A stretch of DNA of 64,000 bases from Tubulanus polymorphus (GCF_964204645.1 NC_134031.1:14433807-14497806); one strand, 5' to 3'. Numbered from the stretch's first letter, positions 1-64,000 are shown. The notes: a model not told the origin generated them from the sequence alone. Numbers and translations are program-made.

Positions 1-505
1 ATGGTCACAAGTAAAATGCATTATTCATAATTATTAGATTAGATTAGATTTCTAGCATACCCCTTCAGATCAAATAATAGTGTTTGCTATGAAACCGGAG
101 CTGAGAGCTTGTTCAATTCAACAAATATGATTTTTGATTTACCACATTTTCACTCTCCCTATGGACTTAATGAAACTGGCATATCGTTAAACCTATTACG
201 GTCTAGACTGATTAGCTATTAACTGATGCTATGAAGTGATACGTGACGGCATAACTAATAGAATATCATTATATAACGTAGTTCTGGAAGCTCAGTTATA
301 GATATATTTTGCATGATTGGGCAAAGTACTCAAAGTTGATATAGACTATTGGGCCAAGTGGTTGAAATGAATACTTTTACCTAGGACTGACATTTTGAAT
401 TTACCCTTTGAACGTATGTAAGTTCTGGAGCAATCCAACTTAGAATCAAATAGAATGTATCAAATAAATTTATTCACAAAAACAATCTCAGGTAAATTTA
501 CGTAC

Positions 506-3500
506 AATGAGTCCACTTGCACCTTCATAATTCCCGCTTATATATTCGTAGGATTCGACGTTCGCCACTATTCTCAAACCGGAATATAAACCTAAAACGA
601 ATTAAAAAGGAAATCATGTTTTCCCATTTCTGTTCATATAAACTCGAAACAGTTCTACAGTTCTTATAACTGAAACATTTGCGGAACTGGATCCTGACAG
701 AAAATGATAAATATTAGAGTCTCATTATGGTTGATGCCAATACCGGGTATCTCAAATTATAGCAAGACCACAACTGTTAATAGAAACATTCAATTTTAGC
801 ATGCAGTTTTTTTCACATTAACACTTCACCATCAGATTTCAATCTTGTGTAAGTCATTAGTAAATCGTGTACTATGTTTATGTTTGTAAAAGTAGGTACC
901 TTTTTCATAATAATAAAGAGATGAGTCAGAATTTCTTAAATGAAATCTATTCAAAATTAAGATTTCAATAGTTTTGCATTCCCACTATTTGATGTCTTAC
1001 AGGGGTCTCGTCGTAAAAAAAAGTCTCAAATTGTACGTATATATATATTTCAGTGACTGTGAAATTATTACCGGGTTGTGTCATGTCCAGGCTGCCGTTA
1101 TGCGAATTCACAAACGGTTTAAACGTATAACAGACGCCATAAGCAGAAGTTACAATTGGGTAAAAGTCATCGACATCGCACAGTTCGCCTTTCCATTTAC
1201 AACTGTGTATTAGAAAGAAAAGTACCATAGACCTTTAAAACATCGCGTATACTAAACCTCGCCATTTGGCATATCAAATGTGAATTATTTTTGGGGGAAT
1301 TTTAGGATGAAACTCATTGCAAAGGAATTTAATCCATCGCGAAAACTAGGTTTCATCATTTGATATATTAGAAATGGAATTATTAACAATGTTATAATTA
1401 AATAATATCAAAGGTCTTTTATGAATATTGTGAAAACTAAACCTCGTCATGTGGTATATCAAATCCTTAACCATTATGTTATAACTAGGCATTTAGAAAT
1501 ATTGAAAGAAAAACTGAACTTGTCACTCAATATTGAAAGAATGTAAAGTCAAACTAGTATTTCGTACAACAGAATTCAAGTTTATGAATTTTCTCTACGT
1601 CCTCTATGTTTCCAACTTCGTCACTTACCCTGATATGAGGTCGTTTATGTCCTGCCGACATCCTTCGTAGACCTTACTCAAATTTGACATGCCTTGTGTG
1701 AAAAAAAAATGAAATGAAAGGCTCGATTTATAAGGGAGTAAAAGCGACCTGTCATAAGATTCTGAAAATCACCAGGATTCGAACCAAAAACACTGTTAAA
1801 TGGGACTAGTACAACACAATTCGAATCGCGGTGAACCCTAAATTCACCCAGTAACGATAACAATTTATTGACAGCTGTTTTGATTACCTGAAATTTCTGG
1901 ACCTCTGTCAACGTTACTAAAAAAATCGATCCACTTTTCTTTATAAGAATTTGTGATCCTGCAAATAGTCGAATATCTCACCATGAAACAAACTATATAA
2001 ATCAAAAATTGTTTATTTTTTTGCTTATAATGAATTAATTTCTGGATCCCCAAAAATGCTTATACTCACTGGCACATGTTTGGATTACAGATTGTAACCA
2101 ATGGAAATCGTACCGAGTCGTTTCTATTGACAGTAACCGATACCGCGATTGGGTGAGATGCAAAATAGCTATAACAAGAAAATCAATTTTGATAAATCAT
2201 TTGACGCCTTTAATTTTGTAGAATTTTGGGATAAGCTAATGTGGAATTGCAAATTTGAAATCGAAGTTTTAAGAAATTTGGGGAATTGTGAGATTTGGTG
2301 ATTGGGTAGCAGGTCGACCGGGCTAATTAAGTCGTCCCGGGGCTTCTGACTCGATCCTCTTGAGTCTGGGTAGAAGTGGACGTCATTTCTTGTTTATGTT
2401 ATTCTGTATGAATTACGCATGTGTTTTTATGTTTTATTTTCTTATTTTGAAATTTGTAACTTTATTGAATTTCGGAATCTTATATGTAATGTTTAAAATA
2501 AGGATCAATAACGAATTGAACTGAATTGTCACCTGAAACACATGCCATCAGAAGTCGTGGAGCCGTATACGACAGCTATGCTATTATAAATTGCAAATCG
2601 GGATCGTTCTCATGAAACCGGCATATCCGGCCCTGATATCGAACATATTTTCTAAAACTGTAGTTTAATATTGGAATTATATGTTTACACGTTTTTATAT
2701 TGACCGCTTGTAACTGTCGATAAAATTCACGCCGGCCCTACACAGATCGTATATAGCTTTCGTCATTCGACCAGCATTCCATGTCAGGGTCTGACTTTTA
2801 TATCAGATTTCCGTACCGTGTATACATCCGCCATTCAACCGAATAATCCGATTTACTCATCATTTCTATTTATGCTTGCCGCTTCTGATATAATCATACA
2901 TCCATTTCTATTACAATAAATTCATGAGTATTCAATGCAATATAACATTTCGACGTTCAAATAGGGCTCATTATATAATCACAGGAAGACATTCTACATA
3001 TTTATCAATAATGTTTTGCCAAATAGCGTTTATGTGTACACATAGACCTGTGACGTTTTGCGCAATCGATTTACGGTTGTCGTTTGTAAAATGCTGAATG
3101 CTTAACGTTGCTTAGGTTTCATAATGGTAACGTTTTACAAGGCGTCAAAAAATACTTGCAATTTCATTTGATGAAACAATGTTATGTTATCGGAGGATAT
3201 TTGAATATACTGATTTAACTGATAACATATATCCATTCAGATATATCCTAACGTCTATGCAACTATGAAGAGAATCATGTTTCGTTTTATAAGTTTGTGA
3301 TATGAATCAGTAAACATGAACACAATTAGTACTTCGTACGTTAATTTGATTTATAAAAGATATGAACTTTCACCAGGCCTAAATACAGTAGTCGTTGAAT
3401 GAGTAGCTTTTGCCACGAGTATAGTAGCCTTTAATTAAATGAGTAGCTTTCGCTACGAATAAAGCAGCCTCATAAATGAGTAGCGTTTACTACGAGTACG

Positions 3501-4655
3501 GTAGCCTCGCGAGGAATAGCTTTCACTGCGAGTACAGTAGACTCATACGTTCAATGAGTACGTAGCTTTCGCTTCGAGCGCGGTAGCCTCATTAGTTAAA
3601 TGAGTAGCTTTCAAGGAGTAGCTTTCGCATCGAGTACCGTAGACTTATACGTTCAATGAGTAGCTGTCGCTACGAGTACAGTAGCCTCATAAGGAGTAGC
3701 TTTCGCATCGAGTTCAGTAGCCTCATGAGAAATAGCTTTCGCATCGAGTTCAGTAGCCTCATGAGAAATAGCTTTCGCTACGAGTACAGTAGCCGCATAA
3801 GGAGTAGCTTTCGCTACGAGTATAGTAGCCTCATAAGGAGTAGCTTTCGCTACGAGTGTAGTAGCCTCATAAGGAGAAGCTTTCGCTACGGGTACAGTAG
3901 AATTATAAGTTAAATGTGGAGCTTTCGCTACTAAAATAGATAGACTTCAGTAGCGAAAGCTCCTCAGCGTACAGTAACCTCGTGAAGTAGCTTTCACTAC
4001 GAGTACGGAAGCCCCATAAGTTAGATGAGCAGCTTTCGCTACGAGTATAGTTGCAGTTTTGCAAATGCTATCATTTACACATCTTAAAAAATAGGAATAA
4101 ACTATGAACTCACTTGTATCGAATGATGACTATGAAACAGAACGATCCTATAATCCCAACACACAAAATCAACCATACAAATCTAATATAGAATAAAATC
4201 CTTTTCACTAAGGAATAAAGCTAATCTTCATATTAAAGAAACACTCAAACATTTTAGGCTACGATCTATGTATTTAAGGTAATTTATTCACCTTGTAAAT
4301 AGATGCATTTTGTCTCGGTTTGATATAATGTATTGTAGTCAGAAAATGCCTTATGATTGATTACTAATTACCTACATGGATGACAAATGACTTACCGGCG
4401 GATCAGAAAAGGAGTAGAATCAACGATATAACTGATTCCATGCATTGTGGTGGATTCCATATAATTTCTTATCAGCATCAATACACTGGGCAATTCATGT
4501 TCACGGCTGGGTTCTTCATTTTTTTCCGTTCGGGGGTTCATCAGCGGTTTGGGTTCACTATCGATGTTATTCGATTCTTTGGTCTCGATTTGCGGGTTAG
4601 GTGCTTTGTAGATGTCCATCATGGTTTCTTCAATCGTCAACGCAGAGATCGACAT
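506..4655 (-). CDS. DEG/ENaC (amiloride-sensitive, ASIC/FaNaC-like) sodium channel subunit, 5' part; the gene appears to continue beyond the window start
   Basis: Hand-assembled GT-AG exons, all phase-consistent: 4655-4396, 4182-4114, 2168-2070, 1958-1888, 1761-1629, 1202-1072, 591-506. The product has the pre-TM1 HG motif (ESTTMHGISYI), TM1 (FVWLILCVGIIGSFCFIVII), RFPLVTICNPN (FPAVTxCN family motif), CKWKGELC...YGVCYTF and GLRIVANVESYEY, all DEG/ENaC hallmarks. Confidence 0.92.
3384..4052. repeat. 36-bp minisatellite (about 17 units) in intron 2 of the channel gene; unit GAGTAGCTTTCGCTACGAGTACAGTAGCCTCATAAG
   Basis: Exact 36-bp period at 3663-3900 with degenerate, longer units on the flanks. 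One inverted partial unit forms a hairpin at 3918-3963. Confidence 0.92.
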
Positions 4656-6207
4656 AGACTTCTTTATGAAAATGTAATCTATTTAAAAACTCGTGCTGAA
4701 GTGCATTATTGAAAAAGTCCTCCCAAAGAAAATTAAAAATAAATACACGAAGTTCTTTCATTTTTCTATCGCAATCAGTTTAGATTGCATTTCTAAGGAT
4801 TATTTTTGATTCTCTGTGCTTGTTGATTTCATATTTTGAGACAAATGTCTCTTATTGTAATGAATGAAATGAGACGGCGACATTCACAGTACTCGCTACA
4901 AACGACTGAATGAAACTGTTCATTGCTACTGTTAAAACTGTTAAGTTACTTTTTGCGAATAAACAAACGAAGCACATTTTTAAATGCAATCGCCCCCAGA
5001 TGACTTCGGTAACTCAGTTATTAAACAATTTACGATAACATCATCCATGCATTTAATCGAAAATTATTACGTACAGTTTTATGGGTCGTTTAATTTATTT
5101 AACGAGATCTGTAATATCCGGTTTATGAGTCGATCAGACGACCATTTTTCATATTTGAATATAAGTTATCTTTAAGTGCAAATACATTTTACTCCGAAAA
5201 ATATCATTTACCAAGTATATACTTGCTCGGGTTAAATACCAAACATAAATCTTGTTGTTTCTGGGATTCGAACCGACTAATTATCTGTTTTTATTTGGAT
5301 ATGGAAAAGAGTTGGTATGTCGTCAATTCAGTGTTTTAGGTTCGAATCCCAGCATAGGCAGAATTTTAGTCGGTATTCCATCATTTACTTAAAAGCAAAG
5401 CAATATCATGCCCGCCTCAAATGAAACGTTATAAAAAATTCAAAATACCAATGAAATAAAAGTATTTTCCCTTTAGGTGCGTGTAGTGTTTATATTGTCG
5501 AGTGAGTCACGTTTGTTTTTTTGACAATCCATTAACTTTTTATATCGAATATCAAATTCACATACAAAACACAATTAATCGTGAAATTAGCCATCTCTCA
5601 ATTAGCCGCTCTCTACGCTCTACACACAATCACCGGATCGCTTAATGTGTATTTACTTCCTATTTATGTCGATGTATCATTGTGTTACACTGTGTTCTAG
5701 TGCAGCAGCAGCATTTGTATAAAAGCGTAATACACGTGGGCATTTGTGTTAAAAATTAACATATGTTAAAGCTTAGAGTTCCCCACAAATCATGCAACTG
5801 GTCTCCGGTATTCGCGAGGATTAAATCAACTGGTGTGCAAAATACTATCTTCACAATTTAATCTCAAGATATATGAAATATGATATTTCATTGATCATCA
5901 GTGTTTGAGCAACTGGCCCAGGATCACGTTACTCTACGTTTGGTTGAGTTAACAGATGACCCGATGAGTAATACTGCAGCAAAATGTATATCTATAATAT
6001 GGTCGTTATGTCAATTATCCATCAATTTGTTTGATCCTGTCTGAGTAGTTAGTAAATCAACTTTTACTAAGTTTTGGTTCCTCGTAAAGCGTGTTTCAAT
6101 GGGAACTGTATGAATATTTCTGTGTTAAAACCTCTTGTTTGGTAAACGAATGAACAGATCGCAAAACAAAGAAATGTCAAAATATCAAGAAGCTGTTTAT
6201 AACTTAC

Positions 6208-6335
6208 CTCGAAGTCCAACTACAGTTAATTCAGTAATTCAGATTATATCTGTCTCTGGTCATTGCTGCTGCATTTGTCCTATTGACAGATAACCAGGCT
6301 ATTGGCCACACCTTATGCTTACGTGATTGGCAAAC
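6208..6335 (-). promoter_or_regulatory. Putative promoter and non-coding first exon of the channel gene
   Basis: Minus-strand donor GAG|GTAAGT at 6207-6202 and an acceptor at 4680-4679 just upstream of the ATG. Two minus-strand CCAAT boxes (GGCCAATAG near 6301, GCCAATCAC near 6327). No transcript evidence. Confidence 0.4.
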
Positions 6336-6998
6336 TTATTTCCATAAACTATAATATCGTAAACTGTCTAGTATTTCAAATCAAAAGGCACTCTCCAGCG
6401 ACACCTGTCGGCCGATTACACAATTCAGCTGTATCAAGTCGCCTCAAACCTACTAATGAATTACTACCAGTAAACAAAAATATAGTAATGCAACCCGTAG
6501 TGGGTCATTCATGCTCGCTAGTGCACTAGTGCCTAACAACTCTATCATAAACACCATTAGTTGGATTAGTTTATGTCAAAACTAATATGAAATCGCATGT
6601 GCCAAATTCTCCGGGGACGAATTATTGTAGATTTCTTAATTTGTCTAGTCGATTGTCATGTCGTTTGTCTTTTCTTTCTGACACGACCTGCTGCACGACA
6701 TATCAATTTTGGTAAAAATTGCTTTCGTGCATAGAATTCGAGAATTTCACAATTTGATACTTCATTGATTGATGTTTTGATAGTTCTTTGATAATTTTGT
6801 GATGACCTTTTTATTATTCCGTTAGCTGCTATTGATGAGTTATATTTTGATGGCTGGTAAAATAAACTTAGAATATTATGATATGGAAACTACACAGTCA
6901 CGCCCACCGCTAGATGGCGAACGAAGCATCGACGGATGAAATACTCATTATTAATATCTATCTGGTTTGAATATTAACAGTGACAAAACGACCTGGTG

Positions 6999-7562
6999 CA
7001 AGGCGCGGATCCAGACTGTCGCACATGCAGCATGTGCAAGTACCCTCGAAAAATCTTGTTTAAAATAGATAAAATGGCACACAATTTGTGAGCCATAAAA
7101 GATGATTGCCTTTCTGTACTAGGCCTAAACCAAAATGTGAATGAAAATAGATTCTTCTAATTAAAATAGGCAAAATGAGGCACTCTCCTTTGCTCAAAAG
7201 GGCACTATTCTAAAAATACATTATTGTTACGTTATAAGTTTAATCAAAAAGTGCATATTTTGCCAAAAATCTTTAAGCACAAGCAAATTGAATGTAAAGG
7301 AAATGCGTACGTCTCACCGCAAATCTGATGACATGATATACCAATAAGGGTTACACAAATTCAAATAAAAAGGCAGGTTGAGATCAGTTTTTATTTGGAA
7401 TATGCCTCGTTGACATACCTCTTCTATGTGGCCAAAGTGCTTGGAAAATGCTTTGAAATAACATGAAATTCCAAAATTATTTGGGGAAGGACTCTCAGAC
7501 TACGCTTTATCTGCGTCACTCGCTGCCGATGGATACTGGCCCTTTTAAAGTTGATGCCCCTT
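6999..7562 (+). mobile_element. Non-autonomous TIR-type element, copy 1 (left terminus CAAGGCGCGGATCCAG)
   Basis: 7071-7562 is clearly homologous to 60354-60812 (GGCACACAATTTGTGAGC...AAAATGTGAATGAAAATAGATTC...GGCACTCTCCTTTGCTCAAAAGGGCACTATTCTAAAA). The left end is nearly complementary to the right end of the second copy. Confidence 0.75.
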
Positions 7563-8805
7563 TTTCTCAGGATTCTATCAACCATAGAAATTGATATGTC
7601 AACTATTATCATCCTTCGTCGGTTTTGAAAAATGTCATCTTTTTCTCTAGACATAATCCGGTCGACTTTGTTATTTTTATTGAGCTCTGAGTCTCTGTCT
7701 TGACGTCACATCTTGGACCGTAGTGGTATCTATCGATTTCCGAGAACAGAGTTGTTATCCAATATCCGTGTGTTCTTTCCACGGCGGTCAAGTGTGTATT
7801 CAGGCTTCGGCAAAAGATTTTTTGACATGACACTTTCGATCTGTCAACAAAAAAAGAATTTCTTGTCCAGCGTTCGCGTCATGGTCGACAATATATAAAA
7901 AAGCTAATGTTTTTGAATTGTTTTTGCGATGGAGAATTGCGCTTGAGATTTTCAAACGTTTCGTCTAAGTAGAAATCAAGGTAAACAGGATATTGACTGA
8001 GTCACGAACACGACCAACAATCGAATCCGTTACAGACTCGACTAACAATCAGATCTGTTACCGTCGTCTGGTTTGAAATTACAATGGTCGGCCAAATGGT
8101 CGATGAAAAATGGACCAACCCCTAAACGTATTCACGTAGCCTGGAAAATAATATAGAAAAAGATAAACGGATTGAAATCAACGTTGGAATAATGAAAAAA
8201 AAACGTTTGCAAAAGCAAATTTCCTGAATTCTTCTTTTTTTCTTATATTTGTCAAATGTCAAACGTCTACGACATATCAAGGATTGAGAGAAGGGCACTT
8301 TTTAAACTGAAATGGTATATATTCCCCCACAACTACGTGCGTTTCAAGAAATTTCGAATAAACTGGTTTGATTTTTAATTTCGACGAGATGTGTATTATC
8401 CCAGCATCAATTTCCCTCATCCTTTTATAAACCGAAGACGGTTTTTATTTCATACACTACTTTTTCTTAATCCGCAGCAGAAAAAAAATAAACTGATTTC
8501 TATATTGAAAAAATATGCTATGGCTGGAAAAATTTCCATTGATTTAACGAAACTTTTAACGTCCCTGGATTTACCGACTTGTTCAGCTATCGGTTTTGAG
8601 CCGAACTGGTCGTTGTTTCTTTTTTCTTTTCTTTCCGTTTGTACCACTACGCACCACGACCGTGATACAGTCGTAGAATATAGCCCAACCACTCGGACGT
8701 GTATAGAATATACGGTTACTAAAACCCACTTGATATACAGACAGAAATTACGGAGCGCAGGAGTTGATACGGTGAAAAACAAATATTTCCCGGGAATGAA
8801 ATATT

Positions 8806-9225
8806 GGCTCAAGTAGGGTATTGCACAGTATCCTAAAGAAAGTTGACACGTCGACACATTCACATCGCCAGCCAATAACATTCCATGTGTCAACGTGTCG
8901 ACGTGTCTACCCACCCACAAATTAACTATTAACGATCTATTGTCCTCATACACTAAACACATCACCTGACCAAACACATGATAAACTGCCGTGACACCGC
9001 CAGCCATTAACATTCCGGCCAGTATTACGTGTGTCTGTCAACGTGTCGACGTGTCTACCCACACGCAAATTAACTATCGACGATCTATTAACCCATACAA
9101 TAAACAAATAAACCCCGTGACAAGCAGTTGAAACTGAAGAAAAAGCATTTTCTTATGAACCAGCACCGGGGACATTGGCGCCTGATGCGACGCAACATAA
9201 AATTGCCGGAATGAATAAGGACTAT
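8806..9225 (+). repeat. Dispersed repeat, copy A (copy B at 14290-14995)
   Basis: GGCTCAAG...AAAGAAAGTTG...GTCGACACATTCACATCGCCAGCC...GTGACACCGCCAGCCATTAA is shared with 14290-14590. 9163-9222 is shared with 14936-14995. Confidence 0.8.
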
Positions 9226-9360
9226 CTGTGATCCTAACCCTAACGGCTCAACTCCAGAACAGGTAAAAGTAAAAGTAGATCTGTGGGTCCAACAATTTCA
9301 CTGAGAAAAGAATTAATACGCGCAGATCGATAGTAGGAGGCACGTGAAGTAATTTCCAGA

Positions 9361-9647
9361 AGTCGACAATCGGCAATCGGCAATCAGAAACTTGAATGTC
9401 GACCATTTCTCGGGTCGACAATCGACATTCGGCAATCAGAAACCTGATACTCGACCATTTCTCGGGTCGACAATCGGCAATCGGCAATCAGAAACCTGAT
9501 TGTCGACCATTTTCCGGGTCGACAATCGGCAATCAGGAACCTGATTGTCGACCATTTTTCGGGTCGACAATCGGCAATCAGAAACCTGATACTCGACCAT
9601 TTCTCGGGTCGACAATCGGCAATCGGCAATCAGAAACCTGATAGTCG
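9361..9647. repeat. 45-52-bp minisatellite (about 6 units), GTCGACAATCGGCAATC(GGCAATC)AGAAACCTGAT..CGACCATTTCTCGG
   Basis: Directly visible tandem units; they explain the repetitive ORFs at 9248-9641. Confidence 0.9.
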
Positions 9648-10832
9648 ATGGTATATAGACATGGGTGCCTTTTTGTGTTTCGAAATGCCAATATCATCCG
9701 AATCGTCCGCAACTTCATAATACGCAATGGATTTATGAGAAAAAAAAATAAAACTATGAACACAAATGGCATACTTCAGTTCTTCAGTGGATTACTTAAG
9801 GTGTCGACTGTCATCGGTCAACTGCTATATGAACACTGCCCTAATAACGCAGTGGTGTAATTCAACACACGCACTATAAAGTCGTATACTGTAGAACAGA
9901 ATAGAATATGTTTTATTGCTCGAAAAAATACAATTGCTTAGAGCACAAAAACAAAATCAAAATCTATAACAATTTCAATAATTAATGCGGTTCACAATTA
10001 ACAGGTAATTAACTTAAAAAGACGCACATACACATACAGATTCAAAATCAAAAACATACAACAACATATACAAAAATGGTCTAGAGAAATTTAGAAGCAG
10101 TTTTGATAAATTTGGTGAGTTGATTAAGCTGTTTCCCTTTAGTTTTCATTAGTTGGGTAAATTTGTAAACGCTTGGTCTAGTTCTGAAAAATGGTTTTAA
10201 ACATTTAGTGCGGATGTTTCGGAAAAAAGGGCATTAAATGACGTGATGAAATTCGTCCCCAGCATCTTCAGTGTCACAGAGACTACAAATTCTTTCCTCC
10301 TTGGGGGTTCGATTGTATCTTCCGGTTTCTATGGGTAATTTGTAGTTTGAGCAACGGAAGCGGCAGAAAATTATTCTTAGGTCCGATGGTAATGTGGTGA
10401 GGTATTCTTCAAAGCCCCATTTACTTTTGAAATTTTTATAATATATAGCTGTGTTAGAGTTGTTTAGGGATTCGTGCCAAAGTTGGATAAACTGATCTGT
10501 TAAGCGTTGCTGTATGGTGGAGGCAAAATTATTTAAATTTGGGGTATTCTGTGTATACCATATTTCGCCCAACCCATTGGTTTCTAGAACATTTCTTATG
10601 AAGTCAAGCCATTTACTAGTGTTTCTGTCAGTTAAAAAGTGACGGTACAGGGTTTTATACACATACGATGATAATTTGTTAGTATTCAACAGGTTTCTCC
10701 AGAAATAAAGCATTCTGCTCTTAATGGTAATTGAAAGAGGGAATCGTCCTAGTTCACTATAAACAAAAAAACTTGGTGTTGATCTTTTTAATTTTAACAG
10801 GTACTTGAAAAAGGTTAGTTGGACTCTCTCTA

Positions 10833-11095
10833 CAGAGCCGTCGGAAGGAATTTTTCAGTGGCGAGGCTTATTTCTGAAGGGTGGTCTGGGGGCCCTCCCC
10901 TAGAAAAATTTTGAAAATTCAACCGCCGGAGATGCGTTTTGGGGCCATTTCACGGTCTCATTCACAGAAGGATGAGAAGTCGTGAGCCAACTACTTAGTA
11001 CAGAGAGCGACGAGCTGCTACGCGGTACAGCGTGCTTTTGAAAAAAAAGTGGGGTGGCTTTGGCCGCCCCTGCCACCCCTGTTCCGACGGCCCTG
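10833..11095. mobile_element. 263-bp MITE with CAG(A/G)GCCGTCGGAA TIRs and a 5-bp TSD (CTCTA), nested in the LINE
   Basis: Termini CAGAGCCGTCGGAA (10833) and TTCCGACGGCCCTG (11095). CTCTA at 10828-10832 and 11096-11100. Removing it restores the LINE frame LNLNRLERVQLTFFKYLLKLKRSTPSFFVYSELGRFPL. Confidence 0.92.
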
Positions 11096-13389
11096 CTCTA
11101 GCCGGTTCAAATTTAGAAAACCCCAGATTTCACAGCCAAAAGTTAAGACGGGAACCACCATACTGTCAAAGAGTTGCTTTGCAAGATCTATTCCTAGTGA
11201 ATATTCCTGAACCTTTTTCAATACGAAAAACATGGCTGCTCTTGTATGGGTTTCTATTGAATCTATACATGAAGATAAACTTCCATTGTAACGGAAAAAT
11301 ATACCTAAGTATTTAAAACAATCCACCAGTTCTATTTTGTTATCGTAAAACTCTGGGGGGTTACGACGCTTTCTTTTCTGAAAGATAATTACTTAAGTTT
11401 TTTCCAAATTGATTTCTAGTCCCCAAAGTTGGCAGTAGTCAATTGGCACGTCCATTTCATATTGTAAACTCTCCGGGCTTTCTGCTAGAAGCACAGCATC
11501 ATCGGCATAAAATAACACAAAAAGTTTAAACCAGAAATCTAAGTTTTCTTGGTCATGAAAGAAATTAATACCATCACATCGATTTTCCGATATAGGAATG
11601 ATTCCATATCGTTCAAATAGATTGAGAAAAGGATTGGGAAAGGTTTTCACCTTGCCGCAATCCTTTAAAACTCAGAAAATAATCTGACAGTATTCCATCT
11701 ACACGAACACACGACTTGGCATTTTGATAGATATTAGTAATTACCCGAAGGATCTTCCCTGTTACACCAGTGCCTATGATTTTGTGCCATAACGCTTTTC
11801 TCCAGATCGTGTCGAAAGCTTTACAATAGTCGATAAAGACACAGTAGAGCCTTTTATTACTAGCCAGGAATATATCAAATTGACTTCAATGAAAACATAT
11901 GATCAAGCACCGAGTGCCCCTTTCTGAAACCGGCTTGGTTCTTCAGCAAAAGATTCATTTCTAAGTTCATTTCTAAGTAGGCCGTAAGGCGGTCATTAAT
12001 TAGGCTAGTAAATAACCTTCATAGGCAGCTAAGAAGGGTAATCCATCTATAGTTGTCAGGGTTTGTAACGTCACCTTTCTGTTTATAAATGGGGGTGATA
12101 GTGCCAATACTCCAAGCGTCTGGTATATCCACAGTATCTAGAATGTTGTTAAATAATAGGACCAATGTAGGCGATATGAAAGCATGAGATGCCTTAAGAA
12201 TTTCATTTGCAATTTGGTCTATTCCTGGCGCTTTGTTATTTTTCAACCTTTTTATGCCATTAATGACTTCGTCTTCTGTAAAGTGGCTATTAAGTAAGTC
12301 GTCACCGTCTTCAGTATTATCACTAACGTTAAACAAAGCATCAAGCAAATTTTCCCCGTCTACAGGATTTTTGTTAAGATCAACATAGAAACTAAAGAGA
12401 TATTCAAATAAGGCACTACATGCGGATGGTTTATCATTTTTAAAAAAGTTCCAATAGTTTTTTGGTTCTTGACGCTTTATTTGTCGGAGTATGTTGTTAG
12501 TATTTCGTACTTTCTTCTTATTGTCAGTTCTGATTCTTATATCATCTACGGGCCCTATTTATTTCTACCTTATTATGGCAGGTTCTCGCACTTTTATACC
12601 TACATTTCATGGTACGGTAATTTATCCTACATTTTATAAACTCTGGGCTAAAGGTTTTTTTTACTATTTCGTTTCAAGTTGGTGTGGCTTTTTTTCTTTT
12701 TCACATCCATGACGGAGGCTGCAGTGCCGACAATGATGTCAGATAAAATATTACTTGCGTCGCTAGCACCAATTGTTGTTTTTTTGAGGCTCGTATTAAG
12801 TTCGTTTAACCGGAGACTATTGTTTTGTATAAGTTCGTTTTTAAAAATATAAACTTTTTCATTTTTCCGATTAATCTTTTCAATTTTTTGCGGGTTTAAC
12901 AAGCTAGACTGCTTAGGTATAGTACCTATTAATTCACCCTTTTTGAACCGGCAACTAGTTGGCGCATGAACATCGGAAAAGAATTTGTCAAAATCTTCTA
13001 CTTTAGAGCCGAGAACAGTTCTAAAAATATTGGCTGATCCAATGAAATAATCAACTAAGGTGCTTTGATTCCCCTTTAAAACAGGTACACCTTCCAATGT
13101 TTTTATCGCTACCGACTCGGCCATTTAAGATAAACAAATTGCATAGTTTACATAACTCGATCAATCTATACCCGTAGTCATTTATTCCGAGATCCGTATT
13201 GCTTCTATTCCAGATTCCTAGTCTATCAAGCTCCACTAAAGCGGCGGTTTCATCATCAAAAATAGCACCCATGCCTAGTTCCTCAATTAAAAATTCGTCG
13301 TGGTTTATAAAATCAGGTAAGGTTTTGTATACAGATTTAAGTCCCCAGTTATGAGAAATAAATTATCAGCATTTAGGACCTGTGACAAT

Positions 13390-13745
13390 TATGGTGGCTG
13401 ATAAGGGCCAAATGCATTAATTTTTACACGACCTCGATTATAGAAAAATGCAAAACGAAACCTATAGAGCAAAAACGAAGTTTTCGTTTTTGCTACCGCG
13501 CAAAAACGAAATATTATAGCGCAAAAACGAAAATATTCGTTTTTGGTCTATGATTTTTCGTTCTTGCGCCATGAAATTCGTTCGTGCGGGGTAGCAAAAA
13601 CGAAAGTTCGTTTTTGCTACCCCGTTCGTTTTTGCGCGGTAGCAAAAACGAAGTTTTCGTTTTTGCTCTATAGGTTTTGTTTTGCGTTTTTCTATAATCG
13701 AGGTCTTGTAAAAATTAATGCATTTGGCCCTTATCAGCCACCATA
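13390..13745. mobile_element. 356-bp fold-back MITE, IS3EU-like (TATGG...CCATA termini, 6-bp TSD GACAAT), nested in the LINE endonuclease region
   Basis: Near-perfect inverted arms of about 120 bp. GACAAT at 13384-13389 and 13746-13751. Removal restores DDLNNELSQVLNADNLFLITGDLN. Confidence 0.92.
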
Positions 13746-14289
13746 GACAATTCATTATTTAAGTCATCGAAAAGTTTGGCAAAGTTCTTATCGGTGCCCC
13801 ATTAAACCTTGTCAAACTCTACCCATAATACGAGGTTACTCAAGTGGAAAGATCTTATCACAAAATGTGCTAATTCTTTTTAACAGCAATGATTATGCCT
13901 CCTGATTTACTTATCGCTAGCTTGTGTCTATTATTACAATAAACATCATAACCTAAGTCATTAACTGTTGACCCATATTTCATCAGTATCATCAATTTTA
14001 GTTTCATTTAGTGTAATCAATTCATGCTGTTTTAAAAACCCACTGAATTCTGGTACACTAACCCTCGACTGCAAACCGCAGACATTTAAGTTCAGAATTG
14101 AGAACGACTTGTCACTTAAAGTTTTTGGCTCCTCGGGATCCTATGCAGTTAGTTCAAGTTATAATCGGCACTTTCATTGGTTTCACTAATCGGTTTAGCA
14201 GGGCTTATTACGCGAGTCGTCTCAGCTTGCCGCGTGGTTGTGGGTAAGTCTTCGTCTGTCGGGGCAGTTGATTTTCGAGATGTTTGTCC

Positions 14290-14995
14290 GGCTCAAGTTG
14301 GGTATGGCATAGTATAGTTCCTTCGCGTATGCTTACTGCGTTGTTCGGTTTATGTGTATCCCAAAGAAAGTTGTCATGTCGACACATTCACATCGCCAGC
14401 CATTAACATTCCATGTATCAACGTGTCGACGTATCTACCAACGAACAAATTAACTATTAACGATCTATTAACCTCATACACCAAACACACCACGTGACCG
14501 AACACATGATAAACCTTGTGACACCGCCAGCCATTAAGAATCCGGCCAACATTCAATGTGTCAACGTCTCGACGTGTCTACCCACACACAAATATAACAT
14601 TAAGTCTTTTAAAGATCGCATTCTAAGGACAATATGCCACTTACCAGGCCCTTTAGTCGACAGCCGCCAAATACAGCGACATACAAAAGGCTCTCTAAGT
14701 CTAGCTCAACAAATTATAGGTACGCTATGCTCACTTCAAATTAATTACATGTTTTTTTTTACATTTTACAACAATCGCAATTAATCTAAGCTATCCACAT
14801 TATTGTTGACCACAGTATCGTTATTTCGGCGTTATTTCAATTTCAGTTGAACTACAAGCACAAGAGAGTGCGGGATTCGGAGAGTATACCAACCGCAAAA
14901 TACGCAACGCTACTCGACACATTTTCTATAAACCGGCACCGGAGACATCGGCACCTGATGCGGCGCAGATTAAAAGTGCCGGAATAAATAAGGAC
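14290..14995 (+). repeat. Dispersed repeat, copy B (homolog of 8806-9225)
   Basis: Shared blocks 14290-14590 and 14936-14995, same orientation as copy A. Confidence 0.75.
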
Positions 14996-15638
14996 ACTTA
15001 TAACGCGAAATTCTGGGATACCACCGGGGTGTCTGACCAACTAATGGACTTATGCATAGCTGAACATCCTCACATAGAGCTTCTGAGAGACATACTGACT
15101 CAGGCAGCGCAAACTGAGGCCGAAACTGATAACAACGATGACGATGATAACTAAATTTTATTGTGTAATCATTTCGTAAATAAAACCTAATACATCAATA
15201 CGTTGTTTATTTACTTCTCTTGTTTGTTTGTGTTTTGTGGTCACCCGTCAACCAGTCAACCCACGATCCTTGTACATACATTGGCGACAACATTGCGACG
15301 TGTCGTCTGTCGACCGTCAACCAGCGGATGATATAGGTCTATGCACTCTATCGTCTCTCATTTTTGTCACCACGATCCTTGTACATAAATTGGCGACAAC
15401 ATTGCATCGTGTCATCCGTCGACCGTCAACCAGCGGGTGAGATATGCACTCTATCATTTCTCCAATGGGCCAACCAACAAACAACCAACAGTAGTCAACT
15501 GTCACTAGTCGTCGGTCAACCTGTACATGAACTGTTCCTTTGCCGCGCATTAATACCCAATTATCAATGTATTCATGCGCCAATGTATTAATGCGCTGAT
15601 ACATTTACCGCACAACGTATTAACTCTACGCCAAGGCA

Positions 15639-16144
15639 CTATACTATGCTATATCCGACTTGGGCCGTTTGTCCCTGTGTCTCGTTGACATTGTCGTTCG
15701 GCTCACGGGCAGCAGTGTGTTCATTTGTCTGTAGTTCGTGTTGTCTAGCTACATCATCTTTTGGGATGATTCGTCCATTAGCCGCGACGCGATAGTTCTG
15801 TCCTTTCGGAATATTTCGCAAATAGATTTTCGCATTTAATTCGACGATTCTCTCTGTGTGTGATTTACTTGATCGGAGCATCACATATTTATATTTTTCT
15901 GTTTCCGATAGTTTTCTTTTACGCCTTAACACATCTACTTTTCCTGCGATCGATGCGAACGCAATTTTGACAAGACCAGGTCTATTTCGTACGCGGGAGG
16001 TTAATCTTATTGCCTCAGTTACTACTGGCACGTCTTCATGTTCCGCGTATAACGATTTTACGAGGTCTTTGGCAATTTCTAGAGTATTTTTAGCATTTCT
16101 TTTGAAAACCTGGCTAGCGATAATGGTATACTCTGGGTCATCGG
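15639..16144 (-). mobile_element. LINE ORF1-like fragment (CR1/L2-type RNA-binding ORF1p), bounded at its 5' side by a microsatellite
   Basis: AIRL...[45 protein letters not shown] resembles the basic C-terminal part of CR1/L2 ORF1 proteins. Recognised by pattern, not by search. Confidence 0.6.
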
Positions 16145-16582
16145 CCTCTCCCTCTCCCTCTCCCTCTCCCTCTCCCTCTCCCTCTCCCTCTCCCTCTCCC
16201 TCTCCCTCTCCCTCTCCCTCTCCCTCTCCCTCTCCCTCTCCCTCTCCCTCTCCCTCTCCCTCTCCCTCTCCCTCTCCCTCTCCCTCTCCCTCTCCCTCTC
16301 CCTCTCCCTCTCCCTCTCCCTCTCCCTCTCCCTCTCCCTCTCCCTCTCCCTCTCCCTCTCCCTCTCCCTCTCCCTCTCCCTCTCCCTCTCCCTCTCCCTC
16401 TCCCTCTCCCTCTCCCTCTCCCTCTCCCTCTCCCTCTCCCTCTCCCTCTCCCTCTCCCTCTCCCTCTCCCTCTCCCTCTCCCTCTCCCTCTCCCTCTCCC
16501 TCTCCCTCTCCCTCTCCCTCTCCCTCTCCCTCTCCCTCTCCCTCTCCCTCTCCCTCTCCCTCTCCCTCTCCCTCTCCCTCTC
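16145..16582. repeat. (CCTCTC)n hexanucleotide microsatellite, about 73 copies
   Basis: Uninterrupted perfect array. Confidence 0.98.
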
Positions 16583-18594
16583 TCAGCCTGACATTGATAT
16601 ACAGCACTTCAGATTCTCTTCTATCTAGAACCGTTGTGTCTCCGCATGGTGTAAAGTAATTTCGCTAAGTGCCTCGTTTAGCAGCACTTTTAACGTGAAG
16701 AAATCAATTTCTAGCCTAAAGGTGAGTTACATGTAGTTATAATACATCCGTTGGTCGGTAATGTTAGACATACCATGTTCACTGTATGGAACATGAGCCT
16801 ATTGTTACAATTGACATGACCTTCCCAGCGATCATTACTAAACGTATACCGCATGGTTTGAATTACATTGTAATACAATTTGCAGTCACTCACCCATAAG
16901 CCAGTTGTCAGTTAATTCAAGCGATTGAAATCGGACACGGTTTGTCATCTAGTTCTCGGGGTAAAAGTTAGACTCGCTAAGTTAATCAACAATTATTGGC
17001 CTCCAGACTCGAATCCAACAACTGTTGAAGCTAGAAGATAAAACATTTATTTCCAAATTTTTTAGGGCGTCAGTCGCAATGGTTTTATGAAATATGTGAT
17101 ATCGACTTAGCGCTAAAATAGCGACCTTGACACTAGTGAATTGACAATATCTGAGTCAATTGGGAAAGTGTCTTCTGTTTGATAAGAAGCAGAGTTGCAG
17201 AATTTTAATACGCGTCGTCAGATATTCCGTCGTTCAGCTGAAATCCTCTTTTTAACCGCACTGCCGCCTGCGCTCGACTGTAAAATACCGCGTTCGTCGT
17301 TTCAGCGCGAGGAATTTCATATCTGCGCTGAAACTGAAATCGCGCCGACGAATCGACGAACCGAAAAATCGAATCTCTAAGAAACCGATACCTTGTTACG
17401 TTAAGAGACAGCCAGTGCAGTTTGACGGCTACTAATTCTCGATTCACGCGCTCAAATTCTCGGAATAAGAGTTATTTACGACGCTTATAATTCACGATAG
17501 AGCTACGCATTCTAACGGTAATCAGAGACCGTTTAAATTCAAAAACTGGCACGTTGTCACGGAAACGAACAGCCGAAATAATCGTCCGTTTGTAGGCGTT
17601 ACTATAGAGAGATCATCATCCCCCTTCCTCCTTACAACGTAGATAAAACTGCTACACAGTGTCAGCCGCCTGGAGACCAACATCTCTTACTCGTGGATGG
17701 AAATGCCCCTCAACACGAGTAGTTTACCTTAAATCAGAGGGGAGTTGGGAAAGTTCCCTTTTGCAAATATGACAGTCATATCCAATTCAGAACTGCCCCC
17801 ATGATATCCATGACTCAATGCTCATGATCCAGCTCTACATAGGTTGTAGGATAGAGTTAACTCTTGAGTTTAATATCATTTCATTTAAAATGAGTTCACG
17901 TGAGTCATATATTTCTCACAGCAGTGGTCCTGTTGAAGTGTTCAGTCAGGATATGTCAGTCAGCCAAAACCATTCCGGGAACGCAAAGTATATCAAATTT
18001 TAATCACAGAATTATCTGATTAATTAAGTTTTTAATTTTAGATATCAACAATACATATTAACTCTCTCATAAATTCAATCGATATTTTGTAACGCAATAG
18101 CAATAACACAAATCACGTGGCAAACAATTGACTCATACACCGGTAGTGCGCGTATATCGGAATTGGAAAAAAACAAAATAGATATATTTTACAGGTTTTT
18201 TTCTTGTTATCTCTTTAAAATACGAACGATTTTACTAAAAAGTCTGAGGAAAATTCGAGTAGATTATTTCCTCAATTCGTCGGCAGCACGGAGCTTTTAC
18301 ACTTGTGAAGTTATAGAGGTCTTGCAGTCGAGTGCTTTTTCCACGTGACCGACGCCGTAGGCAACCACAATTTACATGACAGACCCTCGGAATAATGTAT
18401 ATCGTTGGTTAGATCCATTCTGTAGTTATGGTTTAGGTTTAAGACCAAACTAAGACCATCTCAGTTCAATAGTCAATCTAACAACTTAAGACCAGTCTTA
18501 AGATTTGACTTAATTCGCATAAGTCGGCCCTGGTAATCTTGTGTTGTAAACTGATGCGCGAATAAAGTATGACGTCCCGTACTCGTCACGTCTT

Positions 18595-19484
18595 CTATAC
18601 GGGAAACTCTTTGAGAGGAGTTGTCGATTTGTCGGCTGCCAATTCATCGATCGATTCGACTCCTGTCGTCAAAACCCTTTCGCAATTCACATCCTTCGAA
18701 GATGCCCTTCGACTGAAACGTGAATTGCTGATAGAAGTTGCTAGCGTACTGTAGCCCCTTCCGTCCATCGGGTTGGTCGTCGAGAAAACGCTGCCGTGTC
18801 GATTCTTACGCCGCGACGTCACCAGCGCGTTTTTGAACGATTTACGAAAGTTTGACGACATAAAACTGTAAACGATCGGGTTTATTATACTGTGTATATA
18901 GAAAAACAGACGCACGCAGGTCAAGGTCATGTGGTAACCGTGGAAACCCAGACGTAATGGTACGTAATTGTCGAATATCAGTATTAGCGACAATGAACGG
19001 TACGGAAGATGACAGAGAAAAAATAAAATGACAACAATGATTAACATGGCAACCACTTGTTTCCGCGCGCGCAGCGTCGTCGCCGAGACGAAATTTTCCG
19101 GATCGTTCGCCCTTGACATTAGTTGTTTGGTAATGACTGTGTATAGTGTAAACAGCACGGCGAGCGGGATTACGTATGATACGACCATCAGAGAACAGGC
19201 GTACACGCTTTTTAAAGTCGTATCGATTTTCAGGCGGCACACCTTAACGGGCGTCCCGTCCGTTAGACGCGAACCCTTGTAGTAAGCGATTGGGATAAAC
19301 GGCGCCGCTACGAACAGCGAAATTAACCAAATTACGCATAAGATTTTAATCGTGCGACTCAGCGTGCAGGTCACGTGCGCTCGTAGTGGCCGACAGATGG
19401 CGTAGTAGCGCTCTAAAGCGATGCCGATGATTGTCTGTATGGAAGCGCCTGTAACTGAGTTCTCCAGAAAAGGCACGAATTTAC
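18595..19484 (-). CDS. GPCR coding exon 2 (TM3-TM7 and C-tail)
   Basis: ORF 18595-19503 with acceptor AG at 19486-19485; ERY and NPxxY motifs. Confidence 0.93.
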
Positions 19485-22400
19485 CTACAACGAGAAATAT
19501 CATTAGAGAAACTTAAATCAACTTTTTAAACATTAGTGGAAATAAATTCGAAAAAAAAACTTTAGGGTTAAGTTTCGTGAAAAATATCGAAGAGTTCAAA
19601 ACGATGAAGTTTGAAAGTTTGTCTTTGTTGAATGCAGCAATCAAAACAAACAATAATTTGAGTTTATCATTATCTTTATAACTCTACCACCAGTGGGCGT
19701 TCATGATGATAGACTCATTATTAATTATTGGCAATGCAAAAATGATATCAAATTAGAAAGGTAAATTAGAAAGCTTGACGAGGATTTAGCAATAAGCTTA
19801 TTCGAATAACATGTAGAAAGAATTGGGTCTCTTTTTTGCCTGTAAATGAATAACCAAACCTTCAGTTAGATATAAATGATAGATTATGTTCCGCTTGAAA
19901 TGTTTAAGGTGATGAATAATACTTTATTTTTAGTTGCAACCTACTAAATGAAATGCTTGAAAATATTTTGAATTTGAGCTCTTTTGGCAATCTAGATTTT
20001 CTATAAAAAAAATCCTACAATCAACTTTGCAAAATTCATAAAAAAGGATCAGACATATGGGTCCCAATAATTATTATGTTGTAAATAGATGTATGTATTT
20101 TCAAAAACTTTGTTATCTATAAATTAATACGAAACTATGTACCAGTCGCCTTGGAGAAGAAATTGGTCTTGAAATTTGGTGTGGTAAACAATCATATTGT
20201 ATGAATTAATGCAACGGCTGGAAACTGCAGTGAAAATATTTATAAGGGGCTGGGCAAACTGAGGCAGGCAAAATTTCAGCCAATCAGTAAGCAGGAATTC
20301 TTATTATTGACTCTCGCACTGCATCAAAACAATTTCACAGTCAGTAATTGCAGCTATTCGGTGAGGAGGTCGCGTCCAACACAGCACCTTTAATATTTTG
20401 TTCAACACCGGCAGGCTGCTCTTTGCACTCTGCGGAGTACTCCGAACACTGTGCGGAACAAAGAAATACACTAGAACAAGTCACGTGACTCTGCCATACG
20501 TTACTCCGCTACTCCACAAAAGTGGGGCAGCATTTGTATTTGTCTAACATGAAAATAGCGTAATGCGCGTATGCAGAAAACTCGACGGTCAACCACTCGC
20601 GTGCGCTTTGCGCTTGACTCAACCGGTGGCCACGCGCGTTTCTATGAAGATATTTTTATGAAAATAGGATCAACAAAATTCTCAGATAAAACTCTATCTT
20701 CAATCTACATTATATCTCAAAACATGAAAAAGTTACAGTCAGTAACACAAAATTACCAATCTTTTTGAGGCGCCTTCGGTGAAGTATATTTTTTAAACTG
20801 TAACTGTATCCGATTGTTGCAGCCGAGAAAAATTAAATAAACACCATCAGAAAATAGAAATTGTCACCTTTCTAACGATAAAAGACTTAAACTTTTGAAG
20901 CAAAAGGGTGATGGGCTATAATGAATCGCGCTAAAGGTTTTACTTTAAAAAATGTGAAATCTGTCCAACAATGCGGACCCCGCGAGACGCCTCAAAATGG
21001 CGCCTGGAAACTGGAAACTTACCTATACCTGGCAAGTTCTTGGCCAAAGGAAATCACCCGTTGTTTCCACGGGTATTATTCCTAGTATTTTATTGAGATA
21101 AATTTATATTTTCTGTTGATTGTAGATATCGTATATTTCATAGTCTCCCTCCATGTACCATAGAAATGGTTGGAGTGTAAACAAAATCCTAATCATTACT
21201 TCCGCGGACATGTTGCCTTTTAAATAGAAATCTAAAGCGAAAAGCACTTAGGTAATTTCCACCAAATAAGAAAAACACCAGTGCAATACTTTCCCACTAG
21301 GGGGCTTTCACGGCACGAAACTAATTCCATAATAACACGTGCCAATCGTGAAAAAAACGTTTTTTTTTAATAAAAACCTTTTCCTGTTAATGCACAACGG
21401 CAGTTCGGTCACTTTCCCGTATGAGGGACGCATGAGGGGGAGTCTTTGATACTTAACCTTGAGCGCTGATTGCTCTGTGCGCACTCACCAATCATTACCG
21501 TAATCATTCACAAACACTAAACGGAGTTTCCAACGATATGATGAATGTCATGTTGTCACGTCAGAGAGTAAATAAAAAATTATTTTCTTTCTTTTAGAAA
21601 AAAAATAACACCCTGCTCATTATTCATGAAGAACTTTCACTTGGCGAACAGAAGAAAATGATTAGGTGGTCGACACATTACGCGGCGTTTGGGAAGGTAT
21701 CAGGAATCGTGGCTGGTTTGAATAATTCAACATCGGTTACTTCTTGATGGCCGATTGAGGATATTACTAATTGTATTCGAGCCTCATTGCCTCCACAACT
21801 GACTGTGCTACACAGCCACTAGATTTGTACAAGGTCAATTTCTAAAAGAAATATCCTGCGACACATTGAGCTATTATAGAGTTCTATAAGCACGATATTG
21901 TACGAAAAATGTTTTGAATGGAAAGCTGGACGTAAAGCTTTTACTTTCATGGCACCAACTTTATGGAATGTCTTACCACTGGAAATTCGTGAAAGTCCAA
22001 CTGTCTCATGTTTTAAATCACGTTTAAAAACTTTTTATTTTAGAAATCTGTACAATTAGTGTTTTAATCTGCTTCTGTCTTATCTGTTTTAATAAAGTGA
22101 AGTGCAATGAGTATGTTTTATAGAAATGCACTTTATAAGTAAATAAATTATCATTATTATTATTATTATCATTATTATTATTTTTATTGTTATTGTTATT
22201 GTTATCTTTATCGTTATCGTTATCGTTATCGTTATCGTTATCGTTATCGTTATCGTCATCGTCATCGTCATCATCATCATCATCATCATCATCATTATCA
22301 TCATCATCATTATCATCATCATCATTATCATTATCATTATTATCATTTATTATTAAAGTAAAACGACCAATAACCAATAATTCACAACCAATCATTGTCC

Positions 22401-25400
22401 GTTCTTGAAGTTTACACAAAGAGTCTTGAAAATGAGATTGACTCACGAATACAAATTTCAGCTTTTGCTGAGGACATCGGGTGGCACAGTACAGTTTTGG
22501 AAGTACATACCTGATATAGGTTTTAATAGGACGAGCATAGATTAGCAGCTTAAAAGATTAAAAACGAATTTCATTATTTTAAAAATTAAAATCAAAAGAC
22601 GTTTCGAACTGTCTCTAGTAAAGACCATCAAGGTGTGAATAAACGAACTAAGGGTCGCGGAGAACATGCCGTTAGTTGAGTAGATTTCTAATAATTATAG
22701 CTGCGGTAGACATGGAGAAATATCAATGAAGAAGTCCCACAATTGAATGTTATATGATAGAATGTATTACAATGAAAGCATACACTGATTATGTTCATTC
22801 GACTACTAAAATATAGAAATATACTAGGATAGAATAGAATTATGAGGAGAGAAATTAAATGCTACAACAAAGATCAAACGGTTCAAAGGTTTTTGTTTCC
22901 GGGTTGATTATATTCGGATAAAATATCAGCCACGAGGAGTGCAAAAACTGATGTAATGTTTTAAGAGAGCAATAAAGTATTAACGTATGGAATTGAACTG
23001 AATTTGAATTGGATTTGTTCCGCTAGACGGAGCTCTTGGAGAGGATTGAGCCCACCAGACGGTGCCACTGAATAAGGCCGGAAGCGATTCGCCGGCAAAA
23101 TATGCTCTACCCCGAAGGGTGTCGCAAAAACGTTCTAATGATAACATCATAATCATCAGTAATAGGGATAATAGGGGTTCAGGCCAAAGGTCGAAGGGTC
23201 GTGCTCATAAAAAATGAAAAATAAATTCTCGCACACTCGAATTGATTTTTCATTTTTTTATTCACTCGCCCCTTCAACCTTTAACCTGAACCCCTATTAT
23301 CCCTATTACTCTTAAAATATTCATATATATGAATAACATATAAATGAATAACTTCTAAAATCAATTTTAATAAAAAAATTTAGCATTAAAATGGAAGCAA
23401 ATAAGAAGTACAACTGTTCAACATGTAAAATCAATATAGATGAATCCCAAAAAGCAAGGCACAATAAAACTAGAACACATTTAGATAGACATAGTAGTGA
23501 ATATATATTCTCTGCTCTGGTAAAATTTATCTAAATTCTACAATGGAAAGAGATATCCGGCGATTGATCATCATTGATACGATGATCAATCGCCTAATGA
23601 CCAGTCTGAGTTAATTTCGGTTCTATAACCGATCTTACAACTTCAGATTTATCATGGTTGATAATCACAAGCTGAGGAATTATGATAATCTGGTAGTTTC
23701 TCAATTTCACACAGTCTCTCACTCGAAGTGAGAGTGAGATTTGATGATAACACAGAAGATGATCAAAGTATTGCTCTAGACTCTGCCACTAACTCAGAGT
23801 CAATGATAAGCCACGATGTAGAGATTAAGAGTAAATTTAGAGTCAATTATTAGCCACAATATGTGATCAGTTGGTGCTAACCTTATTGTACAATTCGTTA
23901 GAGCTAACGGTGTCCTCAAATTGATGTAGACTAAACAATTAATCAGCGCCGGTGATTATTGACAATGACTGCAGTTCGGGGGTTGAATGGCGAATATATG
24001 AGCCACGCGATTCTGCGTCTAGACATCCCAAATTAGGAACCGGTTCAGTTACCTCTCAAACTATCATCACATAATTACATATAGCACGAATATTGTGCAT
24101 CGCATTTTGTAACAACCTATCATAAACCAATCGTATATTCGGATGCAGGTATCGACAATGCGCGCCTGGAGCCAACCCCTCGGTCATTCGCTATCGTAAG
24201 ATGGAGTCAAGACGACGAGGTTTTGAAAGTGTGCTGATAAAATGTTTTGTGTCTGGTGTTTGTAGTCCATTTTCATTTCAAAATGTCTCGGGTGAAGTTC
24301 TGAACACATGTGGGTGATCAGTTTTTGAAAGTGTGCTGGTAAAACTCTGATATCTGGTGTTTGTAATTGTTCCTTTTCAATCGAAATGGCTCTGGTAAAG
24401 CTTCGAACGAGAGTGAAGAATGGACGATCAGTTTTTGAAATTGTGCTGATAAAATGTCTGATATCTGGTGTTTGTGGTTCATTTTCGACTGAAAAGAGAA
24501 AATATGTCCAAGGTCCTGGCTGAGGGAATTCCGGGATGCAGGTTGGTGTCTGAAGTCGTGCACGGTCTAGGGTAAAGGCTCTAGGTCACAGATTGCTATC
24601 AGTATTGGTGATGAAGAGGACATGAAACATTTGAAACTAATAATCCTTGAGGTTTGTTTCAGATATAAACGGTTATTATTTAAGGGAACAGTGTTCTGTT
24701 CACCACTTGGCTGTATGTGTCGGATGAGGCTCACGATTCAGTGATCAAAAACTTCAAATGACTTCGATGTTTTTATCCAAATGGGCATTGATTTGATTAT
24801 TGAGTTGACGATTGAGTGTCTCATGTCGAATAGACAGTGTGTCCAGACAGTACTGAGAATGTTTACACACGACATTCTTCGACGTAAGACACAAGACATG
24901 GATAGATTTGTTTCCTTAGAATAACTATCGAGTTTGATCTTAGATCAGATGTATATATGAATATGAATACATCAGTATAATCATGAACATGATAGGAAAA
25001 CTATCAAAAACTCATGTTTGTAATAAATGTATGATCGGACATTCAGCGAATGAATGTGGGTATTGTGACTGTCAATAGAGGTAAATGGCTACCACACTAA
25101 CCAGGCAAATTTACAAACTTCCCTAAAATACGACAGCTCTGTGGTTCAGAAATTAACTTGCTCACCGACAGCTGGTATGTAGGAGGACGCAGGTTCGGTT
25201 CCTGCAGGGTGTAATCTCACGGTGCTACTGGGGGTCAGAGTTATCCGCTCGAGTTTGGGGTTATTCTTTGGTAGAAAAAGTTTTCGGGTATCGTTAATTA
25301 ATGATTGATGATTGATTCGAATGATTGCGGGTATCGTTAATTAATAGAGTCACTGGTAGTATTTTCTTGGGCACTCCAAGGCCATAGGAACGTGTTGGCG

Positions 25401-28400
25401 ATTGAGGGGCACAGTCCTTTTCGGATAATCAACACAAAAATGTTGAGACGCGCAAGATTTTATGCCCATCTAACTATTTCAATCCCCCCTCCTCCCCCCT
25501 CCCGTTCAGGAAATCTAGTATCCCCCTGTTACGTTATAGTAAAATAAATTATATATGTGTATTTGTAAATTCAACCTTCCACATAGGCCCCTATCTGTAG
25601 ACCTGCTGTTATCATTTGTGCTATGCACTGATTTCGCTATTTTTGAAAAACCCAGTTTTGTTCTTGCTCCTCATGCCCCATTTTCCACAAAGCAGCAATC
25701 CGCAAGGTTTAACTTATATTCTCTTGTCTGCGTGGATACTAAACTTATCCTTTCGCGGTTTACCCTTTTCATTTTTTTGTGCTCCTATCAAAGTCCGCCC
25801 CTGAACTGAACGGTCTCTTCTCCGACTCGTAAATCAATAGCGAAAATATTGTACACTCATCGGTCAACATCTCGGGAAAGGCACTGAACAAGCGAATGGA
25901 AGAAAGAAAAAAATAACAGTGTTTCCTTTTTGATCGCGAATCGACGCGTGTGTGAATGGGAGTGTGGTCACAAGGATAGATAGCAACCTGTATACAATAC
26001 TAATCCGCTAATCCCGTCGTTATCTCTGCGCTGAAATTTCAACCCGATTAGAGAAATGCGAACACTACTGTGAAAGAATGCAGAACACACATAAAGCAAT
26101 GCCAGAGGGGGAGAGGCAGAGGCAGAGGGGGAGAGGCAGAGGCAGAGACAGAGACAGAGACAGAGACAGAGGGAGGCCCCTCCCCACCGAGACAGCATAA
26201 TCGCTCAACAAGAAGTTTTTTGATTTTTAGCGAACCGGAGGTGTTTAGTACGTCACCTTGTCTGACAACATGATTGACCATGTTTGCTGTTACCTGCAAT
26301 GCGACTTAATTGATCTCGTTGACATCAGAATTCCGGACTAGTCGTCAGTGGATTAGTGCTGCTAGTGGCCTATCGAGATGTCTAACGGAACACTATTGAC
26401 AAGATGAATACATCTCGAGCTGTCTATCCCCTTGAAGCAGCAATAACCATGGTTACTACGTGCAGTAACACTAAGTCTTTTAGTTGTATATAGAATTAAA
26501 TTCAGATTATTTTTCTTATTTTTATGCGGTAATTTTTTTTCTCTTCTAATTATCAAAATTTTCTTCTTCCGAAGAATGATACTGCGGATATCGAGGTTCC
26601 GCTAGGGTGCGCTAGTGGTGACACTATTTGTTCATAATTCATTTGGAGAAGAGGATTCGTTCTTTGGTAATCGAGGTTCTGCTAAGTGCGCTAGTGGTTA
26701 CTGAATAAAACATGGACGGAAAATGTTGTTCTTAATTCGAGACGGTGCATGGACAATTTTAGACCGATAAAGATTGATAGTTACGCCATCTGGCGTCGGA
26801 GAACGGCTGCGGAGAATGACCAGATTTTTCATAGGATTTTTTACACCTTACGAACGGATATTGAGCTGCATTATGACGTCAGAATTAAGATACCTTACAA
26901 CGTAATTACATCTCTAATCTCTTTTCCCTCCCTCCCTCCCTCCCTCCCTCCCTCCCTCCATCCCTCCCTCCCTCCCTCCCTCCCTTCATCCCTCCCTCCC
27001 TCCCTCTCTCTCTCACTCTCTCACCCTCTCTCTCTCTCTCCCTCCCTCACCTTCTGTCTCGTTCAGTTTTAAAAAAGAACCGATTCATTTGCATCTTCGC
27101 TGTCAAAATAATTTCCGGAATATTCTCCCGCGACGAGCGACGAACATTCGAATGTAACGGACCGATAGACTATCGATTTGTTCACTACTACCACAGTCCG
27201 GTGTCGTCACGTAATTCCATCGGATGCTTATTTTCGGGAAGGTCGCGTTTTGAATAAATGATTTTTTCCCAGTTCGTATCGTGTAGATTTACTCAAGCAA
27301 AACGAGTAACGGTGTCGCCATTGGTCGATAGTTTTTCTCGTTACTCTGGGAAAGGAGTAATCGATTAGGCTCACCGGTGGGACTGGCAAAAAACTACAAG
27401 TAGCCGTAACAACTTTATTTCTACTGAATAATCCATGGACCGGCACGCGCTCAGGCCTAAATCGGTCGCAGATTGATAATCATTTATTCATTTCATCTAA
27501 TACTCCATAAATAAGCAGAAAATAGCTCTGAAAATACTAACAGCCCTTGAAAAATCTATCTGCGCCAAATATGTGGCAGGAATCGAGCAATAGATTAGCT
27601 GGAATCGAGCTGCAAATGTAGCAGGAAGAGAGCAGCGAATGTAGCAAGAATTGAGCACAGTGAATGTGGCAGGAATTGAGCAGTAAAAGCATCAGGAATT
27701 GAGCAGTAAATGTTGCAGGAATTGAGCACTGAATACATCAGGAATTGAGCAGAAGTGGCAGAAATTGAGCAATGAATGCAGCAAGAATTGAGCAGTTAAT
27801 GTGGCAGGAATTTAGTAGTGAAGGCAGCAGGAATTGAGCAGAAGTGGCAGAAATTGAGCAATGAATGCAGCAGGAATTGAACAGTAAATGTGGCAGGAAC
27901 TGAGCAGTAAAAGCAGCAGGACTTGAGTAGTAAATGTTGCAGGAATTGAGCACTGAATACATCAGGAATTGAGCAGTAAATGTTGCTGGACTAATTGAGT
28001 AGTGAAGGCAGCAGGAATTTGACAGTTAATGTAGCAGGAGTCGAGCAGTCAATGTGGCAAGAATCGAGCAGTAAATGTGGCAACAATCGAGCAGTAAATG
28101 TGGCAGTAATTGAATCACCAATCGATTAATCCGCAATCAGGGAAAATATTTTTTTTTCTATTGCGCAAAATAATTCGAAATATTAGATAGATATGATTGA
28201 GTCGGCGACACTATATTTATCCACCACGAGTAGAGCGGCGTACCGATTATCTGTCACATAAAATCCATTTCGATTTATGGCTTAAATTCTTTCCGTTTTT
28301 GTCTGAGATATTTATGATGTTCACACAAACAGACTGAGACTATAAATCGCGTATGGGTTGGGATTTCAATAACTGATCGTCAACAGATTGTTCGCTGTCA

Positions 28401-31400
28401 TTAGTAACTAATTTTACCGAATCGTAGGAGTTATCGACAATGAGAAGGTCTTTGAGGAGAGGTTCATTGGAATATGAGACGCTAGTCCCTCTGAGGCACT
28501 AAATTCCAGTATCCGGCATTATAGCCCGTGTGTAGAGTTACACTGTGTTATTCGGTCAGTGTTCACAGCTGTTGACCGTTGACAGTCGACACTTAGAGTA
28601 AACTACGAGAACAGGTGGCAACCTGTCAACCTGTCAACTAGAACTGAAGAATGACAGTTATTCTACCCCTTTAACTGCAATTTTCTGTTTCTCATTATTC
28701 CATTCTAGCGTATTATGCGGATGATTTGGCTGATATTGGCATTTCGAAACAGAAAAAGAAACTCATGTATATATAACATTCAAATATATTTAGATAACTA
28801 TCAAAATTGGTTGGAGCTTTTTTGGCGGACACATCACAGTTATTGGGTGGATTATTTAATGTTGATGTGACAAATCTTTGGTCCTAAATAACCTCGGGAA
28901 AGTTTTAAGCATAGTTTAAATGTGAACTAGCGTGTAGGGTGTCTACCTATCAACCGTCCTGTAGAGTCATCACCCTAATATGTAAAGCTGAAGAAAATAT
29001 GGATCCCCAATCAAGGATCTATTATCATGGAACTTCTTTTAGTTCCATATCACTAGGCTTTTATATTTCAGCTTGCACATGGGCGGCCCCGATTTACTCC
29101 AAAAGTAACTCTTCACGTTGCACTACGATGTCGCATATCGGATTTGGGCTGAATCTAATAGTAAGAAGAAAACTACTATCCAACTGATCATGTGACATTA
29201 GTGACGCGGTCACTTCTTAGTTTGCTTTCAGAGCTATCGGACGCGTGTGGCCAGCAGTCCCTTGGTGTGAGTGTTTTGTCTCCTCCATTCGTCGATTTTC
29301 TGTTGTTCCTTTCCGGTAGCATTTGGTATTTTCATTGGAGTTTTGTTTATGGTTTCCGCTTTAGTTTTCATCTCCTGTTGCCTGGTTTGGAGACTTTAGG
29401 GCAGTCATTTCAGATGAAGCTATTGTGTAGTCATTTCTGATGAAATACTGGTTTTATGAATTTTAGTGCAGTCATTTCGGATGAAACACCGGTTTTATGA
29501 ATTTCAGTGCAGTCATTTCGGATGAAATACTGGTTTTGATGTTTTGGGTTATACTGTGCTGTAATTTTGGATTAAATCACGAGCAATAGTCCTAGGATAA
29601 GTAATGCAGTATTTCGGAAGAAGCACGGAAGATGGATTGATAGTGATTTTATTGAGGGAAAATTTTTGGTCAGGTTAGAAGTACTAGGTTACTTTGGTTT
29701 AACCTTGGTACGTCAATGACATTTAGGTTACAGCGCAAAGAAGAAGGCCCATGTGCGCATGCGTGATTACTTATTTTGCCTATTTTAGGACGTGGGTACT
29801 GTAGATACTGTAAAACCACAGTGCATGCAATTTTGCTAGATTTAGTTCATTCATAGGCGCATTTCCAGGGTACGGATTTGGAATTCTTTTGTTGAATTTT
29901 ATTGGTTATTCAAAATTCGGTTATGGGCCTGTAAAGGTAATCTGGTGACATTTTACCCAGTTCCGTAGGCTACGGCGCAAGGAGGAGTTCTAGGGGAAAT
30001 TGTTTATTATGCCGCAAAGAGGGTCATTTTATTTGCGACTGTCCTGAGAATAAACAAAAACCACAAGTAGTAACGAAGACTGAAAGTGAGGTTAGCTAAA
30101 TGAGTTAAAAACCTGATTGAGTTTAGTTTTGGATGATACATAATATAATATCATGACGTCAAAGATGTAAATCATTCAATGTTATTCTCTTCATTGAATT
30201 GAATATTGGATAATTCATTGTAATTGTTATTAGTTGTTTGTGGTCGGTTGGTTTTGTTGTCACAGGCTATCTAAGTATGTTGTCACGGCTTATGTCGTGC
30301 TGGCAATGGGGCTGGACTGATGGACCTTAGTGTCTTTTTAGGAATTTGTTCCGTTGAAGATACTTGTGTGCAAATACGTGTTTTGGGTTGGTGCTTGAGG
30401 TTCATCCGTCCAGTCACCGTAACCCGGGGTCGTCTCAGCCGAGACCGTTTCGAAAATTCCTTTTGTTAGTCTCTGACTCCCTCGGCCAAGCTATGAAATA
30501 ATTCACTGATAAAAGTGTAGAATCGTATCGCCATAATGATACTACAAGCGGGTTTAAACCAATGTTTTTATCCATGTAGGTTCTACACGCCAATTTATAT
30601 CGATAAGAGATTAGACGCTAATACAAATTTGTATATTGATATACCCGATTTCTAAGGCGGGTCTAAATAAAGCGACTTCGGGTGCGTATTCTGTCTTCTA
30701 ATCTTTTGGCCTCGTTTCACTCGGCCTGTTATAGTTGGGGTTTGGTCGTAGTTGTGGAAAGGTTTTGGAATTTGTTGTGGTTATCAGTAAGGGCTTGGGT
30801 CGTTTTTTATCCCCAATCATGACATAACCGCGGAACGAGAAACTGCTGATCAGTGTGGATATCACCCTATTCACATTTCAAATCTAAAATTGTACAGCGC
30901 GGGTAACACTATACGGCGGATTCAGTATCAATCGCGTGCATTTTGAGCGTTCGATCGTTTTTTCTACGTATTCTTGAATTCTTCGCAGAAAAAAAAGCTC
31001 TCCATTCTTTATTGGATTGTATCATCCGGATTAGAGATTCACAAACAAGATAGTAATCAATAATTCATGTAACGGTGTGTTATAGTTCTAGCAAATAACT
31101 TCAACGATTCAGTATAGAGATATTACTATAGTTACTTATGGCGACCTATTATTTCTCAATAACTTTAGCAAGATTACGATTTATTACAAAAAATGACGAA
31201 TTTCTGGTTCAAATCTGTATAGAACTGCATTCAGATTCAGCCTCTTCAGAGCAACAAACTCAAAAGCAATGACACATTATTTGTTCGCGTCTCAAATTGC
31301 AGCACTTTGTAATAATTTTAATTCGTCTTCATCAAATAAATTCTCTCGTGGATTAAACAAGCAGCACCAGCAGTAGCAGATTTAAATTCCAGGGGCTCGA

Positions 31401-34133
31401 TTTTCACACAAAACGAGGTTAAAGTTTCACCAGTCGTATAATAACATCCCTTTAAGAAACTGGTCTCAAAAGACGCCATCGCCGCCCCCAGTGAGGTTTG
31501 CCACGATACAACGCCGAAAACCTCTTTCAAAACTTGATTAAAGATTAGTCTGCTGTGTAAAAACAAAATTATTAGACTGATGATTAAGAGGCGTAGAGAT
31601 CACGATCGTTAGAAAAATGGCTGCAGTGAAGCGCGCTCTTCGTGTAATAGCTTTCTTTTTATAAATATCAGGGTTCATCATTCAACAAACTGCTTTTACT
31701 TTATCAATCCGCTCTCTCCATTTTTCTCCCTCTTTTTTTCTCTTTTCCCAAACAGTCCTTCTTTCCACCCCCTGTCCCTTCCAGCCCCTCTGCTCATTCC
31801 CTCCCCCTCTGTCGCTATCTCATTCCTCTCCCTTCCACTCCCTCCCATGTCTCCCTCCCCATACTCTCTACTCCCTCATCTCCCCTGTCTCTGTCTCCCT
31901 CCTCCTTACCTTCCCTTTCCCCTTTGTATCCTCCCCTCACTGCTGACTATGGGATGAAATTACTAGCACTTTGATCAGCCGTTTCAGTTCTCTACGGATT
32001 GGCAACATATGTTCACAAGAGTCATTGAACATTAGATTCCGGAACACTTCAAAATCACTGGTTCGATTGTCAACGATTTCAATAACAAAACCTCGCAACC
32101 GTCACGAATTAACAATCGCATATTTCGTCATGCTTTGAAATCAAGTTGGGATTTGCACATGAATGTTTGTAGTTCAGGCGTGCAGCAGCAGCAGCAGCAG
32201 CAGCGGCAGCAGTGGCGACGGCGGTATACTCTTTCACTATCGAACTTTATACAACTGCTGACTATTTTATAAAGTGCGTTAGAAAATAGTTTTAATCAAT
32301 ACGTTATAAATAAACGGCACTGATTTACTTTTACCCGCACATGTTAATCCGTTCGTTGAATCATATTCCTGGCTCTATAAATACTCAACGCTGGATCTAT
32401 GGCCAACCGTCTAATATGCATCTTAACCGAAAATCAGCTGTATATACCATCAAAATCACGCCTTTTAAAGTTTCCTTCATGCTGATCCGATATGGATTAC
32501 TTCAAATTTTTCTTAATTACTCAGCCTAATTGATTGTCCAATATGGTTTTACTCCCTTTTTGGCAAACGCGTCGAATACCATTCTTACGTGGGCATACAC
32601 AGCCGTCAAATGTGTGTAATCAATTTAATCATTGCATCGTGTACCGTCGAATATGGCAAATCGATGACATGATTCATTTGGTGATCCGTCGAATATGGCC
32701 CAGTATCTAACCGTTGTTCCTCGGGGGACCGTAACAACGTCTGAGGGCCCAGTTACACAGAAAAGTTTAACTCTTAAATGGACTTAATTTCTTCATTAAT
32801 TCAGTTTATCTTAAATCGATTTAGGCCTTAATCCTTTTTGTGAAACCGGGATTAAGACTACGCCGAATATGTCATCAGTTCAAAAATATAGGTAACTATC
32901 AGTCATTTTCTGTATTGTTTGTTTAATGAGCTTAATCAGTTTACTGTCACTTAATCTCCACCACAAATTAATCCGATATCGGAAGCGAGAGCGACAAAAA
33001 AGTTCAGATTTTCAAACTGGTTTTTCTCAGTTTCTACACAAGCGCATATTCGACGGTTCGCCAGTCAGCGTGACGTATAGTATATATCGATAGTTATACA
33101 AATTGGTCTGATGGAGAACCTAATTTTACAAAAATGTACAAGATGTCGGTCTACTACCGATGATATATAGAGGTCTTGTAAAGCCATCAGCGACATATTG
33201 GTTGAGATTTACCTGACACAACCTCGAAATTTGTAAAATCCCCTGATCATATTTTGTTGAAAATTTCCACGGCCCAAAGATAGACTTGATAGGATTGATA
33301 TCTTCAATCATTTTCATCAGTGAAATTCAGTCGTAAGCGAAAATCTGATCAACGGAAAATTGAAGAGAAAAGAGTAACTAGAAAGTAACTAATGAAAGAT
33401 AGAGTAACTAGATTCAGGCGATGAAAATTAGTAGAATATTTCTTGATTTTAAGTCAGACCTCCAACGTTTCATTTTAGAATATTCTATATTTCAATAATG
33501 AATATTCCCTCAAATTCTAATTGTAAATTAATTCGTTGCTAGAATATAATATATCTTTATAGCCAAGACATTAGTTCGCAGATTTCTAATATCTTTATTT
33601 TCGTGTCATCTCGATGTACAACAAACATGTAACAGACCGGTACAACTAATTCCAGTTGGATAAAATTGAATCAAGAATTGCGGAGTTTCATTGCGGCTGA
33701 TATGAATCCGCAAACACTAGTTACGACCCGACTATTACTTAATAGAATGTTGATTTTATCGATATTTGATAAACGATAGAGTGATAATTTGATATCGTGT
33801 GTACTTACACATGAATTCGCCCAGATACCAAACTTCTTTCGTGTACAAATCCATCAAAGTCGACGGCATCGTTACAGTCAGAACTAACAGATCAGCGGCG
33901 CTTAAATTAGCCAGAAAAATATTCGTCGAAGTTTTCATTTCTTTGTTCTTCAATACGACAACAATCACCAGCACGTTGCCAATAACGCCGACTACGAATA
34001 TGACAACGTAACAAACAGTAGCTACGGCGACTAGTTGTAAGGATAACTGGGGTACGGGTCTGCTAGTTGTCGGGTTTGTATCGTTGAAATCCATCGCCGA
34101 ACCAGAAGAAGTTGTATTTTCACTTATATCCAT
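18595..34133 (-). CDS. Class A neuropeptide GPCR, ecdysis-triggering hormone receptor (ETHR)-like, 404 aa, two coding exons
   Basis: Exon 1 is 34133-33809 (325 nt, donor GTAAGT). Exon 2 is 19484-18595 (890 nt). The phase-1 junction gives ...GEFM|CKFVPFLE. Seven TMs with GN (TM1), NLSAADLL (TM2), ERYYAICRPL (TM3), FFLCHLPYR (TM6) and INPIVY (TM7). STNIFL.NLS.ADLLVL, EVWYLGEFMCK.VPF.E and DGT.V.VC resemble ETHR. Confidence 0.93.
21919..22170 (+). mobile_element. 3' end of an L2/CR1-type LINE
   Basis: GRKAFTFMAPTLWNVLPLEIRESPTVSCFKSRLKTFYF* (stop 22057-22059), a typical L2/CR1 ORF2 C-terminus. It is followed by a short 3' UTR, AATAAA and an (ATT)n tail. Confidence 0.8.
22148..22352. repeat. Compound microsatellite (ATT)n/(ATCGTT)n/(ATC)n
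   Basis: Directly visible; continuous with the LINE tail. Confidence 0.95.
23158..23310. mobile_element. About 153-bp palindromic MITE
   Basis: Perfect 26-bp inverted repeat AGTAATAGGGATAATAGGGGTTCAGG (23158-23183) / CCTGAACCCCTATTATCCCTATTACT (23285-23310), continuing imperfectly inward. TTAA lies on the right flank only. Confidence 0.75.
24220..24490. repeat. Three diverged tandem units of about 100 bp (GTTTTTGAAAGTGTGCTGATAAAA..TCTGGTGTTTGT)
   Basis: The motif recurs near 24220, 24320 and 24430. Confidence 0.7.
25135..25378 (+). mobile_element. tRNA-derived SINE, degenerate
   Basis: A-box-like GCTCTGTGGTTCAG and B-box-like GCAGGTTCGGTTCCTGC. Downstream TTTTCTTGGGCACTCC resembles a SINE central domain. 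Confidence 0.5.
26925..27050. repeat. (CCCT)n/(CT)n polypyrimidine microsatellite
   Basis: Directly visible. Similar tracts at 26103-26172 and 31720-31940. Confidence 0.9.
27572..28112. repeat. About 23-bp minisatellite (GCAGGAATTGAGCAGTAAATGTG), more than 20 diverged units
   Basis: The GGAATTGAGCA core recurs every 20-24 bp. Confidence 0.92.
29190..30824 (+). mobile_element. Degenerate LTR-retrotransposon remnant (gag zinc knuckle, possible PBS and LTR)
   Basis: CCHC knuckle CLLCRKEGHFICDCP at 30001-30045. TGTGACA followed by a PBS-like TTAGTGACGCGG near 29191-29209. A segment bounded by TGTCACG (30282) and CATGACA (30824). No pol and no matching second LTR seen. Confidence 0.5.
33809..34133 (-). 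CDS. GPCR coding exon 1 (N-terminus with N-glycosylation sequons, TM1, TM2, ECL1)
   Basis: ORF 33756-34133, donor GTAAGT at 33808; VVGVIGNVLV and LANLSAADLL. Confidence 0.92.
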
Positions 34134-37100
34134 TTTTGTCCTGCGCTAAATTTTTCCCACTATTTCAATAATTATTATACTTCATAAATTCCACGACCAT
34201 TTTTGCCTTCGGAACAGAGCGAATTCCAATCCAAAAAATGTCACAGAGAACGTTGTCGGCCGCGACAATTGATTACAATGCGCTGTTGATTGTCGAGGTG
34301 CGGTTGTTGTAACTGCTACGCGTAGTGGCTACCACCAGCACCAGCAGCGGCTAACCACTGCCTGATGTAACTGCAGGCAGCACAGGGTGTTAGTTCGCTG
34401 GTCGCTACATGTCCGAAGTTTCGAAAGACAACCCACGCCGATGTTTTCTCTGCGGCCACGTGAACTTCTACAACGATTGCTGAACCTGTTTCAATCTCGA
34501 TTCGGTGATAGTAAAACATCCCATCTTGCCAGTTACCACTCTAATCATAGAATACTTTATGATTACTTTGGTAACTTACGCTAATGTTGAACATTCCCGA
34601 AAGTAAGTACATGTATACCCTGAGAAGAACGTGACCCTTGCCCGCAGGTTGAGGTTTTATCTCTAGGAAGAACTTTGATACCCGGGCTTTTTGAAACCCT
34701 CTCTCATTTTCCGAATCTATAGGAAGGGCCCATTTCAAAACTGATTACTTCTCTGTCTTCGTGTCAGCGAAAAGAACAACAAAAGAATCTCTTCAGAGGC
34801 GAATATGAATTAGTATTCAGTACAACGTCTGAGAGTAGGGCTAGACACTTTCACTGAGTTGATTAGACTTTAAACGATGGACTGAAGACACTGGGAATGA
34901 GAAAGTTGACAGTAGCGACTAATCATAATTTGTTTCAGTGAAAGTAAGCCCTGGGGATTTCAGTTCCGGCGTATTTATTGTTATTACAAGGTTTCTTGAT
35001 GTGTTTTTGCTCCACGCCATTTATGAGAATTATAGTTCAAACAATCAAAAACAAACATCGCACAGCGAATAATAATCGTTTCTTTGGAAATGAGTCACGG
35101 TCGGCAACTTTATTATTGCTCTAGCTTATTTTTGTGTTTAGCGGCAAAGAAATAAATCGTAAAACAAATTGGCTTCCTCTATCAGCTATTCTACAGGACT
35201 GTGTTCTACAGGTGTGGATTATGATTCGTCTAAACTTAAGAACATTGAAAATTAACTTATTTTGATTTATTTTTTTAAGTTAACCCTAACTCCCAACACT
35301 GTGGTATCGGATCCTGAGTTAACTCTAACTCACCACTGCGGGACTAGGTTCAGTTCATTATCAATGAGACAGATCTTAACTCACCAATGTTGGACTGGAT
35401 CTAGGGTCGCTTTGCGTGTCTTTTTTTCGAAATGTATTTTTAGTTCTATTTTGTTTCAACAGAATTAGTTGCATCGATAGAGCATATTTAAGGGTTGCTA
35501 GGCGATAGGTACAAGAAATCATTTTGTTTGACATGAAACATTTAAAAAAAGATGAAAGGGGACATTTTTGTGCTGGTTCATTTTCCGATTGGGTGGAGAA
35601 AAAGGAAAGGGCGAGTGAATAATTCCGTCGCCACTGGGAGTCGAACCCATGAACGATCGATCGATCGATGGGTGATTTAAGTTGCATATTATGTAAATTA
35701 CTGACGCGTCTAATCTAACGATTTATCATTGATATATTTGATAATTGAATTTCGACAGTTTAAACGGGAAAGATGATCGTCGAAGGCGTCGTCTCTATTA
35801 GCAATATCGGATGCTGTATACAGCATTGTAGATTGGTTTATGACGCGCGTTTAAATGATTTGTCGAGTGAAAATTGATACTAATTCGGGGTTCGAAACCG
35901 GCTGTGACTCTCAGTTCAGTAATATCACAACACACTGGGTCAACAGTGCATCTTCCAACGAGAATTCACTCCCCTCATGGGGAATGAACCCTAAACTTGG
36001 ATTTGAATAAATTCCCGCCCATGCGCGAATACAACCCCCCCTAAAATTCAAACTCCTGACGATAATTCTACCTAGTAATCGGGTAATAGGTACTATAGAA
36101 CTCGTTCTATGCAGGTACAGAGTTCCGGGCTGTGTCTGGTCGTCATCCGTTACGACACATAATTCTTGACCTAGGATAGTCTGATTAACAGTTTATACAG
36201 CTCTCACCCAAATCCCTCGTCCCTCTTATAATATGTGAGTTTACTGTCCGATAATCTGTATATTTTACAAGGTAAAGGCTTGATCCTGCCCATAGGGTGT
36301 AGTTAAGTAGAAACCATCGTATAAATGTTTACGAGTAGCAATTAACCTATTCTCGTACCCGTCGAGATGTACGTACACCAAAGACTCGGTTTACACTCGT
36401 GAAGATCGTCCATGTTTATGATTAATGGAGATCTTTACCTGTTCATTGAATAACCTTTTTAAATGGAGTCAAACCCTCCCAATCTCCCACTACAGGCCAA
36501 CTCATTAACCCGCCTTTGTATTTGTAGCAATTATTTTGCCTTACCTTTGATTGACAACTCATTAAAACCAGTTTCTTTGATAAAACGTTAGTAAACCTAT
36601 CGCTTGTCCCTCATGTCGTATAATGGAATTCAATGTTGATCGCACAACATTCGGTACTAAATACAAGTGTTTTAGAAAAGGAAGTTGGTGAAATTTGAAT
36701 AAGTATTGGGAATCAGAAATATTCGGTTGCAAAGAAATTGTAAACTGCAGAGAAATTATAAACTTCATAACTCGGACATTAGTTCCGATGACTCGCATAT
36801 CACTCTCAAGTTTCTGCAGAAATTTCGTATACGACTGAATCTGATTATTTGAAGATATTTATCTAAGAGTTGGTAGAAAAGACCTAAGGTTGACTTTTGG
36901 TAAAATTCTGCCACTGCAGCTAGTGACTGATTATAACCATTATAACAATTACAAATTCCGACGAGTCACAATATATCATTATACAATATAAACGGTTTGC
37001 GTCACGATTCAAGTGTTTAATCAACATTTATATTTGTAATTATCGTTTATGACTCGACCCCCGTTGAGTCTATGTGAGCCACAGCGGGGATACCAGGGGT

Positions 37101-37184
37101 CACAGCTTTGAATAAACGATATCAAAATAATAAGCAAATAATTCATGTGTAATTAATGATCTTCGTGTCAGGCAGACAATTTAA

Positions 37185-37270
37185 TTTGCCTCTCTCTTCC
37201 GCCCGGGAGTAAATGGGTACCTCCTGAGCGATCGGTATAGTCAACATCTCTCCAGGGAGAGATGCCTGAT
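37185..37270 (+). mobile_element. SINE central-domain fragment
   Basis: CTCTCTCTTCCGCCCGGGAGTAAATGGGTACCT resembles the conserved TAAATGGGTACC block of invertebrate Deu/Nin-type SINEs. Confidence 0.45.
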
Positions 37271-37628
37271 TCAGATTCAGAGAGCGAGATAATAGAGACA
37301 CAACACGCCGTGATCTATTACTAGTTGTGTTCCTTCAAAATGACAAACAAGGCATCAGATAATAAGTTTGTGTTCCTCAGGGTATCGAAAGGCCATATTT
37401 CATTTGATTGTTTGTCTCGGGGTTTCAGTATATCCACCATGTTGGATTTCATTATATCCGCCATATTGGATTCAATATTATTCGCCATGTTGGATTGTTT
37501 GTCTCAGGTTTCAGTATCCGCCATTTGTTGGGTTTCATTATAGCCGCCATATTGGATTCGTCTGACTTCAAGACATATCAATGTGTTCCAAAATCCTTTA
37601 CTCAATTCATCTCCAGTGCTCTTTACGA

Positions 37629-37863
<235 letters not shown>

Positions 37864-40106
37864 TAGATTTGCAGGCCAGACTCGTTGTTGACCAAAGTTC
37901 TGTAAGTGAATTGCTTTAAAGTAATAGATATTGATGAAACAATATCATAAATTTTGAAGTGAGTTATTTTGTAATAATCAATTTTAAGTGCACACCGATG
38001 CGTGCTAAATTCTTATAAATTCATTTATAAATTTTATTTATTTATTTTTCCCCTCCTCGCTTATTCATTCTATATTAGTTTTACTAATGAACATCATAGT
38101 AACTTGTGCCCTAATGTCAATAAGCAGCGATTGGGTGCCGCCTCTCTGTGTAAATCTCGCACGAAAGAATTAACTCGATTAGAGCCGCTGAAAACGTATT
38201 TCTTTGCAGCCTAGAGTTTATGCATACATGTTCTAAATCAAACCTATATGCTCTATATCAGAACCTATACTAAAACATGAACCCTGAATTCGTTCAAGAG
38301 TCGGCGGCTTAAGGCGCGTTCACACGACGAAATTTAGACCGGTCTAAATTTGGTCCGGTCCAATTTAGAAAACGTTGTATTCGCGACAGTTGTATTAGAC
38401 GCTCCTTTAGTTTCGATAAATCTACGGGCCGACTACAGTCGGAGCGCGAGGATCGTATATGTCAATAAATGCAGATCGTGGCTAAATGGCTTTCTGCACA
38501 GCTCATATACTCATAAAAATTGCAAACTTCCTTTCATTTCTAAACACTTTTATTAATCCACTATTAATAATCATCAAACTCGATTTCGTAGACACCAAAA
38601 TATTCGTTCTGAAACACTTAAATCCAGTTGAAAGAAATTTTCTATTATGATCATCGCCCTAAAATTTAGAACAGTTCAGATACATCATTGAAAATATTAC
38701 CATCTCTCGACATTTTATAGAAAGCATTTGAAAGACAAACTACTTCCCTCTTGGGACCTGATCTTCAGTTAAATCCTCACAATATATGATATGATTATTG
38801 CTTATCATACCTTGTGATAGGATTGTTACATGATTTTTTGAAACATCTTCTTTGGGTGATATGTACCACTAACTAAGTTTTATCTCCCCTGCTGTTTAGT
38901 AATAACATTATATATTGTATAACACTTTTTAATCATATTTCATTTTCTCGTCTTCATTGCACTAAATTGTATATCTTGTTGTTATTTACAGGAAATAAAG
39001 ATAATGATAATGAAATGATAATATTTTGGTGATTAAGCCACGAATGATAAACATAAGGCCCGCATTGTGACAGAGACCTTTACTGACCATCGTGTATCAT
39101 TGTATACCCGCTGTTTAGTTGTATCTCGTGTATAGAACTGAACCTCGCACGGAGAGCCGCCATCAGTATCAATAAACGTGACCTTTTGTCGTACATGTCA
39201 ACCAGTTTTGCGACAGAACAATCCAACAAAACCGATCTGTGTTAAAAACTGGCCGGCTTTAGAACAATCTAAATCCGACCTGTTTGTTCATTCTAAAGAT
39301 TGTGCATGAGTGATCCGTGGAAGGTTTAATGGTCGTGTTCATGTTTCCACATCACAACATGATGATAATCCAACCACAAAAACTGCCACAATTGCAAGTT
39401 TTTGATTTTAGCCTCTACATGTAAATTGTACGCCAATTGCACGTTTCTGCGAAAGCTTTACCAAGAATCTAGAGGTTAATTCGACATCAATTTAGGCTCG
39501 AATTGGGACGAATCGTGTTTATATTTGTAACACCACTTGACAGGTTTTCAGAATTTCTAGAATATATGGATTTAATGCAGTTCTCTAAAGGCTGGCTTAT
39601 GTCGACAAGCAACGCGACGCATACCGACGCAACTATCGCCGATTAGCGGCAACTAGCGGCCTACGAACTCATTCACCTGATGAAGCTTCTATTCGTCTCG
39701 TTACTTATTTTAAACCTGGTTAACACGGCTACTCTATGAAAATTCTCCCGTCCATGTATACAACAATACACTACAATTTTATAGGCGGCCTATCGTGGAT
39801 AAATATGTGATTTCCTGTGCCCTAAACTGGCAGAAAATGCGTCTTATTGCGTGAGTGAGGGATTTACCGAGATTATCGCTGTGGCACTCAGAATGAACCA
39901 AATTTCTCAAAACTGTTTCTATTAACTCTCTACTGAAAACTATAATCATTTGCGTGATAATAAGACAACCGCAGCTTTAAAACATTCAATTATCATTTAA
40001 CGCCATTATTTGCATTCTAACACTTTCTGGTCTAACCATACGTCTGGAGACACCTTCACAAATCATCACCTGTCTTCACAGTTTGCAGCTTCCATAAGCA
40101 GTATAA

Positions 40107-40330
40107 GCCACTATCACACGAGTGATTTTGGCCGGTGCCAAATTTGGGCCGAAACAACTGTTTACACGGGGGCCAAATGAGCCCGTACCGGTACCTGTTT
40201 TGCCCTGCCAAAACCGTCGTACCAGGCCCGAGCCAAATTTTAGCACAGGTCAAATTATTGAGTGCGCGGGTCAAATTTGACTCGGACCTGATCTGCGCCA
40301 ATTTGGCCTGGGCCAAATCGTCTCCGTGTG
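40107..40330. mobile_element. PIF/Harbinger-like MITE, degenerate
   Basis: TAA then GCCACTATCACACGAG...GATTTTGGCC at the left and GGCCAAATCGTCTCCGTGTGA at the right. A similar terminus TTAAGGCGCGTTCACACG lies at 38310. Confidence 0.5.
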
Positions 40331-40339
40331 ATCCGTGTG

Positions 40340-40570
40340 ATCGTAGTAATCCATAATCCCATCATCTTACGTTCTGATTCTCTGATTATTTACCTAGTCG
40401 CTTACTAATTAATCATTCTTAATCAATCTTGTCATTCATTAATTCGATTGTAATCAACGTGGCCACTATGTAGTCTCCAATTAGTGTTACTCTCCATATA
40501 AGTACTCTGTTGTTTTCACCATTGAATTAACTCATTTACCTGATGAAGCTACTCTATACGCTAGAAGTAC
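40340..40570 (+). mobile_element. Penelope-like pseudo-LTR remnant with the 5' half of a hammerhead motif (CTGATGAAGCTAC)
   Basis: ACTCATTTACCTGATGAAGCTACT near 40530-40553, preceded by a TATA-like CATATAAG. Related copies at 39668 (ACTCATTCACCTGATGAAGCTTCT) and 44660 (TATTTACCTGATGAACCTACT). The 3' GAAA half is missing. Confidence 0.45.
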
Positions 40571-40589
40571 GATCGACAAGTACTAAATT

Positions 40590-40822
40590 TGTCTTTTTCC
40601 AGGAATCCAGAGCTAGATACATCCCGGAGCGTTATTGGAGATTCCCCAATAACGTAAAGTTGTATGATTTGTTCAACTCAAATTTCTTAAAAAAACTGGC
40701 GTTGTATATACGCAAATGCTTAATACATTTCTAATGTTAAATGTTGCAATGTCTATTGTAAATTAATTTTGTGCTCTGTGCAATTGTATAATTGTGGAGT
40801 AAATAAACTAATTGTAATTGTA
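40590..40822 (+). mobile_element. 3' end of an RTE-X-like LINE
   Basis: ESRARYIPERYWRFPNNVKLYDLFNSNFLKKLALYIRKCL parallels the C-terminus of the 9.9-14.1-kb element. AATAAA followed by (TAATTG)n. Confidence 0.7.
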
Positions 40823-41798
40823 AATTTACGTTTACTGATCCTACGTTCTACGACGGATGCTTAGCTTTGAAAAGATCAGTTTTGTTTTCGAATATTCGTC
40901 GGAAAAAAATGAATATTGAATTATTACTCGATCTATACTCAATCGATACCAACAGCTGTGGCGTTATAATTAAAAGCGTTTAATTACGTATTAATTAAAG
41001 GCCGGGCCGTACTTGACGGAAACTATTTCACTATTAACTACTTAACTTTATCGAAAGGGTCCGTAATTAGTAATAAAGTTGTACAAAAATAGCCGACTGC
41101 TGTCTGGCTCACGATCGCACTGGTTTTATTGACTTCGAGCTAATCGCGGAATCAGAAAGAACGCAATAGATTGTCTCTAGACTAATAAAACAATTGGATT
41201 GGGGAACTCGGTAGCGTTAAGCCTGTAGCTGTTATTCTTTCAACGAGTTGCTTTTCCTGACAAATTTAGTATACGGTGCAGTCGTCGTAAAGCAGAATCT
41301 TCAATATCTAATATTCTATCCAAATAAACCGCAGTCGGAAACAACACATTTTAAACGTTTTAAAGGTCTCGTTTTAAGATCTTAATGTTATCGTGATTCT
41401 AATAACTTCAATAACTTTAATAAATTAATTACTTATTGAGGGCTTGAAAATTACTCTTAGTGTTTTTGATAACTTAAGCCTAGCTGGGCTAAAAATAAAA
41501 ACAATTTGAGAGAACCTCTTAAACGCAAATATCCGCTGTTCATCAGAGTTTACAAATTCAGAATAAATACCACGACAATTTTTCGATATGCTTGAATTCG
41601 ATTGTACTTATTTTTCGATAAATCGAAAGAAAAAGTAGCAACGTCGGCGAATTTTCACTTTCAGCTTTAACGAATGATGTGAAGAGCGAATTGGAAGTGT
41701 CGAAGAAAAGGTTTCTGACAATTGTTCGCAGATGTTTATATGTGGTAATTGGAGGCATTGTGGCGATACTTGACCGAACACTTGTTAGTTCTTATTTC

Positions 41799-41867
41799 TA
41801 TATAATATGAAAGCACGTTTATAGTTGCAGCCACTTTGATATCAATTGAGGTTTACATCCGAACCGG
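41799..41867 (+). promoter_or_regulatory. Putative TATA promoter and non-coding first exon of the vWA gene
   Basis: TATATAA at 41799-41805, Inr-like ATAGTT near 41821, donor GTAAGC at 41868, and acceptor AG at 42445-42446 just before ATG 42463. Confidence 0.5.
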
Positions 41868-41994
41868 GTAAGCAATTTATTGTTGTCTTTCATTGTTAAT
41901 ATGTCTTATAAAAACGCTATCATCAGTTTCTGGACCCAGTTCATAAATGGTTTTCTTAATACGGGTTTTTTAGTTTGTGGTAGAAATTAAATGA

Positions 41995-42248
41995 ACTTAG
42001 GCTGGTCTTAAGTTGTTAAATTGGCTATAGGAACAAATTAGCTTTGACCGGTCTAAGGTTTTTAGATTTGGCTACAAAACCAAAGTAAGCTTAGACTGGT
42101 CTGAAGTTGTTAAATTAGCTATAGAAACAAAATACGGGCTTAGGCTGGTCTGAAGTTGTTAGATTGGCTAAAAAACCATAGTGAGTTGAGCCTGTTTTCA
42201 GGTTGTTAGATTGGTTATAGAGATAAAATGAGGTTTAACTGGTCTTGA
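41995..42248. repeat. About 48-bp diverged tandem repeat (TTAGGCTGGTCTTAAGTTGTTAGATTGGCTATAG..), about 5 units
   Basis: Directly visible. Related sequence at 18430-18530 (inverted) and 57040-57090. Confidence 0.75.
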
Positions 42249-42462
42249 CCGTGCATCAGTCCAATGTAGCAACAAAATCGACAGTGTTAAGTTAAAATCT
42301 AGTCAATTATTACAAAATGAACTTAATTTATATAGAGAAACTCTAACTCTGAAAGACTGCGTCCAAATGGGAAAAGGGTATTTCTTACATACGTAAAATA
42401 CAGATGAAATTTATGGATAAGTGATGTTTCTTTTTTTGATGATTAGACGATAAGTAACAAAG

Positions 42463-45400
42463 ATGAATTTGTTATCCGTTGTGGTTGTAGCTGTATCAAT
42501 TCTAGCAGGATTTGCTTCGTGTAAGTAGAAATTTTGAAATTTCGATCTTGAATATAATTCGGATGAATGCAATTTTTCGAAAGAAAATACATACCCTTGG
42601 CTCTCATTATGTCATTAGATGCAGTTCTTTTTGATCAAATCATTACTATACATCCACGCTATCTTGTAGTAGTAGAATTCATTGAATAAGATGTATTTTG
42701 TATGAACTAGTATATATGCACCTTCATGGTCTGAAGCAAGTCATCCTCTATGAGCAGGGATTCGAACCTGATGGTATAAAATGGCTAGACTCAGCCGCGA
42801 TACGGTACCCTGTAACACTAGACCGGGTGCGCGGGTTTGCCACAAGAAAGCGGAGCTAATCAGAGTGAATGTCTTTTGTATTATCACTGAGGCAAATTTC
42901 ATTGAAGAACTATAAATCGGAAAGCCCGGCCTATAATAAAACGGGACTTCTGATTAGCTTATAATGACATTATTTAAGCTGCGCACCTGATCTTGTGTGG
43001 CAGGGTTTCGTACCGTAGCAATCTCGATGCCAAAAAGTTCGAATCCCTGCCGAGGGAGGATGGAAGCAAATAAATTGAATGGAGATGTTTTTAAAAAAAT
43101 GTGCTTTAAAATAAACAAATAACAATTAACCTATTCCAGGTGAGAAATTCGCTCAGCCATTAGACATCGTGGTGATAATTGCCGACAATGAATTGACCGG
43201 ACCTAAGGGTATCGATCAAGCGAAAACGTTCCTAAAAGGTCTCCTCAATTCGGTGAAAATATCTCAATCGGCCGTCAGAATATTCTCAGTACTGATGAAG
43301 AAGAGTATGGCCACCATGAGGCCCGAATACGGAGCGCGTAAGTACCACATGAAAGAGTTTATTCTATGTTTTGTTACTATTTCATATGTTTTTCTTTAAA
43401 TCTTAGAATAAGGATTGATCGTTTTATTTATTTGATTGGTAGATTTCGTTTGATTTTCTTTCTTTGATTTGGCGTCCCTTGCAACTCGCCACACCTGCCA
43501 GGATCCAAACTTGATTTTGAAATCGGAAATCGAAGTACAGATATAGTTATGTGATCGGCGGTCGGGTTTACAGATTTGATTTTGTTTAAATCGAAGTCCA
43601 TGTAAAAAAATTCGATTCCGGTTCATTCAAACGATCTTCCAACCAGCTTGATCCGACTGATGGGGGTCAACTCTTATTCACAACTACGAGTAATTGCTCG
43701 TAGCTCACAACTATATGGATTTTGAATTTTCATTTGGATTGAGGGTTTACATTTGAAGTTTCCGAAACATTTGAAATGAACAAATTATAATTCTTGGACA
43801 CAAACTTAACAAGCGTCTGTAAAACTGGATCCTTTTTACGTCAAGCGTCGCCTTACTCGGACAAACAAACTGGGACTGGCAAAATTGGTCCACGGTAGGC
43901 TTAGCCCGAGTTCAGCATTCGATACGTTTCAGAAAAATGATTTCGTTTTTCAGAAATCTGGGTTAGGCGAGGTGTATCATTCTTATCTCTCATTTCAATC
44001 AATGCCATTTCATTTTGTGTCCACCCTGAAATACCACCACATGAGTTATAATTCCTTCGAAAAAATTCCTAATGGTCAATCGTCTAAGAAATATATTCTC
44101 TTTCCTCAGAGGACAGCTTGGCTGAACAGTATGCTAAACTATACGTGGCTGACGTTGATAAATTTGTGGTCTATGAAAAGTCGCCGACCAGTTTCGATCA
44201 CATGACTCAATTTCTGGGAATGTTACTGCTGCAACATTTCATGGAACGGAACACGCCAGCTCCTAAACTCCTGATCATCGTAGGTAAGTACGTGCACGAC
44301 CTTAATAGGGAATGTCGATTTCGACTACTACCCGCAGTTGGATTCGCCCACATGCCGAGAAGAGTTTTAGCTGAGCCGTACGCGTTTACCTGGTGTAAAA
44401 TCAATACACTCTAAGACGGTAGTGATGTGTAGATTATACCAGGGACTCTAAAACGACAGTCCATGAGTACGCGTACTGTGTAGATTATACCAGCGACTCT
44501 AAAACGACAGTCCACGAGTATATGTAATGATTCTACAAGAATAAGAAATTACGAACATAGAGCAGCTTTATCGAGCAGATAAATGAACAGGGAATAATAG
44601 TTAATAGGGAAATAACTGTATTTAAAGTGGAGGCGCTGTTTCTTCAGCAACTTCACCTATTTACCTGATGAACCTACTATAAATACTCTAATTAGCGAGT
44701 GTTTCCTAAATGAAATCAGTTAACCTCCATCGCAGCATAACTTGTTAAAACGTTTATCATTTTGACACCAGGTTAGCAGGTCATCTTCTTTACAACTGTG
44801 GTACTCTGCTTCTCCTTATATACACCGTTTTTCCTCAATTAACCAGTCAAATCTGGTGATTTATAATAAAATCAGTTAACGAATGAATCAGACCACGCCT
44901 ATACTCCCTAAACGCACAATCGCTGTATTTTGACAGGATTTATACGGAAAAACATTTTATTTCCCTGATTCCCAATTCGGTACTCGGTCACTTAGCGCGA
45001 AATATCAATTTCCGTCAGTATTTCATTTTTAAGTATTCTACGTAATTTCTGTTTTTGCGCAGGTAATCCGGGAACTTCAGAAGAGAAATCCTGGAATTCC
45101 CTGATGATTGAACTATGGAAGAACTACATCACTAAATATTTCACGACTGTTTTGATACCGTGCGCCCGAACAAAACCGGACCCCGCGTTTATCAGCAGTT
45201 TGGGAAAAATTACGACGCTTTCTGCTGGTGCGACTTTCGCTAACATTGCGCCGTCAATTCCGAAAACAGCCGGGGCTGCTTTACCAGACGGATGGTTCAT
45301 TCCTGACAAATATTTTCCCTTACAAAGTATGTAGGCCCCACTGATATTATGAAATCCTATTCTAAGAACAAAAAGAGCTCTGAAATGTCGCCTTGAGCTG

Positions 45401-48400
45401 ATAACAGTTTATTCAACAGTATATATTAGCTATCTTCAGGAATATCAGAGGGATGTAGTCGAAACGCTGAATAAACTTTTAGCTCGGTGAATCATTTTGG
45501 AATTATTTCCACTAATGAATAAACGAGTGTTTCGTCAATGGTAATTAAATTAAGTCATGGTTTTTACAAAAAGCCGATATTCCTGGCACGAGGCTCTCTA
45601 CCGCACTATAAGGGCTCAATGGAATGGGATCGGTGACTATGTGGGAGGGGTTGTTAAACCTGGGGGAGGATATCTTAACGGATTGAGTGAGATAATTTTT
45701 CTGTATTGTTTTTTGTTTTATTTTTTATTTTCAGTGTTCGCATTCACAGATAAACGTGAGTTCAAGGGATATTATATTTCAACATTCAGAAATATTTCTA
45801 TGAAAAGACTGTAGTGAACTGATGTAAATCTCAGTATAGTTAACGAATAAAAACCCGACAGTAGATTAGGAAACAAACTGTTTCTACAAATCTACCGTGG
45901 GTTTTTATTCGATATCTATGAAACTTGTCATTTACAGCGGAAAACATTTTTCTTTCTTGAAAACACGCTGATCTTGGCTGTTATTTTCCTATCTGCAATA
46001 ATGTGTAGCTGGTTCATTCTCTATCATTCTCATTTCTGATATTATCGATGATATCTCGATATATTACAATATCATCATTTTTTCAGTGATTCCGGAGAAA
46101 TATCGTAAAGTTCCCGATAAATATTTGAAACCGATTCCGATACGAGTGACGCAATCGAGTTCAACGAGCATGACGTCACAAATTGACGTGTCGAAAAAAG
46201 GTAGGAAGAAAAATGATATCTAAATTCTTGATTTTCTGAATTGAGAATTTTGGTCGAAAGACAAAATACATAAAATCCGCGCACACTAAAAACAAAATGA
46301 ATCTCAAATTTAGTTTGTTTGACGTATCGACTATCCGAATAGTCGTCATCGGGAATACAGCATTTCTAAGTTAGGATTTGACTTAAATAGTGTAAAATGA
46401 ACTAATTTCAACCCGGAGTTACCCCCCATTTTATTCATACATGCTCTAACTCACTGGGTCCTAAAGACGACTATAAGGATATAATTTTAACGCCAAACGC
46501 TCGACTTGTGAGAGTGTGAAATGTCGTGTCTTTCTGATTTTAATTTTCGATGAATGAAAATTAGCTTTTAATGGTGTCTATAGGGGTTTTAAACTTGTCA
46601 TCTGTTCTCCACGTCAGAGAGTGTACGGCCATTCTACCATAAGCTCGAGGAAGCATTTCGGGCCCATTTCTTTCTCAATGTGAGAATTTAATACGATCGT
46701 CACAACTCGACCCAGGGTGGCTCATCAAAGGTTAATGAGCACAACCATACTTTATCTCTTTCTCTCCATTGCAGTTAAAAAACGTTTCGATATGTTGATA
46801 TTTTTGGACCGATCCGAATTCACCGGCGAAAAAAAATTCAATGAAATCGTCGCAACGATTAAACAACTCATTAAAACCTACTGGATCTCGCCGTCACACG
46901 CCAGATTCTGGATATTCGATTTGAAAGGTCACCAGATGATTATCTATCCCCTCGGGTATTACGGACCGAACGCCGACAGCACTGAACTACAAAGCGCCTG
47001 GACCGCAACTTACCTATCGTTCGTCGACAATATTAAATACAGTAAAGGTGTCGCTACCGATATGTATATCATGTCGCAGTTCATGTTCTGGGTCGTCAGT
47101 AACGTTCAGGGTAGGTAGAATTTCTCCCTGGTCGAATATATACTACTTAGAGTCTTATTCGTATTTACTGCTCATCGATAGAAATTTAATCCTGCACTGA
47201 CAATCTATACAAAAATAATTCATAAGTCGATTAGACCGAGATCATCGGTGACAGGTTATTGGTTGGAGTGAAATTAAAGATAAACAAATCTTGTCATATA
47301 AAATGAATACGGCCACTTCCATAAAATCCCCTAACATTGATTCTTTAGATTTGACTATGTTGTGATTACGTCGTAGGGAGATTTTATAGAGGTGGCCATA
47401 CTTTCGGCAGAACAGTGGATACATTAATGTGATGACGATGTTTCTATGGGATTTAGTTTATAACTGTCGAATAGTTGAACGTCCCAATCGTTGATGTCGT
47501 CATCACATAGGGCGAGCCGATAAAACCCGTTAGATTTTGGCGTGGTCGCCTCGTGGTCTACTGTCCTAGTTGTCCGCTAGATTGAGATCTAGTCGAAGGT
47601 AGTTGCTCAAACTGCACCGGCACGTTTTGGTGCCGCCCTACATATAGTCAAACACTGATAGGTGGTGATGGTTAAGAGCAGTGCCAGAAGTTACGCGCGC
47701 TCATCGGGGATCAAATCCGGGTCTCATACGTGGAAAGCAAGCGTGGTAGCCAGTAGATCAATAGAACTAGTCCACTTGGCCAGTGGTTATAAGGCTTGTC
47801 CTATATGTGTAACTTTGATACTTCCCCAAGCCGCAAAAGTTTTTCTTTTAAATTCACCAGCGAAAAGGTGGAGGTTAATTCAGTATTGTCACAGCTAGCT
47901 ACAAGAAACTTACTTTTTTAACCTCGATTTTGTTCATAATTTCTCTTTAAGGGGGAATATGGCGGCCGCAGTCGACCACACCGACACCGCGTGTCGTACT
48001 CATGATGGGATCGTTCAAACCGAAAACCGACGCAAAGAACAAGGAAATATCGGCTATATTTAGCGGACTGAGGCCGTACGTGTTTTTCACTCTGGTACCG
48101 ATCGCTCAAACTTCAGCAGATCAGAAATTCTATACTCTACTAGCATCGGCTAATCTCGGTAAACCAGGGATGGACGTAACGGCAATTATGACCTTCATCG
48201 GAACTATGATCACGAAAGCACCCAGTACGTACAATACGGCCTATTCGAGACCCTTCCGAACGTTTTTCCAAAAATTCCAATTTTTAGAAAAATGGCTGCC
48301 ACCAAATACTTAAAGATGTCTAACAATCAATATTGTTTTCATGTGAATAAAAATCTCTTTTCAAAATGGCGGCCTGCGTGAATTCTACATCATATATTGT

Positions 48401-51400
48401 CTGAACAACCAGGCTAACATTCGAAACCTCTAGAGTAGAAACTCCTATATTCTAAAAAATGGCAAGCTGCACGATAATTGTTAAAATGATATCGTTGACA
48501 TTTCCAAACATTTCCAGCTCTTTTACTTCAAACTGTAAGAATGACAATTTGTAAAAAAAAATGGTGACGTGCATGACTATCATAATGACATCATCGAAAT
48601 TTCTCCCAAAACCAATTTTTGGTATTGGAATTAGATTTTGAATATTTTTCGATTCAGATATTCATAGACAAAATTTATTCTTTTAAATTTTCTAGAAACA
48701 CCAAAAACGATTCCGACGAATGGAATTTTGTTTCCGAACCAAAATAAGTACATCACAATGCAAAGTAAGTTTTCATTCATTTATTTCTTTATTTTCTCCA
48801 TTAATTTGTACATGTGAGTTTAGAACATTCGTTCAATAACCTATCTATATTTTCAGTAAACGTTATGCAAATTCTTCGTAAGTACGAAATGATTGTTTAA
48901 TCATACTTGCATATTCGTTTTTTTTCAATCTAATTAATAATTTCTATTAGAAGAAAAATCATCGGTCATCGAGTTTTTTAAGTCGTTGAAGTATTCCAAA
49001 AATCTTTCAATTCTTTCAAAATAATTTTACCCGTGACTTTGAACTGAATATGTTTTGACATTGGTGTTAAGGTGAAGTGCACAAGAGCATCCAAAGTGCA
49101 TTACCCAGTAAAGGCGCTCAAGTGGCACCAACTCAGACCACACAAGTAACATTGAAAGGTAATACATGTATTTTAATTCGAACATCTGTTTTATCTGTTG
49201 AAGGCATGATACTAGAATTTTTATTGAAAGCAAGCACCCACCAGTAACACAAGGTTTTGGTTAAGATAAACTCTGAGGATACGATCAGATCATTCCCAAT
49301 GTTTGTCTAGGTCCCGATTCCGAATGTTCGGTTAAAATTTGAAATTATAATCGTTTCCAGTTTTCCAGTTCTCTAGAGTCACATTTTCACCGAGAATTCT
49401 GGAACTGAATCCTCAAGTATAGAATATGATAGAAATGGTATATATATATATTCTATATATATTCTAAGAAGCCTTACTCAGTTGTGCTAAATATGAACTC
49501 AAATCGATACCTTTGTTTTCTTCCCTGTGAGAAAATGAATTTGTGATAGAAATGAACGTTAGAAGAATCTTTTCCAGCTGATACAATATGCTTTATTCTT
49601 TAGAGTATATTCGCTCTCGTCTCCCGGTGTCTCTCCCTCTAGATTTCGGGGACCCTCCTTAGATAGCCACTCGCGAATCTACCACGTCGCGCAAGCGTTA
49701 ACTATGCCTAAATTCCCATTTGTGGTAACAGCAACTGTTTGAATTCGCCCTTTTCCAAGAATAATTTAATCAATTCAGTTTTCTGAGAAAGCGATAATGG
49801 TCCCTGGTAGCAACTGTAACTAATGTGAAAACCACATGCTGATCTGATATTAAAACAATGATTTGTGAAATTGACGACTCCAAAACTGAAAAGCCGAATT
49901 AGTTCGGTTCAAACATAATTTAGTGATGATACCAGGAACTGTGAAATTGTTCTAAATGATCTATAGCTGCGGTTACGCATGAATTATTGAATGAACATAA
50001 TTAAATTGTTTTCCTAATATCTGCCGCAATCTTTCAAAAATATACAAATGTTATTTTACTCGCTTGATAGAGGCACCCGAAACCAATGCGTTTTTCATTT
50101 CCGCAATCTCTGCAATCAAATTAGTTTATCCTGCATTACAGAAATCACGTCGCAGCTGATGTTCTTCATAGACAATTCACCAGAAACCAGTCCAGAAAAA
50201 GTGACCGAAATAATCAAAATCATCACGACTTTCATTCAAACTTATCGAATCGGACCGAAATTCGCAACTGTTTACATTTTCTACGTCGTCGATAAAACTC
50301 CGAAAGTAATTAAAGTAACGCAACAACAAAACATCGACTCGTATGTGAAAGAAATTAAAGCTATTCCTACAAAGAGTGACACACCAGATATTACATTCAT
50401 ATTGATGCGGTAAGAATATTGTCTCTATACTTATCCACAAGCTCTCGGGGAACAGGGTTCAAACGCCAATCCTTTTATACCAGAACAGTTAGGGGTACGC
50501 TCTACATGTAGACTGTGTCGGCGGAAAGAATCGAAGCCTTTTTGGGACTGCTCTCCCACCACAGCTGAGAGGAGAGAGGGTTCACTAATTATAAAAAAAA
50601 CTTTTTTGACGCCGTAAAAACCGTTACAATAATGTTAATGTACATTGATACCTAGTATGCGTTATGTGAGGGGTTCTGTGTGAGTCGATGTGCACTACCT
50701 CATCGATATTGGCATTTCCAAAATAACAACTACAATTGTGAATTTTGGCATTGATTTTGTAACTAAATATATTTCATAACTGTTATTTTATTTTCGATAA
50801 ATTATGATGAACATCTTTGAGAGGATGTGCACTACGTCATCAATATATTAGACTGGTTGCCAGTCAATTCAATTCAATTATTGATATATTCAAATCTAAC
50901 TTTAATGATACTTGACATTACATGTGTATATGATTGATATCATCGTCTTTATTGCTTATAGTATTAAGCAATATGTGTGTTGTTTTTCAAGGCGTCAATA
51001 AACTTTCAAGGTAGTTTTCTTGTGTTGTAAATTTGTAGATACTTTGTGCAAACGTTCCTGTCTGAAGTGAAACTAGAACCGACGATACCAAAGATTATAA
51101 CTCTATACGGTTCCGTCGCTCCGAAATCTCCGAAAGCGCAAACCGAATTCAAAACCATCATCTTACAAATGAAAACCTTTTTCTCCGTATCGGTCGTTCC
51201 CGTCGCCAAGACGACGAATATCGATTTCCTGAAAACCGTCGTCGGGCAGACTTTCGTGGTTACCATGCCTACGACGTTCGACGTAAAACAGATAGTCGTT
51301 AAAATGACGACGATTGTTCAGAAATTCACCGATGTTCAAAAAGGTAAAGATTTCCCACCAAAAAAGGCTCTGAAAAAAGGGTTATCACCTTAATTTCCAT

Positions 51401-54400
51401 TAATTTCAACAATAATTTTTATTAGGGATTTTGATAGATAGCAAATTATTTATTTTCTATAAGCTACTCCACTGATGCTGCCAAATCCAACCAAAGTGAA
51501 AGAGATCGTAAAAGATATCGGTATTGTATAAACTTGTTTTCCTATGACTTCGAATCAATGACTTAAAATATTTAGACATCACCTATGAATTTATGTTAAT
51601 ACAGATACCATCGCAAAACCAACCGGTTCCTCAGAAACCCCGGCCGTAAAAACAACCTCTCAGCCAGGTCAGGAACAAGCCACACCGGCTACTGGGAACG
51701 GAGGCACCACAACGCCTACTGGGAACGGAGGTACCACAACGCCTACTGGGAACGGAGGTACCACAACGCCTACTGGGAACGGAGGTAACACAACGCCTAG
51801 TGGGAACGGAGGTACCACAACGCCTACTGGGAACGGAGGTACCACAAAAGTCCCTGGTCAGGCGAAACCTAGTCAGGTGAACCCAAGTCAGGTAAAACCA
51901 GGTAAGTTAAAAGTTAAATGATTCCAAGTGACAGAATTCACATTTTTTATGGAAACCATTTTTTCCAAATTACAGAAATCACGTCGCAGCTGATGTTCTT
52001 CATAGACAATTCACCAGAAACCAGTCCAGAAAAAGTGACCGAAATTATCAAAATCATCACGACTTTCATTCAAACTTATCGAATCGGACCGAAATTCGCA
52101 ACTGTTTACATTTTCTACGTCGTCGATAAAACTCCGAAAGTAATTAAAGTAACGCAGCAACAAAATATCGACTCGTATGTGAAAGAAATTAAAGCTATTC
52201 CTACAAAGAGTGACACACCAGATATTACATTCATACTGATGCGGTAAGAATATTGTCTGTAGTGAACGCGTTGCGAATGAATAGTTTGGATCCCAATTCG
52301 TGAAAACATTATTTTCATTTGACCCTTAAATCGAATCATTCAACATCTGATGTTGTAATTAGGGAATTCACAGAGGCGTCTATATCTCTTCAAACCACGT
52401 TTGTGTGGTTTTATTATCATTTTATTTTGACTTGTAGATACTTTGTGCAAACGTTCCTGTCTGAAGTGAAACTAGAACCGACGATACCAAAGATTATAAC
52501 TCTATACGGTTCCGTCGCTCCGAAATCTCCGAAAGCGCAAACCGAATTCAAAACCATCATCTTACAAATGAAAACCTTTTTCTCCGTATCGGTCGTTCCC
52601 GTCGCCAAGACGACGAATATCGATTTCCTGAAAACCGTCGTCGGGCAGACTTTCGTGGTTACCATGCCTACGACGTTCGACGTAAAACAGATAGTCGTTA
52701 AAATGACGAAGATTGTTCAGGAATTCACCGACGTTCAAAAAAGTAAAGATTTCCCAAAAATAAACAAAGGGTTTTCAATTCAATTTAAGTGTATATGTTT
52801 TTTATTTACTCAATATCATTCTGTCTTCTGCTTTTAAGAAACTCCACTGGTGCTACCAACTCCAGACAAAGTAAAAGCGATCATAAAAAACATAGGTATT
52901 TTATAAATCAGTAGATTTTCGAGGATTTATGGAGAAGTTGGCCGAGATTTGTTGGTCTATTTCTCATCACAAAACATGTCTTATAACAAAGAACGATGTT
53001 TCATTCTAGATGCTGTTGCAAAACCGATCAAACCTACAAGTTCTGAGGAAAAACCAGAGAAGGAGAAGCCAGAAAGTTCTGAGGAAAAATCTGGAAGTTC
53101 TGAGGAAAAACCAGAGAAGGCGAAGCCAGTCAAGGAAAAACCAAACAAGGAGAAGCCGGAAAGTTCTGAGGAAAAACCAGGGAAAGTGAAGCCAGAAAAG
53201 GGAAAACCTAACAAGGAGAAGCCGGAGAGTTCTGAGGAAAAACCTGGAAGTTCTGAGGAAAAACCAGGGGAAGAGAAGCCAGTCAAGGGAAAACCTAACA
53301 AGGAGAAGCCGGAAAGTTCCGAGGAAAAACCTGGAAGTTCTGAGGAAAAACCAGGGGAAGAGAAGCCAGTCAAGGGAAAACCTAACAAGGAGAAGCCAGA
53401 AAGTTCCGAGGAAAAACCTGGAAGTTCTGAGGAAAAACCAGGGGAAGAGAAGCCAGTCAAGGGAAAACCTAACAAGGAGAAGCCGGAAAGTTCTGAGGAA
53501 AAACCTGGAAGTTCTGAAGAAAAACCAGGGGAAGAGAAGCCAGTCAAGGGAAAACCTAACAAGGAGAAGCCAGAAAGTTCCGAGGAAAAACCTGGAAGTT
53601 CTGAGGAAAAACCAGAGAAGGAGAAGCCAGTCAAGGGAAAACCAAACAAGGAGAAGCCGGAAAGTTCTGAGGAAAAACCTGGAAGTTCTGAGAATAAACC
53701 AGAGAAGGAGAAGCCAGTCAAGGAAAAACCAAACAAGGAGAAGCCGGAAAGTTCTGAGGAAAAACCTGGAAGTTCTGAGGAAAAACCAGGGGAAGAGAAG
53801 CCAGTCAAGGGAAAACCTAACAAGGAGAAGCCAGAAAGTTCCGAGGAAAAACCTGGAAGTTCTGAGGATAAACCAGAGAAGGAGAAGCCAGTCAAGGAAA
53901 AACCAAACAAGGAGAAGCCGGAAAGTTCTGAGGAAAAACCTGGAAGTTCTGAGGAAAAACCAGAGGAGAAGCCAGTCAAGGGAAAACCAAACAAGGAGAA
54001 GCCGGAAAGTTCTGAGGAAAAACCTGGAAGTTCTGAGGAAAAGACAACACAAAGAAAACCTGGCCAAGTGAAGCCGGCAGGTCAACAGGGAATCAAAACA
54101 CCAGAAACTCCGGGTACATCAGCACAAACAAAACCAACCGCGCCTGAAGGTGAAACCAGTGATGTTCCGACTGAAACTGATAAAGGTAACAATAGAAGTG
54201 AAACGAATACGATCTCGTTGTATTCATCCTTGAGCTAAATCTTAAAACATAAAAACAATTCTGCGAACAAGATACACATATTGCAAAATTCGGTGCATTA
54301 TTTTCATCTGTTCACAGAGAAACGACCACACGACTTTTTCATTTTCCTCGACGGTTCAAATCGCGTCTCAAAACCGGCTTTCGAAACTTCTCGCACGTTC

Positions 54401-57400
54401 ATACTCGAGATCCTGAAGAGGTAAAAGTTCGTTCGTTCGTTCGTTCGTTCGTTCGTTCGTTCGTTCGTTCGTTCGTTCGTTCGTTCGTTCGTTCATTCAT
54501 TTTAAAATTTAAAATAGACTGGATCCAGTTCCATAGTTTTGAGTAACAGTGAACCCAGTTACTGTTCAACTCTTGTAAAATTTGATTCACAACTGTTGAA
54601 CTGGATCCAGTTGAACGATCACTCTTCTAACACAGTGATACAGACGAAACTTAAGTCTTAAGTCTAAGTCATGACTGTGCAACTTATCCCTGGGTTAACT
54701 GTTTGAGACTGTTTGTTGAATTACAGGTATGAAATCGGACCGTCACAGACGACTCTATCAATTGTTTTTATCGGAGGCAAAAAAGTCGTCGCTATTGACG
54801 TCGATGGTTCGAAACCGATTACCGAATACACCACACAGATAACACAACTACAATACAGTCCACAGGAACCAAATATCAAAACCGCCGTGGAGCTGATGAG
54901 CGTGGTAAGTGAGGAGAATCGAACCACCAGGTGTCGTCACAAACAATAAGTAAAATACATTCGAGCGAGAATGTGAGTGTGTGTGGTGTGAGGAATTTTA
55001 GGCTAGTACAGTTTGTCCGGGTTACCAAATCAAGATATTCTAACAAAATTTACCTATCAAATAAATAACAGGGGCAATCCCTATTTTAAGATCAGAAACC
55101 TCGGTCTCGTTTCTACGCGAATAGAACGTCTCACGTTAAACGGCTTGAAAATAGATAGTTCCCTCCCGTAGTGTATTGTCGATAGTATGTAAATGTATAT
55201 ATTAGGCCTATAGATAACTTTGTTATGTTTCAAATTGTTTTAATTTCTCTCCTGTCTCCTGTCTATATAGTTGTTAACAAATGATGAAACTATGATGTTA
55301 TGAACGTCAAATTTCGTATTTTGAACAACAATTTGTAACCCGGTGGAACATTGGTGGCGATTGTTACTTATAGAAGTGGACAATGTTAACCGATGAATAA
55401 TATCAGCATACCTGAGTTGAAAGTTCGAACCCCTATTTTACCGAATTTCGTGAAATTCACGGATTTTATATTTCTGCTGAAGAACTGTTTGCTTAATTTT
55501 TTTCATATAATTTCAGTTCATTCTAAACCAAAGAACAACAGGGGACATATTCACAAATCTACTCGTTATGGGTTCATTGCGAACCACAGTTACAAGCGAA
55601 ATCACGAAACTGAAAACGTTTTTCGCCAAAATATCACCCATCATGGCGATTGCGGTTATGGACGATGGAGCGACGACAAAAGATACTGATTTCCTGAAAA
55701 CTGTTTTAGTCCCATCAGCGACCGTACAGTACATCAACTTCATCGCTAACAAACCGGCCACCTATTATCTGAATCAGTACATTACTGTTACCACAAAAGT
55801 TTCCTTCAGCAGTGAGTCCAACAAAATCCAATTTAAAAATATCTTATTCATTAAATTAAGAATTGTCTTTTTAAACGAAATTTTCATAGAAAAATTTCAA
55901 ATCATTTTCCTTTCAATTTATTTCATATTGCCCTATTCCGAAATAAGAAAAAAACATCTTAAAATCGATCCTTCATATTTTCGAAGTAAACAAAATACAT
56001 CTGCATATGATTTATTGATAATGCGATGTTTTTTATTTTATTTATTAAAACCTAATACGTATATTTCTGTTCTCATTAGCAAACAGATGTTGATTCATAT
56101 TGCAGAAATGTCGATCCAAACTGTGAAAACCAGTCAACTTGCTGTATTCAAATCCTTCTATACTTTAAACGGTAATTTGTACTGATAATGTATCCTATAA
56201 TTCATCTTTGTAAAAATGTTGAAAATTTGACTAAAAATTTGAAAAAAAAGTTTGCTGTTTATTCGAATTCAACTCAGATCTATCAAACAGGGTTAAGTTG
56301 TTCAAAAGTTAGTTGGAGTTGAAACTGTCGATAGATGTCATGATAATGATGCAATTCTTATTGTCACTATGTCAAATATCCATCAGTTTCAACTCTAAGT
56401 TTTCAGCAACTGGCCCCGAATTGATGAAAATATCTTTTGCACAATTTGCTCATTAACGACATTAAAATGAGAAATGCTTTTTTGGATTTATCCACCAGCT
56501 ATAATCTCAACAACCCCCCAATCCTGAAATTTCAAATTTCAACTCATCCGATAAAGCATGGCTGTAATGAAACAACTAGATACACGTTTATGGTTCCATA
56601 AACAATTCGATTTTCAATTAAGGACTTAGATCATGAAATTCCACTTGGTGAATAGAAATGGCGGGTTTTTTCAAAGTTCCGAATCATATTTGATAATACA
56701 TATTTCTATATTTCAGATATAAGGGGTTTGATTCCTTCGCAGTTTTTAGGTAAATTTTCTCGCAGCGGATTTACATTTTTATTTATTCACTCTTTTCTAC
56801 AAATCGTTAATTCTTTCACAATTATTTTTTTTTCAGTGACGGATGCCGGACAAAAGAAAGGTAACAATTCACATTCTGGGACCTTTTCGTGCAAATGTAT
56901 TAAGATAACATTGATGTCTTTGAGTGAAAAATATGGAAATATATTCATATTCAAATCCTCATTCATAAGTATGGAACTGGTCCAGGACCCAGATGCACAG
57001 TCGTGACTTAAGTCCAAAGTTTTATTAAATTTTAAGTCTGATCTTGAGTTCTTAGATTGGCTATAGGACTAAGTTGGTGGTCTAAGCCATGACCATATGC
57101 AACCGGCCCCTGAAGACAAACATTTTTACGAATTTTCGCGAAGATTTTTGAATCTCATTTTGTTCACAGCTCCGACTGAGAAACTCGATATGATCTTCAT
57201 ACTGGACGCGTCTAAAGACACCCCTAAAGCTGAGTTCGATAAAACGAAAACTCTAATTCTGGAGATTGTTGATAAATTCCCGGTGGATTCCGATAGCGGA
57301 AGTCGGTTACACATTATCTACGGAGACGGACACTCGGTGAAACTGGTCGGAATTACGTCATCATCTAACCCAGTTCTTGTTAAACGTATGGCTAAAATCA

Positions 57401-60400
57401 TACTTGATAAGGTATACATATCATTTGTATAATATTTAGCTTTGGTCGTCGGAAATTTTCAAATAATAATCCAAAGATTTTCGAATTACTACCGTCTAGA
57501 TTTTTTTAAAAATTTCTCTGAACTTTGTCTGTACGGAAATCACTCGATTAAGTTGGATCTTTTTGGACAGGACAGAATATGTTCGCCTTAGGCGGGAAAC
57601 AGTAGACTCTACTTTCGTTTGACTTTTAAAGGAATAGAAATCAAACTCAAAGGTCCTGAACTATTTCGCCAAAGTCTGAGTTTTGTTACGGAATCGATTT
57701 GAGTCGTGTCCGTAGAATCAAAGTTCTAGGTATACAACAGACTCATGACCGATGGCGGGCTTCAAATTTTCTGTCTATTCTTCAATTCTCCTTCAATTTC
57801 TATCATATATATGTTTGACAGCCCATATAAGATGCCATCATCATATTCAACTCAAATTATTTGTATTTCTATGCAAATTAGATGATCTACCTAGGAGGAG
57901 ATGGACCAATCAACATCCCGTCGGTGATGCTTCTATTGACCAATGCACTTTCCAGTCCTAACTTCCTGCGAGCAACGACACCTAGAGTTGTAATGTTTAG
58001 CGGAAAATTCAACGTCAAAAAAGGCACCGAACCTGTGGTAAATATCTATCAGTTACAAAATTGGACTGGACCGTTTGCTCAAAAATTGGTTCAAGTCTGC
58101 TATAGTCCAAAATGGTCCATGACTATGGAACCAGTCCCCAGTGGATAGTTGATAGTGATATTTGAAACCTAATGGTTACCACTGATATACTGGACCAAGT
58201 TCCACAGTTGTGAGTTAAGACTTAATACCGAGTTAACTCATTGTAAATGAACTAAATATAACTCGGAGTTAACGCTAACTCATAACCACTGTGGAACATG
58301 GGACCTGACGGTTTACTCTAATCAATTATGGAGAAAGTGAGCTTTTGATTCATTCAATTTTAACTGAGAGAGCCGAATCTTGACCAACAACTGTGGAACT
58401 AGATCTAAAACCGTCATTTTAATACTAACATATCTCCCCAAATATCTACCCGTAAATAGCCCTACGCATATGCTGTTTTCGATTGGTCTCTACCAATTCT
58501 GGAATCTGGCGTGCTCATTTCGACCAGATTACAGTCTACCTATTCCGGAATAGTATTTATCTGTAAACCTGATAGAAGCGGCCGGTAGAGAGTTTGTAAT
58601 TTGTAAACCTGATAGGAGCGGCCGGTAGAGAGTTTGTAATCCGGAATTCCTACGTTCAATCGAAACTTGCCTAAATACGTGGTAATTAAATTCATTTTGC
58701 TTTCAAATTTTGATATTGATTTCAGATGAAGAAGATTTTCATGGATATGAAATCCATGTTTACATTCGTGTTTCTGGAGAAAGGCACTCAACTGGAAACG
58801 CAAGTGATAAAACAAATACATCCAGCCGGCTTGTTCGTGTTCTCGGGAACTTTACAAAGTGCCGCCTTCATGAAGTTCTTCATCTCGAAAATGACCACAA
58901 TCAAAACAAGTAAATAAATGAATTTAAAAAACCAAAGACACGGACAAGATCGAACCACTGAAGGGGAGGGAATTAGATGTGACTCGTTGCAGAAACAATC
59001 AATGAATTTTAACTCAACAGATCCATAAACTAGGCCTACAGCTATGAAACAGGGGCGACGTTGACTTAATTCCACAGTTGAGAATTGAGTTCACATTCGA
59101 AACATCAGAAATAAACTTATAATCTTAACCGTAGAATGAAACGTAAGCAAAAACTGTAAAACAGGGTCCGTCCTGGTGTTTACTATTGATTTCACATCTA
59201 GCCACCGACCGCTGCAGATCTGGGGCTCAAATACTGTTTAAAATCTACATCAGTTTTAATTCCCGTTGATTTAACTGTTCTATTCTATTGCTGTCTATTT
59301 CAGTTCATTACACAGTTATCTCCAAGACAGTCGTCAAATCATTGTCTGAAGTAATGACAGGTACAGTTATCTCTCAGTACGATCGCACGTGGATTCAATA
59401 AATATTGACTACAACCACTATGTCGCATGTTCCCTCGATAGCTCAGTTGGTAGAGCGGAGGACTGTAGAATGGTGACAAGTAGATATCCTTAGGTCGCTG
59501 GTTCAAATCCGGCTCGAGGGAAAGATATTTTATTGGTTTTTTTGTTTGAATTTTTTGGGAAATCAAAATGTCGCTTTCGGTAACTAATCGTAATTTCACT
59601 AAATTATTAAAGTCTTTGAGAATGAGATGTTCTTCTTAAGGTAACTAATCGTAATTTTACCATTTACCATTTGAAGCCATCGAGAATGGGAAAGTCGTCA
59701 TTAGTAATTAATCATAACATACTGAATCGTTGATTTCATTGAGAAACTAATCATAACTTTACTGAATCGTTGATTTCATTGAGAAACTAATCGTAATTTG
59801 ACTGAATCGTTGAAGTCATTGAGAAACAAATCGAAATTTTACTGAATCCTTGAAGTCATTGAGAATGGTAAAGTCGTCTTAAAAATCATAATTCTACTGA
59901 ATCGTTGAAGTCATTGAGAATGGGTAGGTCGTCATTTGCAACTAAAACACAATTGCTATATATATTTTTAGACGCCATGGAATCGTATACAACGATTCAA
60001 CACTCGAGCGGAACCGTTACGAGCTCAAATGCAAAATGTGCGGCAGGTTTTGTTTCCATTGGTTCCGGAAAATGTAAGAGTAAAACAGGAAGTAAGTGAT
60101 ACAAACAGGTCCCGGGGGATCAGTTTGAGGGGTAGATACAAAACGGGAGGGAGTGGGGTTTGCGCATCCCCTCCCCTAAAAATATCTAGTAGCCCTGAAT
60201 TTCACGGGTAAATGAAAAATATCAAATTCATACCTAGAAAAACGAAATCTACCAATCAAATCACTAACAGGGTCAATTCCTATTGTAAGATTAGATTAAA
60301 AGTTGCAGTTTTCAAATGCCATTGAAAAATTTCTGTTTCGGGAAAAAAGTAGCTAAAAGGGCACACAATTTGTGAGCAATAAAAGATAATTGCCTTTCTA

Positions 60401-61478
60401 TACTAGGCTTACAGCAAAATGTGAATGAAAATAGATTCCCGAAAATCAAAAAAGGCAATCTAAGGCACTCTCCTTTGCTCAAAAGGGCACTATTCTAAAA
60501 GAGATATTATTGCTACTCAATACGTTTAATCGGAAAATGGCAAATTTTTCCAAAAATCTAAAAAAGGCACACGCAAATTGAATGTGAAGGCAAATTAAGT
60601 GGCATGATACCAATAAATGGCACACAAATTTAGAGCAAATCTAGAATAAAGTCAGAGAATCTGCCTTGTTGACATCTTCTATCTCGATCAAGCGCTTGGA
60701 AAATGCATTAATATAACATGAAATTTCAAGACCCCAAGACCCCCTTTATATGCTACCACGTCGCTCGCTGGGCATGGATACTGGCCCTTTTCAAAGTTGG
60801 TGCCCTTTTTTTTCACTGTGCTGTAGTCATTGAATCGCCCTGGATCTGCGCCTGTTGCCATTCTTTCAGGATGCCCTTTTACATTATATGATATGACCTA
60901 TTTTGTAGATACACCCCTCTCTGTGTCAGACCCTAGATCCGTCCCTGTGTTGCCAGTCTTACCATTCTAACAATTTAAGAACGATCATCTAAGACAAATC
61001 TTTGACTCCGCCAGGGTTTTGAGTTCGATTCTGAATTACCAAATTTGTTTCAGAAATTTCATGCGCTCAGGGCATGCAATCACGACAGATAGTGAAAGGC
61101 AATTTAAGAATTCTGATGTGCTTCACTACCGGAACTCCGAAAGCAATGCAGGATAAACTATTGAATATGTTACTGGCTAGAATGTCGGCTGTTTCCAGTC
61201 AGACGTTCAGTAGCGGCTCGGCAGGGGGCGTCGTAGTGCAACGCCATTTCAGCAGCAGTAGAACGGTGACCAGTTCAGGCGGTATGATGAGTCACACAGG
61301 GGGCGGTATGATGTCTAGTCACAGCTTCGGAGGAAAGATATCGGGATCTAGTACCATGGGACATCTCGGGGCCAGCCACTCCTCACAGACGATCGTACGG
61401 GGAGGACTGTCATCGCATACATTCATGAGCCGCAGCAGTAGCATCAGCCACAGCAGCAGCAGTGGACGAAAAAAATAA
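42463..61478 (+). CDS. Large secreted multi-vWA-domain protein with low-complexity repeats (about 2015 aa, 30 coding exons)
   Basis: GT-AG exons, all phase-consistent, total 6048 nt: 42463-42520 (signal peptide MNLLSVVVVAVSILAGFAS), 43140-43337, 44110-44283, 45063-45326, 45735-45755, 46087-46104, 46775-47110, 47952-48224, 48696-48764, 48857-48877, 50142-50409, 51039-51343, 51464-51520, 51605-51901, 51976-52243, 52438-52742, 52839-52895, 53010-54185, 54318-54420, 54727-54904, 55517-55811, 56106-56171, 56717-56749, 56837-56860, 57170-57411, 57882-58037, 58726-58909, 59304-59360, 59972-60091, 61054-61478. Six vWA-type starts: LDIVVIIADN, FDMLIFLDRS, QLMFFIDNS (twice), HDFFIFLDGS, LDMIFILDAS. AATAAA at 61551. 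The microexons are the least certain part. Confidence 0.82.
42740..42835 (-). mobile_element. tRNA-derived SINE head
   Basis: Minus strand reads GCGCACCCGGTCTAGTGTTACAGGGT...GGTTCGAATCCCTGC...GAGGATG (A and B boxes). Homolog at 42981-43062. Confidence 0.6.
42981..43062 (+). mobile_element. tRNA-derived SINE head (same family as 42740-42835, opposite orientation)
   Basis: GCGCACCTGATCTTGTGTGGCAGGGT...GTTCGAATCCCTGC...GAGGATG. Confidence 0.6.
51691..51846 (+). repeat. 27-bp coding repeat (TGNGGTTTP), about 6 units, in the vWA gene
   Basis: ACTGGGAACGGAGGTACCACAACGCCT tandem units inside exon 51605-51901. Confidence 0.92.
53010..54185 (+). CDS. Repeat exon of the vWA gene: Lys/Glu/Pro/Ser polyampholyte with an 87-bp (29-aa) unit, about 11 copies
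   Basis: ORF 52949-54238, acceptor at 53008-53009, donor at 54186. Unit EEKPVKGKPNKEKPESSEEKPGSSEEKPG. Confidence 0.88.
54427..54494. repeat. (GTTC)n microsatellite just after a splice donor
   Basis: About 17 perfect copies. Confidence 0.95.
54521..54608. mobile_element. Short palindromic MITE family (GGATCCAGTTCCACAGTT termini), representative copy
   Basis: GGATCCAGTTCCATAGTT ... AACTGTTGAACTGGATCC. Related copies near 650-695, 32745-32850, 56980-57110, 58190-58285, 58385-58405 and 61590-61770. Confidence 0.65.
59432..59521 (+). tRNA. trnY-GTA: tRNA-Tyr(GTA) with a 17-nt intron (59469-59485)
   Basis: CCCTCGATAGCTCAGTTGGTAGAGCGGAGGACTGTAG[intron]ATCCTTAGGTCGCTGGTTCAAATCCGGCTCGAGGGA. Canonical eukaryotic tRNA-Tyr, 73 nt after splicing, with a paired acceptor stem and downstream T-run terminator. 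Confidence 0.97.
59715..59925. repeat. About 40-bp minisatellite (ACTGAATCGTTGA..TCATTGAGAAACTAATC..)
   Basis: About 5 units; degenerate copies start near 59575. Confidence 0.85.
60127..60947 (+). mobile_element. Composite non-autonomous TIR-type element(s) containing copy 2 of the 7-kb repeat
   Basis: 60354-60812 is homologous to 7071-7562. Inner right terminus CTGGATCTGCGCCTG (60840-60854); outer right terminus TAGATCCGTCCCTG (to 60947). Confidence 0.7.
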
Positions 61479-63234
61479 TTCGAAGTAATTTGACATTTCT
61501 AAGAAACTGTAACCATAAGTAGCATTATGTCATTTAAACAATAATTGATGAATAAATCGATGACTTTAATCAAGCATGACATTCAGAATCCTGTTCCACA
61601 GTTATGAGTTAGAGTAAACTCTGAACTCAGGATCCAGTTCAACAGTTGTGAGTTATAGTTAACTCTGAAATCAGGATCCAGTTCCACAGTTGTAATTTTC
61701 AGATGACCCTCTGAGTAAAAATGTGTTCATTTTCAATGAGTAACTCTTGAGGGTCAACTCATAACTGTCCTTGACAATAGCTTAAATTGCTATCGCTTTT
61801 TCTGGTATCAGCTCCACGAGTCATCGAAATTAAACCCCAGCTTTGTATTCATCAGATATTCTGTTCTTATCAATTGTATTCGTTTCGAAAATTTTTACAG
61901 GTTGAAAATGAAACCAACGATAATCAAGATCTATCGCTTTAGATGAATTAAATCAGTCGAGTCTTCAATTTAAAAAAAACGTCTCGCTTTCAAATGTCAA
62001 TAATCAATTCAATTCGAAAATAAAGCTTTGCACGCAGTATATATATACGCATCTATATTCATAGTCCCGTTGAGTCGTAGATGCTCAGCTTTTTTATGTC
62101 ACTTATAGTTCCGTTCAGTAGGACTCATACACTACTCATTGTAGGCAAACTTGGTACCAACTGCAGCATCCCATGACGAAGAAATCAATATTCATTAGAG
62201 CTGTACCGTCGATGTCACTCGACTATACTTTGAATACCAGAATCATACCCTCATCTGGATAATTTGCGTTTTGAAATGTGCTTTCCTTTCACCTAATCAA
62301 CATGCGGGACAATCAACTTACACGACATCTACATCAACATCTACCCGAGAAAAAAAATTATCATAAATTTTAATCGGACTACTTACACGTGGAAAACGAT
62401 TTAAAAAAATAAGAATATAGAAAACATCTTCAACCTTGCGATATAGTTATTTCCAAAATCTCGATATATACAATTAGGCAGCCGACAAAATGAACCCCAA
62501 TCAGTCGCTTTCCGGTTACGGCTGGTTGCTCGATTGTTTGACTGAACCGGGAACGAAAATTTGATTATGTACTTCGATTAAAACAAGAAATTCTGTAATC
62601 TTGACCGCCGATCACACAACTATATCCGTACTTCAATTTCTGATTTCAAAATCAAACCCCCTGTTTCGCTCCCGGCAGGTGCGGAAGGTTTGTAAGGGAC
62701 ACTGACTCAAAACAAAAATCAAACGAAATCTACCGATCGAATAACCACGTCAATCCCTGTATCAAATTTCTAAAAAAGTTTTTAAGAAAACATTGAAAAA
62801 ACATTGTAATCAGTCGAAACTTTCAAATCTCCAAATACTCCGTTTGCTCCGTTAACAATAACTCACTGGCTCTCAATCTCATCTGCGACGTTCAGTGGTC
62901 ATCTCTTTAGTCAGTTTTCGTTTTTGACGCGTATCAACTCTGACTGAAGAGGTGATGAGCTGCGAGAAGGGAGTGGTTATGAGAGGAAATTTTAAAGCCC
63001 TTACAAGGAGGAACCGTGTCGCTGCCGTTCTGGTAAATTATAGCGAAACTTTAATTGGTCTTGGCGTCATGTGATGGAGGCTACAGTGGAACGGTATATA
63101 CGAATCATGTTCAAACAATTATTTCCACTGAAATTGACAAGCGAACATTTTTTCATTCTCCGGTAGAATTATAATTCGAATCACATTGACTAATCTGCGC
63201 TCGTATTGTAGGTGTCACATAAAACGCGAGCAAT

Positions 63235-64000
63235 TGATGAATACAAACAATGATTAACAGGTGGTGGTGGAAATCGGTCATTGTGTTCGTGAAGGGTGTT
63301 GGTAGAAACCGTATTTTTAAGAGTTGCAGATTTTGTCGATTATTAGCATCATTTTCTAAGGTGAGCACCAAATGCACTCGCATTGAAAATAGCTAGGTGA
63401 TGAATACAAACACTGATAAACAGGTGGTGGTCATTGTTTTTGTGAAGAATGGTGATGAGACCTCTGAGAACTGATTATTGGCATAATTGTTTTTAAGTGG
63501 TGCCCCGAATGCACCCTCATTCTAGGAGTAGCCACACCACCGAACGTGAACAATGCTCAATACAAATAACACTAATAAACAGGTCTACGGGAACCAGTTA
63601 TTGTCTTTATGAAGAATGGAAAATAGGACCTGTATATCCGACAGTTGATGATTTTGCAGATTATTCACATCGTCAATTATTGTCTTAGTTTGGCGTATTT
63701 TGCTCAGCGAAAATACATTTTCTAAGAGCATAGAAAGAATTACAATTCATGTGTATAAGTGCATACATGGATTGGCAAATTACATATCTAATTACTTATT
63801 TAAGGTGTGGTCGCCAAACGCACCCAAGCAGTCACGTACAACGCGGTGAATTGTTGGAGACAAATAGCGCTGATAAACAGGTGACGGGAACCAGTCATTG
63901 TGTTTGTAGAGAATGGCGTCAGCATTCTTCACAAACACAATAACTGGCTCCCGTCACCTGTTTATCAGCGTTATTTGTATTCATCACTTGTTCACGTTTT
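63235..64000. repeat. Irregularly spaced repeat family (GATGAATACAAA..CTGATAAACAGGTG..) with an inverted copy at the window end
   Basis: Core near 63237, 63399, 63557 and 63860; reverse complement at 63945-63997. Confidence 0.7.

Follow-up and report, generated by a model that had tools for sequence, protein, structure and literature searches.

A predicted single gene for a large secreted multi-vWA protein with repetitive spacers in Tubulanus polymorphus

The question raised by this locus is whether positions 42463-61478 of a 64,000-nucleotide stretch of the Tubulanus polymorphus genome (GCF_964204645.1 NC_134031.1:14433807-14497806; hereafter the window) belong to one gene, and what kind of protein such a gene would encode. 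On the + strand, 20 predicted exons with GT-AG sites join in frame into 1,874 codons plus a stop codon; the chain is uninterrupted between ATG and stop, and the phases are consistent at all junctions. A preliminary description of this DNA had proposed a single gene of 30 exons encoding, in this order, a signal peptide, three vWA domains, a TGNGGTTTP repeat, a fourth vWA domain, a K/E/P/S repeat, two more vWA domains, a small 4-Cys module and a S/G/H/M tail. All of these modules were found in the same order on the + strand, and the proposal of one gene is supported by the open 20-exon chain, the matching phases and a colinear paralog described below. The exon number had to be revised to 20-21, the additional candidate being a probable linker exon of 69 nt (48696-48764, phase 1-1), which preserves the frame and is kept in the paralog. 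All domain boundaries are in phase 1, so the frame can be kept without the other small linker exons proposed. The sequence thus predicts that this locus is a single intact gene encoding a large secreted multi-vWA protein.

All coordinates of the gene given below are on the + strand. Exon 1 (42463-42520) contains the ATG and the signal peptide, 19 hydrophobic codons plus 1 nt with a mean KD of 2.14 over 19 aa, and ends in phase 1 at the donor GTAAGT. A scan of all exons detected no 19-residue hydrophobic stretch above KD 1.5 besides that in exon 1, which agrees with the earlier statement that the predicted protein has no membrane segment. A candidate polyadenylation signal, AATAAA, is located ~70 nt past the stop (61551-61556). 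Intron 1 includes a SINE-like part, in which no tRNA gene was detected.

The predicted protein contains six vWA-type domains, each divided over 2-3 exons. vWA1 is encoded by exon a (43140-43337; beta1-alpha1-beta2), exon b (44110-44283; splice scores 3.6/7.1; 40% identity to the paralog) and exon c (45063-45326; 52% identity to the paralog over 40 aa), and vWA2 by exon a (46775-47110; motif DRSEFTG; Pfam VWA E 0.0045; 39-44% identity to the paralog) and exon b (47952-48224), all five being phase 1-1. vWA3 consists of exon a (50142-50409; phase 1 to 2; Pfam VWA E 9e-5) and exon b (51039-51343; phase 2 to 1), of which vWA4 exon a (51976-52243) and exon b (52438-52742) are duplicates. vWA5 is divided into exon a (54318-54420; motif DGSNR; phase 1 to 2; 46% identity to the paralog with an equal intron position), exon b (54727-54904; phase 2 to 0; 44% identity) and exon c (55517-55811; phase 0 to 1). 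vWA6 is divided into exon a (57170-57411; motif DASKD; phase 1 to 0; Pfam VWA E 6.5e-4; 42-48% identity to the paralog), exon b (57882-58037; phase 0 to 0; 35%) and exon c (58726-58909; phase 0 to 1; 44%), the last of which aligns with the other C-terminal halves.

A search of the gene's exons, each taken separately, against Pfam returned weak VWA matches and nothing else. The PF00092 scores of single exons were 12.8-23.2 bits (E 9e-5 to 0.14), all below the gathering threshold of 23.8 bits, and the complete vWA domain of the paralog scored 20.9 bits. The C-terminal half-domains alone matched nothing in Pfam or the PDB. Since the single-exon scores stay under the threshold, membership in the vWA superfamily rests on profile and fold comparisons. 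A profile of the six N-terminal vWA exons matched collagen VI alpha3 (6.9e-35) and vWF A1 (6e-8). A full-domain profile matched collagen VI alpha3 (1.8e-107) and, across both of its domains, the mussel protein PTMP1 at 6.7e-19, a level that is generic for vWA domains and does not indicate orthology. The Rossmann-like alpha/beta fold of ~190 residues that characterises vWA domains was tested on a model of paralog vWA2, which is 39% identical to window vWA2 and served as a stand-in for the window domains. The predicted structure had a pLDDT of 88.1 and a pTM of 0.87, and its best 50 matches listed from the PDB were all vWA or integrin I domains (TM 0.57-0.68). The assignment of these modules as vWA is thus substantiated by the profile matches to solved vWA domains and by the fold of the paralog domain. 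The MIDAS motif D-x-S-x-S is optional in the vWA superfamily and defines its metal-binding subclass. The full motif occurs in 0/6 domains; the corresponding positions read A-D-N-E-L in vWA1, D-R-S-E-F in vWA2, D-N-S-P-E in vWA3 and vWA4, D-G-S-N-R in vWA5 and D-A-S-K-D in vWA6, and the T-D-G usual after beta4 is replaced by G-S.

Comparison of vWA3 with vWA4 provides evidence that these domains and their spacers arose by a recent internal duplication. The two copies of exon a are 98.5% identical in DNA, with 4 synonymous and 0 replacement changes, and those of exon b are 98.7% identical; together the duplicate exons carry 5 synonymous and 2 replacement codon changes. Because the flanking introns are only ~80% identical, the duplicate appears to have been under coding constraint. 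An assembly artefact is an unlikely source of the duplicate, as the introns differ in length and in sequence to that extent. Frame bookkeeping showed that either duplicated cassette can be removed from the chain with the frame unbroken.

Two low-complexity exons, which encode disordered spacers, separate the central domains. Between vWA3 and vWA4, the expected TGNGGTTTP repeat was found in a Thr/Gly/Pro-rich, mucin-like exon (51605-51901; T 28%, G 21%, P 13%) as (TGNGGTTTP)x6, a 27-nt unit repeated 6.2 times with 95% matches; judging from its motifs, this exon probably encodes an O-glycosylation region. Between vWA4 and vWA5, the K/E/P/S block, previously put at about 340 aa, is a polyampholyte exon of 391 aa (53010-54185), with an 87-nt repeat of 10.2 copies in the DNA and about twelve 29-aa units in the whole block. 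Its composition is E 25%, K 24%, P 17% and S 13% with a net charge of -7, and it contains 22 SSEE motifs and 46 S-x-E sites, but neither aromatic nor Cys residues. The genome also carries Fam20 kinase loci.

The C-terminal module contains only four Cys, arranged as two pairs or hairpins, as had been described for a small 4-Cys module. The first hairpin exon (59972-60091; C-x2-G-F-x8-C) is 42% identical to the paralog. A donor at 60073 was also considered for this exon and rejected since a stop arises at the junction; the donor at 60091 works. The last exon (61054-61478; 29-39% identity to the last exon of the paralog) encodes the second hairpin, a short conserved segment and a Ser/Gly/Met/His tail that ends in G-R-K-K before the stop. 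The tail contains S 32%, G 17%, H 8% and M 7%. The S/G/H/M tail was therefore recovered, whereas its reading as a His-rich curing block is weakly supported, because there are 7 His in 92 aa and the Ser/Gly/Met-rich tail of the paralog has a single His, located in its final Cys motif. It is thus the S/G/M composition, not His, that is the conserved feature of the tail.

The paralog lies in this genome on a different contig (G000:C5, about 8775483-8784969, minus strand, loci L016 and L019) and is colinear with the window gene. It was detected only by a profile search with six exons; single-exon searches of the animal's own genome gave none. In tblastx the summed E was 3e-102, with 35-52% identity per exon. 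The paralog begins with a signal exon of 58 nt that is identical in design to window exon 1, followed by vWA1, vWA2, a Pro/Ser/Lys-rich spacer, vWA5, vWA6, two Cys hairpins and a S/G/M tail; within vWA5 and vWA6, introns interrupt both genes at the same places. It differs from the window gene in having four vWA domains instead of six, in its basic Pro/Ser/Lys spacer, which has no Glu or SSEE unlike the K/E/P/S block, and in its tail of Q-M-M-S-S-G-S-G repeats that ends in C-x-G-G-C. Its vWA2 and part of its vWA1 are intronless. Two window junctions match this read-through, in each case with a single residue remaining for the codon that spans the junction; one lies between vWA1 exons a and b and the other between vWA2 exons a and b, where the paralog has an uninterrupted 208-aa ORF. 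Because the paralog reads through without introns at these sites, the two predicted splice junctions are confirmed. A short match was also observed between window positions 42046-42081 and a fibrinogen-type gene upstream of the paralog; it adjoins a tandem repeat at 42002-42229 and is probably due to chance.

Given these results, it is very unlikely that the locus consists of several small genes, or of a gene that is decaying or not expressed, and was joined artificially by model building. The 20 exons are all open, their splice sites are GT-AG and their phases match. The internal modules begin at phase-1 acceptors, and at none of them do the ORF lists and exon translations, as inspected, show an ATG with a signal-like hydrophobic stretch behind it. 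Moreover, the paralog keeps the order from the signal exon to the tail, and the internal duplicate exons are far better conserved than their introns. Such a joined artefact would be compatible with the loose definition of several linkers, with the fact that either duplicated cassette can be dropped, and with the sequencing records, in which a search found two runs from one study, none registered as RNA.

Relatives of this gene were sought beyond the genome. An exhaustive HMMER search with the vWA2 exon against 1.84 billion proteins gave none at E <= 0.001, and word-based searches with the complete vWA2 of the paralog and with the Cys-containing portion of the last exon returned no outside relative. 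Each of these searches used one exon or length-restricted matches, so that distant or much longer relatives could escape them. Because they were blank, it is a fair reading of the sequence that the window gene and its sister gene, the only relative detected, form a lineage-restricted and undescribed family, as the preliminary description had supposed. Nor does the gene belong to one of the known vWA families that were compared. No exon contains a run of at least 4 G-x-y triplets and no collagen family was matched in Pfam, which argues against membership in collagen VI/XII. Matrilin features were likewise absent: there was no EGF match, and the C-terminus is a Ser/Gly tail with no heptad coiled coil as judged by eye. 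The open frames of the gene gave no match to VWD, C8, TIL or CTCK, the modules of gel-forming mucins and vWF. Orthology to PTMP1 is not indicated, since the profile match is generic and the architecture differs.

What, then, might the protein do? The best explanation, to which we give about an even chance, is that it is a secreted modular extracellular cross-linker of ~1,900 residues that most likely acts in a body-wall gland secretion, namely mucus or a secreted tube. By analogy with vWF A1/A3, the collagen VI N-domains and PTMP1, the vWA pairs at each end would bind partner proteins in a metal-free manner, and the spacers may keep the two ends apart as hydrated and extensible segments, as is the case for titin PEVK. 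The 46 S-x-E sites are, from their motif, putative substrates of secretory-pathway Fam20-type kinases. Phosphorylation would convert the K/E/P/S spacer, which is near-neutral when unmodified, into a strongly acidic segment capable of Ca2+ bridging or of pairing with cationic secreted proteins. The Cys hairpins and the tail, again from their motifs, may multimerise the protein.

The product of the same gene might instead belong to the internal extracellular matrix, in connective tissue or basement membrane, and work in a way comparable to the collagen VI N-domains, matrilins and WARP, a reading that we consider possible but doubtful. vWA-rich proteins are equally typical of internal matrix, and the best sequence and structure matches of the window protein are indeed the A domains of collagen VI and vWF. 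It also has no DOPA-type Tyr-rich, chitin-binding or VWD module, and the gene lies outside any secretion-gene cluster, its neighbours being a GPCR and transposon remnants. However, proteins of the core matrix tend to be conserved between phyla, while no relative was found beyond this genome, and the collagen helix, EGF and coiled coil are absent. The very young internal duplication and the tandem coding repeats of 94-95% identity occur more typically in mucins, silks and glues. Thus, a secreted material is favored over core matrix because of the fast evolution, the turnover of repeats and the lack of outside homologs.

It is improbable that the protein serves in recognition or defence, for example by agglutination, by clotting or plugging of wounds or by carrying mucus toxins, with its vWA domains binding foreign or self ligands. 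vWA domains do act in clotting and complement, the family is fast-evolving and lineage-restricted, and the mucus of ribbon worms is defensive (PMC9132205, PMC11768458). Nevertheless, none of the exons gave a Pfam match to an effector domain such as a protease, a lectin or a toxin-like module, and the length and repetitiveness of the spacers, together with a C-terminus of the multimerisation type, better suit a structural role.

The proposal of a secreted cross-linker can be extended, at a level that we regard as unlikely, to a ribbon-worm-specific family of two genes with a "vWA - spring - vWA" design, whose products make up the tube, elastic and cellophane-like, or a cohesive mucus. In that case, the SSEE spacer would be a phosphorylation switch, near-neutral when packaged and acidic afterwards, so that it coacervates with Lys-rich secreted proteins, and the cassettes (vWA3 with the Thr-rich exon, vWA4 with the K/E/P/S exon) would be alternatively spliced to tune the material. 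Literature searches found no proteome of the secretion of this animal, and to our knowledge the tube and mucus proteins of ribbon worms are essentially uncharacterised. If gland expression and presence in the secretion hold true, the protein would be among the first constituents of ribbon-worm tube or mucus to be known at the molecular level. It would also represent an independent recruitment of vWA domains into load-bearing secretions, beside mussel byssus, mollusc shell and tubeworm tubes. A spacer that resembles PEVK and offers many putative phosphorylation sites, joined to vWA domains predicted to need no metal, would be a clean natural way to build a cross-linker whose spring can be tuned.

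In spiralians, the matrices of tubes and shells are enriched in vWA proteins, as is byssus (PMC8476170, PMC4754843), and the vestimentiferan tube matrix and the shell proteins of the Pif/BMSP type include secreted vWA proteins with low-complexity blocks (PMC8476170; bioRxiv 10.64898/2026.03.09.710468). These tube and shell proteins add LamG or chitin-binding domains, both of which are absent from the window protein, and none was found to be a relative in sequence. PTMP1 (PDB 4cn8) resembles the window protein as a secreted protein with tandem vWA domains in a load-bearing secreted fibre; it belongs to a different phylum and has only two vWA domains, without spacers, Cys hairpins or a S/G/M tail. 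The closest matches in sequence and fold, the N-terminal vWA array of collagen VI alpha3 and vWF A1/A3, are arrays that bind matrix partners, from which the window gene differs in having no triple helix, Kunitz, FN3 or VWD/C8/TIL. vWF A1 and A3 work without a MIDAS metal. Like titin PEVK, the K/E/P/S spacer has units of ~28-29 residues in which P, E and K predominate, a composition expected to behave as a disordered entropic spring. No homology is claimed for this likeness, and unlike titin PEVK the spacer belongs to an extracellular protein and adds SSEE motifs to the repeat.

Exons in the AT-rich animal DNA of the window are short, and those of the six-vWA gene were traced through open frame, splice consensus and phase. 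On the + strand, exon 1 (58 nt, ATG at 42463) encodes 19 mostly hydrophobic residues plus one extra base and is followed by GTAAGT. The 20 exons traced in this way all have canonical GT-AG borders and together read in one frame for 1,874 codons, up to a stop codon at 61476-61478; some 70 nt further downstream on the same strand there is an AATAAA. The preliminary description of one secreted six-vWA gene with its listed modules is borne out. Every boundary between modules is in phase 1, and the phases within domains, numbered from the N terminus, are 1-2/2-1 in vWA3 and vWA4, 1-2/2-0/0-1 in vWA5 and 1-0/0-0/0-1 in vWA6. A donor at 60073 was rejected because a stop would arise at the junction; the donor at 60091 is stronger and creates none. 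The gene model is supported by a colinear paralog, by junctions that the paralog confirms and by coding constraint in an internal duplicate.

The paralog, a four-vWA gene on the minus strand of contig C5 (G000:C5, about 8775483-8784969; loci L016, L019 and L014), emerged when the genome of the animal was searched with a profile, and it is the sole close relative there. Its order is a signal exon, vWA1, vWA2, a linker, a Pro/Ser/Lys-rich repeat, vWA5, vWA6, two Cys hairpins and a Ser/Gly/Met tail, the vWAs being named after their window counterparts. The signal exons of the two genes are both 58 nt and of identical design, and tblastx gave a colinear chain with a summed E of 3e-102 and per-exon identities of 35-52%. 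Two splice junctions of the window gene are confirmed, since vWA2 and the first two-thirds of vWA1 are intronless in the paralog and exactly one residue remains for the junction codon when the window exon pairs are placed on these continuous ORFs. The paralog spacer is a basic Pro/Ser/Lys repeat with a 256-nt period in 2.4 copies, and its tail consists of Q-M-M-S-S-G-S-G repeats with a terminal C-H-G-G-C-G-K. The window protein ends in G-R-K-K (61464-61478) and the last exon of the paralog (L019) in G-K, both Gly followed by basic residues; this pattern may represent signals for C-terminal trimming and amidation, or a coincidence.

The vWA hallmark start, a hydrophobic strand, D-x-S and an amphipathic helix, opens six exons, five of which matched Pfam VWA, all below threshold (E 9e-5 to 0.14). 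A profile of the six N-terminal vWA exons clearly detected collagen VI alpha3 (6.9e-35, four stretches) and vWF A1 (6e-8) among solved vWA domains. The C-terminal halves align with one another and gave no match when searched alone. The full-domain profile corresponding to the alignment of the paralog's vWA2 (below) matched collagen VI alpha3 (1.8e-107), collagen VI alpha2 (2e-20), mussel PTMP1 (6.7e-19) and vWF A1 (about 2e-16), and a language-model look-up returned vWA clusters only. The paralog's intronless vWA2, which shares 39% identity with the two vWA2 exons of the window gene, was modeled from an alignment with other vWA domains of the genome. The model is confident (pLDDT 88.1, pTM 0.87), with strands and helices alternating as in a vWA domain, and the best 50 PDB matches listed were all vWA or integrin I domains (TM 0.57-0.68). 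The closest matches being collagen VI-type domains, an internal matrix is one candidate site of action, and the absence of a secretion-gene neighborhood around the gene also favors it.

The full motif of the vWA metal site, D-x-S-x-S, was present in none of the six window domains. It is entirely lost in vWA1, whereas the other five keep D-x-S and have F, E, R or D in place of the final Ser; T-D-G after strand 4 is replaced by G-S. The A1 and A3 domains of vWF bind independently of metal. Judged from these motifs, binding by the window vWAs is therefore probably metal-independent as well.

The spacer between vWA3 and vWA4 contains a 27-nt repeat in 6.2 copies encoding TGNGGTTTP (exon composition T 28%, G 21%, P 13%). 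That between vWA4 and vWA5 is a 1,176-nt exon of 391 aa with an 87-nt repeat in 10.2 copies (E 25%, K 24%, P 17%, S 13%), a net charge of -7, 22 SSEE motifs, 46 S-x-E sites and no aromatic, His or Cys residues. vWA6 is followed by two Cys pairs, each with the pattern C-(A/P)-x-G-hydrophobic...C, and by a tail containing 32% S, 17% G, 8% H and 7% M. With exons analyzed singly and only frame bookkeeping across junctions, no Gly-X-Y run was found in the exons and no membrane-like stretch in any but exon 1, in agreement with the preliminary description.

Relative to the paralog, an insertion is present in the window gene between vWA2 and vWA5; it consists of two copies of a unit of vWA exon a, vWA exon b and a repeat exon (50142-51901, vWA3 and the Thr-rich exon; 51976-54185, vWA4 and the K/E/P/S exon). 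Both repeat exons start alike and have since diverged, as read from their sequences, to Thr-rich and K/E/P/S arrays. Between vWA3 and vWA4, DNA identity is 98.5% and 98.7% for the two exon pairs, against about 80%, with indels, just beyond the predicted splice sites; codon changes over both exon pairs are five synonymous and two replacement. The fall in identity at the predicted borders speaks for real exons under constraint rather than for an artefact of assembly. Because each unit is frame-neutral, with phase 1 at both ends, either could be skipped in frame, and the two are possible alternative cassettes.

A more distant relative in the genome is a larger multi-vWA gene on the minus strand of contig C1 (G000:C1, about 29495000-29514999; L015 and L018). 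It has at least 10 mostly intronless vWAs, many with D-x-S-x-(F/Y)-T-G, a 784-aa Pro/Thr/Lys/Gly repeat exon and C-P-x-G-type Cys modules. The 111-aa vWA2 exon had no match at E <= 0.001 in an exhaustive HMMER search of 1.84 billion representative proteins, and neither the paralog's whole vWA2 nor the Cys part of the window gene's last exon gave any in word-based searches; run with single exons or within a limited range of lengths, these searches exclude close but not distant relatives in those libraries. The earlier interpretation is supported in part: the blanks fit the lineage restriction that it proposed, and the role as a material is a candidate. Gland secretion is the other candidate site of action, favored by fast evolution and young coding repeats, by the lack of outside relatives in the libraries searched and by the repeated occurrence of vWA proteins in the tubes, shells and byssus of spiralians (PMC8476170, PMC4754843).

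Intron 1 contains two inverted copies of a tRNA-like (GGTTCGAATCC-type) SINE fragment (42742-42777 and 43027-43062), in which ARAGORN found no tRNA gene, and a related element lies in the vWA1-vWA2 intron of the C5 paralog. Other repeats are an intronic (GTTC)x18 microsatellite (54427-54498), tandem repeats of 40 and 55 nt that shortly precede the Cys exon (59697-59933) and, about 230 nt before the start codon, a tandem repeat of 47/96 nt (42002-42229). The nearest upstream gene, which has no relation to secretion, comprises rhodopsin-type GPCR-like exons in two open frames on the minus strand (18595-19503 and 33756-34133) and is possibly a peptide receptor. In a 322-aa minus-strand frame (15639-16607), a run in which (GE) is repeated about 70 times is fused to a non-repetitive C-terminal part; the strand opposite the run reads (SP)n, and it is here that the window is high in GC and skewed.

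The signal peptide would send the window protein to secretion, where the vWA pair at each end and the two central vWAs would provide a number of surfaces for metal-independent binding. O-glycosylation is likely on the Thr/Pro block, and multimerization may involve the conserved Cys hairpins and the S/G/M tail. The S-x-E sites of the K/E/P/S block match the consensus of Fam20C-type kinases of the secretory pathway and could be their substrates. The genome has two Fam20 loci with such kinase domains above the Pfam cut-off (G000:C4:3713594-3714409 and G000:C7:15287776-15288913), the latter about 0.8 Mb from the window gene on the same contig. Taking these parts together, we infer that the protein would form a cross-linking scaffold. 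In such a scaffold the K/E/P/S block would serve as an extended, hydrated spring, and it is like the PEVK of titin in both composition and unit length.
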